Shown: positions 1 through 64,000 of the stretch, one piece after another
Layout of the letters: each line of letters starts with the position of its first letter
How positions within the stretch are numbered: the first letter of the stretch is position 1
Notes under the pieces: model-generated
Seen by the model: only the letters and a program-made list of their open reading frames with translations
Databases searched by the model: none
What the model was told of the DNA's origin: nothing
Program-made: the position numbers and the translations under genes
Sequence record: MN445185.1
From: Escherichia phage vB_EcoM_EC001
DNA: 64,000 bases
Direction: 5' to 3' (one strand)

Positions 1-92
1 TAGCATCGATTACACCGAACGAGGGTGACTTCTTTGTTGCGCCGATAGGCGACCATCGCCACGGTCTGTTTAACATCACTGCCGTTACCCGA

Positions 93-977
93 ATGTCGAA
101 CAACAAAATTGCAACGTACCAGATACGTTACACGATGTTGTACGAGATTACACCGCAGATTGCAGAGACGATTCGTCTGTGCACTGTGAGAACGCTCCAT
201 TACGTCCGTGAGCGCGCGTGGACCGGTGGTGATACCTTACTGACCCCCAACGAGTATCGTACGTTCCTGGAGCTGGGAGACCGCATTAAGGACATTGAGA
301 CGACGTTTGTTCGCCGTTTCTACGATACCAGTTTAGAAACCCTCGCCTATCCACGTGACTGGAAACTCGACGGGTTAAAGGCGGGGGGTTATTACGACGT
401 TTTCTTGGCGATGTTTGTGAAGGCTATTGGTCTTCGAACCGTTGGTAAAGATATCCGTATTTACCCGCACCCGCCGAAACCCGTGCAAGATATCGAAACG
501 CTGTTCACGGTGTTGTTAAATCAACAGCCAGAACTGCTACCTTACGTCGAGAAAGAATGCAGCGCAGTTAACCCGCGCACGTTCAGAACGATGCAGACCC
601 GCAACACTATTGCATGGTCACAGTTCAGTTCGACGCGTTACTTTACATCACAGATTCGTCAGTTGGCAACGTACGATGGGGAGTGGCCAGAGTTCGAAGC
701 ATTCGAACCGGTTATGTTCCCTGAGTATCATGGCAACGCAGGCGAGGATATGGTGGCTTTTCTGCCGTTGACGTATAAACCCTACCTGTTAAGCGAAACG
801 TTCTATAGCGGCTCGTACAGCTCGGTTCTGGAGCATTGTTTGTACCTGTATCTGAACAAACAACCAGTACCTAGTGAAGTGGCTGCGCGTTTAGCAGAAT
901 TGGTGCTGGCTTTACCGAAGGACAGTCAGTTCTATTACGTCCCGATGGTCTACGTGATTTTGAAATACGCGAGGTAG
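93..977 (+). CDS. hypothetical phage protein; reading frame is open back to the window start, so the gene may be 5'-truncated by the window
   Basis: 294-aa ORF; no stop in this frame between nt 3 and the ATG at 93; packed against following ORFs. Confidence 0.6.
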   Translation: MSNNKIATYQIRYTMLYEITPQIAETIRLCTVRTLHYVRERAWTGGDTLLTPNEYRTFLELGDRIKDIETTFVRRFYDTSLETLAYPRDWKLDGLKAGGYYDVFLAMFVKAIGLRTVGKDIRIYPHPPKPVQDIETLFTVLLNQQPELLPYVEKECSAVNPRTFRTMQTRNTIAWSQFSSTRYFTSQIRQLATYDGEWPEFEAFEPVMFPEYHGNAGEDMVAFLPLTYKPYLLSETFYSGSYSSVLEHCLYLYLNKQPVPSEVAARLAELVLALPKDSQFYYVPMVYVILKYAR

Positions 978-979
978 TA

Positions 980-1519
980 ATGTCGGAGAAGAAGCGCAGT
1001 GCAGCATTTATGCTGTTTAAAGCGTGGGTGTTCTTCCGGGTACCGGAATACGCAACCATCACAACCTACGCCAGTCAGGAACACGGATTGTTCTTGCCAG
1101 AAGACCCGAAGAAACGACAAGCGTTGTTACTGAACATGAAGCCTATCTATCTGCACCCCTCAGAAGCTGCCGAGTATTTAGCGACCGGTGGTGCGTTAGA
1201 TGTACACGACCCGCATGACGGGATTAAAGTGTACGGGTGGATTATGGAACACCTTGCGGACTGGCTGAACTATCTGGAGAACCCGACGCTGATTTACCGG
1301 GAAGTCCCTATCGAAGGGTTGCGTCAGTTCAATGTGCTGGCTTCGAAACTGTTTCCTGTGGCTAACCGCTACGGGTATTTCAAGAAACCCACTGCAACGA
1401 TGGCGGACTGTGTTCAGTCGTTATTTGGGCAGGTCCGCCTGGAGTCTAAACTCCACCGTTTTAATGATACGATTATGAAACGTATTGAGTACGCTTATAG
1501 AGCCCGAGGAGGTCGCTAA
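980..1519 (+). CDS. hypothetical phage protein
   Basis: 179-aa ORF starting 3 nt after upstream stop; operon-like packing. Confidence 0.6.
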   Translation: MSEKKRSAAFMLFKAWVFFRVPEYATITTYASQEHGLFLPEDPKKRQALLLNMKPIYLHPSEAAEYLATGGALDVHDPHDGIKVYGWIMEHLADWLNYLENPTLIYREVPIEGLRQFNVLASKLFPVANRYGYFKKPTATMADCVQSLFGQVRLESKLHRFNDTIMKRIEYAYRARGGR

Positions 1520-2832
1520 TGTCGTTTGGTCGGTTACAACAGATGGCGAACGGTCACATCGCTAATGCTCGGGGGTTACCGGCTATCGACTACGGGATAT
1601 TCCTCACGGTACACGGTGCCCCAGTGACGGTGTTGAAGATGCTGTCTATCATTCACACCGGTCACTTTACGCGTGATATCTGTTTATTGACACATCTCAC
1701 CTTGGCTATACCCTACAGCCACATGCGAATGATCACGTCGTCCGCAGAAGGGGATTTGAAGGTAAAGCTGTTATTGCGTCGTGGACAGAAAATCGCGGGG
1801 GTCTTTAACTACCGCGGCATCGTGATAAATAACCGCGACCACAACGCGGAAACACCGACGATGTTCTTGAGTCAGTCTGATGAGAAATCTATCGCTTTGG
1901 TAACATTGGAGCTGATGGATGAGTCGATGTGGTTCCTGCGTAATCGTCAAGTGGGCGGCATCTACCACGAAACAGATGGGTTAACAGTGGCACGCTCGAT
2001 ACTGGCGGATACGTTGCCGGAAGGGGTGGCTGCAGAGGGGCAGTTGAAAGGGATTGAATACGATGAAGAAGAACAGCAGGCATATCGGGACATCGTTATA
2101 CCAGACTCCGAAGACTTCTTAAGCGTGTTTGATTATCTGCAGAACCATTACGGTGTTTACAGCAAAGGTATTGGGGTCTTCCAATACCTACAACGTTGGT
2201 ATCTGTATCGACCTTGGGACTCGTTGAAGTTTAATAACACAACGAAGCCTAAACTGGTCATTTATAACTTGCCTCGTGAACAGGCTGCTCACATTGACCG
2301 CACCACCGATATCGCGGGTAATGTTATCTATCTGATTTGTGGCGGCGACACCAGTAGTTTGGAATACCGTGACCAGACCGCGCTTAACCAGGGTACGGGT
2401 TACCGGGTAGGGTCTGTACGTGTGTTGGATGGGCGTAGTAGTTCATTTACGCCTGGCGACATCAGTATGACCACACCTGATAAATTTGTGGCACAGGCCG
2501 ACCCTGCTGCGTATCCAGGTGGTGTGGTTAACGCACCAATCGATCCTGATAAGCACTTTAGCGATACCGATAAGCCGCAGCGGTCTAAACTGGAGATGGG
2601 TCTGGGTACGATTGTGCAAACAACCTGGAACCGTTCAACGCACGGCATCCTATATCCTGGTATGCCAGTAAAATACGTTTTTGCCAACGAGTATGGGGTC
2701 TATACCCGCTACGGCACGTTGGTGGGGGAGGTGTTCCAGTCTGCTATCGACGGTCAAACGATGGCGTCCGGGCGCTATAACACCCAATCTCAACTGAGCC
2801 TTTGGCTCAAAGATGAAAAATTTACAGCTTAG
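1519..2832 (+). CDS. hypothetical phage protein (possibly virion-associated)
   Basis: 437-aa ORF; start overlaps upstream stop (TAATG). Confidence 0.65.
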   Translation: MSFGRLQQMANGHIANARGLPAIDYGIFLTVHGAPVTVLKMLSIIHTGHFTRDICLLTHLTLAIPYSHMRMITSSAEGDLKVKLLLRRGQKIAGVFNYRGIVINNRDHNAETPTMFLSQSDEKSIALVTLELMDESMWFLRNRQVGGIYHETDGLTVARSILADTLPEGVAAEGQLKGIEYDEEEQQAYRDIVIPDSEDFLSVFDYLQNHYGVYSKGIGVFQYLQRWYLYRPWDSLKFNNTTKPKLVIYNLPREQAAHIDRTTDIAGNVIYLICGGDTSSLEYRDQTALNQGTGYRVGSVRVLDGRSSSFTPGDISMTTPDKFVAQADPAAYPGGVVNAPIDPDKHFSDTDKPQRSKLEMGLGTIVQTTWNRSTHGILYPGMPVKYVFANEYGVYTRYGTLVGEVFQSAIDGQTMASGRYNTQSQLSLWLKDEKFTA

Positions 2833-2875
2833 TCATCTAGTATGACCCGTAAGTAACCTTAAGGAAAATATTGCA

Positions 2876-3673
2876 ATGAAAGCGATTCACACCTTTCGCA
2901 TGACCGGCCAAACTGTTCTCGACATTGATGCGTATGAAGCCGCTAACTTCACCAAACCGACCAAGCTCTGGGATCGCTTGGTTAAGGTACTGCCGCAAAG
3001 CGGTGAGGTGCAGTTGGATTTTGTCATGGCATCGACGTTGGATAAAACAGTGGCAGTTATTTATACTGCTGACGGTGTGCAGAGTAAGAAGGACCTGGCA
3101 ATCGAAGATAAAGGCGGGCTGGGTTATCACTTGTTCCTGCACTGCGTAACCACTGCACCGATTTCAGCTGCGCTGGCGGGACAGTACGGTTTCGCGAATG
3201 CGTATTTCCTGGCACAGAAACTCGCCGTGAATGTTATTCCGGGTGACGTGACCACTTACCCTGAATACGTACAGCGTATCCTGCCAGAGCACTTCGCTGC
3301 AGACGACTACGATTTCAACGTGTTCCGTTTCGCATTGATCGGCGAATCGCGCGATCCAGAATACACCGTTGGCTTGCGTGCCTGTCTGCGTCACTCCGTT
3401 ATCTCTTCGGATGAAGGGATGTCGAATAACGTGAACGAAGTGTTCCCGATGATGCAAGTCGGTCCGTATATCACTTTCAACTCGTACATTCCGTTCCCGG
3501 CACAGATTCTGCCGCCGCAGAACGATAACAGTGTACTGCCAATCGCCGACAAGTATTCACTGCGTGCGAGCGAAGCAGTTGAAGTGATTAACGATCGTCG
3601 CTTTACATTGTCAGTGACCAGCGGCATCAGTGAACCGGAAGTTGCGGTCTCTCAGAGCCTGGATTTGATGTAA
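2876..3673 (+). CDS. hypothetical phage protein
   Basis: 265-aa ORF; AAGGAAAA ribosome-binding site upstream; followed directly by terminator. Confidence 0.65.
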   Translation: MKAIHTFRMTGQTVLDIDAYEAANFTKPTKLWDRLVKVLPQSGEVQLDFVMASTLDKTVAVIYTADGVQSKKDLAIEDKGGLGYHLFLHCVTTAPISAALAGQYGFANAYFLAQKLAVNVIPGDVTTYPEYVQRILPEHFAADDYDFNVFRFALIGESRDPEYTVGLRACLRHSVISSDEGMSNNVNEVFPMMQVGPYITFNSYIPFPAQILPPQNDNSVLPIADKYSLRASEAVEVINDRRFTLSVTSGISEPEVAVSQSLDLM

Positions 3674-3680
3674 AAGTGTG

Positions 3681-3715
3681 CCTGGTCTCCTTGTGAGACC
3701 AGGTCTCTTTATTTT
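3681..3715 (+). terminator. rho-independent terminator
   Basis: stem CCTGGTCTC/GAGACCAGG followed by TCTCTTTATTTT. Confidence 0.8.
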
Positions 3716-3717
3716 AG

Positions 3718-3820
3718 CCCTCTAAACGCACTCACAACCTTCTAAAGCCTCTCTAACGGTAGAACGACCCTCTAAAGTGATAAAAGCTCTCAAAACGCGT
3801 TTGAGAGCGTTATAGAGGGT
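3718..3820. repeat. iteron-like cluster: four direct copies of CYYTCTAAM plus a 9-bp inverted repeat GCTCTCAAA/TTTGAGAGC with 5-nt spacer
   Basis: copies at 3718, 3738, 3748, 3768; inverted repeat at 3786-3808; sits between terminator and promoter-like element. Confidence 0.55.
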
Positions 3821-3838
3821 ATACTCTGAATAAAAATA

Positions 3839-3867
3839 ATTTCAGATATATATTACCTAGGTGATAG
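3839..3867 (+). promoter_or_regulatory. conserved promoter-like element, variant A (ATTTCAGATATATATTACYTAGGTGA)
   Basis: one of three near-identical ~80-bp copies (also 32871, 52661) ending in a conserved ribosome-binding site and ATG. Confidence 0.55.
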
Positions 3868-3915
3868 AAGACAATCTATCAACTCAATCGACTATTAATC
3901 TAAAGGAGTATTGCC

Positions 3916-4059
3916 ATGTTAACTCGTAACCATAAACGTGCCATCTTCGCCATCGTTGCTGTTGTTGCTTTCGCGGTATTGTCTATCACTGTAACTCAAG
4001 ATTACAACAAATGCATCGATAACGGTAACTCTGTTGCCATGTGTACAGGTCGCGGCTAA
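3916..4059 (+). CDS. small hydrophobic protein (47 aa, one predicted transmembrane helix)
   Basis: AAAGGAG ribosome-binding site 7 nt upstream of ATG; hydrophobic stretch AIFAIVAVVAFAVLSI; below ORF-track size cutoff. Confidence 0.45.
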   Translation: MLTRNHKRAIFAIVAVVAFAVLSITVTQDYNKCIDNGNSVAMCTGRG

Positions 4060-4241
4060 TGGACTTTTCTGATACGCAGTTTGCCGAGTTCTTATCTCAC
4101 CCGCGTGTTAAACGTGAGTGGGATAATCTCACTAACGGTGTTCGTCATCAGGACGAAGAAGAAATTGTTCACGTTACCGCGCAAGTCTTACTCGTCTCAC
4201 CGACAGGTAATGTGTTTCCAATGCAGCAGGAGATTTACTAA
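4059..4241 (+). CDS. hypothetical small protein
   Basis: ATG overlaps upstream stop (TAATG); ORF track 4041 start is an upstream GTG. Confidence 0.4.
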   Translation: MDFSDTQFAEFLSHPRVKREWDNLTNGVRHQDEEEIVHVTAQVLLVSPTGNVFPMQQEIY

Positions 4242-4429
4242 TGGGCGTTTTAGTTAATTACGATGGTAAAAACGGAATCGTGCTTCGCGAAGTGGAAGAT
4301 AACGAAACAGTAGAGGTGAATCCGCAAACCTCAGAACGTACGTTTATCGTGGGGCCGAAAAGCGCATTACCGAAGCCGGACTGGAAAGAAGAGCTGGCGA
4401 AGTTCCGTGGGGAACTCGGGAAGAAGTAG
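4241..4429 (+). CDS. hypothetical small protein
   Basis: 62-aa ORF, ATG overlaps upstream stop; followed by terminator. Confidence 0.45.
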   Translation: MGVLVNYDGKNGIVLREVEDNETVEVNPQTSERTFIVGPKSALPKPDWKEELAKFRGELGKK

Positions 4430-4442
4430 TATAGATAATTTA

Positions 4443-4470
4443 ATACCACCTACGGGTGGTATTATTTTTT
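4443..4470 (+). terminator. rho-independent terminator
   Basis: stem ATACCACC/GGTGGTAT, loop TACG, then TATTTTTT. Confidence 0.7.
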
Positions 4471-4487
4471 GCCTAAGGAACATGAAA

Positions 4488-4904
4488 ATGATTAATGAGA
4501 AGCTCCAAAAGTATTTAAAGAACGACACTGACTGGATGGTTCTTGACCAGTACGGACGATTTGTTCCGCTATCCAAGGATTCCCCTATACCCCGTGACAA
4601 GGCGATTTATATTCCTGACGGTAAGGGTGGCTATCGTTTCTGGGAAGGCCAGGAAGTAAAAGAGGAAATGTTCTACATGGAGCCGAAGTTCCGTGCAGCG
4701 TTCCCATCGAAAAATATTAACGGATATGTTTACAACGCAATTCCGCCAATCACGCATCCTAACTTTGAGGTTGTGAACTACCCCGCAACTGTTCTGGATT
4801 GGCAACGTGCCATTAGTGAACACTACACGATTCCGCTTGAAGGTGTTTACTTCCCATTCCGTGATATTAGTTTAGATGACTTTATTAACTCTCTTAAGGA
4901 CTAA
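4488..4904 (+). CDS. hypothetical protein
   Basis: AAGGA 8 nt upstream of ATG at 4488; ORF-track start 4407 would overlap the terminator. Confidence 0.6.
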   Translation: MINEKLQKYLKNDTDWMVLDQYGRFVPLSKDSPIPRDKAIYIPDGKGGYRFWEGQEVKEEMFYMEPKFRAAFPSKNINGYVYNAIPPITHPNFEVVNYPATVLDWQRAISEHYTIPLEGVYFPFRDISLDDFINSLKD

Positions 4905-4908
4905 AAAA

Positions 4909-5769
4909 ATGTACAGCATTACTGATTTTATCAAAAGTTCAGATTTCCCCCTACCTCCAGACCACGAAGTATTGGCTAGCGATCCGTTAACCGATGCGGC
5001 CATTGTCCAGCTGGACCGTGACAAACGTCGTACTTACGTCGTGTTGGTCGAAGGAAAGAGCTACGGCCTGTCTTCTTACGACCTGGAGCAGCAAGAGCGC
5101 TTCCTCGATGAAAACCGCAAAACGTCAATGTATAGCGCTATCTCGCGCGCGTTGTGCAAGGTAATGGCGACGATCACGGACAGCAAAAAGCGCGTCGCCG
5201 TGCTACAGGGTATCAATGCGCTAACGACCAAAATCCAACAACTTGAAGGTTTCCATTGCCCACGATTGGAAGCCGCACAGAAGGATGCTAAGGGTGATGA
5301 GGCCATGGTGCTGTTTGGAGGCAATACTGTCTTTGCAACAGCTGAAGCTTGTTATCTCACCTATCCAACCTTTAACTATACGCCAATCAGCGACACCGTA
5401 GACGGGATTAAAGTAGAGAACGTCGTGCAATGGGGTCGCGCAAATCTCAAGTTTGTGATGTCCCATGAAGAAGAAAATCAAGACGGCCTTGGCCAGAAGA
5501 TTCAACGTTGGTTCACGGCACGTTTGGACGCCGACTGGGAAGCGCATGTTAACGCACAGCTTCGTAAATTTCACGCGGTGGTCGCATTGTTAAAAGAAAA
5601 TACTCCTGCCCCGAAACAATCGAAGGCACCGGTGGTTGGCTGGACGTGTTCCGGCTGTAACCGCAACCATGTCGCCACAGTACCGAGAACCCATCGCTAC
5701 ACTTCGCAGACGATGAACATTGCTTGTCCGGCTTGCGGCAAGATCAACGAAGTTGATTATAAACCGTAG
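4909..5769 (+). CDS. hypothetical protein with C-terminal zinc-ribbon (CSGC...CPAC)
   Basis: AAGGA 8 nt upstream of ATG; four Cys in CxxC...CxxC arrangement at C-terminus. Confidence 0.6.
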   Translation: MYSITDFIKSSDFPLPPDHEVLASDPLTDAAIVQLDRDKRRTYVVLVEGKSYGLSSYDLEQQERFLDENRKTSMYSAISRALCKVMATITDSKKRVAVLQGINALTTKIQQLEGFHCPRLEAAQKDAKGDEAMVLFGGNTVFATAEACYLTYPTFNYTPISDTVDGIKVENVVQWGRANLKFVMSHEEENQDGLGQKIQRWFTARLDADWEAHVNAQLRKFHAVVALLKENTPAPKQSKAPVVGWTCSGCNRNHVATVPRTHRYTSQTMNIACPACGKINEVDYKP

Positions 5770-5774
5770 TAGTA

Positions 5775-5815
5775 CCCCCTCTTACCTTCGGGTAAGAGGG
5801 TTTTATATTTATTTT
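5775..5815 (+). terminator. rho-independent terminator (UUCG loop)
   Basis: stem CCCCTCTTACC/GGTAAGAGGG then TTTTATATTTATTTT; same stem reused at 32790. Confidence 0.8.
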
Positions 5816-5820
5816 CCGAA

Positions 5821-5857
5821 AAGAAAATAAAAGGCGCTCTCTCCCGAAGGAGAGAGC
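5821..5857 (-). terminator. rho-independent terminator on minus strand
   Basis: minus-strand reading GCTCTCTCC-TTCG-GGAGAGAGC followed by GCCTTTTATTTTCTTTT; convergent with the plus-strand terminator. Confidence 0.6.
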
Positions 5858-6175
5858 TTATTCACATCCACTTAGAGGTTAACATGAATACCTTTATGCA
5901 ACAACTGCGTCAGCAACAGCTGAAACAAGTCGCTTTTCAACAACGTCTGCAAGAGGTTACCCGCCAACCGCAGACTTCCACCCGTACCATTAAAGGACTA
6001 GGAGGTGAGATAATACTCAACAAGAGATAACATGAATATTTGCATGGACTAACTGTACCCGAGTGTTCACAGCACTCGGGTTATTCCATGCATATAAATA
6101 GTTCGTCGTATTTTTTTTTGATCTTGGCAGGACGCATAAACTGCCCGTAGGGGAGCTTAGGCTCCCCAGTGTTCG

Positions 6176-7738
6176 TTAGAACAAATCATCACCCATTCCA
6201 CCGGTGAAGAAGTTGATAGACGACGCTGTTACGGTTTCTTCTTTATCACAATCCCAAGGCAGGATGCCAACATCCTGGAAAGGTATCACTGTGTAGTGAT
6301 AAGATTCTTTAGTATCGATAATGGTGCGGTGCTTACCGCGTTGAACTTCTAAGAAGCTATGGCCGTTGACCACACGCTTGTTAAAATACATTTCACCATC
6401 GGCCTCGTTATCAAGGCTCGAACAACTATCGTAAAGACCACGACCAGGTAAGTTCTTACAGAAACCTACCGGGTCTAACGCTTTTAAGCGCTTACCTTCT
6501 GGGGAAATCTGGTGTGGGGCAATTAAGAACCCACGGTTGCGTACCACTTGGATGTTACGAGCAATACGATAAATTTCTTTGATATCACTCCCGGCAATAC
6601 CGTTGCCGTGTCCTGCTTTGCTGATTGTGCCTAAGTAGTCTGCGCGAATGCCAACAACATGATAACCGCGACGACGTAAGTCGAGAATAAGGTCGTTGAT
6701 GTAGTGCACTTTAAAATCGGAGTTGGTGTGCTTTTGGAAAACGTAGTCCCAACCGTTTGCGCGAATCTTACCACAGAGGTAATCAGACATTGCTGTTGTG
6801 TGTGCTAACTTCTCTTCAGCGGTTGCATCCTGTGCAATGGTCATCTGTGGAACTTGTCCTTCAAAATGACCGTACAGTGCTTGATAGCCGTAAGCTAAGT
6901 TAACGTCGAGTTCGTTTTCTAAACTCAAGTCAAGAATAATTGGTTGCAGTGTGCCCTTCACATCCGCCATTACTTTCTCAGGCGTGTTGAAGATAGGAAT
7001 CGACAAGCTCAGTAAGAGACTGAACAAAGACTTACAGTTAAAAGGTAACGCCGGCATTAGCCACAGTTCTTCGGTAATCCCTTTGTTACAACCGAGCATT
7101 TGGTTAATGGCTTTCCAGCCCGTCTGCAAACCATTACCTGCTGCTTTCTTGTTAATCGAGTCGAACACTTTAACAAACGGAGCCCGATTATCTGTAACCA
7201 GCTCACCGACCAGCGATGGAATCTTATTATGAGAGCGTTCACCGAACGTAGATAGCGCCTCTTTGAGTTCGAGCACTGCGGTGTTCAGATCAACACGTGT
7301 CTCAGTTCCATTCAATGCTCCGAACGCGCGACCCATTTTTGTTTTGAGTTCGACGCTCTGTAAACATTGACGTAATTGGAAATAATATTGAGACAGTTGT
7401 CGATTAAGATGCTCGGTACGTTTGTCTTCTTCCTCGGGCAAATCGTCTTCGAGGAATTTGGTAATCGTATCGTATAGAGGACGTACTTGAGTGGTGGCCA
7501 GCTTCAAGCGCTTCATAACGCTCGCGTGGTCGTATTCCATGCCGCCGTCTATGATAGATGTGATAATGTCCTTGATCTCGATGAGTGCAAAGCGCTCTTC
7601 GCCATCTTCCGCATATTCCGGAAGCTTGATCTGCATCAGAACTTTTCTTATGACATCATGATCCTTGCTAGGGTCCGTCAGCATAGATTCTGTATACAGT
7701 GCGGCTAAGGCGGTTATCAACATCATTTTACTATTCAT
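6176..7738 (-). CDS. hypothetical protein (520 aa), function unknown
   Basis: long minus-strand ORF; no recognisable catalytic motif. Confidence 0.65.
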   Translation of the reverse strand: MNSKMMLITALAALYTESMLTDPSKDHDVIRKVLMQIKLPEYAEDGEERFALIEIKDIITSIIDGGMEYDHASVMKRLKLATTQVRPLYDTITKFLEDDLPEEEDKRTEHLNRQLSQYYFQLRQCLQSVELKTKMGRAFGALNGTETRVDLNTAVLELKEALSTFGERSHNKIPSLVGELVTDNRAPFVKVFDSINKKAAGNGLQTGWKAINQMLGCNKGITEELWLMPALPFNCKSLFSLLLSLSIPIFNTPEKVMADVKGTLQPIILDLSLENELDVNLAYGYQALYGHFEGQVPQMTIAQDATAEEKLAHTTAMSDYLCGKIRANGWDYVFQKHTNSDFKVHYINDLILDLRRRGYHVVGIRADYLGTISKAGHGNGIAGSDIKEIYRIARNIQVVRNRGFLIAPHQISPEGKRLKALDPVGFCKNLPGRGLYDSCSSLDNEADGEMYFNKRVVNGHSFLEVQRGKHRTIIDTKESYHYTVIPFQDVGILPWDCDKEETVTASSINFFTGGMGDDLF

Positions 7739-7752
7739 GGAGCATCCTTAAA

Positions 7753-8277
7753 ATGCAAATTCGTTTTAGTCCACCGTGGGAAGTTCAATCTAACATAGAT
7801 AAAGGGGCTGGCGTTAAAAAGTTGGAGGAACTCCAAGCAAGCTTCTTTAACTGGTTATATGACTGCTCGTCGGGCTTTAGTTCCATCATACTGCCAGTGA
7901 GTGACCCTATTTCGATTTATAAATCGATTATGGCACCACCTGCACTTCCGACTCTTTATTATGACCAGGTCTTAAACCTGGTTGAGAAAGGTACGAATGA
8001 AACCCTTGCTGATTTATATGGGGAATCATTCGACGGTCGTTTACGTTGGGTGTTCTCACAACGTGGCGATGTTGTTGTGGCGTCTTTTGCAGAAGCTAAA
8101 TCCGGACCGGGTTTTTCTTTAAGTGAAGACCACGCTGCGAAAAAGATGTTCTGCGCAGAACTTTTTAAATATATGCGTCCCAAGACTCGTGTCGTGGATG
8201 ATACGTTCAGTACGTCGACGCAGTTTGCTGCGCACGAAGTGCTGACGCAGTTGTACGCATGTCATTTATCTAAATAA
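7753..8277 (+). CDS. hypothetical protein immediately upstream of the abundant structural gene
   Basis: ATG at 7753 in frame with ORF-track 7699 ORF; only 14 bp from the divergent minus-strand start. Confidence 0.45.
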   Translation: MQIRFSPPWEVQSNIDKGAGVKKLEELQASFFNWLYDCSSGFSSIILPVSDPISIYKSIMAPPALPTLYYDQVLNLVEKGTNETLADLYGESFDGRLRWVFSQRGDVVVASFAEAKSGPGFSLSEDHAAKKMFCAELFKYMRPKTRVVDDTFSTSTQFAAHEVLTQLYACHLSK

Positions 8278-8289
8278 GGTAAACTTGAA

Positions 8290-10590
8290 ATGAAAGATAC
8301 CCGTATCGCTAGTCTGGACCAGCTGGTTCAGCAGGGCAATGCTCTGGTCGCTGCTGCCAAGGCAGGCTCTTCCGCTAATGACGTATGGCAAACCGTAGCC
8401 GTTGGCGAATCTGTACGTAAAAATGCTGCCGGCTTCACCAACCTGCGTGACACTGCTCAGCAGCACTACGAAGCTGTAAACCCTGGCAAAACCATGAGCC
8501 ACGCTGCTCAGGTTGCTTCTGCGATGATTCTGGCTGCTGCCGGTCACGAAGACGACTTCATGACCCGTGTTGCTGCCGAGAGCGCGAAGCCGGAATACGC
8601 CAGCTACATGCCGATCGCTATTTCTGGTGCAGCATCTCTGGCTGCTGACTACGGTAAAACTCCGCTGGTCGCAACTGAATACTACACCAACAAAGACCTG
8701 GACAAAAACCTGGGTCTGACCTGGACGCTGAACGTGCGTGCTCTGGAAACTCAATCCAAGTTTGCAGAAACCCTGTTCCCGACCATCACTGTGGACACCA
8801 ACGACGTCGGCATCACCGTTCGTACCAAAGTTACTACTGTATCTCGTGGTATCCTGAACGCCCTGCTGACCAAAGACGTGGTTGAAGACAACCGTCAGCC
8901 GCTGCATAACGCGCTGTCTAACCACAAAGTCCTGCAGGACGATGCTATCCGTATCGTACCTTACGTGATGGAAACCGGTGAGAACGCGAAGTTCTTCGTA
9001 TCCGAAGACATCATCGAAAACGAAAACGTTCAGCTGGGTCGTGTGCCGGCGTATCCGACCAACTACCTGAGCTTCTCTGAACGTCGTCTGAACCTGTTCC
9101 AGCTGTCTGCCCATCCGGGTATCGTGCAGGAAGGTTACGATGAAACCGACGAAATCGCACCGGGTGCAGCGCTGGGTAGCCTGCTGCTGTCTGTGCGTAA
9201 GCCGACTGAAGAAGCGAAAGATGGCGCGCTGATCAAACTGAACGTACGCGACATGCAGTTCGCTACCTTCCAGCGTCCTCCTGAAGGTGATGGCCGTGAG
9301 CTGGTCCTGCAGTTCCGTCGCACTGTGTTCTCCCTGAACGCCAAGTCTCTGGACTGGAAAGGTGCTGAAATCCCGGCACTGGCCGCTCTGGCACAGAACG
9401 ATTACACCATTCGTTATTCCATGAACATCAGCATGTCTCTGTTCACCAACGGTCAGTTCTCTGGTCGTGTTGACGTGACTGCACCGTCTCTGGAAATCGA
9501 AGGTCTGTACGACGCAACTGGTACTGCTGTTGATATCGAAAGCGGCACCGGTAAAGTTATCATCGACAACCTGAAACTGGAGCTGCTGGGCTGGCGCTTC
9601 GACGGTACTCGTACCAACGAGAACCGGAGAACCCAGGGCCTTCTGCTCGACCCGATTTGGGAACAAGAGAACTACAAACTGCAGTACGGTTCTCCGATCA
9701 TGACCAAATCTCCGGTTGGCGTTGAATACGACGACACCGAACGTCTGGACGACCTCGTTTCTGCGGTTAACATCCGTAACGAAATGCTGGCTATCACTCA
9801 GACTCTGTCTTACACCGAAGCGGTTAAGAACGCAGCTGCGTCCATGATCACTCCGTGGGACAAACCTGCTATCCGCGGCCTGGGCCGTCACTGGGTTGCT
9901 CCGTGGTACAGCGAAAGCGACTACGAAGTGGACAAAGTGATCCAGTCTCTGGATACCAAAGATGCGCTCATCAACGCCCGTCAGGGTCTGGTACAGCGTA
10001 TCGGCGACCAGGTAACTCGTGCTATCCAGGATTCTCGTTTCATGCCGGCTCTGCGCCTGCTGACTGCGGACCCGAACGCACTGCCGAAAGTTGTTATCGC
10101 AACTGACGAACCGACTGCTGCAATGCTGCTGCTGGTTCAGGGTGACCAGCGTCTGCTGGGCGATCGCTACGAGTACGAAGTTATCACCACCAACGATGAC
10201 CGCTGGCGTGTGAAGAACGAAGCTGACGGCAGCTGGACTCGCCGCCTGCAGTGGGTTCTGAAAGTTCCAACCGCTGATGACGGTTCTTACTGTGTTCTGA
10301 ACTGGGGTAACCACTTCTGGTCTCCGATCATGGTAACCAACATCAACATCCAGCGTAACGGCGCTACCAGCAAAGAGCTGGCAGTACAGCCTCGTAACGC
10401 GCACATCTGCCACTGCCCGATCACTGGTCTGATCTGGATTAAAGGTATCACCAAGTTCGTGGAAGAGAAACTGGCGTTCAACGTCACTACTACTTCCAAC
10501 GGTACTGGCGGTACTAATGGCGGTAATGCGGGTGATGTTGGCGGCGGCGCTACCCAGCCAGGTACTGGCGGTGAAGGCGCTGGCGGCTAA
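8290..10590 (+). CDS. abundant virion structural protein, 766 aa; major capsid protein candidate (tail sheath not excluded)
   Basis: extreme bias to enterobacterial optimal codons (CTG, CGT, GGT, ACC, AAA); size in range of jumbo-phage capsid proteins; Gly-rich C-terminal tail; strong terminator after. Confidence 0.5.
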   Translation: MKDTRIASLDQLVQQGNALVAAAKAGSSANDVWQTVAVGESVRKNAAGFTNLRDTAQQHYEAVNPGKTMSHAAQVASAMILAAAGHEDDFMTRVAAESAKPEYASYMPIAISGAASLAADYGKTPLVATEYYTNKDLDKNLGLTWTLNVRALETQSKFAETLFPTITVDTNDVGITVRTKVTTVSRGILNALLTKDVVEDNRQPLHNALSNHKVLQDDAIRIVPYVMETGENAKFFVSEDIIENENVQLGRVPAYPTNYLSFSERRLNLFQLSAHPGIVQEGYDETDEIAPGAALGSLLLSVRKPTEEAKDGALIKLNVRDMQFATFQRPPEGDGRELVLQFRRTVFSLNAKSLDWKGAEIPALAALAQNDYTIRYSMNISMSLFTNGQFSGRVDVTAPSLEIEGLYDATGTAVDIESGTGKVIIDNLKLELLGWRFDGTRTNENRRTQGLLLDPIWEQENYKLQYGSPIMTKSPVGVEYDDTERLDDLVSAVNIRNEMLAITQTLSYTEAVKNAAASMITPWDKPAIRGLGRHWVAPWYSESDYEVDKVIQSLDTKDALINARQGLVQRIGDQVTRAIQDSRFMPALRLLTADPNALPKVVIATDEPTAAMLLLVQGDQRLLGDRYEYEVITTNDDRWRVKNEADGSWTRRLQWVLKVPTADDGSYCVLNWGNHFWSPIMVTNINIQRNGATSKELAVQPRNAHICHCPITGLIWIKGITKFVEEKLAFNVTTTSNGTGGTNGGNAGDVGGGATQPGTGGEGAGG

Positions 10591-10620
10591 TAATCCGTAA
10601 GGATTACGTTGCCTAAGATT

Positions 10621-10659
10621 AGCTTACTCCCTTCGGGGAGTAAGCTTTTTCTTTTTTTC
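10621..10659 (+). terminator. rho-independent terminator (UUCG loop)
   Basis: AGCTTACTCCC-TTCG-GGGAGTAAGCT then T-run. Confidence 0.85.
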
Positions 10660-10666
10660 TAAAAAT

Positions 10667-10694
10667 TTATAGATAGATATTATCTTAGGGAGAG
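10667..10694 (+). promoter_or_regulatory. conserved promoter-like element, variant B (ATAGATAGATATTATCTTAGGGAGA)
   Basis: shares core with 31176 copy; directly follows terminator. Confidence 0.5.
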
Positions 10695-10725
10695 AGTCAT
10701 TCGGTTTTAACTTAAGGAGACAGTA

Positions 10726-10809
10726 ATGGAAGTCAATTTAGAGAGATCAAGACTAGTTGCACCGATGTTTGATGGGCGCGGTTTTATGGCGAACGGTCAC
10801 CACGTTTGA
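10726..10809 (+). CDS. possible 27-aa micro-protein
   Basis: AAGGAGA ribosome-binding site 7 nt upstream of ATG; lies between two promoter-like copies. Confidence 0.25.
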   Translation: MEVNLERSRLVAPMFDGRGFMANGHHV

Positions 10810-10865
10810 TACCCTAAAGTTTTTTACGTTAAGGGCACTGGGTATGAACCCGTGCCCAAAGTAAT

Positions 10866-10890
10866 CTGAGATAGATATTATCTACGTGAA
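10866..10890 (+). promoter_or_regulatory. conserved promoter-like element, variant B
   Basis: CTGAGATAGATATTATCTACGTGAA. Confidence 0.45.
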
Positions 10891-10922
10891 TAATTCTTTT
10901 GGTATTATTACTGGGATGTTCA

Positions 10923-11927
10923 ATGAACCGTTATGATTTAGACGTTCAGCCAACGCTAACCCAGCGGCCCATGCACCGTGGTGCCGTGTCGAAGACTATC
11001 ACGTACGAAAATAATACCGGGTTTCCCATATACGTCACTGAACTCAGTGGCGGGCATTTTGTTTTAGCCCCGTCGTCCACCACAGCGGCGGAATTTGGGA
11101 TTGTGATTTACGTGACCTATACGGTGTTTGCGAACGGTGCTAACCTATCTGGTTTGCGCGACGCACATTCGCCAAAGCAGTATGCGCAGATATGTAAGGA
11201 ATTAACTACGAACGGCGAAACAACGCTGATGTATGTAGTTGATGATATCGGAGCGTTAATGCGAGGCGACTTGGTGGTGTTGAAGAAGCTAGGAATGGCT
11301 TTCTCTACCCAACCAGTAAAACTCGATTCTGAGGTTATTGGTAAGCCAGGAGGGGATCGTAAAGAATTTGCCTTGGGCGTGGTAGTTGTACAGAAGTACG
11401 AAGACCCAGCACCTTTAAAGTGGCTGAGGTTCTATACAACGATGTTGGAAGTCGAACCGATTCGATCGAAGTATTACGACGAGGGTATATACATGGTAAT
11501 CGGTGGTGCGGAGTGCGTCGAAGGGGGTAAGATGATAATGTACTCTTTCGATGACCCGATGTCCCCGTTCCGGGCGTTTGCATCTGAAGATGAAGCGAGG
11601 CGTTATCGGTGGCTCGATAACATTCCAGAGTTGCGAGATGTTCGTGCGAAGCTGGAAGCCACGTATCAGGCCAAGTTGCAAGATCTCGATGAGAAAAAGA
11701 ATCGGCAAGACCTCGATTATCGTACACAACTTAATAATCTGGCGCTAGAGAAGGAGAGGATTAACACCCTTAACACAATCCAGACGAATGAGCTTAAGTT
11801 GCGTTCCGATGTTCGTAAAGACCAATACGAGTCCCGAGCTTATCAGCGAAAAGATAGCTCGGAGTTCTTGAAATCCATTCCCGCGTATTTGGCTGCAGGG
11901 GTAGCACTCGTTGGGATGATTCTCTGA
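10923..11927 (+). CDS. hypothetical protein with coiled-coil region and C-terminal hydrophobic anchor
   Basis: ORF-track ORF begins at TTG 10899; first ATG at 10923; C-terminus IPAYLAAGVALVGMIL. Confidence 0.55.
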   Translation: MNRYDLDVQPTLTQRPMHRGAVSKTITYENNTGFPIYVTELSGGHFVLAPSSTTAAEFGIVIYVTYTVFANGANLSGLRDAHSPKQYAQICKELTTNGETTLMYVVDDIGALMRGDLVVLKKLGMAFSTQPVKLDSEVIGKPGGDRKEFALGVVVVQKYEDPAPLKWLRFYTTMLEVEPIRSKYYDEGIYMVIGGAECVEGGKMIMYSFDDPMSPFRAFASEDEARRYRWLDNIPELRDVRAKLEATYQAKLQDLDEKKNRQDLDYRTQLNNLALEKERINTLNTIQTNELKLRSDVRKDQYESRAYQRKDSSEFLKSIPAYLAAGVALVGMIL

Positions 11928-11938
11928 GGGAGGCCGGT

Positions 11939-13717
11939 GTGTTTAAAGATGCGATTAGGAAGATTAAAGAGGCAGGCGAAATAGTGCCTTTTAATCGTGC
12001 AATTGCAGAAGGAGTTGGGTACACACAAGCTAAAGACGGGATACATGATCGTGTGGCAACCATTCTACGTCGTGAGTTGACGTATGATGAAATCGATAAC
12101 CCGAAATTACCAGAAGGGTTAACGGTATTAGGTTGTCGCCAAATGTCGCCGTTTGAAGCTTTTATCTTTAAGTTATCGAAGTCGGATAACAATTCACGAA
12201 ATAATCGTGGCCGGTCAATTATTAACATCTCATCCACTGATACGTATATGGTAATGGCCTCGTTCCGAGTTCCAGGCGATCCTCGCCCGGTGCAACGACC
12301 AATGAGCTTACCATTTATTCGTCGTGGCGGCTTAATGAACTACTACGGTACAACGTACCACGTAGCACCTGTAATCCACCAACCTGGTATTTGTCGTGAG
12401 CACGGTGGTATCTTTATTAACTTTGACTTCACCCGCAAGGTGTCTATCAAGTTCTGTAAGAAACCAACGAAGATTCTGGTGAATGGTCGCCCTGAGCAGC
12501 TGTTCTTGCCAGGTACATCGAATCTGTTTGTCTCAACCGGACAGATTGGACACGACACCGATGAGAAGCCGTTGATGTATTGGCTCTTCGGGCGCTACGG
12601 CTTTAAACAAGCTGTGAAGCGTTATGCGGGTGTTGATGTGGCGATTTGGCCAGCGATTAAAGTACGTGATGTGGACTTAACGAAGTATGTGGTGATTCAG
12701 TCCGGTGAGCCACAACTCGCGAAGACCATCCAGTACGTACTGTTGGTTAAACGTGAAGATATGCCTAACACCGATGCAGGGCGTTGGGATCAGAATGAAC
12801 ATCTGTTGCTGGTAGCGACTGCCGCATTCTTCAAAGCAGCGCACTACTACGCAGGTAAACAGAACAGTAAGAACGGTCGTGCACCAACACTGCCGGGGCT
12901 GTTTACACAGATTAACGAAATGGCAATGGACGAAGATATTGCGAACCTCAATTCTGCAGCCTCCTGGCGCGAAGTGTTGGGTCGTAGTATTCGCGGACTG
13001 AAGCCTTCGGATATCGAACTGAGTCGCAGTATGGACAGCCACTTCCAGGAATGTGAACGCTATGTCAACAGCACCTTCCGTGGTGAGCTGATGGCAAACG
13101 ATCCGTCCATCCCTGATGATTTGGATATGTTTGATTTCCTCTGGTACACCACGCAGCTGATGGTGCGTACTCGTCTTACCAAACAAGATGATATTCCGTC
13201 TATGTACGGAAAACGTCTCACGGTAACCGATTACTTACTGTTGGGCCAACGTGGCTTTACCACAACGATCTCGAAAATACGTTGGAAGCTGGGGCAGTTG
13301 GAACATCGGACTCCAGAGACAGCGGCGAAGTCTATTCGAGACGCACTGAACAAACAGATCGTGCTCAATCTGGTGATGCGCACCATTACGAGCAACGGCG
13401 GTATCAGTTTCTTCAATGCCTCTACAGAATCAATGGTATTGGCAGTGTCTACGCACGCCATCGGTCAAACCGAAACCGATGCTAAGCGTTCGAAGAAAGG
13501 AGGCAAGACCGTTAACTTGAACGACCGTACTAAGCACGCATCTGCGTCGCATCTGGAATGTGGTAACGTCTACTATATTCCTAAGTCGGCACCGTTTAAG
13601 GCAAACATCCTCAACCCGTACATGAAGACCAACCCAAGTTTGGTAATGATGCGGAACCCTAAACTGGACCCGTACATCAGACCGACCGAAGAAGACATTG
13701 CTAAAATCGGCCGCTAA
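11939..13717 (+). CDS. hypothetical protein (592 aa), likely virion or morphogenesis protein
   Basis: GTG start preceded by GGGAGG; lies between capsid-like and portal-like genes. Confidence 0.6.
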   Translation: MFKDAIRKIKEAGEIVPFNRAIAEGVGYTQAKDGIHDRVATILRRELTYDEIDNPKLPEGLTVLGCRQMSPFEAFIFKLSKSDNNSRNNRGRSIINISSTDTYMVMASFRVPGDPRPVQRPMSLPFIRRGGLMNYYGTTYHVAPVIHQPGICREHGGIFINFDFTRKVSIKFCKKPTKILVNGRPEQLFLPGTSNLFVSTGQIGHDTDEKPLMYWLFGRYGFKQAVKRYAGVDVAIWPAIKVRDVDLTKYVVIQSGEPQLAKTIQYVLLVKREDMPNTDAGRWDQNEHLLLVATAAFFKAAHYYAGKQNSKNGRAPTLPGLFTQINEMAMDEDIANLNSAASWREVLGRSIRGLKPSDIELSRSMDSHFQECERYVNSTFRGELMANDPSIPDDLDMFDFLWYTTQLMVRTRLTKQDDIPSMYGKRLTVTDYLLLGQRGFTTTISKIRWKLGQLEHRTPETAAKSIRDALNKQIVLNLVMRTITSNGGISFFNASTESMVLAVSTHAIGQTETDAKRSKKGGKTVNLNDRTKHASASHLECGNVYYIPKSAPFKANILNPYMKTNPSLVMMRNPKLDPYIRPTEEDIAKIGR

Positions 13718-13748
13718 TTATTACATCTCTTAAGGAGTATTATTTACA

Positions 13749-15419
13749 ATGAGCATTACTGTTGAACAAATCAAAAACGTCATCGTTAAACACCTCGATC
13801 AGGACGCGGTACTGTCGCAGCTGAATAATGTGATGCGCAGCCGTAGCATTCCGCCAGATCAGGCGTTAAAGATTGCGACGTATGTTGCGGCATGGGCAGC
13901 ATCCAAAGGGGGTAGTGAAGCACAGGTTATCGCATATGCGGTCGATGCGTATAAAGCAGCTGCCTATCAGCAGGTGCATAACGCAGGCGACGCGTATAAC
14001 GACGATCGTCACACCAAACTGGTTAATGCTTGGGAACAAGTCGGTAAGATTCTTGCCGAAATTCGTTCTCAGCAGTCTGGCGGTTTGGGTGGCAGTGGTG
14101 GTTTAGGTGGTGGTAGCAACGCAGGTGGGTTACTGGGCGGTAACAGTTCTGGCGGTGTTCGTGTTACTGATGGCCTGACCATGTCTTCTGCGCCATCTGG
14201 TGGTGTTAAGATTGGTAACACAGATGCGGCACTAACCGTGATTGCTGGCGGTGAAGGTCTTAACCTGGTCAATGATCCTATTCTGAACCCACAACCGGCG
14301 CAAGTAGCCCCAGCACAACAGCCCCGGCCTGAACCAGCACCGGTGCCTGTACAACCAATGCCGGTGTCTAATGCTACAGTTAATAACCCAGTGCTTTCCC
14401 CACTCGGCGCAACAGAAGAAACCGAGAAGGACACTATCAATGGCCCAATTAACAACATTCTGCAGGAGATTGATTTGATGGAAGACTACGCACTTCACGA
14501 GCTGAAAACCCCCGAGCTTAAAATGTCGATTCCAGCGAAGGAAGCTAACAGTCGCATTAAGCAATCTGTTTACGCGGAAACTCGTGATTGGGCTACACCG
14601 TTGCAAGATATCTTTAACGGTAATGAAGAGGTTGTTTTCTACGACGGGGCTGACCTGATTGTGCGTGCACGTGATAGCTATCGCGCGTATCTGGTCGGTG
14701 TTAACACTGACATGTGCGAACGCATGAAACAATTCGTTGCTAAGCACGATGCGCTGAAATCCGATCTCGACAACCTGGCACTGGTAGAAGATGTTGAAAC
14801 TATCATGGCTAAGGTGAAGCGTACGATCGATGAACTGCGTAAGAACACGAAAGAACTGCACGAATATGCGATTGCGAACAGCAGCGAAGCAGAAGTGGTT
14901 ATCAGTGAAATTTCTCGCTTTGCTAATGCGTACCTGGCGAATATCACTTTCCTGGTACACAACGCGCTGTCGCTGGGCACTAAGCGTGGTAAAGATGTGC
15001 CGAAGTTCAAAGCTATCGATTTCGAACGGAAAATCAGCGATATTGATTTCTTCGTAAAAGATCTGTTCACAGCAACCGCTGGCGACAACGGTGTAAGTGA
15101 ATATGAAGACTGGTTCCGTGACCTGTTCCTGATGGTAGCAAACTCTCTGCGCAAACTGACTATCAAGCTGAGCGATTCTGGCAAGGTGGTTAATCTGATT
15201 CAGAGCCAGTTCACCATCGTGATTCCAGGCATGTACCATTCTGTTGATAAACACGACGTAGTTACGGTAGCGTCTCTGGGCAATACCGCAGACCCAGTTG
15301 TGTCTATCTACGAAGCAGTACAGGAAAACGTGCCACATGCAATTGTGTTAATGCAGCTGCCGCAGCGCACCTACCTGCTTCTGAGCAATGGTGAGAAAAC
15401 TGCACCAGTGTTGTACTAA
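13749..15419 (+). CDS. hypothetical protein with Gly-rich and Pro/Ala/Gln-rich linker (scaffold or internal head protein candidate)
   Basis: AAGGAG ribosome-binding site; low-complexity GGLGGSGGLGGG and PQPAQVAPAQQPRPEPAPVPVQP segments. Confidence 0.6.
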   Translation: MSITVEQIKNVIVKHLDQDAVLSQLNNVMRSRSIPPDQALKIATYVAAWAASKGGSEAQVIAYAVDAYKAAAYQQVHNAGDAYNDDRHTKLVNAWEQVGKILAEIRSQQSGGLGGSGGLGGGSNAGGLLGGNSSGGVRVTDGLTMSSAPSGGVKIGNTDAALTVIAGGEGLNLVNDPILNPQPAQVAPAQQPRPEPAPVPVQPMPVSNATVNNPVLSPLGATEETEKDTINGPINNILQEIDLMEDYALHELKTPELKMSIPAKEANSRIKQSVYAETRDWATPLQDIFNGNEEVVFYDGADLIVRARDSYRAYLVGVNTDMCERMKQFVAKHDALKSDLDNLALVEDVETIMAKVKRTIDELRKNTKELHEYAIANSSEAEVVISEISRFANAYLANITFLVHNALSLGTKRGKDVPKFKAIDFERKISDIDFFVKDLFTATAGDNGVSEYEDWFRDLFLMVANSLRKLTIKLSDSGKVVNLIQSQFTIVIPGMYHSVDKHDVVTVASLGNTADPVVSIYEAVQENVPHAIVLMQLPQRTYLLLSNGEKTAPVLY

Positions 15420-15426
15420 GTAATAC

Positions 15427-15462
15427 GGAGACCTTCGGGTCTCCTATTATTATTTTTTATTC
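15427..15462 (+). terminator. rho-independent terminator (UUCG loop)
   Basis: GGAGACC-TTCG-GGTCTCC then TATTATTATTTTTTATT. Confidence 0.85.
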
Positions 15463-15484
15463 TATCATGAAAAGGAGTATTAAA

Positions 15485-15751
15485 ATGTCTAGTGTTGAAG
15501 CAGTAATCTATTTTGAAAACGATGGGGTCGCAGGGTGTGGCTTCCCGAAGACAACAGGGGTTAAATCTCTGTTGGCAAAGTATAAAGAAGAGCTTAAGAA
15601 AACGGCAGGGCAGAACCCTGGCGTGCCACTGCGTAGTGTTTTTCCTGAGATGGAGAAGGCCGCAAAAACTGATCCGGTGTTGGATATGTTCTGCGGGATG
15701 ATCAAAGAGCGATTCCCTGACATTGATAAGTACCACATTACGCTGGCGTAA
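15485..15751 (+). CDS. hypothetical small protein
   Basis: AAAAGGAG ribosome-binding site then ATG at 15485 (the ORF-track ATG 15467 is inside the ribosome-binding site). Confidence 0.55.
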   Translation: MSSVEAVIYFENDGVAGCGFPKTTGVKSLLAKYKEELKKTAGQNPGVPLRSVFPEMEKAAKTDPVLDMFCGMIKERFPDIDKYHITLA

Positions 15752-15785
15752 TTATTATAGAGTAGCTCTATAATGAGGTTCGAGC

Positions 15786-16088
15786 ATGGTAAAGTTCATT
15801 GTTGTCAACATGGATTTTGAGCGTAGTGTGCGTTTTCGCTTTGAGTTACCTGAAAACAAAGCGACTGAAGCTTTCTTAGCCGACTTCCACAAAGCCAAAA
15901 CAGCGATCAGTCATGGACGTCGCTGGCAAATCTTCTATAACGCCCGTAAAGGCCTCCTGAAGGCGTTAAAAGCAGCAAAGGATACAAAGGTATTGGAAAA
16001 GCTAGAACCTTTCCAGAACGACCCTCTGGCGATTGGTATCATGCTCGACGAACTGGTTAATAAACCCAAAGCTGCTACAGAAGATTAA
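15786..16088 (+). CDS. hypothetical small protein
   Basis: 100-aa ORF; preceded by palindrome TATAGAGTAGCTCTATA. Confidence 0.5.
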   Translation: MVKFIVVNMDFERSVRFRFELPENKATEAFLADFHKAKTAISHGRRWQIFYNARKGLLKALKAAKDTKVLEKLEPFQNDPLAIGIMLDELVNKPKAATED

Positions 16089-16101
16089 AAAAAGAAAAGG
16101 T

Positions 16102-16150
16102 ACCTCTCCCCGAAGGGAGAGGTAAACCTTATTTCTTTTTCTTTTTTTGT
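16102..16150. terminator. bidirectional terminator between convergent genes
   Basis: ACCTCTCCC-CGAA-GGGAGAGGT flanked by A-run upstream and T-run downstream. Confidence 0.8.
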
Positions 16151-18895
16151 TTAGAGGACGTTGTCTGGGTTGTCGTCGGTAGTTCCTTCACCACCTTCTG
16201 TGCCTTCCGTTCCCTCGGTAGTTGTTTCCGTGGTTTCGGTCGACTCAGTCGTTTCCCCTGTACTATCCCCGTCGGTTCCGTTATCCGTATCGAAATCGAG
16301 GTCTAAATCATCGTCACCCCCACCACCGAGATCTCCTTCGCCACCACCGGTGTCACCGCCCGCATCAAAACCACCGCTGAATCCGCCAGCAGATTCGTTA
16401 GGGTCAAGGTCAGCATTTTTCGCCAACGTTTCCAGACGACCTGTAAAACGTTTCGCCAACTGAATCAGCGTCTTCGAAGCAGCCATCGCTTCATCAGTCA
16501 TCATGGTGATGTTGTCTTGACGAGATTTATCGTCGTAAACCAGATCGAAGAAGTCAGTTTCAATGCCTTGTTTACGCAGCCAGTTGCGCGTATAGAAGGA
16601 TTTGATCATCGTCTTCAGATCGTTCGGGTCCATCGAGATGCCTTCTTGCTGGAGTTGCGCAGCAATGTCATCCGTTACAACCAGATCAGCCAGCTTCTCA
16701 AAGAACTCCGTACGTTTATCGAACAGCTCCATCTGCGAAGCTGCTGCAGAGGTGTCTGGCGGTGGTAAGGTTACTTTCATACCGTTGATAAACGCAGCCA
16801 GGTACTCAGAGACCTTTTTCGTAATCTGGTCAGTAGTCATCCCATTGCCGTTAGCATTGATATACTCTGCAATGATTTTAATCATCGCTGATTGCAACGA
16901 CGGGGAGGCCAACATCCCATTAACTACGTAACGTGTCAGTGGCTTAGAGAGAATCTCTTGCTTCTTAACAACTTGTTGCGTGACCAGCAACGATTTAGAG
17001 AAAATCTGTGAAGCGAATTCGATGTTCTCGGGGGTCATTACCAGGTCGGGGTCAACGCCAGCGATGTGACAAGTGCGACGTAACAGACCTTCGTCGAAAT
17101 CCTTATCCGGGTATTTATAATCCGGCGTAGTATCCGACACAGACACTTTGGTACTACCGTAGTAGTCGTTACCAATAACGTTAAACGCAATACCTGCGTT
17201 TGTCGTCATTGCCCAGGTGTCGTTCATGTCCCCCCACATCGGTTGACGACGGTTATAGGAGTTCATGATGTCTGTTTTCAGCTGGTCAATTGTTTTCTGA
17301 CCGTTCATGTCGTCTGGTGCCAACTCAATGTCGTACTGCATGTGACGTGCAGAGTTCAACACCGCAGAGTTCATGGTAGCGAACAACAGCGCCATACGGA
17401 CAGTAGAGATAACGAACGAGCGTTCGGTAATAGACACACCGATACCATCTTCATCAAAGTCCGTGGCAAAATAGCAAAGGTTTTCCGCAGGAATATAGAT
17501 AACCTGCGTGTGGCGTTTTGCCAGATGGCGCGCCAGCATGATACGGCTGAACGTTTCGGTTACCGTCATGCTAATCTCAGCACCACCCAACGCCTCACCC
17601 AACGCTTTTGTCAGCTGGTCTTCAGCAATCTCACCATAACGCGCTGTTAAGCGGTTAGCAATGTCTGGTGTGATTCGGGTTGTGTTGCCCATCCCCAGAT
17701 TCGCGCGGTTGATTGTCGAATCTACCATACCGTCGTTGTTCAGGTAGTTCATGAAGTTCGCATCCCCGTAAAGTGTGGAACGCGAGTTAATGAAGTTACC
17801 CATTTCGTCAACGATGGCCAGATAACCTATGGGGTTACGAACATCGTCACCGATAACGAGTGGGAGTGTGGACTCTGCTGGCAGTAATCGTTCCGTGTAT
17901 TCGATTTTGTTGGCATCGGAGAAACTCATCTTCGGTACTTCGCCGTAAAGCTTTTGCTCAGGCGTTTTCTGGTACGCTTCGTTGAGGTCGCCGATGTTGA
18001 TTAAACCGAGTTTTGCCTTCTCTTGTTCACTGTCTGTGAACTGGTCAGCGTTATACTCTGACGCACCTGTCGGCGTAGAAGGTTGTTCATATGCGTACTG
18101 CTCTAACTGACCGAACAGGCCGGTGCGAGCATTCTCCTGTGCTACACGGCGATAAGCCTCCGGTAGCAGGGTAATACGCGGGTTGTCGGTGATAACGATA
18201 TCCAGGGAAGCTAACATACCGTCTGCTTTAAACGGACTGTTAGGGGCTGCTGCAAAGTTAAGTTTAATGGTTTGTGGCTTGGTGGGCTTGTCAGCTCCAC
18301 GTGCACGACCCAGAATACTTTCTACACCAACCTTCGGTTTGTTCTCACCACCAATCTTGCCTAAAATACCCAACTGACGTTCAAAGAAGTCAGATTGGCT
18401 ACGGCGCAACGATTCGGTTGCAACAGACGGCTTTAAGCCGAAGAGTTCATCGAATCCGGTATCTGAAATCAGCAACACCGGGCTCGCGCCTTTGGATTTC
18501 AGTGCATCGTAAATCCACTGATACAGTTTGTTGGGTAACTGGCGCGTGTGGTCATGGAATTCACGCACAGGTTCCAACAACTGTTGACGCAGGTCGATCG
18601 GGATATCAGCCACGTTGTCGTAAATCAGCGTGGTGTTAATCAAATCTTTTGTGGACAGGAGTGAGGAGGTCGCGATGGTAACAATGACCTCTAACTCAGG
18701 GAGCGCATCAAAGATACGTTCGGCATTTTTAACGGTGCGAATGCGGCTACTCGCAATGCCCGTGAGTTCTGTACGGGTTGGTGTAACGCCACCATCTTCA
18801 CGCTTACCGCGTTGCTGCTGAGCCGACGGGCTCGTGGACTTACGCAGTATGGCAGCTACCGCGGGGTCGCCCGTTAATTTACTAATATCTTCCAT
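16151..18895 (-). CDS. large virion protein, 914 aa; portal protein candidate
   Basis: size typical of jumbo-phage portals; acidic Gly/Thr-rich C-terminal tail; no Walker A, so not terminase. Confidence 0.35.
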   Translation of the reverse strand: MEDISKLTGDPAVAAILRKSTSPSAQQQRGKREDGGVTPTRTELTGIASSRIRTVKNAERIFDALPELEVIVTIATSSLLSTKDLINTTLIYDNVADIPIDLRQQLLEPVREFHDHTRQLPNKLYQWIYDALKSKGASPVLLISDTGFDELFGLKPSVATESLRRSQSDFFERQLGILGKIGGENKPKVGVESILGRARGADKPTKPQTIKLNFAAAPNSPFKADGMLASLDIVITDNPRITLLPEAYRRVAQENARTGLFGQLEQYAYEQPSTPTGASEYNADQFTDSEQEKAKLGLINIGDLNEAYQKTPEQKLYGEVPKMSFSDANKIEYTERLLPAESTLPLVIGDDVRNPIGYLAIVDEMGNFINSRSTLYGDANFMNYLNNDGMVDSTINRANLGMGNTTRITPDIANRLTARYGEIAEDQLTKALGEALGGAEISMTVTETFSRIMLARHLAKRHTQVIYIPAENLCYFATDFDEDGIGVSITERSFVISTVRMALLFATMNSAVLNSARHMQYDIELAPDDMNGQKTIDQLKTDIMNSYNRRQPMWGDMNDTWAMTTNAGIAFNVIGNDYYGSTKVSVSDTTPDYKYPDKDFDEGLLRRTCHIAGVDPDLVMTPENIEFASQIFSKSLLVTQQVVKKQEILSKPLTRYVVNGMLASPSLQSAMIKIIAEYINANGNGMTTDQITKKVSEYLAAFINGMKVTLPPPDTSAAASQMELFDKRTEFFEKLADLVVTDDIAAQLQQEGISMDPNDLKTMIKSFYTRNWLRKQGIETDFFDLVYDDKSRQDNITMMTDEAMAASKTLIQLAKRFTGRLETLAKNADLDPNESAGGFSGGFDAGGDTGGGEGDLGGGGDDDLDLDFDTDNGTDGDSTGETTESTETTETTTEGTEGTEGGEGTTDDNPDNVL

Positions 18896-18906
18896 TGGGG
18901 TCTCCG

Positions 18907-21090
18907 ATGCAGAGATTTAACATTTTTCGTGACCAGGCTATCCAGTTAGCGAAATCCCTGATTGTCAAATCAGAGAGCATCGCACAACAGATGAACCTGG
19001 CAATAACCAAAAACGGCGGTTTCGTTTCCGAGAACCGTGAGACGTGGCGGTATTACCTACACTTAGCAGGTAAACGACATGCAATCGACAAGCCGATATA
19101 CATTACGTCACTCGACACGCAAGAGCAGATAGAGTTAACGACGCAGAACCTCTCCCGTCATAAAAAGACCTCAAACGTATATCGTTCTAACCCGGAGTAT
19201 ATCGACGACTTAATCGCCGAGTATCCGGACTACGCAGTATATATTCGAGGCACTTTCAATCCGATTGATATTGCATACGCGATACGTGTCGATGACTGCT
19301 CAATTTTGTATTACGATCCTGCTTTAGTTGAACCGCAGGAGACGTCGTTAATTACACATATTGAGAACTTTATTCGTGCGGCACATGTGCGGTTCATGGC
19401 CGATGGCTGGAAAGTTCACAACGACTGTTTCGTACTGGCCTTTTACATGCAACAGTACCCGGTGTGGCCGGGGCTTATCATGTACATCCGCAAACGGTTA
19501 CAGTTTACGACCGAAACGCACTCCTACTACGTGACCGAGTTCTTGGCTTCACACCAAGAACTGCACGAGTTCATGCCGTACCTGACCCTCAAGCAGAAAT
19601 TCACACTGTATCGCAATATCCGTTACTGGGAACGTAACTCTGGTAAGGAAGAAATCTTTACCTGGATGATTGACACCCTGCTGACGGGTTGGGGTATGCC
19701 TGCTGTTGGATATAAGGTCGCCCAGCAGATTCACGACCCGACGACGGGCAGTGATGATGACCTGACACCACTCCCGATCGGCTACCAGTCATCGCTTAAC
19801 TATACTGAACGTGACTCGGGTCGTGACCTGGACATTGTTAGCACAACTGACATCATCCGGAAAGAAATCAATCTGGCGTACAATAACCCAGTGCACGAAC
19901 CTGACTATCAGGAAGACCTCGATCGGCGTTTGAGCTTGACGCAGTATCCGAACCTGCCAACGAAGTTAGTTGAGGTAACGGCGATTGACCCAGAGGCCAT
20001 CGAACGTTGGGAATTTATGCATGGCTTGTTCAACGAGTGGATGCATATCGTGGCACGTGGACAGTACAACATTTACCACGAAATTCTTAACCCAACGAAC
20101 GGGGATACGCTAAAGCTCACTTCAAAAGAGCTGCTGGCACTGTTCTTGTATGCGAGCTTCAAAGGTTATTCTGGCGTAGCACTGGATAAGATCCCGGTGT
20201 GGAACGTGTTTGGTGTGTTAATCAAACGCTGGGTTGGTTTTGATGAGATGGAGCAGTATCTGCCAAGCTCATGGCCCGGTCGTTTTAATGCGTTGATTAA
20301 CTATTACACGGACACGCATCATGAAGTTATCGGTAATTTGACGTCTGCAGATGAGTTGTACGATGAAATCAGCGAAATCATGGTGCAGAAGCGTCGTCGT
20401 TACCGTTACTCGTATAATCGACACAAGCTAGCCGACCGTGCTGCCGGCACAATGTTGTTTACCTACCACTACCGTGACTATAAGTGCGATCTTGACCTAC
20501 CTTACCGCGATTACGACGAGTTCTTCAAAACGTTTGGTTTTGATTACAAGTTAGTCTCCGCGGAAACCTGGCAGGACATCGCCACCGACGCTTTAAACGT
20601 GGCCACTAATCTGGAAACACGTGCGTCTGTCTCACAAGCTGAAATACAACGCGCGATGGTGCGGTTAATGACGAAACTCTCGTCGTATACTGTCCATTTT
20701 GCCGCACGTATGGGTTCTGACACCTACGATGTCACCGACCCAGTCATCCCGATTCTGGATGATATTCTCGCAGAGGCTGCCGATACAACAAATATCATTT
20801 ACCCTCTGACAGACGTGCAGCGTGTGAGCCGTAGTTCATTCATGACGACGGATAAGCCCATCCCTGTCGCTCCCGTGATAAAGGAAATGGCAATCCCGCA
20901 ACGTATTAAGTTGCGGATGAATGTCTACCCTGGTATCCGCGTGAAGGTCGAGCAGGATGTTGTGGTCGATATGGTACAGCCGCCTATTGATATTATCCGT
21001 GTGCGGACGTCATTTGAGGAGTGGACGCTTGCCGAGCGCGTGGCCGACCGTGACATGGATGGCTTCCGGTTAGACCAATTACCAAAGTGA
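18907..21090 (+). CDS. large hypothetical protein (about 728 aa), probably structural
   Basis: first ATG at 18907 (ORF-track ORF starts at TTG 18895); divergent from portal candidate with about 11 bp spacing; no ATPase motifs. Confidence 0.55.
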   Translation: MQRFNIFRDQAIQLAKSLIVKSESIAQQMNLAITKNGGFVSENRETWRYYLHLAGKRHAIDKPIYITSLDTQEQIELTTQNLSRHKKTSNVYRSNPEYIDDLIAEYPDYAVYIRGTFNPIDIAYAIRVDDCSILYYDPALVEPQETSLITHIENFIRAAHVRFMADGWKVHNDCFVLAFYMQQYPVWPGLIMYIRKRLQFTTETHSYYVTEFLASHQELHEFMPYLTLKQKFTLYRNIRYWERNSGKEEIFTWMIDTLLTGWGMPAVGYKVAQQIHDPTTGSDDDLTPLPIGYQSSLNYTERDSGRDLDIVSTTDIIRKEINLAYNNPVHEPDYQEDLDRRLSLTQYPNLPTKLVEVTAIDPEAIERWEFMHGLFNEWMHIVARGQYNIYHEILNPTNGDTLKLTSKELLALFLYASFKGYSGVALDKIPVWNVFGVLIKRWVGFDEMEQYLPSSWPGRFNALINYYTDTHHEVIGNLTSADELYDEISEIMVQKRRRYRYSYNRHKLADRAAGTMLFTYHYRDYKCDLDLPYRDYDEFFKTFGFDYKLVSAETWQDIATDALNVATNLETRASVSQAEIQRAMVRLMTKLSSYTVHFAARMGSDTYDVTDPVIPILDDILAEAADTTNIIYPLTDVQRVSRSSFMTTDKPIPVAPVIKEMAIPQRIKLRMNVYPGIRVKVEQDVVVDMVQPPIDIIRVRTSFEEWTLAERVADRDMDGFRLDQLPK

Positions 21091-21097
21091 GAGACTT

Positions 21098-21625
21098 ATG
21101 GGATACCGTATAGATTTATCAAAAACCCCGAAACAGATTCTGGTTGAGAGAATCAATTACGTTTTTAAGTTATCGTATAGTGAAAATAACTACGAGTTTA
21201 ACCCACGTGGGGTGTGGCCGTTAACCCAAGCAGAGCGACGCGCTAAAGGTGTGGAGTCTAAAGTTGCGGCGCGCTTTGTAAATGGGGTACACGGCACTCA
21301 AGAGTTTTACCTGACTCGTGCGGACTTAAACAAGTTACTTAAAGACGTAACGGTTGAAGTCCCGAAGGGTGCGGCAGAATGGAGCCATGAATTAGTTCCG
21401 TATATTGTCGATGAGCTGGGTCTCCAGCTTGACACCTACGATATCATGGTTGAACCGATTACCCCGGAAATGGAATCGTATGAGGCGCGCTTAATCCCGC
21501 ACCATCTATCTTTCAAAGGCACGATTGCGATTACTTTTGTTGACCCAACTCCCCGTAAGCTGGCGCAGCTGGTAACTAAACGGGCACTCGACGGGTTTCG
21601 CCCAGGAGAATTTTTAAATGGCTAA
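21098..21625 (+). CDS. hypothetical protein
   Basis: 175-aa ORF tightly following upstream gene. Confidence 0.55.
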   Translation: MGYRIDLSKTPKQILVERINYVFKLSYSENNYEFNPRGVWPLTQAERRAKGVESKVAARFVNGVHGTQEFYLTRADLNKLLKDVTVEVPKGAAEWSHELVPYIVDELGLQLDTYDIMVEPITPEMESYEARLIPHHLSFKGTIAITFVDPTPRKLAQLVTKRALDGFRPGEFLNG

Positions 21626-22505
21626 CACCAAAGTTTACGACGGTAAACTGTCAACAGTGACTCTTAACGCGATGCGACTTACGACCGCGCTATTGACAGG
21701 TGCTGACGTGCAGTACCCACAGAAATCCACGATGAATGAGTTTTATAAACTCATGACCGCGAAGGTTCCCGATGGCGCTACACGTCCGCATTTAGGATAC
21801 ATGTGCGTGGGTAACCGTGGTCACATCGTTGATCAGTCTGATGTTGTGGCAGACGTTGTTCCCGTCGCGAAATCCCCGATTGCGTCAGGGATGTTCTCGC
21901 GCGTTCCATTGGTACTGCGTACGTTGGATAATGACTTGTCTGATGAGCAACGTAAACAGTACGCTTTCCGTACTCGTGAAACTATCGGCGCGCGGGATTA
22001 CTGGGCGTATTATCTGAAACGTATCGACATGCGCGCAGTGAAGACCACTGACCTGGATATCACTCGCGAAAACGGTGTTGAAACCGTCAAAGATTTCGTC
22101 TATACCGATGCGGAACTGAACCCGGTACCGAAAGAACTCCCAGACTACGATTACGACGATGACGGCACTGTAGAGATCCCCGACGGTCGTTATGTTGAAT
22201 CGGGCGCAGACCTGGTGATTCCATGGACTGAGTTTGATGTTCAGGAATACATGAACGTGACGGCGATTCTACGTGGTACGCCACGCAGTTCGATTATCTC
22301 TGAAATTGCGCTGTGCTCTGGCGTTGATACCCCTGAAACGGGTGAGTCGGCTACCGGTTCACAGTTCAGCTACGACGAAGCTATCGGTGTGCAGGCGTTG
22401 TACTACATCTCCCTGTTCACTAACCTGGCACAGACCAACGATCGTCTGTCACTGACCATCCGTATCGGCCAGCCGGCACCGTGGTTCTTAGGGACAGCTA
22501 ACTGA
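21618..22505 (+). CDS. hypothetical protein
   Basis: 295-aa ORF; GGAG ribosome-binding site; overlaps upstream stop. Confidence 0.55.
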   Translation: MANTKVYDGKLSTVTLNAMRLTTALLTGADVQYPQKSTMNEFYKLMTAKVPDGATRPHLGYMCVGNRGHIVDQSDVVADVVPVAKSPIASGMFSRVPLVLRTLDNDLSDEQRKQYAFRTRETIGARDYWAYYLKRIDMRAVKTTDLDITRENGVETVKDFVYTDAELNPVPKELPDYDYDDDGTVEIPDGRYVESGADLVIPWTEFDVQEYMNVTAILRGTPRSSIISEIALCSGVDTPETGESATGSQFSYDEAIGVQALYYISLFTNLAQTNDRLSLTIRIGQPAPWFLGTAN

Positions 22506-23155
22506 TGCTGATTCCTGAGCCGAGGTTACCCGACAGTATGGTGAGGATTGCGGCTGTTGACCCCGGTACTGCCCATCTTGGGATGGCGGTTATCGACTGG
22601 GAATTTGGCCAACCTCAAGGTGAAGTTGTCTGGGCGGGCACGGCTCATGTTGCGGACCCTACGCACAATGGCTCTTTTGGTGAGTGCGTAGGGAAACGCG
22701 ATGCGCGTTTGGTAGAATTAGAAGAACGCTTTCGTGAGTTTTTAAAACTGGCAAGGCCGACTTTTGTCGCTACCGAAACTCCGTTCATGCGAAGAGCTAA
22801 GCTCTCAGCGTACGAGTCTGGGGTGGAGTTGCAACTGATGTTGCGGCGAACGCTTTGGGACGTGTTTCCCGAAAAATATCTCCATGGGTTTAATCCTATT
22901 ATTGTGAAGTCGTACGTTGGTGTGGAAGCAAAGGGTACAGATAAATCGCATATGCAGCAAGCGGTTACCAAGCTCTACGCTAACCATACCCGGTGCGACT
23001 TATCGGTATTGGATGAACACAGTATCGATGCCGTGGCGGTGGGTAATATCTTCGTCAGGGTCAACTTATTAAACCTAAATAGTCTCCTTCCGCCCAAGGT
23101 TAAAGTTCCTAAAGCTAAGGCTGGTAAGCGGAAAGGAAGACGCCGGAGGAAATAG
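22505..23155 (+). CDS. RuvC-family Holliday junction resolvase homologue with polybasic C-terminal tail
   Basis: manual alignment to E. coli RuvC: IAAVDPGTAHLGMAV vs ILGIDPGSRVTGYGV, ATETPFM vs AIEQVFM, KSHMQQAV vs KSQVQHMV, DEHSIDAVAVG vs ADAADALAIA; tail KAKAGKRKGRRRRK. Confidence 0.7.
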   Translation: MLIPEPRLPDSMVRIAAVDPGTAHLGMAVIDWEFGQPQGEVVWAGTAHVADPTHNGSFGECVGKRDARLVELEERFREFLKLARPTFVATETPFMRRAKLSAYESGVELQLMLRRTLWDVFPEKYLHGFNPIIVKSYVGVEAKGTDKSHMQQAVTKLYANHTRCDLSVLDEHSIDAVAVGNIFVRVNLLNLNSLLPPKVKVPKAKAGKRKGRRRRK

Positions 23156-23157
23156 CG

Positions 23158-23730
23158 ATGTCGCAGTCTTTGCAAGAAGCCTCGACGGATGTGTTGGATG
23201 TTCTTATCCAGGCGGGCACCAATAAATTAAGCCTGGAAGAGAGTAAACGACTAAAAACAGCCGCCCAGACCGCCTTGGGAAGTGATGTTGAAATTGATGT
23301 CACTAAACCTGCTAACGTGATTCTTACTTCTTTACGCCCCCTCATCCTTGAGCAGGTGGGGAACATGGCGAAAACGTTTGAATCGCAAGCAAAAGCCGCC
23401 GTAGAAAGCATGGATGAAAAGCTCGCCAAAGAAACGTTATTGACCCTGTGGCCAAATTTGAAAGGTCCGCAGAAAGTCCTTATCGTTTTGTTGGTGCTGA
23501 CCACTGTGGTGATTACTGGCGTGATGGCCTGGGACACACACCTGCATTATCCACAAGAGTTAACGGATGTGCTGGTTGTGGCGCTCTTACCTTTGTTTGC
23601 TCAGGCCGTGTTCTTTACATGGCCGATTAAGACGCTTGCTTATAACTCGATGGCCATTGGTGCCAAAGTTGTTGAATACAAGCTGAATAAGAGCAACGCG
23701 AAGCAACAGACTACCGCACCTAAAGTGTAA
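23158..23730 (+). CDS. membrane protein (two or more predicted transmembrane helices)
   Basis: hydrophobic segments VLIVLLVLTTVVITGVMAW and VLVVALLPLFAQAVFF. Confidence 0.55.
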   Translation: MSQSLQEASTDVLDVLIQAGTNKLSLEESKRLKTAAQTALGSDVEIDVTKPANVILTSLRPLILEQVGNMAKTFESQAKAAVESMDEKLAKETLLTLWPNLKGPQKVLIVLLVLTTVVITGVMAWDTHLHYPQELTDVLVVALLPLFAQAVFFTWPIKTLAYNSMAIGAKVVEYKLNKSNAKQQTTAPKV

Positions 23731-23732
23731 TT

Positions 23733-23772
23733 AAGCCCTCTTCTCCTCCGGGGGAAGAGGCTTCTTATTTTT
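23733..23772 (+). terminator. rho-independent terminator
   Basis: CCTCTTC...GAAGAGG stem then CTTCTTATTTTTTTTATT. Confidence 0.75.
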
Positions 23773-23827
23773 TTTATTACGTCTACGTAAATTACTGTGT
23801 AAGCACGACCCAAAAGGAATATAAAAA

Positions 23828-24466
23828 ATGCAATTACAATTTCGTCAACGGTCTGTACTACTACCGTTTAGCGCTATATTAGGTTCGTTTACCAAAATGC
23901 TGTCTGTGGATTTTACTGCAGCTGAGAAAGAAGCGCTGTTATTGGCGGCAGTCGAAGAAGTATTGTGGGAGGCATTTTACGTAGTGCCGTTTCGTAGCTG
24001 CTTAAACGCCCCGTATGTTGAAGGGCAGTTTGTCAGCGCGCTTTCCGCCGCGATTACCAAACGTAAACTAAATGCCATGGCGCATGTCAAAGAGATCACC
24101 GCGCAACGAGGACGGATATTCGCTGCCGTCAGAAATGTGTTAATTAAAGAAGGGTTTCTTGCAGATGCGTTAGGTCCCGAAGTTCCTTGGGAACCAGGCC
24201 ATCCGCCGCGTCAGTTTGACCACGGGTACAAGTTAAATATAATTATGCCACGCGGTAAGCGTGACGTCTCATTGGGGAAATGGTTACAGATAAGTTGGGT
24301 TCGTCCTACTATCGATTGGCAAGAAATGTCGGTCAATCGCTATCTGGAACACCTGGCAAAAACACCGGCACAGTTTCACCGTTCAACAATCCTGCCGCTA
24401 CACATGCTGTTAAAACCGTCCCTGTCATTGGCAGAAGCCAGATACCTGCTTAGTGGAGAGAAGTGA
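23828..24466 (+). CDS. hypothetical protein
   Basis: 212-aa ORF; start may be a downstream in-frame ATG. Confidence 0.5.
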   Translation: MQLQFRQRSVLLPFSAILGSFTKMLSVDFTAAEKEALLLAAVEEVLWEAFYVVPFRSCLNAPYVEGQFVSALSAAITKRKLNAMAHVKEITAQRGRIFAAVRNVLIKEGFLADALGPEVPWEPGHPPRQFDHGYKLNIIMPRGKRDVSLGKWLQISWVRPTIDWQEMSVNRYLEHLAKTPAQFHRSTILPLHMLLKPSLSLAEARYLLSGEK

Positions 24467-24948
24467 TGCTTGTTATTAATGTGGTCGAGGATAAGATTCC
24501 CGCGAATGTTTATCCTGAACTGGTTGAATGGGTGCGCGACTTAAACAGTATCCGCGAGGAGCCTATTAAACTCACGATGTTTGTTGAGGATGATATCGTG
24601 CGTGGAATCATGGCATGGGAACCTGGCCATTTGGTCTATATGGTAGTGCCCGAAGAATCGCGGCGGGGCGGTGTCGGCAGATTTATGCTTAAGTATCTTC
24701 AGCAGAACTCCGATCGTAAACACATCAGCTGTCGTGTTCACCCGACCAACATTCCCGCGCTAGGATTCTTTCACCAACAAGGCTTCCAGATTGACCGATG
24801 GTATATTGCTGCTGACGGCCAACGGTATTTTCGTATGACGAACTACAATGTTATTTCGTCACACACGCCACCGGAGGAAAAGCTTTTAACTCATTACGCT
24901 GAAAGCGTTCCCATTTTTCTCTCGATGGCAGAAGGTCATTTCGTCTAA
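24463..24948 (+). CDS. GNAT-family N-acetyltransferase
   Basis: motif A VPEESRRGGVGRFML and motif B NIPALGFFHQQGF. Confidence 0.65.
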   Translation: MMLVINVVEDKIPANVYPELVEWVRDLNSIREEPIKLTMFVEDDIVRGIMAWEPGHLVYMVVPEESRRGGVGRFMLKYLQQNSDRKHISCRVHPTNIPALGFFHQQGFQIDRWYIAADGQRYFRMTNYNVISSHTPPEEKLLTHYAESVPIFLSMAEGHFV

Positions 24949-24965
24949 ACGAGCGAGAGTGTATA

Positions 24966-25442
24966 ATGATACGTGTTGCTTACGAAACACGAGATACGGA
25001 TGGAACCCGTATAAACGTCATCCGCCGTGTGGAGCTTGTTCCTCAGCATGAACTGAATATTGCAGACAGTTCGCTTAGGGGCACTCCTGTTAAGATTCTG
25101 AATCTTACGAGACGTTCTTTTCATCACAGTAAGACTTCACCAGCAATACGGTCCAGTAAAAGAAAAAGTTATGCCGATTTAAAACATCGGTTGTCCCGGC
25201 ATTTTCGTCGGAGTGCCTGGAAGGCTTTAGTTGAGATTTTGGTTGACGAACACCTTATCCAGAAGTTGGAATGGGAAGAGGTTCTCAAGGAAGCGGGCTA
25301 TCCAACTAAACCTTTCTCTTATCACTGGCATCACTTCAAAAAACAGTTCCATGATACTTTACAGGTATCGCCAAACACTCGCAACATGATTCACCGTTTG
25401 GAGAAAATGGACTGGCTTCTACCCTATCTGGAAGAGGACTAG
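24966..25442 (+). CDS. hypothetical basic protein
   Basis: 158-aa ORF. Confidence 0.5.
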   Translation: MIRVAYETRDTDGTRINVIRRVELVPQHELNIADSSLRGTPVKILNLTRRSFHHSKTSPAIRSSKRKSYADLKHRLSRHFRRSAWKALVEILVDEHLIQKLEWEEVLKEAGYPTKPFSYHWHHFKKQFHDTLQVSPNTRNMIHRLEKMDWLLPYLEED

Positions 25443-25444
25443 AT

Positions 25445-25834
25445 ATGATGCGTGCTGTATTAGCTGTGTTTATAATTTGCGTTACTACGTCAGTATACGC
25501 GTTTACTGTTCAGGACTTCCCGCAATACAAACCAATGTGGGAAACTGACGCACCTGTGAAATTCAGCGACAAAGATGAACCAGTCGTGTCGGTGGAGAAG
25601 GGTGAGTTTGCCGTGGTCAACTACGGACGTTCTGAACTGTGTCCAGGCGGTGGCTTTTATCTCATTAACACAAAGCGTAAGACGTACCAGCCGATAGATG
25701 CCGGTACGTGTTCGCCGAAAGTTAAAGCGACAATTGTCCCGTCAGTACGAACACATCGCAGCGTTAATACCCACCAGTTAACTTTTTGGGTAGGTAAAGA
25801 AATTTCCGCGCGGTATCCTTTGTACGATTACTAA
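25445..25834 (+). CDS. secreted or periplasmic protein with N-terminal signal peptide
   Basis: N-terminus MMRAVLAVFIICVTTSVYA then polar mature region. Confidence 0.55.
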   Translation: MMRAVLAVFIICVTTSVYAFTVQDFPQYKPMWETDAPVKFSDKDEPVVSVEKGEFAVVNYGRSELCPGGGFYLINTKRKTYQPIDAGTCSPKVKATIVPSVRTHRSVNTHQLTFWVGKEISARYPLYDY

Positions 25835-25852
25835 ACACAGCGTATAGGGGCT

Positions 25853-25880
25853 TCGGCCCCTATACTGTTTATTATTTTCC
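25853..25880 (+). terminator. rho-independent terminator (UUCG loop)
   Basis: TATAGGGGC-TTCG-GCCCCTATA then T-rich tract. Confidence 0.8.
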
Positions 25881-25924
25881 TGTGAAGTATTATGACCCCC
25901 TTAATCAAATACCAGGAGCGAGGC

Positions 25925-26542
25925 ATGTCTTTTGTTATTGACTTTAACCACCATCATAGTCAAACCTTGCTCGATTTAGTCAATGCTTTTAATGCTGAAA
26001 CCGTTTATACGCCCCTGACCACAGAACGTATCCGAGTGGAGAGTTATGGTCCACCGGAACCGGACGGTCGTGTAAGTGCTTTGCTGACTAATAAGAGTAA
26101 GCCAGATGACTATGTGGTTGTGCGTTACCGCAAATTGAGCTTAAATGATATAATCACGTTGAAGCCTGAACATCTCACATGGTTTGATTTGTCGAAAGGT
26201 AAACCGGCCGATTTGCGCGTATGGTCTGAACCTGCAATGGCCAGTTTTGAATCGGCGTGTGCAGAACGTGGCATCGTTGTAAGTAAGGCGTGGGAAAACC
26301 CCGCGCAATGCCACGTAGAGTACGACATCCCGACTGATCGATACGTCCTCGTCTATGAATGTGAATCATTTGTTTACGAATCGCGCACACGCATTACGCT
26401 ACCGTACCATATCGGCCAAGACTTAACCAAGACAACGTTGCCTGGTCTGGAATACGACTTGGCTGGTTTCTGGGGGCATAAGCTGTTAGAAGAAGTGACT
26501 ATCACGAAGCTTAACGGTTTTCGTTATCGTGAGTTTGTTTAA
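25925..26542 (+). CDS. hypothetical protein
   Basis: AGGAG 6 nt upstream of ATG 25925; ORF-track start 25892 lacks a ribosome-binding site. Confidence 0.55.
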   Translation: MSFVIDFNHHHSQTLLDLVNAFNAETVYTPLTTERIRVESYGPPEPDGRVSALLTNKSKPDDYVVVRYRKLSLNDIITLKPEHLTWFDLSKGKPADLRVWSEPAMASFESACAERGIVVSKAWENPAQCHVEYDIPTDRYVLVYECESFVYESRTRITLPYHIGQDLTKTTLPGLEYDLAGFWGHKLLEEVTITKLNGFRYREFV

Positions 26543-26549
26543 GACACTA

Positions 26550-26590
26550 CCCTCGCCCGTTTAGCGAGGGTAGGTATTTATTTTTTTCTT
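26550..26590 (+). terminator. rho-independent terminator
   Basis: CCCTCGC...GCGAGGG stem then TATTTATTTTTTT. Confidence 0.8.
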
Positions 26591-26623
26591 ACGAATCGTC
26601 CACTCCGTATAGGAGGTAAGTCC

Positions 26624-27223
26624 ATGAAAAAGATTTATAAAATTGCGGTAATCGGTTCTCGGAAGACCGATGAAGATACCATGTCTGAAATGTACATGCG
26701 ATTGTTACGTGGGTTTAATGCGCTGCACGCCAAAGATTACACGATTCGTTTTTCTTCTGGCGGCTGCTGGTGTGGTCCAGACCAATTGCAATTCCGATTT
26801 GCCCGACAGTGGGCGAATACAATAGACCAAGATACCGGCAAGAAAGTGGCGTGGGATGATGAGTTCATTTGTTACCTACCCGATGAGAAAAAGCTCTGGC
26901 TCAGGAAACAGAATCCCAACGTAGAGTTCCGTGTAATCCCTCAGGATGACCGCTATCGTGAGATAGTAGGTAAGCTTCATCCCGCGCCAGAAAAGCTCCA
27001 GGAGTTCGCCTGGGCGCTTCACGGGCGTAATCTGAATATAATTATGGGCGATGATTTAGCAACGCCTGTAGACGCAGTCTATTACTCTGCGCCTTTAGAT
27101 AAACAAGGTAATCCGACCGGCGGTACTGCAATGGGCGTAAAATACGCTAAGCAGTGTGGTATTCCTTGTTACCACCATGCGCTTGAAGGACATCTGTGGC
27201 TTGAGAGCTTGTGCTTATTATGA
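26624..27223 (+). CDS. SLOG/DprA-like Rossmann-fold protein (tentative)
   Basis: N-terminal AVIGSR and downstream SSGGCWCGPD resemble the GSR ... SGG.G.D pattern of the SLOG superfamily. Confidence 0.35.
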   Translation: MKKIYKIAVIGSRKTDEDTMSEMYMRLLRGFNALHAKDYTIRFSSGGCWCGPDQLQFRFARQWANTIDQDTGKKVAWDDEFICYLPDEKKLWLRKQNPNVEFRVIPQDDRYREIVGKLHPAPEKLQEFAWALHGRNLNIIMGDDLATPVDAVYYSAPLDKQGNPTGGTAMGVKYAKQCGIPCYHHALEGHLWLESLCLL

Positions 27224-27253
27224 CCACGTTGCCTTTAATCAGAGGTCGCTATT

Positions 27254-27526
27254 ATGCAAACAACCGGTTTAGCTCGTCGTTTGTGGGAAGCCTTCTTCCC
27301 CACGCCATCAAAACCCATTAAGAAGGTGACTAGCCTTCGCTTGTTCCCAGGCACCGAGGATGAGTTCTTCGATTACCTGGAACGGCATGGTTTTGATTCG
27401 AAAGTTGCACCGCAGGAAAATGACCCAATTCAGACGGTCTACACTACACCGGATACGGGTGAAATATTTGCTTTGTGTGTTCGCTGGCCACATCGTAATT
27501 ATTACTACACTTTGACGCAGATATAA
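27254..27526 (+). CDS. hypothetical small protein
   Basis: 90-aa ORF. Confidence 0.5.
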   Translation: MQTTGLARRLWEAFFPTPSKPIKKVTSLRLFPGTEDEFFDYLERHGFDSKVAPQENDPIQTVYTTPDTGEIFALCVRWPHRNYYYTLTQI

Positions 27527-27536
27527 GGAGCAGGGG

Positions 27537-28670
27537 ATGTCGACGCTCGATTTAGATTTAGAAGTCCTGACTGACGACTACGATCGCCTGGTCGCACTCG
27601 AAGGTCTGGGAGTTAAGCCCGACTTCCCTGCGGTTTGCGCGATTCGTCAGCGTTGGTGCTTAACCGACGACGGTGAAGATATGTTGGTTGCTCGTGAATC
27701 GCGTGAAGCGATGGAGCGTGCTCAGTTTATGACTGATACCGACCCGCGAGCTGGTATCCATCGCGCAGCAGGGCGCATTACTGCGAAGGCTGTTAAAGGC
27801 GCTGGAAAGTTAGTGGGTGCTGGACTAGGTGCAACCGCAAAGGGTGCGGGTAAACTTTCGAAAAAGCTCGCATTACGCTTTTACGATTTCGCGGAAGCGC
27901 TAGCGAAAGAACAAGCCGACCGTTTGAAAGAAATAACTTCGAAAGCTGCTTTCATGGAACGTAAGCTCAATAAGCTTAAAACGCGAATGTCGCTGCTAGA
28001 TGAGCACAAAACACTCGCTGCAGTTGACGTTCACACTAGCAGCTGGACGTCTAAAATTTGTTTTGAAGATCGACCCGATTTTGAAGCGTGTGTTCGGTTT
28101 TCTAAACAAACAAATGCGTACGAAGGCGTCGTGCAAAAGTACACGGTTTACACACGCACTGCTCTGAAGAAAAGCAAAGCATTCGAAGGGCCGGGCTTAA
28201 AACAAATCAGCAAGTCCACAAACTGGGCAGTTAAGCGTGCCGCTGGATTGCTTGGCATCATCGATCCCTTTAAAAAGGTGGAAGCTTTTCCTGTTCCTGG
28301 AAATATCGTTGTGGTTGAGCACCATAGTGGTAAGATCAGTTGGGCAATTGCGCGTGACGGCGATTATGGTGAAACCATTAAATCGCTGGATATGCATCAG
28401 TGTGGGAAAGCAATAGAGGCTGTGGAAGCACTTATCAAATCTATTGCTGCGCGCGGAACAAAGAACCGTGTTGTAGGCTACACTGGTATCTACGAAGAAG
28501 TGGAAGCGATGAAGTCCGAGCTTAAGAACCTGGAAGGGGATGAGCTGAAAGAAGCCACTTTGCGCTACCGCAATGCAATGGCGATGGAAGACGCTTTTAC
28601 CACGGCATTGGTACGTGTGGCGGAGGGTCTAATGGAATGGACGAAGCAATCGCTGGCCGAGGTGAACTGA
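27537..28670 (+). CDS. hypothetical protein with Gly/Ala/Lys-rich repeat
   Basis: GGGGATG start context; internal KGAGKL repeats. Confidence 0.55.
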   Translation: MSTLDLDLEVLTDDYDRLVALEGLGVKPDFPAVCAIRQRWCLTDDGEDMLVARESREAMERAQFMTDTDPRAGIHRAAGRITAKAVKGAGKLVGAGLGATAKGAGKLSKKLALRFYDFAEALAKEQADRLKEITSKAAFMERKLNKLKTRMSLLDEHKTLAAVDVHTSSWTSKICFEDRPDFEACVRFSKQTNAYEGVVQKYTVYTRTALKKSKAFEGPGLKQISKSTNWAVKRAAGLLGIIDPFKKVEAFPVPGNIVVVEHHSGKISWAIARDGDYGETIKSLDMHQCGKAIEAVEALIKSIAARGTKNRVVGYTGIYEEVEAMKSELKNLEGDELKEATLRYRNAMAMEDAFTTALVRVAEGLMEWTKQSLAEVN

Positions 28671-29131
28671 TGAAGATTATTACCATAGTGGGGCCAGACA
28701 CGGCTAACGGCAGGAAATATTCCACAGATATCCTCGCGCTTTATAACGAGCTGGACAAAAGCGAAATAGAAAGCTATCGAAAAGAGACGGGTATTAATGT
28801 CCGTTTTACGCCGGCTAAATCGTTAGCCGAGCGCTTCCGGGGTCGTTTACTGGCGGTCGTGGACGACGGTGTCTTGTATGGCTTTGCGCAATACCGCACG
28901 ATGACTGAAGAGGGTGTGACGATGATGTCGGTATCCTCACTGGTCGTTAGCAGCAGCGCACGTGGTAAAGGTTACGGCACCGCGTTGATGGATGCGGTAA
29001 AGAAATCCGCAACGGAAAAAGGGTGTACAGTTGTTCACCTGTCCGTGAACGCCGGTAACGCTGCCGCGAAGTCGCTCTACGACAAAGCTGGCTTTAAGGT
29101 AGGTGCTTACCAGATGTATTGGAGGGTGTGA
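28670..29131 (+). CDS. GNAT-family N-acetyltransferase (tandem paralogue 1)
   Basis: motif A SSARGKGYGTALMDAV, motif B NAGNAAAKSLYDKAGF; N-terminus MKIITIVGPDTANGRKY parallels the next gene. Confidence 0.7.
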   Translation: MKIITIVGPDTANGRKYSTDILALYNELDKSEIESYRKETGINVRFTPAKSLAERFRGRLLAVVDDGVLYGFAQYRTMTEEGVTMMSVSSLVVSSSARGKGYGTALMDAVKKSATEKGCTVVHLSVNAGNAAAKSLYDKAGFKVGAYQMYWRV

Positions 29132-29595
29132 TGAAAATTGTTTTTGTCACCAAGCCCAACTCTCCGTATGGAAAGAAATACTACGCGGACTTGTTAGGAC
29201 TACACAACAAGTTATACGACGATCAGAAAATAAAACTTGCCGACTTAAACGGTCGTGAAGGGTTTAATCAAATCTCAAAACTGGAGGAGGTTTGGGGTGA
29301 AGGTACGCTGTGCGCTTGCGCCGTTGATGACCGTGGTGTGGCTGTTGGTTTCATCACCTTTGGCTACACCAAAAAGGGACAACGTTTCCTCTGGGTATAT
29401 AACTTTTTTGTAGATGAATCGGTTCGTTCACAAGGCGTTGGCCATGAACTGATCGAAGCCGTAGAGAACTATGGCAAATCAAAAGGCTGCGCATGGATGC
29501 AGCTTAACGTGCTCGGTAATAACGACCGTGCTATTGCGTTTTATGAACGTTTCGGATTCCGAACTGAATACCAGGATATGGTAAAGGAGCTTTAA
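29131..29595 (+). CDS. GNAT-family N-acetyltransferase (tandem paralogue 2)
   Basis: GGAGGG ribosome-binding site; motif A VRSQGVGHELIEAV, motif B NDRAIAFYERFGF; N-terminus MKIVFVTKPNSPYGKKY. Confidence 0.7.
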   Translation: MKIVFVTKPNSPYGKKYYADLLGLHNKLYDDQKIKLADLNGREGFNQISKLEEVWGEGTLCACAVDDRGVAVGFITFGYTKKGQRFLWVYNFFVDESVRSQGVGHELIEAVENYGKSKGCAWMQLNVLGNNDRAIAFYERFGFRTEYQDMVKEL

Positions 29596-29596
29596 C

Positions 29597-30205
29597 ATGG
29601 TGGCTGTCCGCAGCGTGCCACATCAGACTGGCTCGCGATATACTTTTTGTGTAAAGCGTTTCGGGGCAAGAAATCGCCCTGGTTGGAAGGTGGTACGTGC
29701 GATGGGACAGTTCTGGCAATTACCACCTGGCACGTTAAAATATTTTTCAGTAGACAGAATAACCCGGTTCTTAAACGCGGCTGACCCAAGTCAACGCTCC
29801 AGTTTTATGGCAGGGATCGTTTGTCGTCCCGATGGGAAAACACGCGATGCAACCACTCGTGGAATCTACTGGACAGGACAGAACGCGTTTCAGGTTGGCT
29901 TACCTTGCCTGAAGTGTGAAGTGACACCGTTTAATGGTCCCTACGCCGATGCGCACTTCACCGGTATCTTTGTGTCGTTCCCAGACGACCCGTCTTTAAA
30001 CTACTTTTTATCAGTGGACAAAGACGTCAGTATTGATACCTTTTACAAATACTTGTTGTTTTACAGCCGGTATATCCGCGTGACTCCTGTGCATGAAGAT
30101 TGGTATTATAAAAATCCCTTGAACTATGGGAGGGACAGGAGACTAGAAGGATGTTCTATCGAGAGCTTCAACTCTGTACCGCAGCGCTCCATGGCGCTAA
30201 TGTGA
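29597..30205 (+). CDS. hypothetical protein
   Basis: AAGGAG ribosome-binding site; 202 aa. Confidence 0.55.
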   Translation: MVAVRSVPHQTGSRYTFCVKRFGARNRPGWKVVRAMGQFWQLPPGTLKYFSVDRITRFLNAADPSQRSSFMAGIVCRPDGKTRDATTRGIYWTGQNAFQVGLPCLKCEVTPFNGPYADAHFTGIFVSFPDDPSLNYFLSVDKDVSIDTFYKYLLFYSRYIRVTPVHEDWYYKNPLNYGRDRRLEGCSIESFNSVPQRSMALM

Positions 30206-30522
30206 GCAAGAACGGGGACCTGGAAGACGTCGCGCAAGCCTTACGGGCTGTGTCGGAGGTTGACCAGGTCGACATCGACGCTAAGTATTTAGGCGGCGGT
30301 GTAAAGCGTATTCAGTTGACCGTGCGAGCCAAACATGGCAGCTGCTCGTTACATTTTCGAGTCAGTGCGGATTATTTCCTGGTACTGCGCTCCACATTCA
30401 GTCACGATGGTCGGACTCACCGGGTTCGGTGGATGCACGACATTACTAAATTTGGCTACCCGCTTGCAGAACAACGTAAAGTCGTACATGACTTTATGGC
30501 TGCAGTCGTTGCGGGGTTTTAA
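30151..30522 (+). CDS. hypothetical protein
   Basis: 123-aa ORF overlapping upstream gene by about 55 nt. Confidence 0.4.
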   Translation: MFYRELQLCTAALHGANVSKNGDLEDVAQALRAVSEVDQVDIDAKYLGGGVKRIQLTVRAKHGSCSLHFRVSADYFLVLRSTFSHDGRTHRVRWMHDITKFGYPLAEQRKVVHDFMAAVVAGF

Positions 30523-30534
30523 GGGGAGACTGTG

Positions 30535-31131
30535 ATGTCTGAGATGATTCTCGATTCGCTGTTTTTGATTACGGTTGCAAACATCAATAAAAACGGCAAT
30601 CTTCCAGAATACGTAGACATAAGTCGTCATGGCTTTAAGCGTCGTTATCAAATCGGTAAGGTACTAGAGATTGCCTGCTTAGTAACGAACATGCGTAGAC
30701 CGGTGGAAGGCTGTAGCGTTAAACATGCACAGATGATACTCGGGCGTGCTATTTCAGAAGTACGTCGTAAGCGTCGTCGTGCACCGTATCGCTTTTATCC
30801 TAACTCCACCAAACAGGTGGTCGGTGAGGGGGAAGGTGTGGTTGATTTGCGTGAGGCCAGTTGTAATGTAGGCGGTATTGCACGTGACTGGTTAATGAGC
30901 ATTATCAGTAAGCATCCACGTACACCTACGCCGCAAGAAGGACAGGCGGTACTCGCACTTATGCGTAAGACCCATTTGGTGATTACTGATACACCAAACC
31001 AGGCAGCACGAATGCAGCACTATTTGGCATGTCGTGGCTTCACCACACTTGCAGTACCTTCTGAATACACAGCTGATATTAAACTTCCGCCAGTCCCAGA
31101 TTGGTCTGAACCGACAGTTGATCATCAGTGA
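30535..31131 (+). CDS. hypothetical protein
   Basis: AAGGGGA ribosome-binding site; ATG at 30535. Confidence 0.55.
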   Translation: MSEMILDSLFLITVANINKNGNLPEYVDISRHGFKRRYQIGKVLEIACLVTNMRRPVEGCSVKHAQMILGRAISEVRRKRRRAPYRFYPNSTKQVVGEGEGVVDLREASCNVGGIARDWLMSIISKHPRTPTPQEGQAVLALMRKTHLVITDTPNQAARMQHYLACRGFTTLAVPSEYTADIKLPPVPDWSEPTVDHQ

Positions 31132-31136
31132 GTTAT

Positions 31137-31175
31137 ACCCACTCCTTCGGGAGTGGGTCGACTCTATTTTTTTTG
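31137..31175 (+). terminator. rho-independent terminator (UUCG loop)
   Basis: ACCCACTCC-TTCG-GGAGTGGGT then T-run. Confidence 0.85.
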
Positions 31176-31200
31176 GATAGATGTTATCTTAGGGAGACGT
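31176..31200 (+). promoter_or_regulatory. conserved promoter-like element, variant B
   Basis: GGATAGATGTTATCTTAGGGAGACG immediately after terminator. Confidence 0.5.
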
Positions 31201-31291
31201 GCAAAAATTACGTTTCATCCTTAGCATATGCTAGAAGCCGTTGTGAGTCGGTTAAAACTCACCAACTTAAACTTAAAAGCGAGTAAACAAA

Positions 31292-32056
31292 ATGTCAAAA
31301 CTCAATAAAGCAGCAACCAAAGAATGGCTTTCCGTACCTACCGCAGATGGTCAGTATCGCTACGTATTCACGTATGACGAAAATGACCTGACGGCAAAAG
31401 GTATTCCGCACATGTTAAGTCACAAACTGATTAACAGCGTGACCGGTGCCACCTTAGTAGGTTCCGGCGGAAGGACAATCTTTTGTGCCCCCAGTTGGGA
31501 TCAAACTGAACTGACCAAGAAAATGCTCGGTGAACTCCGGGCGGTTTCCGCACGTCTGTTCTTTAAGCTGATTGCCAGAAAACCGGCGCTATGGGATGCA
31601 TGGTCTCAACACAATCTCGAGGCATTGCGTGGGGAGTGTCTGAATTACGTATTGGTCGAAGAAGTGATTGATAACTTCTTCGCTAACGTGATGAAAACCG
31701 AACGACTGCGTAAGCCGAACACCGACGGTTATTCGTTTGTCTCCGTTAAGAGCAGCGAACTGATTCGGGGTGAGTTTGCAGGGCATGTCCTTTCGGTAAC
31801 TCGGAACCTGAGTTTCTTTGGCCAGCCTTTCAGTGAGCCAGTTGTTCAGGTAACTTATGATTTCCGTTTACCGTTTACTGTTCGGAATGAGTTTGACCCA
31901 GGTCAAGTTTCGTTGAAGTTTTTATATCCTCTCCAGTCATGGCCGTTATTGAAGAGGTTCTTAGCTGAGCCCCGTGTAGCTGCGGTGCTGCAAGCGTGGA
32001 TTGATTCATGGCCAGAAGGCATTGAGGAAAAATCGAAAACGCGAGTTGACTTCTAA
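31292..32056 (+). CDS. hypothetical protein
   Basis: 254-aa ORF. Confidence 0.55.
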   Translation: MSKLNKAATKEWLSVPTADGQYRYVFTYDENDLTAKGIPHMLSHKLINSVTGATLVGSGGRTIFCAPSWDQTELTKKMLGELRAVSARLFFKLIARKPALWDAWSQHNLEALRGECLNYVLVEEVIDNFFANVMKTERLRKPNTDGYSFVSVKSSELIRGEFAGHVLSVTRNLSFFGQPFSEPVVQVTYDFRLPFTVRNEFDPGQVSLKFLYPLQSWPLLKRFLAEPRVAAVLQAWIDSWPEGIEEKSKTRVDF

Positions 32057-32063
32057 GTAAGCT

Positions 32064-32098
32064 AGGCACTCTTCGGAGTGCCTATTATTTTTTTTCTT
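32064..32098 (+). terminator. rho-independent terminator (UUCG loop)
   Basis: AGGCACTC-TTCG-GAGTGCCT then TATTATTTTTTTT. Confidence 0.85.
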
Positions 32099-32159
32099 TA
32101 CGTATGCTCGCTATATTGTGACACCACTACAATTAATTAAACTTTTGGGGAAGAATAAA

Positions 32160-32783
32160 ATGTTAAACTCAGTGGCGCTGGATGGTCCAGATTTTTCTGG
32201 CAAATCAACACTCGCGAAAATGATTCAAGCGATGTTGCGCTCCGCTGGCGTTAATGTCATCATCGTCAATCACCCGACGAATACCACTGAAGCCGGTATT
32301 AGTGCACGTTCTCTGGTTATCCAGCACGCTTCTAACGAACGCATTGCTAAAGCGATGTGTCTGGATTTCCAATACACGATGGATTTCGTTGTACCAGAGC
32401 ACGATGTCGTTATTTTTGACCGTTTTTGTCAATCGACTATTGTCTACCAGGGCGTCGATGGTAAAGGGGAAGTTTTCCGTTCGCGGGTATTAGACCACAT
32501 TAACGCACCAAAGCTTTACGTGGCAACCGATGTATCTTACGAAACCGCCACAGAACGCTTTAAGAAGCGCGTAGAGGCACAAGGTAAGAACTGGGATGAT
32601 GAGGTACTGACAGCGAAGTATCTGCGCTCACAGACCGATTGGGACGCCTTACGCGACCATTACCGTTTTGCTTTCCACATCACCACAGATGGCGGCGATA
32701 AGTTCCCGCTGATGCGTGTTACGGCTGACGACGATATAGCGTTACAAGCCGCGCGTATCGTTGAACGTATTCTGGCAGGTTAG
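32160..32783 (+). CDS. tmk: thymidylate (dTMP) kinase-like nucleotide kinase
   Basis: P-loop LDGPDFSGKST; IFDRFCQSTIVYQG matches Tmk motif IGDRHDLSTQAYQG; start taken at ATG 32160 rather than upstream GTG. Confidence 0.65.
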   Translation: MLNSVALDGPDFSGKSTLAKMIQAMLRSAGVNVIIVNHPTNTTEAGISARSLVIQHASNERIAKAMCLDFQYTMDFVVPEHDVVIFDRFCQSTIVYQGVDGKGEVFRSRVLDHINAPKLYVATDVSYETATERFKKRVEAQGKNWDDEVLTAKYLRSQTDWDALRDHYRFAFHITTDGGDKFPLMRVTADDDIALQAARIVERILAG

Positions 32784-32789
32784 TTGTAC

Positions 32790-32828
32790 CCCTCTTACCT
32801 TCGGGTAAGAGGGTATTGTCTTTTTTTA
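32790..32828 (+). terminator. rho-independent terminator (UUCG loop)
   Basis: CCCCTCTTACC-TTCG-GGTAAGAGGG then T-run; same stem as 5775. Confidence 0.85.
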
Positions 32829-32870
32829 CAGATCAGAACAGTCTTATGCTTTTTGCTTCCACTCCACTAA

Positions 32871-32899
32871 ATTTCAGATATATATTACTTAGGTGAGAG
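32871..32899 (+). promoter_or_regulatory. conserved promoter-like element, variant A
   Basis: ATTTCAGATATATATTACTTAGGTGAGAG; conserved downstream AATCGACTATTAATCTAAAAGGAGTATT. Confidence 0.55.
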
Positions 32900-32947
32900 T
32901 TACTACTAAACTCTCTAATCGACTATTAATCTAAAAGGAGTATTCTA

Positions 32948-33313
32948 ATGCGTTTTAAACATCAAACCGTTGTGTTGGCAAAGAAAGCGTTTTTGGTTCG
33001 TCTTTCTTACATTATTACTCGTGTCACTGCGAAGGACGTTACGCAGAAAGACATTGCGTTATTAGTAGGCTGCTCACCGTCACAAATATCTGCGATTAAA
33101 AATGAACGTGAGAAGGCCGTGACTATCGAAACATTGATGCGGGTTGCTGATACACTGCGCCTGAATTACGAAATCGTCTACCGTTCCATCAACGGCAAAT
33201 GCCGCCATAGCTTTAAAATTGAATCATGCATCGATTACATGAACAACTGTCCTATCCGGGTACGAGAAACAGGACTTAAAGTCATGGCACGTAAACCTTC
33301 TGCAGTAATGTAG
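32948..33313 (+). CDS. helix-turn-helix (XRE/Cro-like) transcriptional regulator
   Basis: QKDIALLVGCSPSQISAIKNE ... TIETLMRVADTL matches helix-turn-helix pattern; first gene after promoter-like element. Confidence 0.5.
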   Translation: MRFKHQTVVLAKKAFLVRLSYIITRVTAKDVTQKDIALLVGCSPSQISAIKNEREKAVTIETLMRVADTLRLNYEIVYRSINGKCRHSFKIESCIDYMNNCPIRVRETGLKVMARKPSAVM

Positions 33314-33324
33314 GGAGCAAACGT

Positions 33325-33711
33325 ATGAATTGGTTTGTAAATGGTATCACCCGTCGCGTGATGACGGAAGAGGATGATCGATGTAAACATCTTAAAGTGG
33401 GCTCTATAGCCCCGCGCTATACGGCAGAGTGCGACCCATGGGGCCGCGAAACGTATTACATGTGCGAAGACTGCTGGGAAAAACTGCAGGCTGCAATTGC
33501 GGCGGAAGAAGTGGTCTGCGACGACTGCAAAGGTACCTTCCCGAAACGGGATACCGTTGAGTGGAAATGGTACGACTTTGACCCCAGTCAAGGGGATAAA
33601 GAACTCTGTATCTGTAATAACTGTGTGTCGTTACCGGTACATTTAAACCGTGTAGAGAATGACCGTCGGGCATTTGAACACGACTTTCCAGAAGCAACTT
33701 TCTGGGATTAA
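33325..33711 (+). CDS. Cys-rich zinc-finger protein
   Basis: multiple CxxC pairs (CEDCW, CDDCK, CICNNC). Confidence 0.55.
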   Translation: MNWFVNGITRRVMTEEDDRCKHLKVGSIAPRYTAECDPWGRETYYMCEDCWEKLQAAIAAEEVVCDDCKGTFPKRDTVEWKWYDFDPSQGDKELCICNNCVSLPVHLNRVENDRRAFEHDFPEATFWD

Positions 33712-34243
33712 CTAGTGTAAACCTTAAGGAGTATATCATGGCGAAGGCCCCTAAAACTGTAGCAAAAGATTCAACGGCAAGCACCGCGACTAAATCTGCA
33801 AAAACGTCTACTACAGAATTTCCACGTTCACCTACCATTCCTAAACCGGATGTAATTGTACCAATCAGTGAACGTCTGAAAACGATTCACATCGAACGTG
33901 AATTTCCGATTGACCTTGGTCAGGAAATCGTTGCGGTTAATCTTGGTAGTGATGTCCGCTTTACTATCTACAAGGGATTAACTAGTGTAAACCTTAAGGA
34001 GTATATCATGGCGAAGGCCCCTAAAACTGTAGCAAAAGATTCAACGGCAAGCACCGCGACTAAATCTGCAAAAACGTCTACTACAGAATTTCCACGTTCA
34101 CCTACCATTCCTAAACCGGATGTAATTGTACCAATCAGTGAACGTCTGAAAACGATTCACATCGAACGTGAATTTCCGATTGACCTTGGTCAGGAAATCG
34201 TTGCGGTTAATCTTGGTAGTGATGTCCGCTTTACTATCTACAA
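33704..34243 (+). repeat. perfect tandem direct duplication, 2 x 270 bp (33704-33973 and 33974-34243)
   Basis: both copies read base-by-base as identical; unit includes ribosome-binding site AAGGAG, ATG and first 79 codons. Confidence 0.9.
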
Positions 34244-34664
34244 AGGCGCGCATCTGAACAACATGGTGCTAACCCGCGGTGATGAAGTTATCGGTCTGTC
34301 TCGTTACGACACGCAAATCGAAAACATCTATCCGGTGTTTGCAGTAGCGATGTTGCGTTTGTTCATGCAGGATAAAGCCGACCTTTGTGGTCAGCTTGCG
34401 GGTATGGCGGATCGTGTTGGTCATATTCTGCCGACGCTGGTGAAACTGTACCCAGTTACGATTGACGTGGCGTTTACTACTGTAGACAACAACCACGGTT
34501 ATATCGTGCTGACCAAAGACGGTAAAGTTATCGCTGGCAATCTGACTGATAACGAAGTGCAGAAACATATGGACAAATTTGCGTTCATGGTGAATCGCTT
34601 AGCGCACGTCAGTGTCAAACATTCCGAAACTTGGACGGCGCTTGCCTCCAAACCGGAACTGTAA
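33738..34664 (+). CDS. hypothetical protein carrying in-frame duplicated N-terminal region (alternative start at second ATG, 34008, gives the unduplicated protein)
   Basis: 308-aa ORF; residues 1-79 repeated at 91-169, joined by translated former leader LTSVNLKEYI. Confidence 0.6.
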   Translation: MAKAPKTVAKDSTASTATKSAKTSTTEFPRSPTIPKPDVIVPISERLKTIHIEREFPIDLGQEIVAVNLGSDVRFTIYKGLTSVNLKEYIMAKAPKTVAKDSTASTATKSAKTSTTEFPRSPTIPKPDVIVPISERLKTIHIEREFPIDLGQEIVAVNLGSDVRFTIYKGAHLNNMVLTRGDEVIGLSRYDTQIENIYPVFAVAMLRLFMQDKADLCGQLAGMADRVGHILPTLVKLYPVTIDVAFTTVDNNHGYIVLTKDGKVIAGNLTDNEVQKHMDKFAFMVNRLAHVSVKHSETWTALASKPEL

Positions 34665-34667
34665 TCA

Positions 34668-34705
34668 TTAAGGGGTCTTCGGACCCCTTAATTTTTTGTC
34701 TTTTT
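34668..34705 (+). terminator. rho-independent terminator (UUCG loop)
   Basis: TTAAGGGGTC-TTCG-GACCCCTTAA then T-run. Confidence 0.85.
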
Positions 34706-34753
34706 ACGCATTATCCTCATGTTGTGACAGCAATACCTTTTGAGGGCATTACA

Positions 34754-35752
34754 ATGAAAACTGTGGCTAAATTGTTTCGCACCAGCATCCGCACTGCCGA
34801 GTTCCGAAATAACGTCGGTACCGATACTGTACGAGCACGCCGCCTAAAAGAGTTTCTAAAGGACGAGACTTATTCTGTTTACGTGGTGAAGAATAAAGAA
34901 ACCTGGGAGGGTTATTTAGTGGCCACCTATCGACACGGTGACCCTACACTAACCTGTCACTATTTTGAGGAGTTTGTACCTGGGGCGTTCGATAAAGTTG
35001 GTTTGGCCCTTGTGCTCGACCATACCGGATTCGAATATATGTCGTGCCCAGCACCTACTGACGATGTTGAACAAAAACTGGTCGAAAAAGGGTTTGTTCT
35101 TTCAGATATCGTTTGGGCATGTCATTCCAAACTGTTTGACAAAGTAATAACCGCACCGGAAATCAAGATTATTTCTGGTGATGCATACGCAGAACTTACC
35201 AAGGATGATAAAGACGTTATCCTGAATTTGATTAGCGGTGCAATTTGCGAAGAGCTAGAATACGATATGCGTGGCTACTATACGCACATTGGTCCGTTAG
35301 CAGAAACAGTAATAGCAAGAATTCAGCACGCTAATGTGGAGACTGCAATTTGGCGAGACGGTCATGATATCGTCGGTATTGCCCAGATGCGCTTGGTTAC
35401 ACCAGGCGTCGTTGAACTTTCTGGTTTAACCGTTGCACCCACGCACCGTAAACGTGGCATTGGTCGCCGGCTAATGGGCGCGCTATTCGATTTCGCACAA
35501 CGTCATTCCGACCAAGTCTATATTGAAACAGCTGCTGATAATAATCCAGCAAATCACCTGTATGGCAACATCTTACGTTGCAAGCAGGTACTGCGTACAC
35601 TAACGTTGAAACGCGATCCTGAACTTATTAGCTGGAAACGGGTGAATGGAAACCGCGCCGATCGTGTGCTGAAAGAAGAACCTAGCTTTCCGGTGGAGAC
35701 TACAACCAGGCTGACTATTAGTGATATGTTTCAATCTGGCATGAGAGGATGA
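34754..35752 (+). CDS. two-domain protein: N-terminal unknown domain fused to C-terminal GNAT acetyltransferase
   Basis: ATG 34754 with GAGGG upstream; C-terminal motif A VAPTHRKRGIGRRLMGALFDFA and motif B NNPANHLYGNI. Confidence 0.6.
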   Translation: MKTVAKLFRTSIRTAEFRNNVGTDTVRARRLKEFLKDETYSVYVVKNKETWEGYLVATYRHGDPTLTCHYFEEFVPGAFDKVGLALVLDHTGFEYMSCPAPTDDVEQKLVEKGFVLSDIVWACHSKLFDKVITAPEIKIISGDAYAELTKDDKDVILNLISGAICEELEYDMRGYYTHIGPLAETVIARIQHANVETAIWRDGHDIVGIAQMRLVTPGVVELSGLTVAPTHRKRGIGRRLMGALFDFAQRHSDQVYIETAADNNPANHLYGNILRCKQVLRTLTLKRDPELISWKRVNGNRADRVLKEEPSFPVETTTRLTISDMFQSGMRG

Positions 35753-35758
35753 TAACGG

Positions 35759-36577
35759 GTGATAAGACCAATTTTAAAATGGATGGGTGGTAAGAGTCGT
35801 GTACTGCCCGAGCTGCTACAGGTGTTTCCGGATGCTGAGTATTTCGTTGAACCTTTTGTGGGCGCAGGGTCAGTGTTTTTAAACACTAAATACCCGAACT
35901 ATATTCTCGGCGACACGAACCCGGACTTAATCGAGTTACTGACCATGGCGCGCGATCGTCCGGAAGCGCTGATTCTGGAAGCAAAGGCGCTCTTTGCAAA
36001 TGGGACGGACCGCGGTCTGTACATGAAACGGCGTGAGGAATTTAACAGCGAGACAACCACGGGGAAACCTAATCTCCAGCGCGCCGCGATGTTCCTGTAT
36101 CTTACACGTCATGGTTACAATGGTTTGTGCAGATACAATCAGTCGGGTGGGTTTAACGTGCCCTATGGTCAACACCCGAACGGTGTCTATTTCCCTGAAG
36201 AGGAAATTCTGGCGTGGGCAAAACGTTGTTCGGAAACCAACGTCGAGCTGCTCTGCGCGGACTTCCGCGATATCCTAAATAAATGCCCATCTAACGCTGT
36301 GATATACGCTGACCCGCCCTATATCCCTCTTTCGGATACGGCTAAACACGCGCAGTATCACAGCAAAGAATTTTCACAAGCTGACCACCGCGAGTTAGCG
36401 AAACTTTTAAAACAACAAGCTGCCGATGGCAATAAGGTCGTTCTGTCAAACGCAGATACGTTACTCACACGCGATATTTATTACGGCTTTACTTGGCGCG
36501 AAGTTCAGGTAGGTCGATATATGTCTGCGGATGCGAATAAGCGTAAAGCGGTGACGGAGCTAATCGGCACCTTATAA
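35759..36577 (+). CDS. dam: DNA adenine methyltransferase (Dam family, expected GATC specificity)
   Basis: ILKWMGGK vs E. coli Dam FLKWAGGK; FVEPFVGAGSVFLN identical block; catalytic DPPY; LYLTRHGYNGLCRYN vs LFLYLNRYGYNGLCRYN. Confidence 0.85.
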   Translation: MIRPILKWMGGKSRVLPELLQVFPDAEYFVEPFVGAGSVFLNTKYPNYILGDTNPDLIELLTMARDRPEALILEAKALFANGTDRGLYMKRREEFNSETTTGKPNLQRAAMFLYLTRHGYNGLCRYNQSGGFNVPYGQHPNGVYFPEEEILAWAKRCSETNVELLCADFRDILNKCPSNAVIYADPPYIPLSDTAKHAQYHSKEFSQADHRELAKLLKQQAADGNKVVLSNADTLLTRDIYYGFTWREVQVGRYMSADANKRKAVTELIGTL

Positions 36578-36586
36578 GGTACCAAC

Positions 36587-37390
36587 ATGCAACTATTTAA
36601 TCTATACGGTATGGACAAAAATGACCTGACCGTAGAGTTTAGTGGTCGATTGACCACCTTGGGGCAACTCCGTGAACGGATTCAAGATTTGCGACCCGTC
36701 GCAGACCAAGAAGACGATCATTGGTTAGTGTTGAGCAATAGCGGTCGTGCGCAAATGTATTTTCGTGGATGTCGTTCAGGTATTGTTTACTACATCTACG
36801 AGTTGCACGTGCTTTCCGAGCCCCTGTTCCACGAGTGGAAGCGTTTAACGCGACTCCTGGAAGTGCAGATGCTCGATATTACCTGCTTTCCGCATGACAC
36901 TGAGCACGCAGCACTATACCAGCGCCTGGGGTTCGAAGCTGTAACGAAGCGTGTGGAGATTACTGTCAGTCCGAAATACGGCTTTACGTCAGACCCATCA
37001 GTTGTCCCGTTGGAGACATTGTCATTAGAACAAACCCAGGATGTTTGCTATCTGATGCGACCTACGCTAAAAGACGCAGGAACGCGTGAGATGTTGGGTG
37101 AATTAGCAAATGGTTTTGTCTCTGCGTTCGTGGGGTTGCACGGCCAGAAACCGTTTTCATTAATGCTTTATAAGGAATTCCCGAAGTGCATCATTACTGA
37201 GCAATTCTGCTGCCAAACTTTTGACCCGGTTGCTTACTCGGTAGAGTTTCTAAAACACTACCACGCTATTTTGCATTTGGCGGGACAGAAAGGTAAGAAG
37301 GTCAACATGGGTGTTGCGATAGAGCACGAGTTTCCTTCTATCGAAGGGTTAGAGTATCGTGTAATCACGCACCACTACACCCTTGCGTAA
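36587..37390 (+). CDS. hypothetical protein (weak GNAT-like motif)
   Basis: 267-aa ORF; HAALYQRLGFEAV resembles GNAT motif B only. Confidence 0.5.
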   Translation: MQLFNLYGMDKNDLTVEFSGRLTTLGQLRERIQDLRPVADQEDDHWLVLSNSGRAQMYFRGCRSGIVYYIYELHVLSEPLFHEWKRLTRLLEVQMLDITCFPHDTEHAALYQRLGFEAVTKRVEITVSPKYGFTSDPSVVPLETLSLEQTQDVCYLMRPTLKDAGTREMLGELANGFVSAFVGLHGQKPFSLMLYKEFPKCIITEQFCCQTFDPVAYSVEFLKHYHAILHLAGQKGKKVNMGVAIEHEFPSIEGLEYRVITHHYTLA

Positions 37391-37399
37391 GGAGAGAAT

Positions 37400-38212
37400 A
37401 TGCTGAGAGTTATCGAACGCACGGAGAGGATTCTGGACCGAACGTGGTTGGAAGACCGTAAGGCGTTATCGTTGTTAAATGATATCGATCCTTCCACGTT
37501 ACAAGATGAACGTCGTCTTTACTACCGAATCTTTGAAGTGTTCAGTCGGGACACGGTTGAGCCTGACGCGATCGTGCTCTGTCTGGACCACGGATACATG
37601 TTAGAAGTTATCAATATGGTTCGTGCTTTAGACGCCCAGTTAACCTCGCTTGCGGATTCCTTACTTCGTGCAGCTGGGCGTAACTACGCGATGCATTTTA
37701 CTCGTTCTGAAGGGGACGAATATGCACGCATGGGCTTTTGTTGCGAAACGATAAACTACCGCAAAATTAATACATTGGTGCCTAGCCACGATGAGGATTT
37801 CTGTGGGGATGTCAGTTCGTTGTTCGATAGTAAGAAAGCGTTCTTGGATTGGGTTAGAATGCTTTACGGTAAAAGCTCTATCTACTCAACGCTCGTTACG
37901 GGCGGGAGGCTGATGTCGTGGCGAAACGCTGATAGCTACAAGTTGACAGTGCTTTCGCACCGTGGGCATCGCTGGGTTATCGGTGGATGGTTTACCGCAG
38001 AAGGGGTGGTTACTCTAAGCCGAGAGGAGTTCGGGCTGTTGATGCACTGTATCCAGTCTGAATTACCAGTGGGGGATGAACTGATTTACACCTACCACCA
38101 ATATACTGGGGGGCCTGCCGCAATGTGGTTATTAGAAAACGGTTGGCTACCCGAAAGTTATGTCTACGGACGTGCCCTGAAAACTACTAATGGAGAAAAT
38201 AATGCAAATTAA
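37400..38212 (+). CDS. hypothetical protein
   Basis: GGAGAG ribosome-binding site; 270 aa. Confidence 0.55.
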   Translation: MLRVIERTERILDRTWLEDRKALSLLNDIDPSTLQDERRLYYRIFEVFSRDTVEPDAIVLCLDHGYMLEVINMVRALDAQLTSLADSLLRAAGRNYAMHFTRSEGDEYARMGFCCETINYRKINTLVPSHDEDFCGDVSSLFDSKKAFLDWVRMLYGKSSIYSTLVTGGRLMSWRNADSYKLTVLSHRGHRWVIGGWFTAEGVVTLSREEFGLLMHCIQSELPVGDELIYTYHQYTGGPAAMWLLENGWLPESYVYGRALKTTNGENNAN

Positions 38213-38480
38213 TCGTACAGTGTCGAAGTCTAAAGAAGTCGTTTACAACGTTGAAGACGGTGATGTAATGCAGTTCCGTGCCGTTATTGACGAACAGCAC
38301 GTACTCCAAGTTGTTTATTCGAAAGAAGAGATGACTCGTGCACATAGTCGCGTGTTGGAAAAACTCGTCGCGAAAGCCAAACAGCGCGACGGTATTAAAT
38401 CCTACAACGTCATGTACGGTTATCAGTTACGTGAGGTGGAAGGGGAGCTGTTAATCACCCCTGTTCCGGTAACGGCATAA
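38202..38480 (+). CDS. hypothetical small protein
   Basis: GGAG 6 nt upstream of ATG 38202. Confidence 0.5.
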   Translation: MQINRTVSKSKEVVYNVEDGDVMQFRAVIDEQHVLQVVYSKEEMTRAHSRVLEKLVAKAKQRDGIKSYNVMYGYQLREVEGELLITPVPVTA

Positions 38481-38520
38481 TTCGCCATTGTATGACCCTT
38501 AAATACCGTTGAGGTTAACT

Positions 38521-39003
38521 ATGGATATGATCGAATTAGGTCAGCTCCCTCAGCACGATTTTGATTTAGGCGTGCGTCATGAGGAAGGGGCCGACGCGAA
38601 CACACTAATGGCCCGCTACTACGAGCTACTGACCGGTCAACCGTTGGACGATGAACACATCAACCGTTTTGAAAAACTGTTGGCACAACTCATCACCTCT
38701 AACGCAGAACGCATTGGCATGTTAAACGAAATGAACTTTGCTGATGTGGAGCCGTCTGACGCTCAGAAGATTCTTATCGATGGTCCTGTACCAAGCGATG
38801 AGGTACAAGACCTTCTGGCAGGTATCCGTGCAGGCTTCGATGAAGCTGCTGAGAAATACGCGGAAGAGCTGGCAGATGTCGATTTGGCTGCGCCGGTTGA
38901 CCCGAATCCGTCTGCAGAGGAGACTGCAGCTGCGAAATTGAAACTCGCACGCTTTATCTGTGCTGCTGTCCTGACAGACGACCGCGAAGAAAACCAACTG
39001 TAA
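38521..39003 (+). CDS. highly acidic protein (160 aa)
   Basis: GAGGT ribosome-binding site; Asp/Glu-rich throughout. Confidence 0.55.
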   Translation: MDMIELGQLPQHDFDLGVRHEEGADANTLMARYYELLTGQPLDDEHINRFEKLLAQLITSNAERIGMLNEMNFADVEPSDAQKILIDGPVPSDEVQDLLAGIRAGFDEAAEKYAEELADVDLAAPVDPNPSAEETAAAKLKLARFICAAVLTDDREENQL

Positions 39004-39008
39004 GGTCT

Positions 39009-39046
39009 ACCTCCTTGCCCATGGGTAAGGAGGTCCCTTTTTATTT
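39009..39046 (+). terminator. rho-independent terminator
   Basis: ACCTCCTT...AAGGAGGT stem then CCCTTTTTATTT. Confidence 0.75.
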
Positions 39047-39099
39047 ACATCAGTCCACTAACTTATGTGAAACAACCCACGTAATGAGGAATTAAGAGA

Positions 39100-39417
39100 A
39101 TGTGGTTAAGTGCTATTCATCGTGACCTGCCAAAACGTGAAGTGACTCTTTCTGTCGATGCGGAACCGATTACCGTTGGTGTCGCAAACTTCGACCGTAT
39201 GGAAGAAGGACAGTATGTCGTGGTGGACAACGATGAAAACGAATTCATGTTATTCCATCCCGAAGTTGATGCGTCTGAAATCCGCGAGGGTTCTATCTTG
39301 TTTTCTTGGCAAGACAAAGAAACTAAACAGTGGATGTGGTGCGTTGCTAACACAACCAATGAAAAAGGTACCGCGTATGCCCCAGGACAGCTTCATGTCG
39401 AACCTAAACCCCATTGA
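39100..39417 (+). CDS. hypothetical small protein
   Basis: 105-aa ORF. Confidence 0.5.
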   Translation: MWLSAIHRDLPKREVTLSVDAEPITVGVANFDRMEEGQYVVVDNDENEFMLFHPEVDASEIREGSILFSWQDKETKQWMWCVANTTNEKGTAYAPGQLHVEPKPH

Positions 39418-39709
39418 GCCCACGCTGACGCACCAGGAACTGCACGTCCGTTTTATTCGGGCGTTCACACCCCCGTTAGGTGGTGAGGTACACGATCGTT
39501 CCGTGGTTGCAGAAGTTAAAGGTATCGGCGAAGAACTAATGACACTGTCTAATATTGTGACGGGTGTTGAGTTCACGTTACCGTTAAACGTATTTCGGTT
39601 TATTCCGCGCGTAAACGAAACGCTGCTCATCGACCGTGTACATCATCGGATTATGGCGCAGGTACATCCTAGCCGTAAAGAGTATGTGCGCTTAGAGATG
39701 ATGGTCTAA
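39377..39709 (+). CDS. hypothetical small protein (start uncertain; 39395 also possible)
   Basis: 3' part of ORF-track ORF 39158-39709 that does not overlap the 39100-39417 gene. Confidence 0.35.
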   Translation: MPQDSFMSNLNPIEPTLTHQELHVRFIRAFTPPLGGEVHDRSVVAEVKGIGEELMTLSNIVTGVEFTLPLNVFRFIPRVNETLLIDRVHHRIMAQVHPSRKEYVRLEMMV

Positions 39710-39716
39710 CGCACGA

Positions 39717-39745
39717 CTTTTCAGATAGATGTTATTTTACTGAAC
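39717..39745 (+). promoter_or_regulatory. conserved promoter-like element, variant B
   Basis: TTTTCAGATAGATGTTATTTTACTGAACC; near-identical to 48116 copy. Confidence 0.5.
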
Positions 39746-39771
39746 CTAACTGTAAAGAAAGGAAAAAGTAG

Positions 39772-40077
39772 ATGGCTAAACAATACATAATTGTTAAACG
39801 CGCAGGTACGACTCTGCTGTACGTGGAGAAAGGTTGTGAGAACACTGCAACCGCCAAGAAACTGAATCTGCAAGGGTTTCTGTATCAAGGTCTCCGCGCG
39901 GGTTTGACCATCACTTTTAAAGGCTTACCACAGGCGAAGAATCTGCGCGTCGTACGTGCAGACGGTGTAGAGCGTGCCTTGGTAGCCGACACCCCGGTTG
40001 ATACTATCCCTGCCAGTAAGAAGGCAGCGAAAGCAACCAAGAAAGTCGACGATAAACGCAAACGCGTTGTCGCTTAA
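39772..40077 (+). CDS. small basic protein with Lys-rich C-terminal tail
   Basis: C-terminus SKKAAKATKKVDDKRKRVVA. Confidence 0.5.
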   Translation: MAKQYIIVKRAGTTLLYVEKGCENTATAKKLNLQGFLYQGLRAGLTITFKGLPQAKNLRVVRADGVERALVADTPVDTIPASKKAAKATKKVDDKRKRVVA

Positions 40078-40083
40078 GTAGTC

Positions 40084-40123
40084 CCCTACCTAACTTCGGT
40101 TAGGTAGGGTTCTTTTTATTTTT
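40084..40123 (+). terminator. rho-independent terminator (UUCG loop)
   Basis: CCCTACCTAAC-TTCG-GTTAGGTAGGG then T-run. Confidence 0.85.
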
Positions 40124-40143
40124 AACCCTCTGAGGGATATACC

Positions 40144-40596
40144 GTGTTTCAATGTTCAGTCGTCAATGATGCGGAATTGGCCGTGTACAAGCAGCGCACA
40201 ATCCGGGCGCTGGATGCTGAAAAACCAGTCGATGTTAAAACGCGTGCAATCATTAGGGCATTTAGCGAATGGCCGAACATCGCAACCGTTTGGGCATTCA
40301 CGGGAGAAGTTCGCAAAGACGGAGACAAGCTTCGTACACGTAGACACCACAGCTTAACATTTGTGGCAACCGAGGCGGGTCTTAAAGACATTAACCATTT
40401 ATTAGAAGGATGGCAGCCGCACGAGTACGGGAAACGTTTTCAGTTAAACTTTACTTGGCTGCGTCAAGAAGGCAATGCGAATCTCTGTTATCCAAGCTGG
40501 ACGTTTAGACTCAACTATCGACCCGACCCAGATGTGGTGGAAAGTGTGATGGAGCACTGGCTCGCACTCGCAATTTTTACAGAACACAACCATTAA
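40144..40596 (+). CDS. hypothetical protein (possible paralogue of next gene)
   Basis: GTG start after GAGGGA; SEWPNIATVWAFTG resembles SYPGATTMWSCHG of the 40625 product. Confidence 0.45.
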   Translation: MFQCSVVNDAELAVYKQRTIRALDAEKPVDVKTRAIIRAFSEWPNIATVWAFTGEVRKDGDKLRTRRHHSLTFVATEAGLKDINHLLEGWQPHEYGKRFQLNFTWLRQEGNANLCYPSWTFRLNYRPDPDVVESVMEHWLALAIFTEHNH

Positions 40597-40624
40597 ATGA
40601 AGACACCCTTAAGGAGAATTAAAG

Positions 40625-41095
40625 ATGCCAGTTTTATACGGCGGCGTGGACCTGGATGTTCTGGGTCGGTTTAAACTACGAACGTCTAAGGCGCTCGTAA
40701 ACGGTTGGGTTGAGAAAGGCGTACGGGATGCGTGTGAGGTCATTTGTAGTTATCCTGGTGCCACGACAATGTGGTCGTGTCATGGACACGGACCATATTC
40801 TAAAAAGAACACACCGGGGGAATTTCATGTGGTGTTCGTTCTTGGCATCGGCTTTGAACACAAAGCACATGAGCTTGTCGCTGAGTTAATGAAAGCGGAT
40901 ATTCCGCCACTGTGGGATTTGTGCATGGCGAGACTCTTGTACCCTGATGAGGATTTCGTCTACGACCTCAGCGAGATCACCCTGAAGAACACGTATAACG
41001 CATGGAAAATAACGTATCGGCATCTGCATACCGAACAAACTCTTCGCGAAATTCGTAAAGTATTCCACACTGTCTGTAAAAAGGTTTTTAACTAA
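40625..41095 (+). CDS. hypothetical protein
   Basis: AAGGAG ribosome-binding site; 156 aa. Confidence 0.55.
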   Translation: MPVLYGGVDLDVLGRFKLRTSKALVNGWVEKGVRDACEVICSYPGATTMWSCHGHGPYSKKNTPGEFHVVFVLGIGFEHKAHELVAELMKADIPPLWDLCMARLLYPDEDFVYDLSEITLKNTYNAWKITYRHLHTEQTLREIRKVFHTVCKKVFN

Positions 41096-41793
41096 TGGCT
41101 AAGCAAAAGAAACCCCGTAACAAAAAGTATAACCCAAAAGCTGCTACAGAGCGTACAGCGCACACCATCGCTGAAAACGCGCTGAACCGCATCACCTTTA
41201 TTGGCAGCTCCATTCGTCGCCTCGGACCGTACGCGGGCCGTGGTTTTCACTTTACGGCAAGTCCTCGTATTCGTGCTATCGCCACAGATATGTTAGTCGG
41301 TGGGCTGTTCGACCAACCGCGACCATGGCATCTTTGGGTGATGCACCTCACTGAACTCGACACCGGTGAAATTGTAACAGAAACCGCAGTTGCCACACTT
41401 GACGATTATACTTTGGCGGACTTCTGTGAACACGCTGAGAAGTTAGTTAAATCGCTACGTCCTGAACAGGAAGAAGGGAAATATTTCGGTTATGCGTTTG
41501 TGGCCGCCCCGAACGAGCGGTACGACTTCAAAGCGGAAGAAGACCAACTCATTGAAAACTTCATGCATTCTGGACTACTTGATACGTCGTTACATCTGTC
41601 GGAAGAACAACAGTTCGTTAGTCGTGCAGAAATGGCCAACCTGCTCGTTGGTTATACTCGGAAGTTTGACGTGACCGTTGAACACGTCAAAGAAGTACCA
41701 GAGATTGTGAGCAAGAAAGACGAGGTGGTGCTTCCGGTTGACGAGGTTGTCAGTAAAGTAGCGACTGCGATAGGGGCAACGGGGGATTACTGA
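41095..41793 (+). CDS. hypothetical protein
   Basis: 232-aa ORF, start overlaps upstream stop. Confidence 0.55.
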   Translation: MAKQKKPRNKKYNPKAATERTAHTIAENALNRITFIGSSIRRLGPYAGRGFHFTASPRIRAIATDMLVGGLFDQPRPWHLWVMHLTELDTGEIVTETAVATLDDYTLADFCEHAEKLVKSLRPEQEEGKYFGYAFVAAPNERYDFKAEEDQLIENFMHSGLLDTSLHLSEEQQFVSRAEMANLLVGYTRKFDVTVEHVKEVPEIVSKKDEVVLPVDEVVSKVATAIGATGDY

Positions 41794-42002
41794 TGAATCT
41801 ACGTTGGCCGATCGCGGCTGCTGTGTTGTTTTGTATTTATATCGCCATCAGCACCAGTACCCGCACTGCAGAACGTCGCGAGACCGCAACCAGTACGTTT
41901 AGGATGTGCATTGACCGCGTAGACCCGAACAGTACCACTTATCCTGACGCGGTGAACGCGTGTCGCAAAGCGGTTGCTGAGATATTGAAAGAGGAAAAAT
42001 AA
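41793..42002 (+). CDS. small membrane protein
   Basis: hydrophobic N-terminus WPIAAAVLFCIYIAIST. Confidence 0.45.
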   Translation: MNLRWPIAAAVLFCIYIAISTSTRTAERRETATSTFRMCIDRVDPNSTTYPDAVNACRKAVAEILKEEK

Positions 42003-42229
42003 TGGAAAACCTTACGCCGATTGAGATAGTGGCGCTATTCGACCGTTACGTATACGGACAAACGCAGGCAAAGAAAATGCTGGCGATTGCGCTACGTAAT
42101 CGATATCGTGCCAATAAACTCAACGTAGTGGACCGTATGTCGGTCCACAAACAGAACCTTTTAATAGAAGGTCCAACAGGCACGGGTAAAACGGCGTTGA
42201 TGCGTGAAGAAAAACAGAAACAAAAGTGA
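42002..42229 (+). CDS. truncated HslU (ClpY)-like AAA+ ATPase N-terminal fragment, 75 aa, ending just after Walker A
   Basis: gap-free manual alignment to E. coli HslU residues 1-70 gives about 33/70 identities, including GQ..AK, AIALRNR and GPTG.GKT; no Walker B or later motifs follow; own AGAGGA ribosome-binding site. Confidence 0.7.
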   Translation: MENLTPIEIVALFDRYVYGQTQAKKMLAIALRNRYRANKLNVVDRMSVHKQNLLIEGPTGTGKTALMREEKQKQK

Positions 42230-42237
42230 GGTAAAGG

Positions 42238-43245
42238 ATGGCGAAGCTCGTTTCGTTTTCAGCAGGGTTGGATTCCACCTGGATAATGTATCAGCTGCTA
42301 TGCAAAGCACCGGCCAATGAAGCACGACATGTCCGTCCTGCGTATTTCTCCATGTGGAATGGAGGTAACGCGAACTTCATGGAAATTCTTTGTAGCGTGG
42401 CCATTGTTGAACGGTTGATGGATAGACACCATGCACAAACCGAACATGTTACATGGGCGGTGCTCGGGGAAGAGAACTTCCAGCCTGTCGTTACCGCTGG
42501 ATATGCTAACGGCTGGTCGCCTCTGGTTCAGCAGGGCAATGTTGTTAACGGTCTCGCTAAACTGATGTGTGGTATTACGCGCAAACAGCACCACGCCTAT
42601 GCAGTTGTTGGTTGGAATAAGCTAGATGCGTTGGAGAATAGTCTAGAGCTGGGAGATTGGACATTAGACGAGTACGCTCGCTTAAAGAACCTCTATAGCG
42701 AATTGATGTATTTCCAAGATCATGCCGGTCGCGTTCCACCGCTTCTAACACCTGCGTGGGATAAAGAGAAACTGGAAATGTGGCAGGAGTTGCCGGAAGA
42801 TATTCGTAGGTTGGTACAGGTCAGTAACAACAACAACTACGAATTCGCGATAGACCGTGAGAATAACGTGCTCATCGTTTATGCCCATCCGTCGGCAAAG
42901 TCGCAGAATTATCGTAGTCTTGGTATTACACCGTCAGTGGGATGGGAGATTAAAATCAACGATGCTTACAGACGGGTATGGTGTTCTGCTCTCGGTAGTG
43001 CTATTTCTGCTATGGGTTTGGGCGTACCGGCTTTTGCTAACTTTAAGGACCCGGAAAGAAACCACACGACCTTTACGGTAAGTGAAGATACTAACCGGTT
43101 ATGTATCACATCGTTTACCGCGGAAGAGTGGTGCGCGTATGCGCCACATTTTAAAGCGCTTCAGGAGAAAGAAAAAGAGATAGCGAAAAATGCCAAAGCA
43201 AGTAAAGCTGTGGACGCTCCAACTGGCGAAGTGGCGGATAGCTGA
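42238..43245 (+). CDS. PP-loop ATP pyrophosphatase-like protein (tentative)
   Basis: N-terminal SFSAGLDST resembles SGGxDS PP-loop; AAGG ribosome-binding site. Confidence 0.35.
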   Translation: MAKLVSFSAGLDSTWIMYQLLCKAPANEARHVRPAYFSMWNGGNANFMEILCSVAIVERLMDRHHAQTEHVTWAVLGEENFQPVVTAGYANGWSPLVQQGNVVNGLAKLMCGITRKQHHAYAVVGWNKLDALENSLELGDWTLDEYARLKNLYSELMYFQDHAGRVPPLLTPAWDKEKLEMWQELPEDIRRLVQVSNNNNYEFAIDRENNVLIVYAHPSAKSQNYRSLGITPSVGWEIKINDAYRRVWCSALGSAISAMGLGVPAFANFKDPERNHTTFTVSEDTNRLCITSFTAEEWCAYAPHFKALQEKEKEIAKNAKASKAVDAPTGEVADS

Positions 43246-43573
43246 AAAACGGAATTTGCCAAAGCTGGATATAACGGTTAAGTCGGGGCTGAAATATTTG
43301 GCACCCGACTGGGACTTTCTGATGGACTACAAGAAGTCTGACAAAGGCCCCGACGCAGAAGCTGCGTATACCAAACGCTACCTGCAGAAACTTAGTCGGT
43401 TGTTTGATGAAGACACTGATAAGTTGATAGAGATTCTCCGCCAGGGCGAGGTCGTACTAATGTGCTATTGCCCACCGGGGAAATTCTGTCATCGCCACTT
43501 GCTAGTTTCTTACCTTATTGAAATCGGTGAGTGGTTCGGTTATGAAGTAATTTACATGGGCGAGTTATCGTAA
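43190..43573 (+). CDS. small protein with CxC...CHRH motif
   Basis: VLMCYCPPGKFCHRHLL; I weakly recall a similar Cys/His pattern in the DUF488 family; start uncertain because of 56-nt overlap. Confidence 0.35.
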   Translation: MPKQVKLWTLQLAKWRIAEKRNLPKLDITVKSGLKYLAPDWDFLMDYKKSDKGPDAEAAYTKRYLQKLSRLFDEDTDKLIEILRQGEVVLMCYCPPGKFCHRHLLVSYLIEIGEWFGYEVIYMGELS

Positions 43574-43584
43574 GGAGAGTCCTC

Positions 43585-43980
43585 GTGAAATTGATTATGC
43601 CTAAAACCGTTCCTAATCAGGATATGGTTACGACTACACTGTTTTCTGAATCATTACGCAACTCTGTACGTCAGACCGCTTCACGTCTAGACGTGGCAGT
43701 TGAAGAACTCGACCCAGAAGTCTTCATGAAGTATGCGTTTATTGCAGAAGGTTACGCGATCGCCCTGAGTTATGCGCGGTATGTCGATGACGTGACAGAA
43801 GCTAAACGTTATTTAGAAGGCTGTTGTCAAGTTTTCCGTGAAGAAATCACCGAGATGGAGATGGTTGACCGTGGCTTACCTGAATTTGTAAAGGTGGGTT
43901 ACGATAAGCTGTTGCAATCCATCGCGGATGAGATCAAACGTCGCGGGTTAACTGTTGTGCACAGTGCTACACTGCACTAA
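43585..43980 (+). CDS. hypothetical protein
   Basis: AGGAG then GTG; 131 aa. Confidence 0.5.
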   Translation: MKLIMPKTVPNQDMVTTTLFSESLRNSVRQTASRLDVAVEELDPEVFMKYAFIAEGYAIALSYARYVDDVTEAKRYLEGCCQVFREEITEMEMVDRGLPEFVKVGYDKLLQSIADEIKRRGLTVVHSATLH

Positions 43981-43994
43981 CAGCGTACGAGTAG

Positions 43995-44033
43995 GCTACC
44001 ACACGATCATATGTGTGGTAGCTTATTTTTTTG
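43995..44033 (+). terminator. rho-independent terminator
   Basis: GCTACCACAC...GTGTGGTAGC stem then TTATTTTTTTG. Confidence 0.8.
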
Positions 44034-44048
44034 TTTCTGGAGGCGTTA

Positions 44049-44588
44049 ATGGCAGACCGCTATCAGCCCGACCTAACACTGAGTTCAAAAGCGCTAGTCT
44101 TAGCGCTTATCAATCATGACAATAATCTGTCACTTACTGATAAAGAGATTGTGATTAGGGATATTGATGCGAACGCTTCACCAGACATCATCCCGAAGAA
44201 CACACAGGCAAGCGTGGCCAAAGCACGTAAGCCAAATGGGAAAACCGTGACAGTCTATTATGACCGGTTAAGTGCGTCTACCGTGCTAGACAGTTTTCAG
44301 CCGCTATTGGTGTCCTTAGACGGAACCGAAACGGACATTCAGCAAATTGCCAGTGTGATTAACGGTTACTGCGGTACAAACTTGTCAGCAGCAGACTTAC
44401 AGTCTGCGCCAATCGTGGTCAGCGACGATTTTACCCTGGTGAATATCACTGGCGATTCCCCAGCATGGCTTGGGACATTTATCGCAACCCTGTTTACCAA
44501 AAATGAGTACGTTCTTTCAACTGACACTGACACGGTGCTGTGTCTGGATGAGAACACTGTGCTCGTACTGACTGACGAGGAAGAGTAA
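44049..44588 (+). CDS. outlying member of the N-module-A paralogue family (see 53644-64000)
   Basis: LVLALINHDNN ... TVTVYYDRLSASTVL matches the family N-module pattern. Confidence 0.55.
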   Translation: MADRYQPDLTLSSKALVLALINHDNNLSLTDKEIVIRDIDANASPDIIPKNTQASVAKARKPNGKTVTVYYDRLSASTVLDSFQPLLVSLDGTETDIQQIASVINGYCGTNLSAADLQSAPIVVSDDFTLVNITGDSPAWLGTFIATLFTKNEYVLSTDTDTVLCLDENTVLVLTDEEE

Positions 44589-45073
44589 TGGCCAGCCCAG
44601 TTAAAAAGCAAACATTTGAGAGCTTACCATTTTATACCGATATCACCAACGTGAAAGATGGGATGTTCTTGTTTATCAAAGATGGGAAAGCGTATCAGTA
44701 CCCGCTCGAGATGTTGGGTGTCCAGAAGGTTGCTCAGGGTGTCGTTATTCGTGATGCGGCGTATGAGTTGGAAGCGGCAGCAGCCACTGATTGGTACCTA
44801 GGACTGTCGCAACCGGAAACCGATCTCACTATTAAACCTGATGGAGTATTGGGGGCATTTCGGTACACGCTCAACCTGACTATTCTTCAGGGAACGGGAG
44901 CCAACAAAATTAACTGGCCTTCCAACGTGAAGTTCCCCCATGATGCATACCCGGTGCTGTCGTACCAGAAAGGGAAATCGGACATGATTACCCTGACTAC
45001 AATCGACGGCGGTTACACCTGGAAAGGTGGCGTTAGTGGAACAGGATATACAGAATGGGTAGAAACTCCTTAA
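44588..45073 (+). CDS. hypothetical protein, likely tail or fibre-associated
   Basis: 161-aa ORF between a family member and the 1005-aa protein. Confidence 0.5.
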   Translation: MASPVKKQTFESLPFYTDITNVKDGMFLFIKDGKAYQYPLEMLGVQKVAQGVVIRDAAYELEAAAATDWYLGLSQPETDLTIKPDGVLGAFRYTLNLTILQGTGANKINWPSNVKFPHDAYPVLSYQKGKSDMITLTTIDGGYTWKGGVSGTGYTEWVETP

Positions 45074-48072
45074 TCGCAGTACGGACAGGGATTAACAATG
45101 CCCTGTCGATGGCCTACGGTCATCAGGACTTCGTTCGTCGAAATACCGGCTTAACTAACGACGCCCACAATGACCATTATCTGATTAACCCAGAAGGGGT
45201 GCTATCTAATAACCGGCATTTCATTGCTGACTCCATGGCAGTGTATCAACCTAATGGTGACGCCACCACAGAAGGTCAATCGTTGCTGATTATTGGGTAT
45301 TGCCACATGTACATCGCTACCAAAAACCAGATGTGGTTAGATGCGGCGATTCGTGCATGGGAAGCGTACGCTACCTACTATTACGCAGGTCAGGCCATTC
45401 CTGAGTCACCGCAACGTTGGATTTGTAACTGGCTAGTTAACGGTAAAGAACCGGTGCTGTCAGACTATCCAGTGCATCCGTCCGAGCCAACCCACGGTGG
45501 TTACAAGTGTGTACCGGTGACGTTTACGAACGGGCGTTGCCAGATACCCCAAGGCGCACCATTCTTTGGTGAATATCTGAACAATTTCTTTTCTGCGCAT
45601 CGTGGCCATCCTACTTGGGGTGCGGTTAATGCCGACGTACAGAAAATTAAGGAATCGGAAGACGGGTTAATTGACTGGTCTAAAGTCCCTGATTACTTAA
45701 TCGTCAATCCAGAGAAACCTTACGATGTAAAAGCGTGGGTGGACTGGAACACGATGCTAAACGACCCAACCGGATATACACCAATGTGGGGCGGTTCTAC
45801 CTCGAAAGGTCCGTTGTACGAGCCTGACTGGTTTGTTGTGTGGACAGGTGAGAAGGTTCAGGATGGCGAGGTCATTGAATCTGGGTTGCCTGATGCCCAG
45901 AAAGGAACCGTACAATTAAAGGACACCAGTATCAACGGTGTGTATTTGATTAACTACGCTTCCCAGGTGCCAGTAGAGCACGGCGGGTATTTGTTTGGCC
46001 GTAATGAGCCATGGCACAACCGTCCTGTGCACACACCGTTAAAAGGCTCTGTCAACCAAATGGGTAACGCGGCAGATGCGGAAGTGTGGTTTATTGATGC
46101 CTGTTATCTGCTCTGGCGTATCACAGGTGAACCGCGCTATAAAGCCGCACTAGACTCTGTGTTCTATACAGCGCATGAATACACGTATATCGATGCGAAG
46201 GACAAGTTTTTCCGACGTTCTAAGCTAGCCGAAACACCATTTACAGATGGTATCTCGTACGACTATAAATACCCCAGCACTGTTGAGGTCGCTTACAGTC
46301 GTGATGAAAATGGTGATATTGTGTTCCGTTCTGAGAAAGCTGTGCAGAACTTTATGGAACAGCAAGCCGTGCGTTTCAGGATAAACAGTCAATCGAAGTT
46401 ACGTGTGACGTATGGCGGTGTTTGCGACAACGGTGATGCGCTTGCGTGTAAAGTGATGGTGGATATCAACCCCGTTAAAGCGGATACTGAAGAAGTAAAC
46501 TGGTACGGCTGTACGCTTCCAGGATCAACATCGATGGAAGTAAAACAGCATGACATCGGTTTAGGGCATCTGGCCAGAATGACTAATCCGGCCAACGGCG
46601 AAGATTACATCATTGCCGATGCGCGAGCATGTTCAGATTACGGTGGGTGTACGTGGCAGGAGAAGTTTGAGAGCAACATCTACGATGGTCGTTCAGGCAC
46701 AATCGTAGAAGCGTTATTCCCGAACGACGATGCGGGTTTCATTATCGGTTTCTGGTTAACCGATGCCGGTGTTGCACCCCCACAGTCAATTGTCTATCGT
46801 GCCGATGGTGATTTCAACTTCCGTTTCGAAGATACCGACAAGTGGCGTTGGTGGTGGATGTTGCCCGCGACTAACGGGGAATGGAAACAGGTTATTATTC
46901 GCCCTGAAGACGCAACACTCTCGGGCTATCAACCCGACCACGATACCGACGTCGAACCAAAACCGGCTGCGCCAAACTATACAACTATCGATCGGGTAAC
47001 CATACTGCCCGATTCGGCTGTGGAGAATGCGCACTTTAGCTGGTATTGCGTAAACGATGTTCCGCCACTGTTTAATGGAGACGATGGTTGGACGTTAACG
47101 TTCCGTATTGTAATTCGGGGAGGTTCTGCATTTACGGGTAAAGTGGGCGATTGTACGATAAAAGATTACCGTCTTGACTCGCTCGCGTATTGTCCAGGAA
47201 CGATACCGTTCTCGAACATTTATTCGGAAGGAACGTATCAGCTAGGTGCATGGCACGGGATGCCGTATCCTGGCTATCAGTATCCGTTTATGTACACCAT
47301 ACACACCGATGATCGCTACAAAGTCTGGCTCTTAAATCAGATTCGGTTTATGCACGATTCACAAACCAACTACCAGGCGCAGCTAGGTGAGTTAGGTCCA
47401 GGTTGTGCGGCGTATATTTGGAACCGTTGGGATAACTACTCTTACGGCCCGGCAGATACGTGGACAACGTTCCATTGGGGAGATGGACATCCGTGGGCAG
47501 GTTATCAGCCGCGCGCGTATAACGCCGCTGCGCGTTGTTGGTACGAATTAGTTGTGCGTGGTAAAGAGGTTCCACCTGAGCTAGTAGTGTACGTTGAAAA
47601 TTGGGCTAAGTGGCTCGTAGGGTTCTTAGACCGCTTTGACAACCACACTCCGAATGAATTCCCTACAGCACCAAATAAACCGGTATGGGTAGAGAACGAT
47701 TTCACAGCACATATGTGTGCGCTCTGGATAGCAGGCAGCGCTTATGCGGCAATGGCTGGCTGTACAGTGGAAGGGTTGAGCCGTATTATGGATATGGGGA
47801 TGAAAGAGATGGGTGACAACTTCACCGTCACAGACATTCCAGGAAAAGCCATTAACGGTGCCTGGTCTCCGTGGGCAAACCCTACCACGGATAACGGTCA
47901 GGCTTTTGGGTTTTATACTGGAGAAGCGATGCGTGCAATCGGGTTGTATCTCCTCTATAAAGAACACGGCCCAGGACATGATATTTATCGTGACTTGGCA
48001 ATACCCGACCACACAACAGCTTCACTCGATATAACGTTTACTATCCCAGACGATCCGCTCGAAACTAATTAA
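45055..48072 (+). CDS. large Trp/Tyr-rich protein (1005 aa); tailspike or carbohydrate-active enzyme candidate
   Basis: long ORF rich in aromatic residues; no nucleotide-binding motifs. Confidence 0.5.
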   Translation: MGRNSLIAVRTGINNALSMAYGHQDFVRRNTGLTNDAHNDHYLINPEGVLSNNRHFIADSMAVYQPNGDATTEGQSLLIIGYCHMYIATKNQMWLDAAIRAWEAYATYYYAGQAIPESPQRWICNWLVNGKEPVLSDYPVHPSEPTHGGYKCVPVTFTNGRCQIPQGAPFFGEYLNNFFSAHRGHPTWGAVNADVQKIKESEDGLIDWSKVPDYLIVNPEKPYDVKAWVDWNTMLNDPTGYTPMWGGSTSKGPLYEPDWFVVWTGEKVQDGEVIESGLPDAQKGTVQLKDTSINGVYLINYASQVPVEHGGYLFGRNEPWHNRPVHTPLKGSVNQMGNAADAEVWFIDACYLLWRITGEPRYKAALDSVFYTAHEYTYIDAKDKFFRRSKLAETPFTDGISYDYKYPSTVEVAYSRDENGDIVFRSEKAVQNFMEQQAVRFRINSQSKLRVTYGGVCDNGDALACKVMVDINPVKADTEEVNWYGCTLPGSTSMEVKQHDIGLGHLARMTNPANGEDYIIADARACSDYGGCTWQEKFESNIYDGRSGTIVEALFPNDDAGFIIGFWLTDAGVAPPQSIVYRADGDFNFRFEDTDKWRWWWMLPATNGEWKQVIIRPEDATLSGYQPDHDTDVEPKPAAPNYTTIDRVTILPDSAVENAHFSWYCVNDVPPLFNGDDGWTLTFRIVIRGGSAFTGKVGDCTIKDYRLDSLAYCPGTIPFSNIYSEGTYQLGAWHGMPYPGYQYPFMYTIHTDDRYKVWLLNQIRFMHDSQTNYQAQLGELGPGCAAYIWNRWDNYSYGPADTWTTFHWGDGHPWAGYQPRAYNAAARCWYELVVRGKEVPPELVVYVENWAKWLVGFLDRFDNHTPNEFPTAPNKPVWVENDFTAHMCALWIAGSAYAAMAGCTVEGLSRIMDMGMKEMGDNFTVTDIPGKAINGAWSPWANPTTDNGQAFGFYTGEAMRAIGLYLLYKEHGPGHDIYRDLAIPDHTTASLDITFTIPDDPLETN

Positions 48073-48077
48073 GTGTA

Positions 48078-48118
48078 TACCAGCTATCCTTCGGGGTGGC
48101 TGGTACGCTTTATTTTAT
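48078..48118 (+). terminator. rho-independent terminator (UUCG loop)
   Basis: TACCAGC...GCTGGTA stem with inner TTCG then CGCTTTATTTTATTT. Confidence 0.75.
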
Positions 48119-48146
48119 TTCAGATAGATGTTATCTCAGTGAACCT
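48119..48146 (+). promoter_or_regulatory. conserved promoter-like element, variant B
   Basis: TTCAGATAGATGTTATCTCAGTGAACC. Confidence 0.5.
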
Positions 48147-48199
48147 CTGAAATTTACGTTTCAATCAGAGCTTATGTCATGTATTAAGGAGCACTTAAA

Positions 48200-48532
48200 A
48201 TGTCTAAAGTCTATCACATTGCGGTATTGCGTCAGGCAACTGACCTTGAAAGCGACCGTGAACTTCGAATGCAGGAAGCCATTCTGAGCACTGTTAAAGA
48301 ACTTAACCAAGCAAACAATTTCGATGCACGCTTCGAAGCGTTACCAGTAAGCCGCAGTGCTTTCTACGGCAGTCAAATACTGGCAACCCAGTATGCGATG
48401 GCTTTAAGTGACTTGCGCAATAACCCTAGCCCAGAGACCGCGGCGAAGATGAACAAACTGTCGCTATGGATGAATAACCTGGATGTCCCCGCAGCATCCA
48501 CTGTAAGCGGTTTGGGGGTGGTCAATGGGTAG
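48200..48532 (+). CDS. hypothetical protein
   Basis: AAGGAG ribosome-binding site; 110 aa. Confidence 0.55.
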   Translation: MSKVYHIAVLRQATDLESDRELRMQEAILSTVKELNQANNFDARFEALPVSRSAFYGSQILATQYAMALSDLRNNPSPETAAKMNKLSLWMNNLDVPAASTVSGLGVVNG

Positions 48533-48860
48533 AGTAATCCGTGTTGCCAGACCAATGCGTCTCAATAGGACACCAATGATAAATCGTGATATCGGTGAAG
48601 CTGTAAAACAGTTGTCGAATATCGACGGTTACACCTTTAAAGTGATAACACTGTACGACTACCCAGAAGGCAAAGTTCCGCAAGAGGCGCTGGATAAATT
48701 CGTTAATGTATTAGACGATTGCCTTAAGAGCCCAACGGACGTAAATCTTATCAAACTAAACACCATGTCCCTTGAACTGTACCGGCTGCGTAAAATGGGC
48801 ATTCATGCTCGCATCGGTAAAGGTGACCAAACGTTGGCCGAATACTGGGCTAAACAATAA
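48525..48860 (+). CDS. hypothetical protein
   Basis: 111-aa ORF overlapping upstream stop. Confidence 0.5.
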   Translation: MGRVIRVARPMRLNRTPMINRDIGEAVKQLSNIDGYTFKVITLYDYPEGKVPQEALDKFVNVLDDCLKSPTDVNLIKLNTMSLELYRLRKMGIHARIGKGDQTLAEYWAKQ

Positions 48861-48887
48861 GCTATTTTAAATCCTAAGGAGCATTAA

Positions 48888-49406
48888 GTGAATATTATCA
48901 TGAACCTGTATACCAAACGGGAACGTAACGTTTTAGAATCTGGCGTTGCCCCGGAAGTATTGGCTGCGGGGGATATTAGTATCGACCCATTGAAAGTGAA
49001 AGTCGCAGAACTGTTCCCTCGCGACGAATGGGACATCTGGTATTTCCGTTGTTCGTCGGTATTGAATGCAATCAAACAACTGTCTGATTATCAACCTGGT
49101 CCGTATATCGGTACTTGGCACTGGTACGTTCCACGCACACCAAACTTCCTTTACCTGCACGACGATGATAAACGTACTCATATTCGCACTGTAGCGACGC
49201 CTGCGCGTTTGGAGCGTTATCTGGAGCTAATCCACGACCGGCCTCGTAACGAGCTGCAAAGCATCGTAGAGGTGCTCAGACAGGTACCTTTAGACGGTAT
49301 CCTGGAACTGGACATGAAAATCGCCGATCGTCCGAGACATTACTGGGAATTTTCCTGGGTAGACGCGAAGTACGAAAACCATAACGTTATCTATCTGAAG
49401 CGTTAA
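48888..49406 (+). CDS. hypothetical protein
   Basis: AAGGAG 6 nt upstream of GTG 48888. Confidence 0.5.
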   Translation: MNIIMNLYTKRERNVLESGVAPEVLAAGDISIDPLKVKVAELFPRDEWDIWYFRCSSVLNAIKQLSDYQPGPYIGTWHWYVPRTPNFLYLHDDDKRTHIRTVATPARLERYLELIHDRPRNELQSIVEVLRQVPLDGILELDMKIADRPRHYWEFSWVDAKYENHNVIYLKR

Positions 49407-49416
49407 GGGGGACAGG

Positions 49417-49737
49417 ATGTTGAACCGGTTACTTGCGCTGATTAACAAGCGACAAAAACAACTGTACGAAGAAAATCGAGAATTAGCTGCCGCTATCCGT
49501 CGTGTACAGGCCGATAACTTGCAGTTAAGACACGACCTCGCGAAACTAGGTGTTAACGCGAGTAGGCTTTGCACGCACATTAGCCGCTGCCACGATATCA
49601 TCGAACGTATTGGACACTACCATCTTACGTCTCCTGCGCGTCGCGTCTATGACGCGGCCGTCCAGGGATTAAAAGATACCAGGAATGCGTACGACGAGAT
49701 GTTAGAAGAGTTTAGCAAACGTGAGGATAAATACTAA
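49417..49737 (+). CDS. hypothetical protein
   Basis: GGGGGA ribosome-binding site; 106 aa. Confidence 0.5.
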   Translation: MLNRLLALINKRQKQLYEENRELAAAIRRVQADNLQLRHDLAKLGVNASRLCTHISRCHDIIERIGHYHLTSPARRVYDAAVQGLKDTRNAYDEMLEEFSKREDKY

Positions 49738-50120
49738 TGGAAATGCCAACGAACACCGACTTAGCACTGGCAATCGAACACATGAAAAACCATCAGCTGA
49801 CGTTACTGAATGCAGGCACAGAAGGGCAACGTCAAGGGTATGCGCTCGTTGCAAAAGCAGCGTTAGAACTTAACAAGATTCTACTCGCTAAACTTTACGG
49901 GCTGGAAAACAGCGTGCTCCATGCGTCGCACCTGGGCGAAGCCAGCGAGTTAGTTACGAATGTGCGGCTGTATGCAAGTCGTGAAATGGAACGTTTAACC
50001 AACGAATGGAATGTCCAGTGTAACGGCGAGCGTGCTGATAAAGATCCGCGTAAAGTCGCACTGACGCCGGGCGTGTACATCAAAGACGGCACCATTGACG
50101 AATACAGCGGATTTAACTGA
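49737..50120 (+). CDS. hypothetical protein
   Basis: 127-aa ORF, overlaps upstream stop. Confidence 0.5.
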   Translation: MEMPTNTDLALAIEHMKNHQLTLLNAGTEGQRQGYALVAKAALELNKILLAKLYGLENSVLHASHLGEASELVTNVRLYASREMERLTNEWNVQCNGERADKDPRKVALTPGVYIKDGTIDEYSGFN

Positions 50121-50143
50121 TCGGCGGATAAGGGTGATTGTGA

Positions 50144-50569
50144 ATGGTAACCATAGACGTAGCTATCTCTATCGAGCTTCAACGCATCGGTGTAGGTACA
50201 CTAAAACTTCGTTATCGTGATTTACCGCATTACAACAAGATGTTTGATGTTGGGGTGATAAAGTTTTATAACCGGTACGGGCCAAGAGAACTATGTCTAT
50301 GGTTTGTCGAGTTAGCGATAACTTATGGCGAGTTTTATCATCCTAATGTACCGCATGTCGAACATGTGTCAAGAGGGCACCTGGAAACTTCCAGAGAGTT
50401 CTATCAGCGATTGTATGGCGCGATGGAGGAGTCCGCACCCATCGACTACGACGTACCACCTGAACTGTTATTAATCGACCATGAAGGAGAAGCCGGTGTC
50501 TATTTCATTACGGGGACTGACTATTCACGAGATTCAGAAATATTTACTCGAGGGCGGGAAACTGACTGA
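50144..50569 (+). CDS. hypothetical protein
   Basis: 141-aa ORF. Confidence 0.5.
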   Translation: MVTIDVAISIELQRIGVGTLKLRYRDLPHYNKMFDVGVIKFYNRYGPRELCLWFVELAITYGEFYHPNVPHVEHVSRGHLETSREFYQRLYGAMEESAPIDYDVPPELLLIDHEGEAGVYFITGTDYSRDSEIFTRGRETD

Positions 50570-50801
50570 CGACTATCAAACCGCAGATATGTTGCTACAG
50601 TCATTTGTACCGTTACGTGCTGAGTATTACGAAATCGCGTTCCTGGGCGATGAATATTGTGTCCGCACGCAAGGGCGTGAATACGAAGCAGTACGCGTTC
50701 CACGCACACTCGGTGGGGTGATGATGCTCATCGCTAATATCGAAGCACTCAATGCGAAATGTGCGTTATACATCGCACAGGGAGGCCGCAATGGATTTTA
50801 A
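50496..50801 (+). CDS. hypothetical protein (start uncertain)
   Basis: AAGGAG 6 nt upstream of in-frame GTG 50496; overlaps upstream gene by about 74 nt. Confidence 0.4.
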   Translation: MSISLRGLTIHEIQKYLLEGGKLTDDYQTADMLLQSFVPLRAEYYEIAFLGDEYCVRTQGREYEAVRVPRTLGGVMMLIANIEALNAKCALYIAQGGRNGF

Positions 50802-50866
50802 GTGGGAAGTGTTATCGTTAGCAGAAGTTCGTAACAGAATCGATAGAGCTATTGCAAGGAGAAAAC

Positions 50867-51268
50867 ATGTTCGGCCTGTTTCAGGAGAAAAAACAGTTGC
50901 GTCGCCAATTAGAAATACTGGAATTGGAACTCAGCCTATCAAAGACTGAGTTGGAAATTTCGAAAGAAGCGTGGAAAAGAAATCTTGATGAATCTTTCGA
51001 AGAACGCCGTAAGCTTACACGACTACTTTCTGAGGAACAGTCTAAGAACCGGAAACTCGAAGATGAGCTACGAGATGCCCGACGAGATGCGGATCTGCGT
51101 GACAAGATGTTAGGACGGAACCTGGGTGCCCTAATCTATTTCATAGAGCAACGTTGGGAACCAAAAACACTCCTTGAGTTGCTCTATGAAAAACTCTCCT
51201 GTGTAGGTAAACGTTCTGCGGCCATCGAGTATTTCCGTAGTCACGGTTTCGAGGTAAAAGATGAGTAA
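50867..51268 (+). CDS. coiled-coil protein
   Basis: AGGAGAAAAC then ATG; heptad-like charged sequence ELELSLSKTELEISKEAWKRNLDES. Confidence 0.5.
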   Translation: MFGLFQEKKQLRRQLEILELELSLSKTELEISKEAWKRNLDESFEERRKLTRLLSEEQSKNRKLEDELRDARRDADLRDKMLGRNLGALIYFIEQRWEPKTLLELLYEKLSCVGKRSAAIEYFRSHGFEVKDE

Positions 51269-51346
51269 ATTAGAGGTTGGCAGGCTGTTCGTTAATCCTT
51301 AAAAAACAACAGTTTCAAATTAGTTACGACCATAAGGAGTATTAAA

Positions 51347-52150
51347 ATGTTAAAGCCACGCAAACAGAAAAGATTACAGTTTGTCAAAATAGTACATCCA
51401 CAGTCCCGTCGTGTTACAGGTGGACGTCTCTACGTGGGTAAACACCGTAGTCGTCTTATCACCTGGTCGGCAATGGCCAACGTAGCCACCCAACTCCAGG
51501 CAATGGTTGAAGACCGTTGCCAGTTAAAAGGGGATTTCTTTCAAGAGAAGAAACCCTATCGTGATATCTTCCGTACACTAAAAGCGTGCTGGGTACTCAG
51601 CTGGGTGCCTGGCCGCGAACAACTTTATTTTCTGCGTAAGTTCCCACGCCCTATGCCGAAGGAAAACATTAGCGTTTTCTTAGACAAACTAAAACGCTTT
51701 AATGACATCGGCATAAACGCTAATAAAGAGCAGGTTTCTGCTACAGTAGCAGCCCGAAAACACTTACGCGATTATGTGGCCGATCGAGATGTTGAGTTCG
51801 CTTATATGACGCCGACTGTACCGCTGCTAAACGGTGATGCATCGAAAGCGAAGATGGAAGAGATCGCGTTGAAGTTTCCTAACATCAGACACATCGCACC
51901 AGACGCGGTACTACAGCTGAACACTGAAGGCTGCACGCGTTTACCGACAGTCTCTGACACGGTGTTAGTATCAACACCTGATGTTCCTGATGGAAAGTCG
52001 TTCCTTGAAATGATAAAGAAACGTACAGAGGGTGGATATCAACCGATCTTTCTGGATTCCCTTTCACAACATCCTGAAGTAGAACAAGAATTTAACATGA
52101 ACACTAACAGCCCTTACGACTCCCTATACAAGGACGATAATGATGCTTAA
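51347..52150 (+). CDS. hypothetical protein
   Basis: AAGGAG ribosome-binding site; 267 aa. Confidence 0.55.
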   Translation: MLKPRKQKRLQFVKIVHPQSRRVTGGRLYVGKHRSRLITWSAMANVATQLQAMVEDRCQLKGDFFQEKKPYRDIFRTLKACWVLSWVPGREQLYFLRKFPRPMPKENISVFLDKLKRFNDIGINANKEQVSATVAARKHLRDYVADRDVEFAYMTPTVPLLNGDASKAKMEEIALKFPNIRHIAPDAVLQLNTEGCTRLPTVSDTVLVSTPDVPDGKSFLEMIKKRTEGGYQPIFLDSLSQHPEVEQEFNMNTNSPYDSLYKDDNDA

Positions 52151-52532
52151 GCCTAAGAAACGTAAAGATGGTGCGGTCATTTTCTCTCCGAGAATCGCTG
52201 TAGCAGTTGGTAAGAAATTACTGGTCCAGGACGGTAAGTGGGTCAGTGACGGATTCAGTCAGTACACCTCGCTATGCATCTCTTCCGAGATGAATCAGAT
52301 GCACGGGAAGAAAGTACGTGACCGACGATCTCAGATGCCAAAAGTTATCCGTGTTGTGGCCGGCTGGTATAAGCGATACATGAAAAAGAACTTCCCACAC
52401 GCAGCGCCGCCGTTTGAAGAAGGGTCTTTTGTTCGTACAGAACCCACCGAAGCGGGTGGCGAATTACCGGTGCGTACCGGCACGGCGTATTCGACGCTGA
52501 CTTCCTTGTGTCGTCAGTCGTACGAAAAGTAG
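52140..52532 (+). CDS. hypothetical basic protein
   Basis: 130-aa ORF. Confidence 0.5.
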   Translation: MMLKPKKRKDGAVIFSPRIAVAVGKKLLVQDGKWVSDGFSQYTSLCISSEMNQMHGKKVRDRRSQMPKVIRVVAGWYKRYMKKNFPHAAPPFEEGSFVRTEPTEAGGELPVRTGTAYSTLTSLCRQSYEK

Positions 52533-52604
52533 AAGGCGTTGAAGGACACTCTACTCCACATCAACTAGGATGACGCTTATCCCAAGGGTAGCGAATAAAG
52601 CAGT

Positions 52605-52641
52605 ACCCTACTCCTTCGGGAGTAGGGTTTCTTCTTTTTTG
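52605..52641 (+). terminator. rho-independent terminator (UUCG loop)
   Basis: ACCCTACTCC-TTCG-GGAGTAGGGT then T-run. Confidence 0.85.
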
Positions 52642-52660
52642 CCTAGTCCGATTACAATTA

Positions 52661-52690
52661 TTTTCAGATATATATTACTTAGGTGAGAGT
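52661..52690 (+). promoter_or_regulatory. conserved promoter-like element, variant A
   Basis: TTTTCAGATATATATTACTTAGGTGAGAG with conserved leader AATCGACCATTATCTTAAGGAG. Confidence 0.55.
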
Positions 52691-52738
52691 TAACAATTAA
52701 CTCTTATCTAATCGACCATTATCTTAAGGAGTTTTAAC

Positions 52739-53185
52739 ATGTACATTCTGAATAACGAACTTACTAAATACGCTAGCAAAAACCCGATTATGGTTTCTTT
52801 CCTAATCGTGATGGCGGCCAACAAACAAGACCCTAGCGAATTCACTACTGAGGACTTCGAAGAGATTATCGCCAACGCCAAAGAAGCCACGTTCCAGACT
52901 ACGGAACCCACACGTGACGAGTTCCCTCTAGGTGAAGCCGGTGACGTAATGTTTAACGACATGGTTGCTTCGTATTACATCAGTAGACGTGGTATGGAAA
53001 TCGAATACGACGAACTTCCTACTAGCAGCTTTGCTGAAATGATTCGTGATTATCGTCGTCAAGTTGTCTCTGACGATGTTGTAAAGAAATACATGGCACA
53101 AATCAGTCCATTCAGTCTTGAATTCGAAAACCGCGCGGTTGCCTTAGCGACGCATCGCCTGCGTTTAGAAAAAGAAGTACACTAA
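52739..53185 (+). CDS. hypothetical acidic protein
   Basis: first gene after promoter-like element; 148 aa. Confidence 0.55.
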   Translation: MYILNNELTKYASKNPIMVSFLIVMAANKQDPSEFTTEDFEEIIANAKEATFQTTEPTRDEFPLGEAGDVMFNDMVASYYISRRGMEIEYDELPTSSFAEMIRDYRRQVVSDDVVKKYMAQISPFSLEFENRAVALATHRLRLEKEVH

Positions 53186-53246
53186 TAATAACCCGGCGGG
53201 CAAAGTCCCGCCAATTCACCCGCAATCTACAAAAAAGGAATATCCC

Positions 53247-53465
53247 ATGCGCAACCTGTTCTCCAAATCTGAAATCAAACCTGTTGTTGAAACCGCAGCC
53301 AAACGTAAGCCCGACATGATTGACCTGCTGCTGAAAATGTCTGCAGCAGAAGCCAAAGCTTTCATGAATACAATGAAAGACGACGAAAAAAAGATTGACA
53401 ATGTTGAAGTAACCTATGGTGTTAAAGACCGCCCAAAGAATAACGACCTTGTGTGGGTCTGTTAA
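53247..53465 (+). CDS. small (72 aa) protein with codon usage of a very highly expressed gene
   Basis: AAAGGAA ribosome-binding site; near-exclusive optimal codons; followed by strong terminator. Confidence 0.55.
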   Translation: MRNLFSKSEIKPVVETAAKRKPDMIDLLLKMSAAEAKAFMNTMKDDEKKIDNVEVTYGVKDRPKNNDLVWVC

Positions 53466-53497
53466 TCGACGATTGAGGATATAGTCGTGAAGAAAAG

Positions 53498-53524
53498 GGA
53501 GCTTCGGCTCCCCTTCTTTTTTTG
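53498..53524 (+). terminator. rho-independent terminator (UUCG loop)
   Basis: GGGAGC-TTCG-GCTCCC then CTTCTTTTTTTG. Confidence 0.85.
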
Positions 53525-53643
53525 TTTCCTTTTCTTTTTTGTTTGCTCTTGTTCAGATTCTGGTACGCGCTACGCTTTTAATATGCTGGCAGGAGGTCTA
53601 AAAATCTTACGACCTCAATAATCCCTTAACTCGAGTTAACGCG

Positions 53644-54441
53644 ATGTCTTTTACTTCAAAACAGAATCTGCTAAAACTCATCAACGAAGAGAATAAGATA
53701 AGCCCACCGCTTACCTTTGACGATGTTGATATCGGACTGCCGGAGGTTGTGTCAGTAGACGGTCGTGATTCGGAGGTGGTACTAACCTCGAAAATGCGCG
53801 GTGATGAAGGTACGCAAGTGATTGTGGACTACCATCGTCGTCCATTAGAGGACTACCTTACAGGCGATGTTGCCTTTGGCGATGAAGATGTGCATACCAC
53901 GCACGACTTACTCGCGGCGATTAACGAGCGTTTTAATCTGTCTATCTTACCTGAGGATATCGAAGATAACCCCATTGAAGGACAGACGCACACAGTCGTT
54001 GCTGTTGAAACTTCCCACGAGTGGAGAAGTCAAGCGGTCATCGAGCTGAAACCTGCTACACCTCTGGCAGAAGTAATAACCAATACAGAGTTGAGCGGTC
54101 TTCTGTACCCGGATCACCAGGACATCCAGTTGGGTCAGGCGTATATCTATTCGCGCGACATCGATTGTAGCCACATCTCTCGTTTCCTGAGCCTCTTAGC
54201 GGTCGGTATCGAAGTAGATGACACGGCGTTAGCAATCGAACTCAACAAATGTGTTCCTGAGATTTGGGTGGCTGAAGATACCCCATCCCCGTATAACTTG
54301 CGTGGTGCTACTGTCGTATTCGACGGCGTACCTGCAGACTTACCGGGAGCAAATACGGCGTTCGCGAAAGTCGTGTCAGTGCAACTGACCGATAAATGTA
54401 CGAACTTCCAGGGCAGCCTCAACTTACACTTTAACAACTAG
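53644..54441 (+). CDS. paralogue-family protein P1 (N-module A + LHYN-type C-module)
   Basis: shares N-terminal pattern and C-terminal CTNFQGSLNLHFNN with neighbours. Confidence 0.6.
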   Translation: MSFTSKQNLLKLINEENKISPPLTFDDVDIGLPEVVSVDGRDSEVVLTSKMRGDEGTQVIVDYHRRPLEDYLTGDVAFGDEDVHTTHDLLAAINERFNLSILPEDIEDNPIEGQTHTVVAVETSHEWRSQAVIELKPATPLAEVITNTELSGLLYPDHQDIQLGQAYIYSRDIDCSHISRFLSLLAVGIEVDDTALAIELNKCVPEIWVAEDTPSPYNLRGATVVFDGVPADLPGANTAFAKVVSVQLTDKCTNFQGSLNLHFNN

Positions 54442-54451
54442 GAGGGTATAG

Positions 54452-55294
54452 GTGTCTATTTACGATAAGCCCTCGAAAGAGATGTTGTTAGATGCTATTA
54501 ACCGACAGAACGGATTAACGGCCAATCCACTCACATGGGAGCAGGTTGCAACTGGCTTCCCTGAGTCTGTCCAAACGCCTGGCGCTGACCGGAATACACG
54601 TGTACTCTTATACGGGTTGAACGGCAAGGGCTACAAAGGCAACGTTACGCTCGAATACGACCGTATCGAAATGGAAATTCTGTTCAGGAACGTAATACCG
54701 GTAGTCGTTGCCGACCCGGTAAATAAACTCTCTGAGTTGTTGCCGTTTCTGAATGCGAAATACGGCTTGTCTTTAGTTGCCGATGATATCGTTGACCAGT
54801 CAGTAAAAGATTTGGGAGAAAGCTGGTTAATCGATGTGACTATTAAGCCCGGTTGCTTGGCCTGGCAAGGTGGTTTCCGTTTACGCTTTGCGAAGTTCTT
54901 CCCGAACCTGGCGGATGTGGTGACGGATGTTGACCTCAGCGCAATTATCGCACCGTTCGTGGTTGCTAGTAAACCGCAGGCTGAATATGTGGCGTATGGT
55001 TACGATTGGACTGAACTGCAAAAACAGTTCACTACCGATTGGGCTTACAACCGTGCAATCACTGCAGCGGATGTTGAGTTGTTGAATGAAGTGGTGCCAT
55101 TAAAGTTTGCATATGTGACGGGGGCGAATGCGCAACCTGAACAAATTGCACTCCAAGGTGCACGATTTATGGGGATAACTTCAGTCACACCGAACGATAG
55201 TTACAACCCCGATTATCAGCGTGTGGCGATTATCAAGCTAGCTGCGGACAGCAACTACGCCGGTAATCTCATCCTTCATTATCTCCCGATATAA
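54452..55294 (+). CDS. paralogue-family protein P2
   Basis: AGGAGGG ribosome-binding site, GTG start; NRQNGL ... LNAKYGLSL ... NLILHY. Confidence 0.6.
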   Translation: MSIYDKPSKEMLLDAINRQNGLTANPLTWEQVATGFPESVQTPGADRNTRVLLYGLNGKGYKGNVTLEYDRIEMEILFRNVIPVVVADPVNKLSELLPFLNAKYGLSLVADDIVDQSVKDLGESWLIDVTIKPGCLAWQGGFRLRFAKFFPNLADVVTDVDLSAIIAPFVVASKPQAEYVAYGYDWTELQKQFTTDWAYNRAITAADVELLNEVVPLKFAYVTGANAQPEQIALQGARFMGITSVTPNDSYNPDYQRVAIIKLAADSNYAGNLILHYLPI

Positions 55295-55304
55295 GGATTT
55301 TGAC

Positions 55305-56150
55305 ATGCCACTTTTAGCCACAGCTGAAAAGATTATTATCGCGGAGGTTAACGTCGAAAACAATCTCGACTTAAAAGTCGAGGATGTTGTTTTTGGTGTC
55401 CCTGCGATTCCAACGTCTGACGAAGACTTGGCAAAAGCTAACGGTCACAACGCGATGGTGCGTATTCAGGCATTGGCCACGGCTAATGCTATCGGTGCCA
55501 CTACCGTGTACTACGATCGTGTTGACTTCGCAGACATGTTTACCGATCCGGACGGGATTCAACCTTTACGTGTTCCTGCACGTCTCGATGCTGTTTACCA
55601 GATGCATGACGTGGTCGGGTTAATTAACCAGTATTACGGTCTCAGCCTTAAACCTGCAGATGTGGTGAATACCGAAATCGACAGGAAGACATGGCGTGTG
55701 GATCTGATTGCCACGCCCTCTTCTTTAGGTTGGATAGGGCAACAACAGGTACAGCTGTTACCAGGCGATGCGTTGCTTCCTGCAAACTTCGAACCCTTAA
55801 CAGTGATGCCTTACGAGTATCCGTATTTCAACATCAAGGTCGGTCAAGGTGCAGTTTATTCGTATCCCTGGCGCTTTGATAATTTCGCGGAGGAATTTCA
55901 ACGACTAGGTGCTGCGATAACCACAGAACGTCTGGCACAGATTCTCAAAACGGTCACCGGTGATAACTGGACAACATACCGTAACCCTATCGACTTTAAC
56001 CTTCGTGAAGCCGTCGTCGTCTATAACGGGCGTAACAAAGCGGAATTACCAACCAACCCAGCAGTCGACAACGTGCTGATTGTGGAGCTGTCGTTGTACT
56101 GTCTGAATTTTGGCGGGCGTTTGTATTTGCATTACAACGACCCTGATTAA
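55305..56150 (+). CDS. paralogue-family protein P3
   Basis: TTVYYDRVDFADMF, LINQYYGLSL, LYCLNFGGRLYLHYN. Confidence 0.6.
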   Translation: MPLLATAEKIIIAEVNVENNLDLKVEDVVFGVPAIPTSDEDLAKANGHNAMVRIQALATANAIGATTVYYDRVDFADMFTDPDGIQPLRVPARLDAVYQMHDVVGLINQYYGLSLKPADVVNTEIDRKTWRVDLIATPSSLGWIGQQQVQLLPGDALLPANFEPLTVMPYEYPYFNIKVGQGAVYSYPWRFDNFAEEFQRLGAAITTERLAQILKTVTGDNWTTYRNPIDFNLREAVVVYNGRNKAELPTNPAVDNVLIVELSLYCLNFGGRLYLHYNDPD

Positions 56151-56171
56151 TCCTGAGTAAAGGAAGTAAGA

Positions 56172-57083
56172 ATGAAACCTTTAAACAAAACGTCCGATAA
56201 GCTGGTTCTGGATTTTATTAATGAGAAAAACCCAGACGCAGAACTGGAACTTTCTAAAATAACGCTCGGCACACCGACCCCTATTACCGATGAAGGTGCT
56301 GATCGCAATACCAGCATGACCCTGACTGCGAAAAAGAACTCCGGGTACATCGGTACTCAGGACGTGACTTATAATCGCCTGGAAGGCGGTGCGCTGTTCC
56401 GTAATGTAACCGCATACCTCGACGTTAAACTGCCGAAAACCACCACCGACCTGCTGACGACCCTGAACACCCAATACGGATTGAAGCTGACCGAAGACGA
56501 TATCGTTCCGGCGGCTATTCCGGAAAATACCAACCCGCCGCTGACTAACCCGAACGATCCGGACCCAGCACCGGTTGACCACGTCATTACCTTCAAAGAA
56601 GACTGCTACGCTTATCTGGGCAGCATCCCGGTTAAAATCGGTGCTAAGCCTCAGGTTGGTGAACGTCTGAGTCTGGTGGTAACACAAACCAAGCTCGACG
56701 GCTTGGTTTACCCAGATGGTCCAAGCGAAGCGAAGGGTCAGGGCTACATCTACTCTTACGGTGTAGACTGCACAGCAATCGCAGCATTCCTGAAAGTACA
56801 GGCGAAAGGTGTTATCGCTGGCGACTCTGCATTCCCGGTTGAGCTGAATAAAGTTGTGCCGGAACTGTGGGTTGCATCTGATGAGCCTGCGGATTATAAC
56901 CTGAAAGGCGCTAACGTGTTGTACGTTGGTTCTACTACTGACGATGGCACTGCTTCAGGCGACGAACCTAAGAAACCGGTTGAAGGTGCAAACACTGCTT
57001 ACAACCAGGTTCTGCTGCTGCAGCTGGATGACACTCTGTGCACCAACTTCCAGGGTATCATGTACCTGCACTTTAATGCCTAA
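56172..57083 (+). CDS. paralogue-family protein P4, the strongly codon-optimised (likely most abundant) member
   Basis: AAAGGAAG ribosome-binding site; heavy optimal-codon bias; CTNFQGIMYLHFNA; own terminator downstream. Confidence 0.65.
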   Translation: MKPLNKTSDKLVLDFINEKNPDAELELSKITLGTPTPITDEGADRNTSMTLTAKKNSGYIGTQDVTYNRLEGGALFRNVTAYLDVKLPKTTTDLLTTLNTQYGLKLTEDDIVPAAIPENTNPPLTNPNDPDPAPVDHVITFKEDCYAYLGSIPVKIGAKPQVGERLSLVVTQTKLDGLVYPDGPSEAKGQGYIYSYGVDCTAIAAFLKVQAKGVIAGDSAFPVELNKVVPELWVASDEPADYNLKGANVLYVGSTTDDGTASGDEPKKPVEGANTAYNQVLLLQLDDTLCTNFQGIMYLHFNA

Positions 57084-57096
57084 TTAGGCCTCGCTG

Positions 57097-57137
57097 GGAG
57101 GAGGAAATCCTCCTCCTGGCTACTCCTTTCTTTTTTG
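57097..57137 (+). terminator. rho-independent terminator
   Basis: GAGGAGG-AAAT-CCTCCTC then CTGGCTACTCCTTTCTTTTTTGG. Confidence 0.7.
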
Positions 57138-57152
57138 GCCGAGGAGGCTATT

Positions 57153-57992
57153 ATGGCTTTATATAGTCTGTCTCAGCGACAATATCTGTACGATGCGATT
57201 AATGCCGAAAACCCGGATGCTGTGCTACCGATGGGTTTAGACAATGCTATCATCGGCACGCCGAAAGCAATCACACCGACAGCAAGCGGTGCCAATACTG
57301 AGATTATCATTCGTGGTCGTCAAGGTCGTGGCTATATCGGTCCTCAGACGTTCCGTTATAAGCGCTTGTCGCTGAACGACTTATTTAAGAACATGACACC
57401 TCAGGTAACTGCACCGAATGCCTACGGTTGGTTGAACGTGGAGTCGAAACGTACTGCGTTTGCGCAGAACCTGAACGGTCGTTATGGATTAAACCTGGTT
57501 GCAGATGATATCCCAGAACAATACGTTTATCTGAACGTAAACAACACGATGCGTATTAACGCTAGCTGTATCCAATACACTGGCAGCATCACCTTTATGT
57601 CTATCCGGGGTAAGAATAGCCTCGAAGACCTCGTGGTAAACGACATCTTGTTGGCTTTGAACCACCCTGCAGCAGCAAGCACTGGTAAGAAATACATGGG
57701 CTTCTTGACGTACGGGGAAGACTTTACTGACGAAGTGCAGGTTATGGCCTCGTTTAAGAACGGGCGAATGGACGTAGGAAGTAACTTTGATTTGGGTTAC
57801 ACGTCCAATCTGATGGCCACATTGGTCGCACGTGGGGTACCGTCGTTTGATCCGACGAACTGCACAATTACCCGCTACAAAACGAGTGAGTTGGCGACCG
57901 CCAATAAAGCGTACGATAACGTATTGCTGATTACCGGCATTCAGAACGACCCGAAAGTAATCGGCGAGTGTATGTTGCACTACAACAACTAG
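57153..57992 (+). CDS. paralogue-family protein P5
   Basis: GAGGAGG ribosome-binding site, ATG 57153; LNGRYGLNLVADDI; ECMLHYNN. Confidence 0.6.
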   Translation: MALYSLSQRQYLYDAINAENPDAVLPMGLDNAIIGTPKAITPTASGANTEIIIRGRQGRGYIGPQTFRYKRLSLNDLFKNMTPQVTAPNAYGWLNVESKRTAFAQNLNGRYGLNLVADDIPEQYVYLNVNNTMRINASCIQYTGSITFMSIRGKNSLEDLVVNDILLALNHPAAASTGKKYMGFLTYGEDFTDEVQVMASFKNGRMDVGSNFDLGYTSNLMATLVARGVPSFDPTNCTITRYKTSELATANKAYDNVLLITGIQNDPKVIGECMLHYNN

Positions 57993-58002
57993 GAATTAGC
58001 GA

Positions 58003-58890
58003 ATGGCTATTTATCAACCTTCTAAAGACGTCCTGTTGGCAGCAGTGAACGCACAGAACTCGCTTGCTGTTAAGATGACTGACATCATCTGGTCCTCGCC
58101 AAAGGACATCCGTGGTACGGAGAAGGAAACGCTGACTAACCGTAACACGCAAATTAAAATTACGGCAGATGGGGTAACGGGCTCTACCTGGTCGGGTAAG
58201 AAAAATGTCTTCTACAACCGCATGAAAGTCGAAGACTTGTTAGTGCTGATCGGTGACACGTTGGCGATCGGCCCATCCAACGAAACCTTGTATGCGGCCA
58301 TTCCTGGACTGAACCAACGTTACGGTTTTGTTCTGGAAGAAGCTGACCTGCAGGACGCAGATATCGAATGGAACGGTGATAAGACCGAAGGAACTGTGCG
58401 CGTTGTTGCACATCCGGAGTCTATCGGTTGGGTTGGACAGGCGACATTTAAAGTCGTGAAAGGTGATGAGTCGTTAGTCTCTGCAGTCACCACTAACGTC
58501 CTGACCGGTCTGAAATACCCGAACGGTCAGATGGGTTCCGAAAATGTTACTGCGGTCATTGCAGAGGTTTATTCCTACCCGTACAACTTCACCAAATACC
58601 GTGATACTCTGCTGGCATACACGCCAGGTATTCTGTCCGGACAGCCGTTGACGGATATGGTTAACATGCTGAAATATATTACGGGTACGGCATGGGTAGC
58701 GACCACCTCCGCTTCCTACGGTTTGGCGGGTGCGGAGGTTATCAGCGTTGGTCTGAATGACCCTGTTGCAATGCCGACAAACGCGAAGTACAAGTATGCG
58801 CTGGTGTTGAAACTGCCTGTTACCTGTACCACCATCGTCGGAACGTTGTATCTCCAGTTCAACGATCTGGACGATCCAAGCGAGGTATAA
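58003..58890 (+). CDS. paralogue-family protein P6
   Basis: LNQRYGFVL; CTTIVGTLYLQFND. Confidence 0.6.
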   Translation: MAIYQPSKDVLLAAVNAQNSLAVKMTDIIWSSPKDIRGTEKETLTNRNTQIKITADGVTGSTWSGKKNVFYNRMKVEDLLVLIGDTLAIGPSNETLYAAIPGLNQRYGFVLEEADLQDADIEWNGDKTEGTVRVVAHPESIGWVGQATFKVVKGDESLVSAVTTNVLTGLKYPNGQMGSENVTAVIAEVYSYPYNFTKYRDTLLAYTPGILSGQPLTDMVNMLKYITGTAWVATTSASYGLAGAEVISVGLNDPVAMPTNAKYKYALVLKLPVTCTTIVGTLYLQFNDLDDPSEV

Positions 58891-58893
58891 TTG

Positions 58894-59721
58894 ATGATCA
58901 ACTATGCTAAGCCGTCAAACGAGTTGGTCTTTGACCTCATTAACCGGGATAACCCAAACCTACCTATTAAAGCGTCGCCGGCAAACTGCTACGTGGAGAA
59001 AGTGACGCAGGTTCCCGTTAATGCAGCTTCCAACAACCGCAATACGTCGGCACGCTTGCGCGGTATTCAGGGTTCCGGATTTCGAGACGCAATCACCGTT
59101 TACTACGACCGTGTGAACTTAGCGCGGTTATTGCCGTGGGGTCCTTCTGTTCAGGCGCAGTTCGTCACGTTTGACGCGCCCAACCTCCACTCAGCCTTTT
59201 CGGTGCTCTTGGATACTTACGGAGTAAACTTCTCTGCAATCGATATCTATAACCTCCCACTGGCGGGTCCCAATACCCCAAATTACACCAATACACAGAA
59301 CATCGTAGCGCTATCGACATCTCCGGCTTATATCGGTTCTGCGACGTTGCGTTATAACCGTGGTTTACCGGTACTAGATACTTCGGTGAAAACGGATGTC
59401 TTGAATGCGATTCAAGAGCCTATTTCACCGTCTCTCGGTAAGAAGTGTATTGATTTGTTGACGTACGGTATTGACTTTACCGCGTATAAAAACCTACTGA
59501 CAGTAGATGCTTCTGGCCTACCGCAGTGGGCTGGTTTGCGTAAGGTGTTGGATGACCTGGGTATTCCGAACTACGCGGGGCCACTGAACAGTAACACCGT
59601 TCAGGATGTGCCGACATCCACCGCTCAGTTCGCTAACAAATCGTACGACCGCGTGGTTGTCCAAACGGGTATCGATGAGGAAGGCGTGAAAGGCGTGGCG
59701 TACTACCACTATAACAGCTAA
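58894..59721 (+). CDS. paralogue-family protein P7
   Basis: ITVYYDRVNLARLL; GVAYYHYNS. Confidence 0.6.
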   Translation: MINYAKPSNELVFDLINRDNPNLPIKASPANCYVEKVTQVPVNAASNNRNTSARLRGIQGSGFRDAITVYYDRVNLARLLPWGPSVQAQFVTFDAPNLHSAFSVLLDTYGVNFSAIDIYNLPLAGPNTPNYTNTQNIVALSTSPAYIGSATLRYNRGLPVLDTSVKTDVLNAIQEPISPSLGKKCIDLLTYGIDFTAYKNLLTVDASGLPQWAGLRKVLDDLGIPNYAGPLNSNTVQDVPTSTAQFANKSYDRVVVQTGIDEEGVKGVAYYHYNS

Positions 59722-59726
59722 GTGTA

Positions 59727-59752
59727 GGGGCTCTTCGGAGCCCCCTCTTTTG
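59727..59752 (+). terminator. rho-independent terminator (UUCG loop)
   Basis: GGGGCTC-TTCG-GAGCCCC then CTCTTTTGG. Confidence 0.7.
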
Positions 59753-59768
59753 GCGATGCGGAGTCCCT

Positions 59769-61181
59769 ATGCTATTTTACTCGAAGGAGTCGGCACTGCT
59801 TGTATACGACCAAGTCAATCGGGATAACCCTGATTTAGTTGTTAAGCTGACGCCGGCTATCGCTGCTTTAACCAGTGGCCCAACTTCAGTTACGTTAAAC
59901 CAACGTAACACCAAAGCTGTTTTCACCGGGTATCCAGGGACAGGTGTACAAGGTAATGTTACCGTGTACTACGACCGGATTAACCTGGCCTCTTTATTTA
60001 ATTTTGTGCCGACTGTGGCTATCAAAGATACAGTCTTAACGGTACGAGACGCGCTACCTGCAATAAACAACGCTTTGGGGCTTACATTAGTTGCTTCTGA
60101 TTTGCAGTCACCTGACGCAAGTTTACCTAAACCGAGCGCTTCGCCGCAGACGTTGAAATTAAATATCTCAGGTAATTGCCCTGCGTTTACAGGCAGCTTA
60201 ACGATACGTTATACCGTCCCGAGCGGTGCAATTTACCCCGATTCTGGACCTGGCCCTAAAACGTTGCTGCAAGGTAACACTATCGCGGGTTATTTCGGAA
60301 CAACCACAATTGCAGAGTTGTTTACACACTCTCAACTTCTTAATGCCACTATATCGGCCGGTGCGTTACCACCGGTACATTCTGGTGCCGAAGGTTGGTA
60401 CAAGTTCTTTTACCAGGGTAGGGTTATTTACCTTCCGATCAGTCCTGTCGCTAGCTCCATCTCCTGGAATACGTTATATACAAACGGACTCGTTTACGGA
60501 ACAGATGATAATGGTAAATACCCTGCGGCGACGCCCGTTAACCAGGGACGCATCATTAGCTTTACAGGCGCAGACAACAAAAGGTTTTACTTCCGTGTTC
60601 GTCTACCTAGTGCCGGGAAAGACCCATACGTCAGCGGCACCCCAACTGCCGCTGAGTTAGCAGGTAGTGAGTTTGAGATGTTCAACTTTCTGTATAATGG
60701 AACGTGGGACAAACCGATTAACAGTTACTGGACGCTGTTCTGTTTATTGAAAGATACACTGAAGACCAACGTCGCCAATCATCGCATGGCGACGTTGTCT
60801 GGAGCAAGTTGGACAAACTTAGAAAAATCATCGAGTGCGGGCAACTACTACTGGTTCCCGGTGCTGGAGTTGGTGGATAAGTCCACAGTTACCTTGGGTT
60901 TAGAAGATATCCATGGTGCGGTAGATTACAGTCTCCAACCGTGCAGCGTGTCCGCAGAAAACACATTTAGTCTCAAGCCGTTAGTGCTCGGTAATCCGGA
61001 TACTACCGATTTCGAACCGGTAGTTGTTACTTCAGAAAACAGTTTCGCACTGCATCCGCCTGCTTTAATGCTGCCGAAGACAGTCGACTTCCAACCTATT
61101 GCGGCTACCGCTGAAATGTATACGCCCCCTGACAAGACAACGTTAACGTCTCTTAACGGTGAACTGGACGGCTTTAAGTAG
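59769..61181 (+). CDS. paralogue-family protein P8: N-module A + GPGP/GYFG C-module B + C-terminal short repeats; fibre or receptor-binding candidate
   Basis: VTVYYDRINLASLF; YPDSGPGPKTLLQGNTIAGYFG; YYWFPVLELV; repeated xENxFxLxP...DFxP units. Confidence 0.6.
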   Translation: MLFYSKESALLVYDQVNRDNPDLVVKLTPAIAALTSGPTSVTLNQRNTKAVFTGYPGTGVQGNVTVYYDRINLASLFNFVPTVAIKDTVLTVRDALPAINNALGLTLVASDLQSPDASLPKPSASPQTLKLNISGNCPAFTGSLTIRYTVPSGAIYPDSGPGPKTLLQGNTIAGYFGTTTIAELFTHSQLLNATISAGALPPVHSGAEGWYKFFYQGRVIYLPISPVASSISWNTLYTNGLVYGTDDNGKYPAATPVNQGRIISFTGADNKRFYFRVRLPSAGKDPYVSGTPTAAELAGSEFEMFNFLYNGTWDKPINSYWTLFCLLKDTLKTNVANHRMATLSGASWTNLEKSSSAGNYYWFPVLELVDKSTVTLGLEDIHGAVDYSLQPCSVSAENTFSLKPLVLGNPDTTDFEPVVVTSENSFALHPPALMLPKTVDFQPIAATAEMYTPPDKTTLTSLNGELDGFK

Positions 61182-61192
61182 AGGTATCATCT

Positions 61193-62191
61193 ATGTCTTT
61201 TACTTTGCGTTGGAAAAATCCAAACGTAATCCCTACGGTAGTAAAAATCTACCGTGACGTTAAAGATATCACACCAAGCGCTTTGCCTGAACCGATTGCA
61301 ACGCTCTCAAATGGCGAGACAGAATGGCGTGATGCCACCGCCAAACCAGGCGCAATCTATTATTACCTTCTAACGGTAACCGCCAACGGTAAAACAGTAG
61401 CGTCGTCTAGCCAGAAATATACTGTTGAGGTAAAACGCGGGATAGGCCCAATGACTATTCTAAACGGTAACGACCGTTTAGGGTTTATGGGTGAGGTTCC
61501 TTACGACGAACAATGGCTTCCGTCGCAAATGCCACCTGCATTTTTGGCGATGTTCCCTAATCTATTAACCGATCGCGTGGCGTTGTATAAATTTACCCGA
61601 AACGGGAAGATCTATTACATGCTATCTAACACGTCGCAGTTCCCGAATACGCCTGTGGACTGGGCTTCCCTCTATCAAGCTGGTTTAGTCTATGGTACGG
61701 GCGATGCTGGCCCAGAGAACGGCCATGGAACGCTACCGGCCACTCCACAAGACGCTAAGATAGTCCACAAAGGGGATACGTACATCATGCGTCTTCCTCG
61801 CGGCCTGACGATGTCTAGCGAGCCTCCTGCGTATCCTTTCGTAGCTGACTATAATGGGAAAACCCATGATGAAATCGCTTCTCTAACCAACCCGTGTGAG
61901 TATAACGATTTACTTTACACGATGGTTAACGAGGTGCCGTGGAAACAGCGTTGGGCTAACTGGGCAACGAACAGTTATACTTTTCTGGGGCAGGGTACTT
62001 TGGGAACCTCGGCAACGTATTTCGGCGGTGGTGTTCTCTGTATGGAACACGACACCACGGAAGACCGTGTGCTCCATCGTGGTATTTTTAACAATGCCGG
62101 CGGAACACCCGTATCCGCGATTCAGCGTATAAACTATTTATCACCCACCACGAAAGGGCGTTACTACCCTATCTTTGAACTGGTCGAGTAA
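61193..62191 (+). CDS. fibronectin-III-like N-domain + C-module B protein P9
   Basis: AIYYYLLTVTANGKT; LNGNDRLGFMGEVPY; GLVYGTGDAGP; YYPIFELVE. Confidence 0.55.
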   Translation: MSFTLRWKNPNVIPTVVKIYRDVKDITPSALPEPIATLSNGETEWRDATAKPGAIYYYLLTVTANGKTVASSSQKYTVEVKRGIGPMTILNGNDRLGFMGEVPYDEQWLPSQMPPAFLAMFPNLLTDRVALYKFTRNGKIYYMLSNTSQFPNTPVDWASLYQAGLVYGTGDAGPENGHGTLPATPQDAKIVHKGDTYIMRLPRGLTMSSEPPAYPFVADYNGKTHDEIASLTNPCEYNDLLYTMVNEVPWKQRWANWATNSYTFLGQGTLGTSATYFGGGVLCMEHDTTEDRVLHRGIFNNAGGTPVSAIQRINYLSPTTKGRYYPIFELVE

Positions 62192-62200
62192 GGGGCAGTC

Positions 62201-63124
62201 ATGACTATACGGTTAAGCTGGCCGTCCCAAGCCAGCAAAGGTCTTACCGCGATTGAAATCTACCGCAAGGAAGGTTGGAACGCAACAATCGACGTTTACA
62301 ATCCAGGCGCACCCCACGCAACTTTATCGGGCAACGCGGTAGAGTTCGTAGATAATATCGATACCCTGACGAAGAACACAACCTATCGTTATTGGGTAGC
62401 TGCTGTGAAGGACAGTGAACGACTTATCGGCAATCCGATTACGCAAGGATTCTATCCGGACACCGGGCCGGGTCCGCAAACTATTTTGCGTGGTGACTGG
62501 GCTTCAGGTTATTTCGGTACAGTACCGAATACAGAGTTCTTTAATACTGCCGAGTTAAAACTCATGTTAACTGCGCAGCAGGGAAACATGTTTGTCTACG
62601 ACCCTCAGGAATGGCACAAGTTTATTTTCCGTGGGAGAATTGTCTTCTTCCCAGCGACGATGCATTCGAAAACCAACTCGGTACAAATGGCGTATCAGTA
62701 CGGTATGATGTACGGGACCGATGATGTCGGAAGTATTGTTCCGCAGGGAGCCACAGCGACTAAACAAGATTGTAAGGTCACGAAGGATGGTCGTACGTAC
62801 CGTATCCGATTACCTTACGCAGTCCCGTACGACGCTGTTCTCTCAGGACAGGATTACAACAACGGTGAATGGCGAAACACAATGGGCCGTTTGTATCCTG
62901 TCGCTGCACAGTTCGCAGCCCTCGGTCTTGGTGCGATTGACTCACTTGCAAGACAAGGCGCGACTGCGCAGCCGAATGAGTCAGGTGCCGCTGTATTAGC
63001 TCCTTTGTGGAGCAACAATATATTCGCTTATGCGTATGGCACCGTGCCTATGGGGATTAGTAACACCGCAGGTGTCGGGAACTCGGCCACGATATTCTTT
63101 GCTTTTGAATTAGTCTTACCGTAA
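62201..63124 (+). CDS. fibronectin-III-like N-domain + C-module B protein P10
   Basis: TTYRYWVAAV; YPDTGPGPQTILRGDWASGYFG; MMYGTDDVG; FFAFELVLP. Confidence 0.55.
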   Translation: MTIRLSWPSQASKGLTAIEIYRKEGWNATIDVYNPGAPHATLSGNAVEFVDNIDTLTKNTTYRYWVAAVKDSERLIGNPITQGFYPDTGPGPQTILRGDWASGYFGTVPNTEFFNTAELKLMLTAQQGNMFVYDPQEWHKFIFRGRIVFFPATMHSKTNSVQMAYQYGMMYGTDDVGSIVPQGATATKQDCKVTKDGRTYRIRLPYAVPYDAVLSGQDYNNGEWRNTMGRLYPVAAQFAALGLGAIDSLARQGATAQPNESGAAVLAPLWSNNIFAYAYGTVPMGISNTAGVGNSATIFFAFELVLP

Positions 63125-63137
63125 CGGAGTAAAAGCC

Positions 63138-64000
63138 ATGGGGTTGTATACAGAACCTTCAATGGAACTGCTCTGCCAACAAATTGTGCGTGACAATCCC
63201 GGTTTAGCAGGAAAAATCACCGCTGACTCCATTGGGGTCAGGGGTGTTCCTGTTGCGAGAAACGTTAACGGACGAAACACACAGATTACGTTGGTAGGAA
63301 AACCCGGTAAAGGATTTGCTGGGGAAATAACGGTATATTACGACCGGTTGAATCTGGCCAGTCTGTTCAAGTCTGGCCCGAATATGGTGAGTATTCCACG
63401 TAGCGCACAAACCCATGCGGAAGCGTTACCGGCGTTCAATGAATTGAACGGGTTGAACTTAACCGCGAGTGATATCACCAGTCCAAACGTTGCATTAATG
63501 AAATACGCTACGCCGGAAACTGTAACTCTGACGGCGCACGCTAACTCCTTGTGCTATACCGGGTCATGCAAGATGACCTATGTTTACGAACCGATTGCGA
63601 TGTATCCGAAGTCGGGTCCTGGGCCAAAAGGATTAATGGCTGGTAATGAGTTATACGGATTCTTTGGGCTGGTAAGCGCGGAAGAGTTATTCACATCTGA
63701 TGAAATGGTGTATGCACTCTATAACGGCACCAACTGGCCTAACCGCTACGCTATCAAGTGGCTCAAATTCTTTCTGAATGGGGCGGTAGTGTTTGTTCCG
63801 ACCCGTGCGATTTGCAACGTTACCTGGGCAGACCTGTACAACAATGGTGCAATATTTGATTCCGGAGACGCAGGACCTCGCCCGAAGTCGACTTACACAC
63901 CTGTCGATGTTGAACAGTTGAAATACATGGTAAAACGGGATGATGAAGGAACGCATTATTTCAGAATGTCTATCCCGTATTACACCGAGAACGCCGCCGC
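63138..64000 (+). CDS. paralogue-family protein P11 (N-module A + C-module B), 3'-truncated by window end
   Basis: ITVYYDRLNLASLF; YPKSGPGPKGLMAGNELYGFFG; no stop before window end. Confidence 0.55.
   Translation, partial: MGLYTEPSMELLCQQIVRDNPGLAGKITADSIGVRGVPVARNVNGRNTQITLVGKPGKGFAGEITVYYDRLNLASLFKSGPNMVSIPRSAQTHAEALPAFNELNGLNLTASDITSPNVALMKYATPETVTLTAHANSLCYTGSCKMTYVYEPIAMYPKSGPGPKGLMAGNELYGFFGLVSAEELFTSDEMVYALYNGTNWPNRYAIKWLKFFLNGAVVFVPTRAICNVTWADLYNNGAIFDSGDAGPRPKSTYTPVDVEQLKYMVKRDDEGTHYFRMSIPYYTENAA

Follow-up and report, generated by a model that had tools for sequence, protein, structure and literature searches.

The first lines above belong to a 64,000-nt stretch of Escherichia phage vB_EcoM_EC001 DNA (record MN445185.1), which is referred to here as the window. 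About 13 kb of it had been described as an accessory island with four GNAT acetyltransferase genes, and a role in host takeover or counter-defence had been suggested. The question is whether these genes are cargo at all, and what the encoded enzymes may act on. The window phage is 97% identical to Escherichia phage Lh1B and is a Seoulvirus, i.e., an SPN3US-like, nucleus-forming jumbo phage of the Salmonella/E. coli SPN3US type.

All genes named in the description are open reading frames at the positions given for them, and the profile search proposed as a check placed the products of the four clear GNAT genes above the Pfam cut-off for Acetyltransf_1 (4/4). Motif scanning found exactly one acetyl-CoA motif (Q/R-x-x-G-x-G/A) in each of the four proteins, at the expected place, while every match in the NCBIfam profile search of the GNATs was far under its curated cut-off. 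The fold assignments of the preliminary description are thus correct and, if anything, slightly understated; the GNAT genes of the block are largely annotated already. The features of the block are listed in Table 1.

Table 1. Features of the GNAT-containing block, with positions in the window
Feature	Position	Strand	Evidence
Single-domain GNAT, SPN3US gp88 (SPN3US_0088) orthologue	24463..24948	+	Pfam; phrog_7861; PDB 7DQG; motif RRGGVG at residue 67
phiKZ-type internal head protein, SPN3US gp94 orthologue	27537..28670	+	phrog_2497 'internal head protein', E 6e-88; RefSeq annotation
Extra single-domain GNAT	28670..29131	+	Pfam Acetyltransf_1, E 1.9e-17; motif RGKGYG at residue 98
Single-domain GNAT, SPN3US gp95 orthologue	29131..29595	+	Pfam Acetyltransf_1, E 9.3e-18; motif RSQGVG at residue 99
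Strong terminator-like hairpin upstream of tandem-GNAT gene	34667..34692	+	Stem 11 bp, TTCG loop, T-rich tail; consensus match
gp104-like protein, N-terminal degenerate GNAT domain (residues 1-128)	34754..35137	+	AlphaFold2 model; family alignment; motif scan
gp104-like protein, C-terminal GNAT domain (residues 137-286)	35162..35611	+	Pfam Acetyltransf_1, E 2.1e-14 on residues 194-270; model
Orphan D12-class N6-adenine DNA methyltransferase (Dam), SPN3US gp105 orthologue	35759..36577	+	Pfam PF02086, E 3.6e-54; DPPY motif in translation
gp106-like protein, 267 aa	36587..37390	+	phrog_9941 (function unknown); GNAT-like model
gp107-like protein, 270 aa	37400..38212	+	phrog_13677 (function unknown); GNAT-like model, lower confidence
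Strong terminator-like hairpin	39009..39034	+	Stem 11 bp, T-rich tail; consensus match

The gene order of the block (GNAT ... DprA-like, internal head protein, GNAT ... Tmk, HTH ... tandem GNAT, Dam, two ~265-aa proteins) is kept in Seoulvirus, Machinavirus, and Wellingtonvirus, likewise in Erskinevirus minus one gene, and also in metagenomic relatives whose tandem-GNAT protein is 28-36% identical. Three of the four GNAT genes, Dam, and the two ~265-aa proteins are co-ordered across four phage genera, and the extra GNAT is the sole variable gene. The GC content of the block (0.45-0.49) is ordinary for the window, no tRNA genes were found in it, and domain searches of the block revealed no integrase or other mobility domains. 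Because the order is conserved across four genera, the composition is ordinary, and mobility genes are absent, the block is not an accessory island; the synteny comparison proposed as a check pointed the opposite way, to a conserved clade block. It consists of conserved, co-linear non-structural genes of SPN3US-like jumbo phages. Our main reading, with a probability of roughly 0.6, is that this conserved block, no island, encodes four separate, mutually diverged acetyl-CoA-dependent GNAT N-acyltransferases together with GNAT-fold domains lacking the cofactor motif. The enzymes would act independently during infection, on small amines (polyamines) and/or host or phage proteins. Their genes are located in three putative transcription units bounded by hairpins from a generic scan, whose consensus may not be that of the phage's own RNA polymerases.

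Polyamine acetylation by orthologues of the gp95-like protein (PMC9992855) is the only experimental anchor for the GNATs of the block. The tblastn search showed the window protein to be 100% identical to SPN3US gp95 (YP_009153389), 72% to its phiEaH2 counterpart, and 53% to that of Caitlin. By sequence, it is a member of the family of Erwinia-phage spermidine N-acetyltransferases, which have the same length and cofactor motif and are encoded syntenically, directly after the internal head protein gene. The Erwinia-phage enzymes YP_007237670 (phiEaH2) and YP_009292176 (Caitlin) acetylate spermidine in E. coli, whereas YP_009153389, identical to the window copy, made no N-acetylspermidine in a single in vivo assay, for which the available text reports no expression check (PMC9992855). 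Residues 90 and 129 are Tyr and Gly in the window protein, and His and Asp in all four aligned Erwinia-phage orthologues, including both active enzymes; Tyr90 and Gly129 are found in Seoulvirus gp95 proteins, whereas Wellingtonvirus orthologues, like the active enzymes, have His and Asp. Both positions (H90Y and D129G) align with E and D of SSAT2. In SSAT catalysis, Glu92 is the general base. Of the human (SSAT1/SSAT2) and bacterial (SpeG/PaiA) polyamine acetyltransferases, SSAT2 ranks in the top five PDB sequence matches for the gp95-like protein (E 5e-6), in which both the cofactor motif and the helix a4 Tyr are retained. However, the gp95-like protein scores far under the family cut-offs (PaiA model, 23.6 bits vs 250); it has Tyr opposite the acidic b4-strand residue of SSAT and Gly in place of the acidic residue that follows b5. 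The gp95-like enzyme may thus have derived from a polyamine acetyltransferase, with its specificity changed or lost in Seoulvirus; judging from the alignment, H90Y and D129G, which align with two acidic residues that SSAT-type enzymes conserve, are candidate causes.

The so-called fusion gene (34754-35752) encodes a 332-aa orthologue of SPN3US gp104, of which residues 297-332 are predicted to be disordered. Its C-terminal GNAT domain was borne out by Pfam, and the original claim was too modest: AlphaFold2 and Foldseek indicate that the N-terminal part is a degenerate GNAT as well. In the AlphaFold2 model (pLDDT 82.8), the elements of the N-terminal domain follow the order b1-a1-a2-b2-b3-b4-a3-b5-a4-b6. 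Motif scanning found no acetyl-CoA motif in this domain, which carries an LDHTG motif conserved within the gp104 family. The C-terminal domain carries RKRGIG at residue 232 and is apparently catalytic. On this model, the protein is a tandem GNAT whose cofactor motif is confined to the C-terminal domain. The top Foldseek PDB matches are all tandem GNATs, namely VipF of Legionella (E 3e-13), ORF14 of Streptomyces clavuligerus (2WPW), MAB_4324, and the mycothiol synthase MshD. Like the gp104-like protein, they have two GNAT domains per ~300-aa chain and the cofactor motif in one domain only, and the matches (E 1e-13 to 1e-10) span both domains; however, their sequence identity to it is only 12-16%, and LDHTG is the gp104 family's own. 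In MshD and VipF, one domain catalyses and the other helps shape the substrate site. Among 1.84 billion proteins, the full-length gp104 family forms only eight clusters at 50% identity, and those whose source was examined all come from the same phage clade.

The gp88-like GNAT matches Acetyltransf_1 weakly (26.2 bits vs cut-off 20.7), Acetyltransf_10 above cut-off (24.4 bits), and phrog_7861 with E 3e-78. It is nearly the same protein as PDB 7DQG_A (2 substitutions in 161 residues, E 1e-108), which was deposited as 'putative acetyltransferase' without a functional name. A total of 67 phage records carry it, those of Cronobacter phage CR5 and many Erwinia jumbo phages among them; the annotation of its relatives uses the ATG at 24466 as start.

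That at least one GNAT acetylates host proteins, redirecting the cell or disabling immunity, is rather unlikely in our estimate but survives best among the alternatives, and it overlaps with the main reading rather than excluding it. Two phage enzymes set the precedent: phiKMV Rac targets the RNA polymerase alpha subunit, and the anti-CRISPR AcrVA5 targets Cas12a. Together with Mu Mom, whose target is DNA adenine, they are phage-encoded single-domain GNATs turned on the host or its defences. At sub-threshold scores only, the gp88-like protein and the gp104-like C-terminal domain match protein N-acetyltransferases best (RimI, YjaB, Naa20/30), the type that both may resemble most, and VipF, which ranks first among the structural matches of the tandem GNAT, is an acetyltransferase effector. 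A comparative-genomics review also predicts Rac-like action of jumbo-phage GNATs (PMC7824862), and the authors of PMC9992855 speculate that lower spermidine impairs CRISPR and restriction fidelity. However, no specific sequence similarity of the window GNATs to Rac, AcrVA5, or Mom was detected, neither Rac nor AcrVA5 is among the PDB sequence matches, and no counterpart of the three targets is indicated in the window phage. SPN3US-type phages, moreover, carry RNA polymerases of their own, and the nucleus they build already keeps DNA-targeting defences out (PMC13282480); the genes belong to the conserved core of the clade, unlike variable anti-defence cargo.

Dam begins 6 nt past the end of the tandem-GNAT gene, immediately after it as described, and lies directly downstream of the tandem GNAT at every GNAT-carrying locus compared. 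The genes for the gp104-like protein, Dam, and the gp106-like and gp107-like proteins, plus two small genes, would form a putative transcription unit, with the two hairpins of Table 1 as its 5' and 3' boundaries. The gp106-like and gp107-like proteins had been listed as weaker GNAT candidates: tandem-GNAT-like folds are supported by AlphaFold2 and Foldseek, but neither protein has a Pfam or NCBIfam match or an acetyl-CoA motif. The fold was read from a single AlphaFold2 model, with both proteins artificially joined by a linker (11-row alignment, pLDDT 73, pTM 0.43), in which the GNAT strand/helix order occurs twice per protein and the gp106-like half has a pLDDT of ~70-90. Foldseek matched the whole joined model, neither half being separately assignable, to tandem GNATs in the PDB (E 1.6e-9) and to the phage gp104 family (E 2.9e-15). 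By hhalign, the gp106-like protein is collinear with the gp104 family over 204 columns, weakly (E 0.0016, probability 16%); the gp107-like matches are insignificant and at equivalent positions. Going by the model, the gp106-like protein is probably a pseudo-enzyme or a user of another donor, and both proteins may be paralogues of the tandem GNAT that are non-catalytic or do not use acetyl-CoA and that are co-expressed with it and Dam.

The genes for the tandem GNAT, Dam, and the two proteins without a cofactor motif might instead be one operon for attaching an acyl or aminoacyl group to DNA or RNA, which we consider improbable. It would have a precedent in Mu Mom, a GNAT modifying adenine with Gly-tRNA (PMC13219725). 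The order of tandem GNAT, Dam, and ~260-aa protein(s) is kept even at 28-36% identity, sometimes with overlapping stop and start codons, the unit is hairpin-bounded, and the Foldseek lists include the aminoacyl-tRNA-dependent tandem-GNAT-fold transferases FemX, MprF, and Sba18/Sbb17. However, the Fem and MprF matches rank under ordinary acetyl-CoA-dependent tandem GNATs, and similarity to Mom is absent. In phage phiEaH2, Dam and the two genes after it are present but the tandem GNAT is missing, and therefore Dam does not require a tandem GNAT. Since the whole region is conserved in gene order, the GNAT-Dam adjacency alone says little.

Still less probable is a role in detoxification or antibiotic resistance (aminoglycoside, streptothricin, or phosphinothricin/tabtoxin type), notably for the extra GNAT, whose best PDB sequence matches are PA4866, the tabtoxin resistance protein, and AAC(3)-I (E 1e-6 to 1e-3). 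ArsN1, AAC, and Sat models occur among the NCBIfam matches, but all scores are 5- to 20-fold under the curated cut-offs, the matches are confined to the generic cofactor-binding core, and the nearest relatives are without exception genes of phages in the same clade. Least probable are toxins acetylating charged tRNA (TacT, AtaT, ItaT, KacT type), as toxin-antitoxin pairs or translation-shutoff factors: only the size (about 155-160 aa) and GNAT fold of three proteins fit, neighbouring genes lack antitoxin-type domains (RHH, DUF1778), the PDB sequence matches with E <= 0.01 include no such toxin, the available part of PMC9992855 mentions no toxicity of SPN3US gp95 expressed in E. coli, and both the genes and their synteny are conserved in lytic phages. 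The toxin and antibiotic-modifying options raised initially thus find no support.

The extra GNAT and the gp95-like protein, described as tandem paralogues, are indeed paralogous, with 34% identity over 149 aa (BLASTP, E 4e-19; 30% in the multiple alignment). The extra gene is missing from SPN3US and occurs at 100% identity in just three phage records (Lh1B, JN03, and 1252); versions with 85% and 76% identity lie at the same position in metagenomic ~240-kb-type contigs. In a neighbour-joining tree without bootstrap, it branches outside all gp95 orthologues, which argues against a recent duplication. On sequence grounds, it is an old paralogue kept in few lineages. Its start overlaps the stop codon of the internal head protein gene, the product of which matches Pfam phiKZ_IP under the cut-off (E 4e-4). 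TGATGAARAT repeats were found at the junctions of the extra gene, which may have been gained or lost between them as one exact gene unit.

Comparison of the region at 24000-38500 with phage genomes by megablast gave full-length matches to Seoulvirus genomes at 95-97% identity, with Escherichia phage vB_EcoM_Lh1B as the top match (97.0% identity, 100% coverage) and Salmonella phage SPN3US, a nucleus-forming jumbo phage (PMC13282480), at 97.1% identity over 91% of the query. Open reading frames were present at all of the coordinates named in the preliminary description, and their genes are called here after their SPN3US orthologues. The GenBank records of near-identical phages already carry an acetyltransferase label on four genes of the block and a Dam label on one. 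The block shows local mosaicism: unlike the region as a whole, which is nearest to Lh1B (97%), the tandem-GNAT protein (gp104-like) is 99.1% identical to its SPN3US counterpart and only 92.2% to that of Lh1B. In several SPFM genome records (LR5359xx) the match to the block is broken into many short segments (in one instance 40 of them, 99% identical and together spanning 17% of the query), a pattern that points to badly frameshifted or scrambled assemblies and not to true divergence.

Features of the block and its surroundings; gene names follow SPN3US numbering, and positions are those of the window unless a comparison locus is named
Feature	Position	Product or content	Cofactor motif	Motif residue
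gp88-like	24463-24948	GNAT	RRGGVG	67
gp94-like	27537-28670	internal head protein		
Extra GNAT	28670-29131	GNAT	RGKGYG	98
gp95-like	29131-29595	GNAT	RSQGVG	99
gp104-like	34754-35752	tandem GNAT	RKRGIG	232
gp105-like	35759-36577	Dam		
gp106-like	36587-37390			
gp107-like	37400-38212			
Putative unit	23828-25834	gp88-like inside		
Putative unit	26624-32056	internal head protein and tandem pair		
Putative unit	34754-39003	tandem GNAT, Dam, gp106-like, gp107-like, two small genes		
Strong intergenic hairpins, + strand	23737, 25842, 26547, 32063, 32790, 34667, 39009			
ORF	22505-23155	putative RuvC-type junction endonuclease (annotation in phage Wellington)		
ORF	26624-27223	DprA-like (RefSeq)		
Family of about 250 aa	31292-32056; L003 14100-16449; L006 18167-21305; L004 14093-15632	no known domain		
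Perfect tandem duplication	33704-34243	270 bp x 2.0, 100% identical		

The block had been taken for an accessory island with four GNAT genes; the GNAT folds proved real, but no island was found. The gene order, which runs GNAT (gp88), ..., DprA-like, ..., internal head protein, GNAT (gp95), ..., Tmk, HTH, ..., tandem GNAT, Dam, gp106, gp107, is conserved across four genera: beyond Seoulvirus, it recurs in Machinavirus (Caitlin), Wellingtonvirus (Wellington, pEa_SNUABM_11) and Erskinevirus (phiEaH2). Metagenomic relatives with no more than 28-36% identity in the tandem GNAT share it as well. In phiEaH2 the tandem GNAT is missing, while Dam and both downstream genes are present, and the gp88 family extends to 67 phage records, Cronobacter phage CR5 among them. 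The GC content of the block (0.45-0.49) is like that of the rest of the window, no tRNA genes were found, and no integrase, transposase or other mobility domain was detected in the other ORFs. Within the block, the extra GNAT gene alone is variable. At least one further annotated acetyltransferase is located outside the window in SPN3US (NC_027402, 172536-173024), with a macro-domain protein (174459-174959) about 1.4 kb downstream, so the GNATs of this phage are not confined to the block.

All four genes put forward as clear GNATs scored above the Pfam GNAT gathering thresholds. Each of the four proteins carries exactly one Q/R-x-x-G-x-G/A pyrophosphate-binding motif, located between b4 and a3, and from the GNAT core and this motif they are predicted to transfer an acyl group from acyl-CoA to an amine. 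None of them reached the cut-off of any NCBIfam model, the scores being several-fold too low, and hence no characterised bacterial enzyme has an equivalog among them. The gp88-like protein, with a weak Pfam score of 26 bits, differs at two residues from PDB 7DQG, which was deposited as a 'putative acetyltransferase' and for which a literature search found no paper. The best matches offer weak functional hints: YjaB-type, RimI-type and archaeal/eukaryotic N-terminal acetyltransferases, all sub-threshold, for gp88-like; RimI, Naa30 and streptothricin-type enzymes for the C-terminal domain of gp104-like; and PA4866, tabtoxin resistance protein and AAC(3)-I for the extra GNAT. The main texts of the virion proteomics papers do not mention gp88, gp95, gp104, gp106 or gp107. 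Together with the gp106-like and gp107-like proteins, the block is modelled to hold about nine GNAT-fold domains, only four of which look catalytic. GNATs are common in jumbo phages, and SPN3US is a genetic model for the nucleus-forming ones, in which most of about 260 genes have no known function. The wider significance is modest, as the acetyltransferase annotation pre-exists and there is no sign of a new mechanism.

The gp95-like protein is the syntenic orthologue of two active enzymes, those of phiEaH2 (72% identity) and Caitlin (53%). According to Li et al. (PMC9992855), candidate phage spermidine N-acetyltransferases were expressed in E. coli lacking speG; N-acetylspermidine was made by YP_007237670 (phiEaH2) and YP_009292176 (Caitlin), and YP_009153389 of SPN3US, whose sequence matches the window protein at 100% identity, is described there as giving no product above background. 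In an alignment, two positions separate the four Seoulvirus proteins compared from every one of four Erwinia-phage orthologues, which include both active enzymes: His is replaced by Tyr at position 90 (LWVHNFF to LWVYNFF, strand b4), and Asp by Gly at position 129 (VLDNN to VLGNN). A fifth Seoulvirus-type gp95, encoded on the divergent metagenomic contig L008, has Ser90 and Gly129 and is therefore also without the His and the Asp. In a HMMER alignment with human SSAT2, Tyr90 lies opposite the Glu of 'YLED' and Gly129 opposite the Asp of 'VLDWN'. Because of this alignment, and because Glu92 of SSAT1, which corresponds to the YLED Glu, is the proposed general base, H90Y and D129G are plausible causes of the negative assay. 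The gp95-like protein apparently represents an inactivated or re-targeted polyamine acetyltransferase, and the two candidate inactivating substitutions are new here. Against PaiA, a curated SAT model of NCBIfam, it scored 23.6 bits (cut-off 250), and no SpeG-type model was among the matches listed.

The extra GNAT and the gp95-like protein, described earlier as tandem paralogues, are indeed homologues (34% identity, E 4e-19) and share an N-terminal signature, MKI..(10)..G..Y....L.L.N.L, which lies outside the generic GNAT core. By tblastn, only three phage records (Lh1B, JN03 and 1252) contained an identical extra GNAT (100%), and all other matches of that search were below 60% identity and fell on the gp95 orthologue in phages of the clade. 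Versions 85% and 76% identical were found in the protein database, flanked in each case by the genes for the internal head protein and gp95. On the more divergent of these two contigs, divergence is about the same for the extra copy (76% identity) as for the adjacent gp95 gene (73%), which fits vertical co-inheritance. In a neighbour-joining tree, built without bootstrap support values, the extra copies grouped as a clade of their own that excludes every gp95 orthologue of the four genera. We read the extra GNAT from these comparisons as an old paralogue that was lost from most lineages, a status that is new here; this second paralogue survives in few isolates only. The sequence TGATGAARAT, in which the stop overlaps the start, marks the two junctions flanking the extra gene as well as the single junction of SPN3US, so that recombination between these short repeats could add or remove the whole gene. 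A true spermidine acetyltransferase orthologue in the extra copy was also considered; it was rejected, since the active Erwinia-phage enzymes are orthologues of the gp95-like gene instead. The extra GNAT carries Ser and Ala at gp95 positions 90 and 129 in the alignment and is thus not an obvious replacement for the gp95-like enzyme. Recent acquisition from bacteria gained no support, as a search limited by its word index found relatives only on phage-type contigs of about 240 kb, and recent duplication was rejected on the 30-34% identity of the pair and on the position of the extra copies outside the gp95 orthologues in the tree without bootstrap support.

The preliminary description regarded the gp104-like protein as a fusion with a C-terminal GNAT domain. 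The GNAT domain is located there, and the cofactor motif is present there only; the N-terminal part is also predicted to adopt a GNAT fold, which makes the protein a tandem GNAT rather than a fusion. A confident AlphaFold2 model based on an 11-sequence family alignment (pLDDT 82.8, pTM 0.74) contains two copies of the order b1-a1-a2-b2-b3-b4-a3-b5-a4-b6, one spanning residues 1-128 and the other 137-286, and ends in a disordered tail. Foldseek against the PDB ranked tandem GNATs first, with alignments across both domains: VipF (3e-13), 2WPW of the clavulanate pathway, glucosamine N-acetyltransferase, MAB_4324 and MshD. In place of the cofactor motif, an LDHTG motif conserved within the family is present in the N-terminal domain, and the arrangement of two GNAT domains per chain, one without the cofactor motif, is shared with the MshD/VipF type. 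In a HMMER search of 1.84 billion representative proteins, only eight clusters matched over the full length, and the remaining matches covered residues ~195-272 only. The gene that follows is Dam, as previously described, matching the full PF02086 model (E 3.6e-54) and containing 'YADPPYIP', with the DPPY catalytic motif, in its translation.

The gp106-like and gp107-like genes had been listed as weaker GNAT candidates. GNAT-like folds appeared in the structural model; the acetyl-CoA motif was absent from both in the motif scan, neither Pfam (E <= 1) nor NCBIfam gave a match, and their PHROG families have no assigned function. The two proteins were modelled as one chain, with a 25-residue Gly/Ser linker and orthologues paired by phage, and the joined model (pLDDT 73; gp106 half mostly 70-90, gp107 half lower) contained two successive GNAT-like domains in each protein, whose b4, a3, b5, a4 and b6 elements nearly coincide in residue number with those of the gp104-like model. 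Foldseek against the PDB returned the same tandem-GNAT structures as for gp104-like (best E 1.6e-9), and a viral structure library returned the proteins' own orthologues, then the gp104 orthologue of Erwinia phage Kwan (E 2.9e-15), followed by phage 'GCN5-related' proteins, giant-virus N-myristoyltransferases and a FemAB protein, all of these matches being to an artificial concatenation and not assignable to the gp106 or gp107 half. In profile-profile comparison, gp106 gave a weak match to the gp104 family over 204 collinear columns (E 0.0016, probability 16%), and the matches of the gp107 family were insignificant, at equivalent positions; although collinear, an hhalign probability of at most 17% does not amount to proof from sequence profiles that the two are GNATs. 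On the model, a tandem-GNAT fold that lacks an acetyl-CoA site is very probable for gp106-like and probable for gp107-like. New here are the tandem-GNAT architecture of gp104 and the motif-less, GNAT-like nature of gp106 and gp107. Several uncharacterised Erwinia-phage proteins of about 214 aa in BFVD (among them A0A1B2IE03 of Kwan, 215 aa, and A0A1B2IDM8 of Huxley, 214 aa) matched the tandem-GNAT-like model (Foldseek E 3e-7 to 1e-5) and may be further GNAT-like proteins; BLAST gave no assignment of them to window genes.

The putative hairpin-bounded unit 34754-39003 might act as a functional module in SPN3US-like, nucleus-forming phages, with Dam lying amid three paralogous tandem-GNAT-fold proteins. 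One of these would have an intact acetyl-CoA site and two would have lost it, the motif-less members serving as substrate adaptors or as enzymes with another donor, and the module would modify nucleic acid or a nucleus-associated protein; taken jointly, these proposals are a long shot, with under one chance in ten. One donor proposed for the motif-less members is aminoacyl-tRNA, the acyl donor of Fem enzymes and of Mu Mom. A role in antibiotic resistance is unsupported, as all scores against the curated NCBIfam resistance models were far below cut-off (best AAC(3)-I, 30.3 bits against 200). A toxin-antitoxin role is likewise unsupported: a domain search found no antitoxin-type gene (RHH or DUF1778) among the ORFs neighbouring the GNATs, and no tRNA-acetylating toxin of the TacT/AtaT/ItaT/KacT type was among the PDB sequence matches of the four GNATs at E <= 0.01 to 1.

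The strong intergenic hairpins found by a generic scan have 9-11 base pairs in the stem, a tetraloop that is mostly of the TTCG type and a tail rich in T, and terminator-like sites numbered 27, compared with 18.7 +/- 3.9 in shuffled sequence. If these hairpins are terminators, the GNATs are distributed over three transcription units, and the block would comprise the three hairpin-bounded putative units of the table. Sigma-70-like promoters, a consensus unsuited to the phage's own RNA polymerases, were not enriched (20 sites against 23.7 expected).

Neither the RuvC-type nor the DprA-like ORF had a Pfam match at E <= 0.01. The family of about 250 aa differs in copy number between related phages, with one copy in the window, one in SPN3US, two in phiEaH2, three in Caitlin and about four in pEa_SNUABM_11 (BLASTP E 1e-4 to 1e-18). 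The perfect tandem duplication spans the RBS, start codon and first ~79 codons of the gp103-like gene, whose ORF reaches 308 aa through the duplication, compared with 218 aa in SPN3US, and contains a second in-frame RBS and ATG; the long form is also annotated in Lh1B.

What the first reader, a model, noticed from the sequence alone, without database searches (positions are those of the whole stretch)
32871..34664. Promoter-proximal operon of HTH regulator, zinc-finger protein and the duplicated gene
A variant-A promoter-like element drives an XRE/Cro-like HTH protein (32948), a Cys-rich zinc-finger protein (33325) and the gene carrying the 270-bp duplication (33738), closed by a terminator at 34668. 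A small regulator first in a promoter-proximal operon is the arrangement seen for phage early regulatory modules and for autoregulated counter-defence operons.
Basis: inference. Interest (0 to 1): 0.35.

Follow-up and report, generated by a model that had tools for sequence, protein, structure and literature searches.

The report
Early three-gene operon of jumbo phage
This is an ordinary early transcription unit of an SPN3US-like giant phage: the phage's own early promoter, then a DNA-binding regulator, a small two-zinc protein and a genus-specific gene, ending at a terminator. The 270-base duplication in the third gene has no independent support.

Summary
The window is an SPN3US-like (Seoulvirus) jumbo phage, and the region corresponds to SPN3US genes 0101-0103.

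- **Layout:** an intrinsic terminator (32790-32813) closes the thymidylate kinase gene. A 25-nt element (32872-32896) follows, then three tightly spaced ORFs, then a second terminator (34667-34692).
- **Promoter:** the element matches the published early-promoter consensus of phiKZ-related phages (core TATATTAC). It recurs on the + strand only in this window, and in IMG/VR almost only in 200-250 kb contigs. No sigma-70-like site lies upstream.
- **Leader:** a 5' hairpin with covarying stems follows the promoter. It is generic to these early leaders, not an operon-specific operator.
- **Gene 1:** an XRE-type HTH protein under strong purifying selection. It sits directly behind this promoter in several phage genera.
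- **Gene 2:** has invariant CxH/CxxC and CxxC/CxxC ligand sets. It belongs to an uncharacterised family with no solved structural analogue.
- **Gene 3:** a Seoulvirus-only ORFan.
- **Duplication:** the perfect 270-nt tandem copy includes the ribosome-binding site and start codon, so the normal 218-aa protein can still be made. Its only other carrier, phage Lh1B, is not an independent assembly.

"Early regulatory module" is supported. "Autoregulated counter-defence operon" is not. Interest is low.

The parts
32790..32813 (+). Intrinsic terminator closing the upstream thymidylate kinase gene (CCCTCTTACCTTCGGGTAAGAGGG followed by a T-run)
   Evidence: 10-bp stem with 6 GC pairs, a TTCG loop and a T-run. 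It is conserved in SPN3US, Lh1B, SPFM19, SaP7, Asesino and Machina.
32872..32896 (+).
   Evidence: Searches give the copy number, strand bias and chance expectation. One search finds it in 73 IMG/VR stretches, nearly all in 200-250 kb contigs. It matches the published consensus of N1M2, OBP, 201phi2-1 and phiKZ (TATATTAC) in PMC7058600 Table 2. The transcription start is inferred at about 32892-32894 from the 'centred at -10' rule in PMC7598289.
32895..32915 (+). 5' leader hairpin GAGAGTT-actacta-AACTCTC
   Evidence: predict the fold; 69% of 72 distinct promoter sites have a stem of at least 6 bp at this position, against 21% of shuffles and 8% of downstream controls. Stem sequences differ between copies and between orthologues.
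32917..32940 (+). Conserved leader box AATCGACTATTA followed by the Shine-Dalgarno sequence AAGGAG, 7 nt before the ATG
   Evidence: 6 matches against 0.48 expected, including all three variant-A leaders. The box is nearly identical in Asesino although the HTH protein there is only 59% identical.
32948..33313 (+). Gene 1: XRE/Cro-type HTH protein, 121 aa (SPN3US_0101 orthologue)
   Evidence: Pfam HTH_3 31.4 bits against a cutoff of 23, HTH_26 27 bits against 22, and HTH_37 27 bits at its cutoff of 27. PHROG 7126 'HTH DNA binding protein', E = 6.6e-50. Against SPFM19 there are 23 synonymous and 0 nonsynonymous codon differences. Homologues occur in 82 jumbo-phage records.
33325..33711 (+). Gene 2: small two-zinc-site protein, 128 aa (SPN3US_0102 orthologue)
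33704..34243 (+). Perfect tandem duplication, 2 x 270 nt (33704-33973 and 33974-34243). Each copy holds the end of gene 2, the ribosome-binding site, the ATG and codons 1-79 of gene 3.
   Evidence: One search shows 100% identity. The junction is absent from IMG/VR, from the other 32 matching phage records and from E. coli genomes. It is present in Lh1B only, and that record is not an independent assembly.
33738..34664 (+). Gene 3 as it reads here: a 308-aa ORF. The native 218-aa gene (SPN3US_0103 orthologue) starts at 34008 with its own ribosome-binding site.
   Evidence: All homologues are Seoulvirus-like, 80% identical or more among intact genes. PHROG 32024, unknown function. The AlphaFold2 model is unreliable (pLDDT 46), with residues 1-56 at pLDDT below 50.
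34667..34692 (+). Intrinsic terminator closing the unit (ATTAAGGGGTCTTCGGACCCCTTAAT followed by TTTTTTGTCTT)
   Evidence: 11-bp stem, TTCG loop and a T-run.

Best explanation
The region is one early transcription unit of a nucleus-forming jumbo phage of the SPN3US group (Seoulvirus).

Shown by the sequence: the unit has a terminator-promoter-leader-three genes-terminator layout.

Inferred from the family literature:
- After genome injection, the virion-packaged multisubunit RNA polymerase recognises the conserved AT-rich element at 32872-32896 and starts transcription about 32892-32894.
- The roughly 1.8-kb transcript opens with a short hairpin (32895-32915), which probably protects the 5' end. 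A strong ribosome-binding site follows.
- The transcript ends at the terminator at 34667-34692.

The three proteins:
1. A 121-aa XRE-type helix-turn-helix protein.
2. A 128-aa protein with two four-ligand zinc sites, from an uncharacterised jumbo-phage family.
3. A 218-aa genus-restricted protein of unknown fold.

Proposed function. The most likely role of the HTH protein is to bind DNA outside the phage compartment, meaning the host chromosome. An unrelated XRE protein of Erwinia phage RAY was observed doing this. The HTH protein would then alter host transcription early in takeover, possibly together with the zinc protein, whose gene is its usual neighbour. This step is inference.

The duplication. 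The 270-nt tandem copy is a recent, non-conserved event or an assembly artefact. It leaves the native start of gene 3 intact and does not follow a domain boundary, so it is probably functionally neutral.
For: Identity of the phage:
- The best database matches are SPN3US-like phages, 92-98% identical in 22 records that cover the whole query.
- Gene order matches SPN3US_0100-0104.

Unit boundaries:
- Terminators lie on both sides, and no sigma-70-like site lies on the + strand between 32416 and 35878.
- The gaps between genes are 11 and 26 nt, each with its own Shine-Dalgarno sequence.

Promoter class:
- The exact 25-mer occurs 3 times with 0 expected. The core occurs 7 times, + strand only, with 0.075 expected.
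- In IMG/VR the degenerate motif is found in 73 stretches, several per genome and co-oriented, almost all in 200-250 kb contigs.
- It matches the published early-promoter consensus of related jumbo phages, including the phiKZ core TATATTAC (PMC7058600, Table 2). The predicted motif proved to be the early-promoter consensus in every phage of this group that has been profiled (PMC7598289).

Leader hairpin.

Conservation of the arrangement:
- The HTH gene sits directly behind this promoter in Seoulvirus, Asesino, Machina, Aeromonas phage PS1 and three metagenomic jumbo contigs at 38-48% protein identity.
- The zinc-protein gene sits next to the HTH gene in phiEaH2, Caitlin, ChrisDB, Huxley, Machina, Parshik and pEa_SNUABM_8. 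This follows from the coordinates.

The genes are real and under selection: synonymous codon changes outnumber nonsynonymous ones in 15 of 16 comparisons.

Precedent for binding host DNA: RAY gp094, an XRE protein, localises on the host chromosome outside the phage nucleus (PMC10299810).
Against: - No expression data for SPN3US-like phages could be read. The proteomic time-course paper, PMC6384053, is not held. 'Early' therefore rests on analogy with related phages.
- RAY gp094 is not an orthologue of this HTH protein. There is no in-register alignment, so the host-DNA role is only an analogy.
- No binding site was identified.
- The zinc protein also occurs in Vibrio, Ralstonia, Bacillus and Shewanella jumbo phages, where its examined neighbours match no HTH family. 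The HTH protein occurs in Aeromonas and Klebsiella phages that have no zinc-protein match. The pairing is therefore lineage-specific, not obligate.
- The energy of the hairpin alone is not unusual for two of the three variant-A leaders (z = 0.20 and -0.38). Its support comes from position and covariation.
Confidence: 0.72

Rival explanations
1. Autoregulated anti-defence operon of the Aca-Acr type. The HTH protein represses its own promoter, and the two downstream genes are counter-defence effectors.
For: A small HTH gene is co-transcribed with two small genes of unknown function. The third gene is lineage-restricted and variable, as anti-defence genes often are. The HTH protein gives weak hits to antitoxin-type and defence-associated HTH models, all far below their thresholds.
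Against: The promoter is the generic early promoter, shared by at least 7 other sites in the window, and is not sigma-70-like. No operon-specific palindrome is present. The only inverted repeat is the leader hairpin, which accompanies this promoter class across phages with differing sequences. In known Aca operons the HTH gene usually lies downstream of the acr gene (my own knowledge). The HTH protein is highly conserved across genera and strongly constrained, which is unlike an accessory arms-race regulator. Early transcription occurs inside a vesicle by injected polymerase (PMC13282480), away from newly made cytoplasmic proteins.
Confidence: 0.07
2. The HTH protein, alone or with the zinc protein, is a phage-directed temporal switch. 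It binds the partly palindromic early-promoter core (AGATA-N5-TATCT in the variant-B copies) on phage DNA and shuts off or redirects early transcription.
For: The HTH gene is the first gene behind an early promoter in many genera. The variant-B promoter core has 5-bp inverted arms. The HTH protein is among the most constrained genes in the region.
Against: The variant-A core in front of the HTH gene itself is a poor palindrome (3 of 5 arm positions). No evidence exists that the protein enters the vesicle or nucleus. The only comparable protein that has been localised stays on host DNA (PMC10299810). The phiKZ group lacks this HTH family yet has the same temporal programme.
Confidence: 0.12
3. 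The 270-nt duplication is an artefact of genome assembly, for example an untrimmed contig-end overlap that became internal when the sequence was rotated. Gene 3 is then the ordinary 218-aa gene.
For: - The two copies are 100% identical.
- The junction is absent from IMG/VR, from 32 other Seoulvirus-like records and from E. coli genomes.
- The only other carrier, Lh1B, is position-for-position collinear with the window over 49 kb: 1262 mismatched positions (214 of them N) and no indel.
- Inside the repeat, Lh1B differs from the window only within 111 nt of the left outer edge and 132 nt of the right outer edge. The central 296 nt are identical. This is the pattern expected if short reads from a single-copy genome were mapped onto a reference that carries the duplication.
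- The repeat ends inside a predicted beta-sheet region, not at a domain boundary (low-confidence model).
Against: De novo assemblers rarely create internal tandem repeats. The repeat is in frame and creates no stop codon, so a real recent duplication would be viable. Without reads, neither possibility can be excluded.
Confidence: 0.45
4. The element is not an early promoter. It is a middle or constitutive promoter, or a recombination/regulatory cassette unrelated to virion-polymerase transcription.
For: No transcript data were available for this phage. Some copies precede replication-type genes, for example 10671 before the gene annotated 'polymerase'. A conserved block containing TATG, the phiKZ late-promoter core (PMC7598289), lies between the terminator and the element.
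Against: The element matches the consensus that was validated as early in every profiled relative (PMC7598289, PMC7058600). In the layout read, no copy directly precedes a gene annotated as structural. It is restricted to jumbo-phage-sized contigs.
Confidence: 0.1

Closest known systems
Early promoters of phiKZ-related jumbo phages (phiKZ TATATTAC; OBP, N1M2 and 201phi2-1 consensus WWWWWTTTCARRYAKATATTATYWAAGTG), transcribed by the virion RNA polymerase
   Same: The core sequence is the same, including TATATTAC and the flanking TTTCA...GTGA. The element occurs many times per genome, co-oriented with the genes, at the head of gene clusters and directly after terminators (PMC7058600; PMC7598289).
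   Different: Timing and polymerase dependence were not measured for this phage. The 5' hairpin that follows the motif was not mentioned in the passages I read.
SPN3US genes SPN3US_0101 (putative transcriptional regulator), 0102 and 0103 (hypothetical proteins)
   Same: They are orthologues. Their proteins differ from those in the window at 0, 2 and 11 residues, and the gene order and flanking terminators are the same.
   Different: SPN3US and all other relatives examined except Lh1B have a single-copy 218-aa gene 0103. The window has the 270-nt tandem repeat.
Erwinia phage RAY gp094, an XRE-family regulator that coats host DNA during infection (PMC10299810)
   Same: It is a small XRE-type HTH protein encoded by a nucleus-forming jumbo phage and is an accessory (non-core) gene.
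   Different: It is not homologous beyond the generic fold. It is not the first gene after a promoter. The localisation of the protein encoded here is unknown.
Aca-Acr autoregulated anti-CRISPR operons
   Same: A small HTH gene is co-transcribed with small genes of unknown function.
   Different: The promoter is a shared phage-polymerase promoter, not a private sigma-70 promoter with an operator. The HTH gene comes first, not last. No anti-defence homology was found.
5'-terminal stabilising stem-loops of bacterial and phage mRNAs, for example the ompA leader (my own knowledge)
   Same: A short hairpin lies within a few nucleotides of the inferred 5' end. Its structure is conserved while its sequence varies.
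   Different: The transcription start is inferred, not mapped. The hairpin could instead act at the DNA level in promoter recognition.

Membership tests
phiKZ-family early promoter (virion RNA polymerase) | Matches the published AT-rich consensus that contains TATATTAC | tested here: met
   TTTCAGATATATATTACTTAGGTGA compared with the N1M2, OBP, 201phi2-1 and phiKZ consensus in PMC7058600 Table 2.
phiKZ-family early promoter (virion RNA polymerase) | Many copies per genome, intergenic, co-oriented with the downstream genes, at the start of gene clusters | tested here: met
   7 core matches, all on the + strand and intergenic, against 0.075 expected. Several co-oriented copies per genome in IMG/VR.
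phiKZ-family early promoter (virion RNA polymerase) | Confined to jumbo phages that encode split multisubunit RNA polymerases | tested here: inconclusive
   Nearly all 73 IMG/VR stretches lie in 200-250 kb contigs. A few are in short contigs or one 1-Mb record. The polymerase genes of those contigs were not checked.
phiKZ-family early promoter (virion RNA polymerase) | Transcription starts about 10 nt downstream, early in infection, independently of host polymerase and of new protein synthesis | not testable with these tools
   Requires RNA-seq or primer extension. The SPN3US time-course paper is not held.
XRE/Cro-type helix-turn-helix (Pfam HTH_3, clan HTH) | Profile score above the curated threshold | tested here: met
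   HTH_3 31.4 bits against 23, HTH_26 27 bits against 22, HTH_37 27 bits at its cutoff of 27. The best PDB sequence hits are XRE-type proteins 3b7h and 2o38, at weak E-values of 0.035-0.055.
XRE/Cro-type helix-turn-helix (Pfam HTH_3, clan HTH) | Sequence-specific DNA binding | not testable with these tools
   No candidate operator was found. Requires EMSA or ChIP.
Zinc ribbon / zinc finger | Conserved sets of four Cys/His ligands | tested here: met
   C20, H22, C47, C50 and C65, C68, C97, C100 are invariant in 10 sequences down to 32% identity.
Zinc ribbon / zinc finger | Membership of a described zinc-ribbon family by profile or by fold | tested here: not met
   [not shown]
Aca-type autoregulated anti-defence operon | Private promoter overlapped by an inverted-repeat operator | tested here: not met
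   The promoter is generic. The only inverted repeat is the leader hairpin common to this promoter class. No sigma-70-like site is present.
Aca-type autoregulated anti-defence operon | Co-transcribed gene with a demonstrated or homology-supported anti-defence function | tested here: inconclusive
   No hit in Pfam, NCBIfam, PADLOC or PHROGs beyond 'unknown function'. No dedicated anti-defence library was available.
Intrinsic (Rho-independent) terminator | GC-rich stem-loop followed by a T-run, placed after the last gene | tested here: met
   34667-34692 has an 11-bp stem, a TTCG loop and TTTTTTGTCTT.

The most novel reading that the evidence does not exclude
The HTH protein and its usual neighbour, the two-zinc protein, form a conserved early module of enterobacterial nucleus-forming phages. 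The module acts on phage DNA and switches off or hands over transcription from the virion-polymerase early promoters. The conserved hairpin after each promoter would be part of that recognition, not just an RNA stabiliser.
Probability: 0.1. Interest if true: 0.6.

Novelty: new member of a known kind. Interest (0 to 1): 0.2.

Why it matters
It matters little as a discovery. The genes are already deposited, and annotated in much the same way, in dozens of SPN3US-like genomes. The promoter class is published for related phages.

Three points have modest value:
- The analysis gives a clean, bounded example of an early transcription unit in the SPN3US group.
- Such units appear to carry a conserved promoter-hairpin-leader cassette.
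- An XRE regulator is consistently the first early gene across several genera, usually next to an uncharacterised two-zinc protein with no solved structural analogue. These two proteins are reasonable candidates for study of host takeover in nucleus-forming phages.

There is also a practical caution. The 270-nt duplication and the Lh1B record should not be treated as independent biological evidence.

Tried and rejected
- **CTCTAAA repeats as an operator.** They are not in this region, and the heptamer is not enriched in the window.
- **Rfam.** No RNA family matches 32600-34900 at E <= 1.
- **Consensus folding of 11 leaders.** RNAalifold found no pairs because MAFFT could not put stems with variable loop lengths in register. 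I replaced this with per-sequence folding and a stem-length statistic.
- **Structure of gene 3.** The AlphaFold2 model has pLDDT 46 because the alignment is shallow and limited to one genus. I did not use it for fold search.
- **Sequence search of the PDB.** Nothing meaningful for genes 2 and 3.
- **Fusion partners of the zinc domain.** The longer family members show no Pfam domain, apart from one GAAD hit just below threshold.
- **Metagenomic contexts.** Three distant zinc-protein homologues sat in uninformative contexts.
- **RAY gp094 as an orthologue.** Rejected.
- **Expression timing.** The SPN3US proteomic time-course paper is not held, and one literature search was too loosely worded to be useful.
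- **Lh1B as independent confirmation of the duplication.** I assumed this at first and rejected it after the collinearity and N-content checks.
Full report
**What the window is.** The 2.1-kb region around the finding matches 39 phage records. All are SPN3US-like jumbo phages or Erwinia relatives. Identity is 92-98% in the 22 records that cover the whole query. Gene order corresponds to SPN3US_0100 (thymidylate kinase), 0101 (putative transcriptional regulator), 0102 and 0103 (hypothetical proteins) and 0104 (GNAT acetyltransferase). The window is therefore part of a Seoulvirus-type, nucleus-forming jumbo phage genome.

**Checking the observation.**
- A terminator (32790-32813) closes the thymidylate kinase gene.
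- The sequence TTTCAGATATATATTACTTAGGTGA lies at 32872-32896.
- Three ORFs follow at 32948-33313, 33325-33711 and 33738-34664. The gaps between them are 11 and 26 nt, and each ORF has its own Shine-Dalgarno sequence.
- A strong terminator lies at 34667-34692.
- A perfect 270-nt tandem repeat occupies 33704-33973 and 33974-34243.
- The sigma-70 scan finds no candidate on the + strand between 32416 and 35878.

**The promoter element.**
- The 25-mer, allowing 3 mismatches, occurs three times in the window (3840, 32872, 52662), all on the + strand, with none expected by chance.
- A relaxed core, AGATA[GT]AT[AG]T[TC]A, gives 7 sites, all on the + strand and all intergenic, against 0.075 expected. 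An eighth near-match lies at about 31179.
- A degenerate form of the motif scanned against IMG/VR hits 73 stretches. There are several per genome, they are co-oriented within a genome, and almost all lie in contigs of 200-250 kb.
- A published table gives predicted early promoters of related phages (PMC7058600, Table 2, read):
  - N1M2: TBYAWWWWWTTTCARRYAKATATTATYWAAGTGWA
  - OBP: BSHAWWWWWTTTYARRYAKATATTATYWWADTG
  - 201phi2-1: …TATATTACDWHDGTG
  - phiKZ: TATATTAC
- The element here fits that consensus almost base for base.
- A review states that such a motif can be found upstream of presumed early operons in every RNA-polymerase-encoding jumbo phage. It also states that the predicted motif proved to be the early-promoter consensus in each phage profiled, and that it is centred near -10 (PMC7598289).

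By this analogy the element is the early promoter used by the injected virion polymerase, and transcription would start near 32892-32894. I could not read expression data for SPN3US itself, so the timing is inferred.

**The leader.** Directly after the motif, each of the three variant-A leaders contains an inverted repeat with a different sequence:
- GAGAGTT/AACTCTC at 32895-32915
- TGATAGA/TCTATCA after the copy at 3840
- a 14-bp stem after the copy at 52662

Among 72 distinct promoter sites from the window and IMG/VR, 69% have a stem of at least 6 bp starting at this position. The figure is 21% for shuffled sequences and 8% for a control segment 50 nt further downstream. There are 50 distinct 5' arms.

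Leaders of HTH orthologues from Lh1B, SPFM19, Asesino, Machina and three metagenomic phages fold at the same position. Together with the window's own copies and one ChrisDB leader, the 11 leaders use six different stem sequences. The hairpin is therefore a general, structurally conserved feature of these early leaders.

It most plausibly stabilises the 5' end of the RNA. A role at the DNA level in promoter use cannot be excluded. It is not a private operator of this operon. A box AATCGACYATTA and the sequence AAGGAG follow the hairpin in all three variant-A leaders, and in Asesino.

**Gene 1.**
- The 121-aa protein passes the Pfam thresholds for HTH_3 and HTH_26 and scores at the HTH_37 cutoff. 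It belongs to PHROG 7126.
- It is 100% identical in most listed Salmonella relatives. Against SPFM19 there are 23 synonymous and no nonsynonymous codon changes.
- Homologues occur in 82 phage records, nearly all with genomes of about 200-270 kb: Salmonella, Erwinia, Klebsiella, Raoultella, Stenotrophomonas and Aeromonas phages. The phiKZ group has none.
- The gene is the first one behind the early-type promoter in Seoulvirus, Asesino (Erskinevirus), Machina and Aeromonas phage PS1. The same holds in three metagenomic jumbo contigs whose proteins are 38-48% identical. In ChrisDB one small ORF intervenes.

**Gene 2.**
- Ten homologues down to 32% identity keep C20, H22, C47, C50, C65, C68, C97, C100 and H106. 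This fits two four-ligand zinc sites.
- A profile search of 1.84 billion representative proteins finds 229 clusters at E <= 0.001. Most members are 120-170 aa. No Pfam family covers them.
- In phages, the gene lies directly after the HTH gene in Seoulvirus, phiEaH2, Caitlin, ChrisDB, Huxley, Machina, Parshik and pEa_SNUABM_8. In Asesino one gene separates them.
- It also occurs in Vibrio, Ralstonia, Bacillus and Shewanella jumbo phages, where its examined neighbours match no HTH family.

**Gene 3 and the duplication.**
- The native 218-aa protein has homologues only in SPN3US-like sequences, 80% identical or more among intact genes. It matches no family. Its model is unreliable (pLDDT 46), and residues 1-56 score below 50.
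- The N-terminal 45 or so residues vary. The rest is nearly invariant.
- The 270-nt repeat unit begins in the last codons of gene 2. It contains the ribosome-binding site, the ATG and codons 1-79 of gene 3.
- The junction reads through in frame as …YKGLTSVNLKEYIM…, giving a 308-aa ORF. The second copy keeps an intact ribosome-binding site and ATG at 34008.

**Whether the duplication is real.**
- The junction is absent from IMG/VR, from 32 of 33 matching phage records and from complete E. coli genomes.
- The one other carrier is Escherichia phage Lh1B. I first took this as independent confirmation, but it is not.
- The window aligns to Lh1B positions 64001-113000 base for base. There are 1262 mismatched positions, 214 of them N in the held copy of Lh1B, and no indel. 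One 4,041-nt block is completely identical.
- Inside the repeat, Lh1B differs from the window only within 111 nt of the left outer edge and 132 nt of the right outer edge. The central 296 nt that span the junction are identical.
- This pattern is what short reads from a single-copy genome would give if mapped onto a reference that carries the duplication.

The duplication is therefore either a very recent real event in one lineage or an assembly artefact. I put the artefact at about 45%. Either way it is not a conserved feature of the operon.

**How the unit most likely works.** The layout is shown by the sequence: terminator, early promoter, hairpin leader, three translated genes, terminator. 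Early transcription by the injected polymerase is inferred from the family literature.

The function of the HTH protein is inference only. In these phages early transcription is reported to occur in a vesicle, and later transcription in a protein-shelled nucleus (PMC13282480). A newly translated HTH protein would therefore first meet host DNA. The XRE protein gp094 of Erwinia phage RAY was seen on the host chromosome (PMC10299810). That protein is not an orthologue, so it serves only as a precedent.

My preferred reading is an early host-directed DNA-binding protein, possibly working with the zinc protein. A less likely reading is a phage-directed switch acting on the early promoters.

**The autoregulated counter-defence idea.** I find no support for it. 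The promoter is shared rather than private, no specific operator is present, the site is not sigma-70-like, and none of the proteins shows defence-related homology.

**Verdict.** The unit is an ordinary, already-deposited part of SPN3US-like genomes that uses a published promoter class. The conserved leader hairpin, the constant promoter-proximal position of the HTH gene and the uncharacterised two-zinc family are minor additions. The duplication should be treated with caution.

Noticed in passing
window 32895-32915, 3862-3881, 52680-52710; IMG/VR loci L013-L085: A short hairpin follows the early-promoter motif at a fixed position. Its stem sequence differs between copies and between phages: 69% of 72 sites have a stem of at least 6 bp, against 21% of shuffles and 8% of downstream controls. 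It looks like a conserved promoter-hairpin-leader cassette.
   Followed up: yes
whole window compared with Lh1B OK428535.1 64001-113000: The window is base-for-base collinear with Lh1B (window coordinate + 64000). There are 1262 mismatched positions, no indel, one 4,041-nt block (28700-32740) of complete identity, and 214 scattered N in the held copy of Lh1B. The two records do not look like independent assemblies.
   Followed up: partly
window 10671, 10869, ~31179, 39723, 48122 (+): A second form of the same promoter (AGATAGATRTTATCT, with 5-bp inverted arms) is present. Two copies lie 198 nt apart at 10671 and 10869, after the major head protein gene and before the gene annotated 'polymerase' in SPN3US.
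   Followed up: partly
window 3700-3835; L013, L020, L031, L048, L060: Upstream of the promoter at 3840 there are CTCTAAA-like repeats and a GCGTTWTAGAGGGT-like box. Similar boxes (gcgttttagagggt, gcgttatagagggt) precede promoters in metagenomic and Erwinia jumbo phages. This may be a conserved upstream element of one particular early unit.
   Followed up: no
window 32816-32871; Machina locus L010 about 2385-2445: The spacer between terminator and promoter holds a block (AGTCYTATGCTTT…TTCCAC) shared by Seoulvirus and Machina, although their HTH proteins are only 33% identical. The block is absent in Asesino. It contains TATG, the core of phiKZ late promoters, so it could be a second promoter.
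   Followed up: no
[not shown]
   Followed up: partly
window-wide + strand terminators (e.g. 5777, 10621, 25842, 32063, 32790, 34667, 40084, 52605, 53497): Most of the predicted intrinsic terminators use a TTCG tetraloop.
   Followed up: no
phage records LR535901-LR535917 (SPFM1, 5-10, 12, 14, 15, 20): Several SPFM records align to this region only in 20-27 short pieces, and their proteins are fragmented. These records appear error-rich and distort homology tables.
   Followed up: no

What the first reader, a model, noticed from the sequence alone, without database searches (positions are those of the whole stretch)
33704..34243. Perfect 270-bp tandem duplication spanning the ribosome-binding site, start codon and first 79 codons of a gene
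Positions 33704-33973 and 33974-34243 are identical base for base. Because 270 is a multiple of 3 and the former 5' leader has no in-frame stop, the first ATG (33738) yields a protein with residues 1-79 repeated, joined by the translated leader LTSVNLKEYI, while the second ATG (34008) with its own ribosome-binding site still yields the unduplicated product. Zero divergence implies a very recent event or an assembly artefact. If real, it gives two translational starts and an extended isoform, a snapshot of domain-duplication evolution.
Basis: seen in the sequence. Interest (0 to 1): 0.6.

Follow-up and report, generated by a model that had tools for sequence, protein, structure and literature searches.

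The report
Assembly artefact: untrimmed contig-end overlap
The perfect 270-base tandem repeat is really in the deposited sequence, but an independent assembly made directly from reads of what appears to be the same phage contains only one copy, so it is almost certainly an assembly leftover rather than a biological gene duplication.

Summary
In detail: window 33704-33973 and 33974-34243 are identical, giving a 308-aa ORF in place of the family's 218-aa protein. The window is a Seoulvirus (SPN3US-like jumbo phage), almost certainly Escherichia phage vB_EcoM_EC001. Its paper describes a de novo SeqMan assembly of 2x300 reads from a circularly permuted genome, which was then rotated to match phage JN03. 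That procedure leaves a perfect, roughly read-length repeat at the rejoin if the overlapping contig ends are not trimmed. A k=31 read-level contig (Logan SRR17297938_310) matches the window with one copy removed at 0 mismatches over 1375 nt. It includes all five window-private alleles and runs unbroken from left flank through one unit into the right flank. Every other relative examined (32 phage records, all the shown complete-gene Salmonella-assembly and Logan contigs, 25 protein clusters) is single-copy. The one apparent confirmation, phage Lh1B, is a reference-constrained consensus built on the same scaffold, and its own alleles make up exactly one unit. The junction has no microhomology. 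Verdict: not a real feature (confidence about 0.9). The two-start/isoform reading describes the record, not the phage. The residual doubt is a real duplication, fixed or in a minority of genomes, that the read-level contig missed.

The parts
33704..33973 (+). Copy 1 of the 270-nt unit. Under the artefact model this is the 3' end of the original linear de novo contig.
   Evidence: Identical to 33974-34243. The read-level contig L036 contains this unit once, followed directly by 34244 onward.
33974..34243 (+). Copy 2 of the 270-nt unit. Under the artefact model this is the 5' end of the original linear contig. One of the two copies is redundant.
   Evidence: L036 compared with the window as given shows 207 mismatches beginning exactly at 33974, and 0 mismatches once 33974-34243 is removed.
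33970..33977 (.). Junction ACAA|GGGA between the copies: blunt, with 0 bp of microhomology. This is the inferred place where the two ends of the rotated contig were rejoined.
   Evidence: Flank comparison. The junction sequence is absent from IMG/VR and is not traversed by the read-level contig.
34008..34664 (+). The real gene: a 218-aa homologue of SPN3US gp103 (SPN3US_0103), function unknown.
   Evidence: Full-length match to PHROG 32024, 218/218, E 1e-146. No Pfam family and no PDB relative. All 25 homologue clusters are 206-252 aa. Neighbouring-gene tables of relatives show 218 aa.
33738..34664 (+). The 308-aa ORF created by the repeat. It is annotated as a CDS in the derived Lh1B record (UGO35831.1) and is a product of the artefact.
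   Evidence: No protein of this length or sequence exists in the 5.8-billion-protein collection.
33325..33711 (+). Upstream gene (128 aa, SPN3US gp102 homologue, PHROG 8344). Its last 8 nt, including the stop codon, lie inside the unit.
   Evidence: The exact protein is found on 20 contigs. Every shown contig that holds the complete downstream gene has the 218-aa form.
33726..33731 (+). AAGGAG ribosome-binding site of gp103 (copy 1). The duplicate is at 33996-34001.
   Evidence: Read directly from the sequence.
34670..34697 (+). Intrinsic-terminator-like hairpin (AAGGGGTC-TTCG-GACCCCTT) followed by a T run, just after the gene.
   Evidence: Read directly from the sequence. Not tested further.

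Best explanation
The 270-bp perfect tandem repeat is an assembly and finishing artefact, not part of the phage genome. The window is almost certainly Escherichia phage vB_EcoM_EC001 (MN445185), positions 64001-128000. This circularly permuted 240-kb genome was assembled de novo from 2x300 MiSeq reads into a linear contig, and the contig's two ends redundantly covered the same ~270 nt (less than one read length). The draft was then cut and rotated to start where phage JN03 starts. The old ends were butt-joined without trimming the overlap, which created a perfect head-to-tail repeat at an arbitrary internal position, here across the 5' end of the gp103 homologue. The real gene is the ordinary 218-aa one. 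The later Lh1B record inherited the repeat because it was built as a consensus on this same scaffold. What is shown: the repeat is in the record; a read-level contig has a single copy; all independent relatives examined have a single copy; Lh1B is not independent; the assembly history is published. What is inferred: the exact mechanism (an untrimmed end overlap at rotation, rather than some other mis-join), and that SRR17297938 is EC001's own run.
For: (1) Read-level test. Logan contig SRR17297938_310 (L036, 1375 nt, k=31 assembly straight from reads) equals window 32874-33973 plus 34244-34518 with 0 mismatches. It includes the window-private alleles 33187, 33196, 33202, 33205 and 33820. It reads ..CTACAA|AGGCGC.. 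and is unbroken at both unit boundaries. Against the window as given, mismatches start exactly at 33974. A second contig from the same run (L016) equals window 34550-36563 with 0 mismatches, so these reads appear to come from this phage. (2) Assembly history. [quoted passage not shown] A circular contig of 240,200 bp was obtained', and a circularly permuted genome. Window coordinates run within ~44 nt of JN03's, as expected after rotation. (3) The unit length of 270 nt is below the read length, identity is 100%, and the junction is blunt with 0-bp microhomology. (4) Every other relative examined is single-copy. This covers 32 of 33 phage records and every contig shown that contains the complete gene. 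Three of those (L006, L010, L014) are identical to the collapsed window over ~1 kb except for one base. All 25 protein clusters are 206-252 aa. (5) Lh1B, the only other record with the array, is not independent. It has the same 240,200 bp and 270 CDSs. It shows 0 gaps over 64 kb, whereas independent relatives show 2-13 gap openings per ~12 kb, and it carries 259 ambiguity codes. Its own alleles occupy copy-1 positions 13-111 and copy-2 positions 138-267, which is exactly one unit, and the intervening 270 nt are identical to the window unit.
Against: I could not map reads directly. The link between SRR17297938 and EC001's SRP351973 rests on sequence identity and accession date, not on a record. 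The Logan contigs of that run are short (1.4-2 kb), and L036 and L016 are separated by a 31-nt gap rather than a k-1 overlap, so coverage may be low. In a ~6x model a real, fixed junction would be missed about 5% of the time. A duplication carried by a minority of genomes (below roughly one third) could be pruned by the assembler's graph cleaning; that threshold is from my memory of Minia's settings, not a tool result. The EC001 authors are experienced in phage genome finishing, which slightly lowers the prior for an untrimmed overlap. I cannot show that the original contig ends lay at this position.
Confidence: 0.9

Rival explanations
1. It is a genuine, fixed, very recent tandem duplication in the EC001 phage stock. 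It would give a 308-aa gp103 isoform from the first ATG and the normal 218-aa protein from the second.
For: The repeat is in the deposited sequence. It is in frame and creates no stop, and both copies share the private F28 allele. The read-level evidence could be a false negative at about 5% if coverage is ~6x. Tandem duplications do arise in large phage genomes (own knowledge).
Against: The read-level contig crosses left flank, one unit and right flank unbroken with 0 mismatches. With a fixed duplication the junction k-mers would make both unit ends branch points. No relative has the repeat. The junction has no microhomology. Perfect 270-bp repeats are unstable in recombination-proficient phages (own knowledge). 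The published assembly history offers a simpler cause. Lh1B gives no independent support.
Confidence: 0.04
2. The duplication is real but present in only a minority of genomes in the lysate. The overlap-layout assembler, working on a 200,000-read subsample, happened to incorporate it, while the k-mer assembler pruned it as a low-coverage connection.
For: The Logan contig excludes only a junction at normal coverage; a minor path could be removed by graph cleaning (inference). The short Logan contigs and the odd 31-nt gap at 34519-34549 could reflect some heterogeneity in the reads.
Against: There is no positive evidence for any junction read. A consensus assembler would not normally prefer a minority structure. 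The coincidence of a perfect, sub-read-length repeat with a documented cut-and-rotate step is explained without it.
Confidence: 0.05
3. The duplication is ancestral to two independent isolates (EC001 from Canada and Lh1B from Kazakhstan). It would therefore be a stable lineage feature that has been partly overwritten in Lh1B by recombination with single-copy phages.
For: Lh1B's record carries a 540-bp array whose copies differ at 22 sites, and it annotates the 308-aa CDS.
Against: Lh1B equals the window's genome in length and CDS count and has 0 indels over 64 kb, against 2-13 gap openings per 12 kb for real relatives. It is full of ambiguity codes. Its own alleles form exactly one unit, split once in the interval 112-137, with precisely 270 nt of window-identical sequence between the halves, including EC001's private T at unit position 116. 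A double crossover would need both exchange points to fall in the same 27-nt interval of the unit.
Confidence: 0.01

Closest known systems
Terminal-overlap artefact of circular or circularly permuted phage assemblies (redundant contig ends kept when the contig is circularised or re-oriented)
   Same: Perfect identity. Length below one read (270 nt versus 2x300 reads). Arbitrary, blunt end points unrelated to gene boundaries. A genome documented as circularly permuted, assembled de novo and then rotated to a reference start. The repeat is absent from a read-level assembly and from all relatives examined.
   Different: Such overlaps usually sit at the two ends of the record. Here the repeat is internal, at record position ~97.7-98.2 kb, because the contig was rotated after assembly. 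I could not see the original contig to confirm where its ends were.
Genuine tandem duplications in large dsDNA phages (for example those selected in T4 or lambda deletion mutants)
   Same: Head-to-tail, in-frame, initially perfect copies that can create fused or extended ORFs.
   Different: Real ones are supported by junction reads, commonly show short homology at the end points (own knowledge), and are found in the phage DNA. Here the junction has 0-bp microhomology and the read-level contig has one copy.
Nested in-frame isoforms from two translational starts (for example T7 gene 4A/4B, lambda C/Nu3)
   Same: The record offers two in-frame ATGs, each with an AAGGAG, that would give a long and a short product with the same C-terminus.
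   Different: In the known cases both starts are in the real genome and conserved among relatives. Here the upstream start exists only in the artefactual copy, and no relative has it.
Reference-guided consensus inheriting reference structure (explains the Lh1B record)
   Same: Same length, zero indels, ambiguity codes, and reference sequence filling an alignment gap inside a perfect repeat.
   Different: The Lh1B paper states SPAdes assembly in Geneious and does not mention mapping to EC001. The reference-guided step is inferred from the sequence.

Membership tests
Assembly artefact: untrimmed contig-end overlap after rotation | The two copies are 100% identical and exactly adjacent | tested here: met
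   270 x 2.0 copies, 100% matches, no extension on either side.
Assembly artefact: untrimmed contig-end overlap after rotation | Repeat length no greater than about one read length or overlap span | tested here: met
   270 nt, against 2x300-bp MiSeq reads.
Assembly artefact: untrimmed contig-end overlap after rotation | The genome was assembled as a linear contig of a circular or permuted molecule and then cut and re-oriented | tested here: met
   EC001 paper: de novo SeqMan NGen assembly, realigned to JN03, 'circular contig', circularly permuted. Coordinates are co-linear with JN03 within ~44 nt. That the window is EC001 is inferred from Lh1B's identical length and CDS count and its zero-indel relation to the window; MN445185 itself is not in the collection.
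Assembly artefact: untrimmed contig-end overlap after rotation | An independent assembly of the same reads contains one copy | tested here: met
   L036 (SRR17297938_310) equals the collapsed window with 0/1375 mismatches, including 5 private alleles, and is unbroken across both unit boundaries. Caveats: possibly low coverage, and the link between this run and EC001 is inferred.
Assembly artefact: untrimmed contig-end overlap after rotation | No raw read spans the copy-copy junction | not testable with these tools
   Raw reads (SRP351973) cannot be mapped here.
Genuine recent tandem duplication | The junction is present in the reads at genome-level depth | tested here: not met
   Indirect test: the k=31 contig does not branch at the unit ends. 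The chance of missing a fixed junction is about 5% at ~6x and lower at higher depth.
Genuine recent tandem duplication | Seen in an independent isolate or assembly | tested here: not met
   Only Lh1B has it, and Lh1B is a reference-constrained copy of the same scaffold. All others examined are single-copy. The junction is absent from IMG/VR.
Genuine recent tandem duplication | Short homology at the duplication end points (common but not obligatory) | tested here: not met
   0-bp microhomology.
Dual-start nested isoform gene | Both in-frame starts are conserved in relatives | tested here: not met
   All homologues are 206-252 aa with a single start context.

The most novel reading that the evidence does not exclude
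The duplication is real in at least part of the EC001 population. It would be a very recent in-frame duplication of the ribosome-binding site plus the first ~80 codons of a Seoulvirus-specific protein of unknown function, giving long and short isoforms, and it was captured by the overlap assembler but lost from the k-mer assembly.
Probability: 0.08. Interest if true: 0.3.

Novelty: not a real feature. Interest (0 to 1): 0.06.

Why it matters
As biology it does not matter: the gene is the ordinary 218-aa Seoulvirus protein of unknown function. As data quality it has some value. The EC001 record is probably 270 bp too long (about 239,930 bp rather than 240,200 bp) and carries a spurious 308-aa CDS. 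The artefact has already propagated into a second GenBank genome (Lh1B), which could be mistaken for independent confirmation. This shows how a perfect internal tandem repeat of roughly read length in a rotated phage genome should be treated, and how a reference-guided consensus can imitate conservation.

Tried and rejected
(1) Exact look-ups of the 308-aa and 218-aa products found nothing. This was uninformative, because EC001's GenBank record is not in that collection and the gene is cut by a contig end in the Logan run. (2) Two junction-sequence scans of IMG/VR gave 0 hits. No positive control was run, so their power is unknown. (3) The first GNAT look-up used a start one codon too early and failed; it was corrected. 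(4) Guessed truncated products (residues 1-190, and 34215-34577), which assumed a k-1 overlap with L016, were not on record. The contigs turned out to be separated by a 31-nt gap. (5) The thymidylate-kinase look-up was too widely shared to isolate the EC001 run. Repeating the upstream-gene look-up with a small flank, so that similar places collapsed, finally exposed the SRR17297938 contig. (6) The look-up of the next gene to the right (36587-37387) was not on record, so contig abutment could not be characterised further. (7) I first read Lh1B as independent confirmation of the duplication and rejected that after the zero-indel, ambiguity-code and allele-partition analysis. (8) Simple read mapping of a single-copy Lh1B onto the duplicated reference does not reproduce the allele pattern, because 286-nt reads anchored in a flank would carry Lh1B alleles across most of a copy. 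A gapped alignment with reference fill does reproduce it. (9) MN445185 is not in the phage collection, so the identity of the window with EC001 is inferred. (10) Function of gp103: no Pfam family, no PDB relative and no literature on 'SPN3US gp103'. No structure prediction was run, because it would not bear on the verdict. (11) Metagenome and genome-collection scans for the junction were not run, judged low-yield for their cost.

Full report
OBSERVATION. Window 33704-33973 and 33974-34243 are identical base for base. Tandem Repeats Finder gives period 270, 2.0 copies, 100% matches and score 1080. The repeat cannot be extended by one base on either side: the left flank ends ..TTCT, the unit ends ..ACAA, the unit begins GGGA.., and the right flank begins AGGC... 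The junction is therefore blunt, with 0 bp of microhomology. Apart from two isolated hits, these are the only repeated 31-mers in the 64-kb window. The coding consequences are also as stated. ORF 33738-34664 encodes 308 aa with the N-terminal ~80 residues repeated through the linker LTSVNLKEYI, and the second ATG (34008) has its own AAGGAG and gives a 218-aa product. The unit also contains the last 8 nt, including the stop codon, of the upstream gene (33325-33711).

WHAT GENOME THIS IS. Megablast places the window in the genus Seoulvirus, the SPN3US-like jumbo phages. The gene is the homologue of SPN3US gp103 (SPN3US_0103, 218 aa). It matches PHROG 32024 end to end (218/218, function unknown), has no Pfam family and has no sequence relative in the PDB. 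Of 33 related phage records, 32 span the region in 270 nt less than the window, which means a single copy. Only Escherichia phage vB_EcoM_Lh1B (OK428535.1) has the full array and an annotated 308-aa CDS.

LH1B IS NOT AN INDEPENDENT CONFIRMATION.
- The window is collinear with Lh1B positions 64001-128000 at an offset of exactly 64,000. Across 64 kb there are 1774 mismatches and not one indel, and 259 of the mismatches are ambiguity codes clustered at variable sites in Lh1B.
- Every truly independent relative shows 2-13 gap openings per ~12 kb at similar substitution density.
- The Lh1B paper gives 240,200 bp and 270 CDSs and names vB_EcoM_EC001 (MN445185) as the closest relative. The EC001 announcement gives the same 240,200 bp and 270 CDSs.
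- I infer that the window is EC001 (MN445185 is not in the searchable collection) and that the Lh1B record is a consensus constrained to the EC001 scaffold.
- Inside the array, Lh1B's own alleles occupy unit positions 13-111 of copy 1 and 138-267 of copy 2. The complementary 270 nt (3' part of copy 1 plus 5' part of copy 2) are identical to the window's unit, including EC001's private T at unit position 116.
- So Lh1B's alleles add up to exactly one unit, split once, with 270 nt of reference sequence in between. That is what results when a single-copy sequence is aligned to a reference with a perfect duplication and the gap is filled from the reference, because the gap can be placed anywhere within the repeat.
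- A real double crossover would need both exchange points to fall in the same 27-nt interval of the unit.

HOW THE SOURCE GENOME WAS BUILT. The EC001 announcement (PMC8812316) states the following. Sequencing was MiSeq 2x300. Assembly was de novo with SeqMan NGen on 200,000 reads. [quoted passage not shown] A circular contig of 240,200 bp was obtained.' The genome is linear and circularly permuted. A linear contig of a circular or permuted genome normally ends with a redundant overlap of up to about a read length (own knowledge). If the contig is cut at the reference's start and the pieces are swapped without trimming, the overlap becomes a perfect internal tandem repeat at an arbitrary place with blunt ends. 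Every property of the repeat matches this: 100% identity, 270 nt (below 300), no microhomology, and boundaries unrelated to gene structure. Window coordinates run within ~44 nt of JN03's, as expected after rotation.

READ-LEVEL TEST.
- The exact GNAT protein of the window (34754-35749) is found on only one contig in the large collection, Logan SRR17297938_272 (L016). That contig equals window 34550-36563 with 0 mismatches, whereas all other relatives differ there. The run therefore appears to be this phage. Its accession date fits EC001's SRP351973, but I could not verify the link.
- A look-up of the upstream 128-aa protein with a small flank exposed a second contig of the same run, SRR17297938_310 (L036, 1375 nt).
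- L036 equals window 32874-33973 joined directly to 34244-34518 with 0 mismatches. It includes the five alleles that separate the window from its nearest single-copy relatives (33187, 33196, 33202, 33205, 33820).
- Against the window as given, mismatches begin exactly at 33974. The contig reads ..CTATCTACAA|AGGCGCGCAT...
- Logan contigs come from a k=31 de Bruijn graph. If the junction k-mers (..ACAA|GGGA..) were present at normal depth, the unit's first and last 30-mers would be branch nodes and no contig could cross both boundaries. It does cross both.

ROBUSTNESS.
- The contigs of that run are short. L036 and L016 are separated by 31 nt rather than overlapping by 30, and the next gene to the right is also split. 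The left end of L036 coincides with one of the two isolated repeated 31-mers, at 32872, so that break is structural.
- If the fragmentation reflects low coverage, a simulation indicates about 6x would give contigs of this size. At that depth a real, fixed junction would fail to assemble about 5% of the time (2-9% for 5-7x). At higher coverage the chance is negligible.
- A duplication present in only a minority of genomes could be pruned by graph cleaning. My recollection of Minia's rule puts the limit near one third; this is not a tool result.

BREADTH OF SINGLE-COPY RELATIVES.
- The exact upstream protein occurs on 20 contigs, and the thymidylate kinase on at least 35 blocks. These are ~240-kb Seoulvirus contigs in Salmonella GCA assemblies and Logan assemblies.
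- Every contig shown that contains the complete downstream gene has it at 218 aa, except Lh1B itself.
- Three of them (L006, L010, L014) are identical to the collapsed window over ~1 kb except at unit position 116.
- A search of 5.8 billion proteins finds 25 clusters, all 206-252 aa and none with a repeated N-terminus.
- The junction sequence is absent from IMG/VR (no positive control was run).

VERDICT. The best explanation (confidence about 0.9) is an untrimmed contig-end overlap retained when the de novo contig was rotated, later copied into the Lh1B record by reference-guided consensus. The rivals are a real fixed duplication (about 0.04), a real minority variant (about 0.05), and an ancestral duplication shared with Lh1B (about 0.01). 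The dual-start/isoform and 'domain-duplication snapshot' readings are not supported for the phage. Novelty: not a real feature. Interest is low, apart from the curation point that two GenBank genomes probably carry a spurious 270 bp and a spurious 308-aa CDS.

DECISIVE CHECK NOT AVAILABLE HERE. Count junction-spanning reads and relative depth in SRP351973, or run PCR or a long read across 33650-34300 (about 380 bp versus about 650 bp).

Noticed in passing
L037 (LR535906.1 Salmonella phage SPFM8, 144935-146615); the same pattern in hits H23-H33: Eleven SPFM phage records match the window in 14-18 small pieces. For SPFM8, the one record examined in detail, the sequence consists of 60-nt blocks, each in forward orientation but in reversed order, as if the FASTA lines had been reversed without complementing. 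This gives scrambled annotated proteins (P0021-P0025). It is a database artefact affecting those genome records.
   Followed up: partly
L004+L005 (OK428535.1 Lh1B 64001-128000) against window 1-64000: The Lh1B record has the same length and CDS count as EC001, zero indels over 64 kb, 259 ambiguity codes, and kb-scale blocks identical to the window (e.g. 29001-32740, 51501-52500). It looks like a reference-constrained consensus or a mixed sample rather than an independent de novo genome, although its paper reports SPAdes assembly.
   Followed up: partly
L006-L012, L017-L022, L024, L027-L035: Near-complete (~240 kb) Seoulvirus contigs are present in many Salmonella enterica isolate assemblies at NCBI and in Logan assemblies of sequencing runs. 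This suggests these lytic jumbo phages are frequently co-sequenced with their hosts, either as a carrier state or as contamination.
   Followed up: no
window 34044-34106 (gp103 residues ~13-33); equivalent in copy 1 at 33774-33836: The N-terminal Ser/Thr/Ala/Lys-rich stretch of the gp103 homologue is hypervariable among relatives, while the rest of the protein is nearly invariant. The window has a private nonsynonymous change, F28 where all relatives examined have S (33820 and 34090).
   Followed up: partly
window 34519-34549: The two read-level contigs of SRR17297938 (L036 and L016) are separated by exactly 31 nt instead of overlapping by k-1. This could be a coverage gap or an unresolved bubble with variants at both ends of this stretch, which would mean heterogeneity in the lysate. 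It remains unexplained.
   Followed up: partly
window 32872 and 52662: These are the only other 31-mers that occur more than once in the window when both strands are counted. The one at 32872 coincides with the left end of Logan contig L036, so it probably marks a short inverted repeat that breaks the de Bruijn graph.
   Followed up: no
window 34670-34697: A clear hairpin followed by a T run (AAGGGGTC TTCG GACCCCTT AATTTTTT) lies immediately after the gp103 homologue. It looks like an intrinsic terminator between this gene and the GNAT acetyltransferase gene.
   Followed up: no
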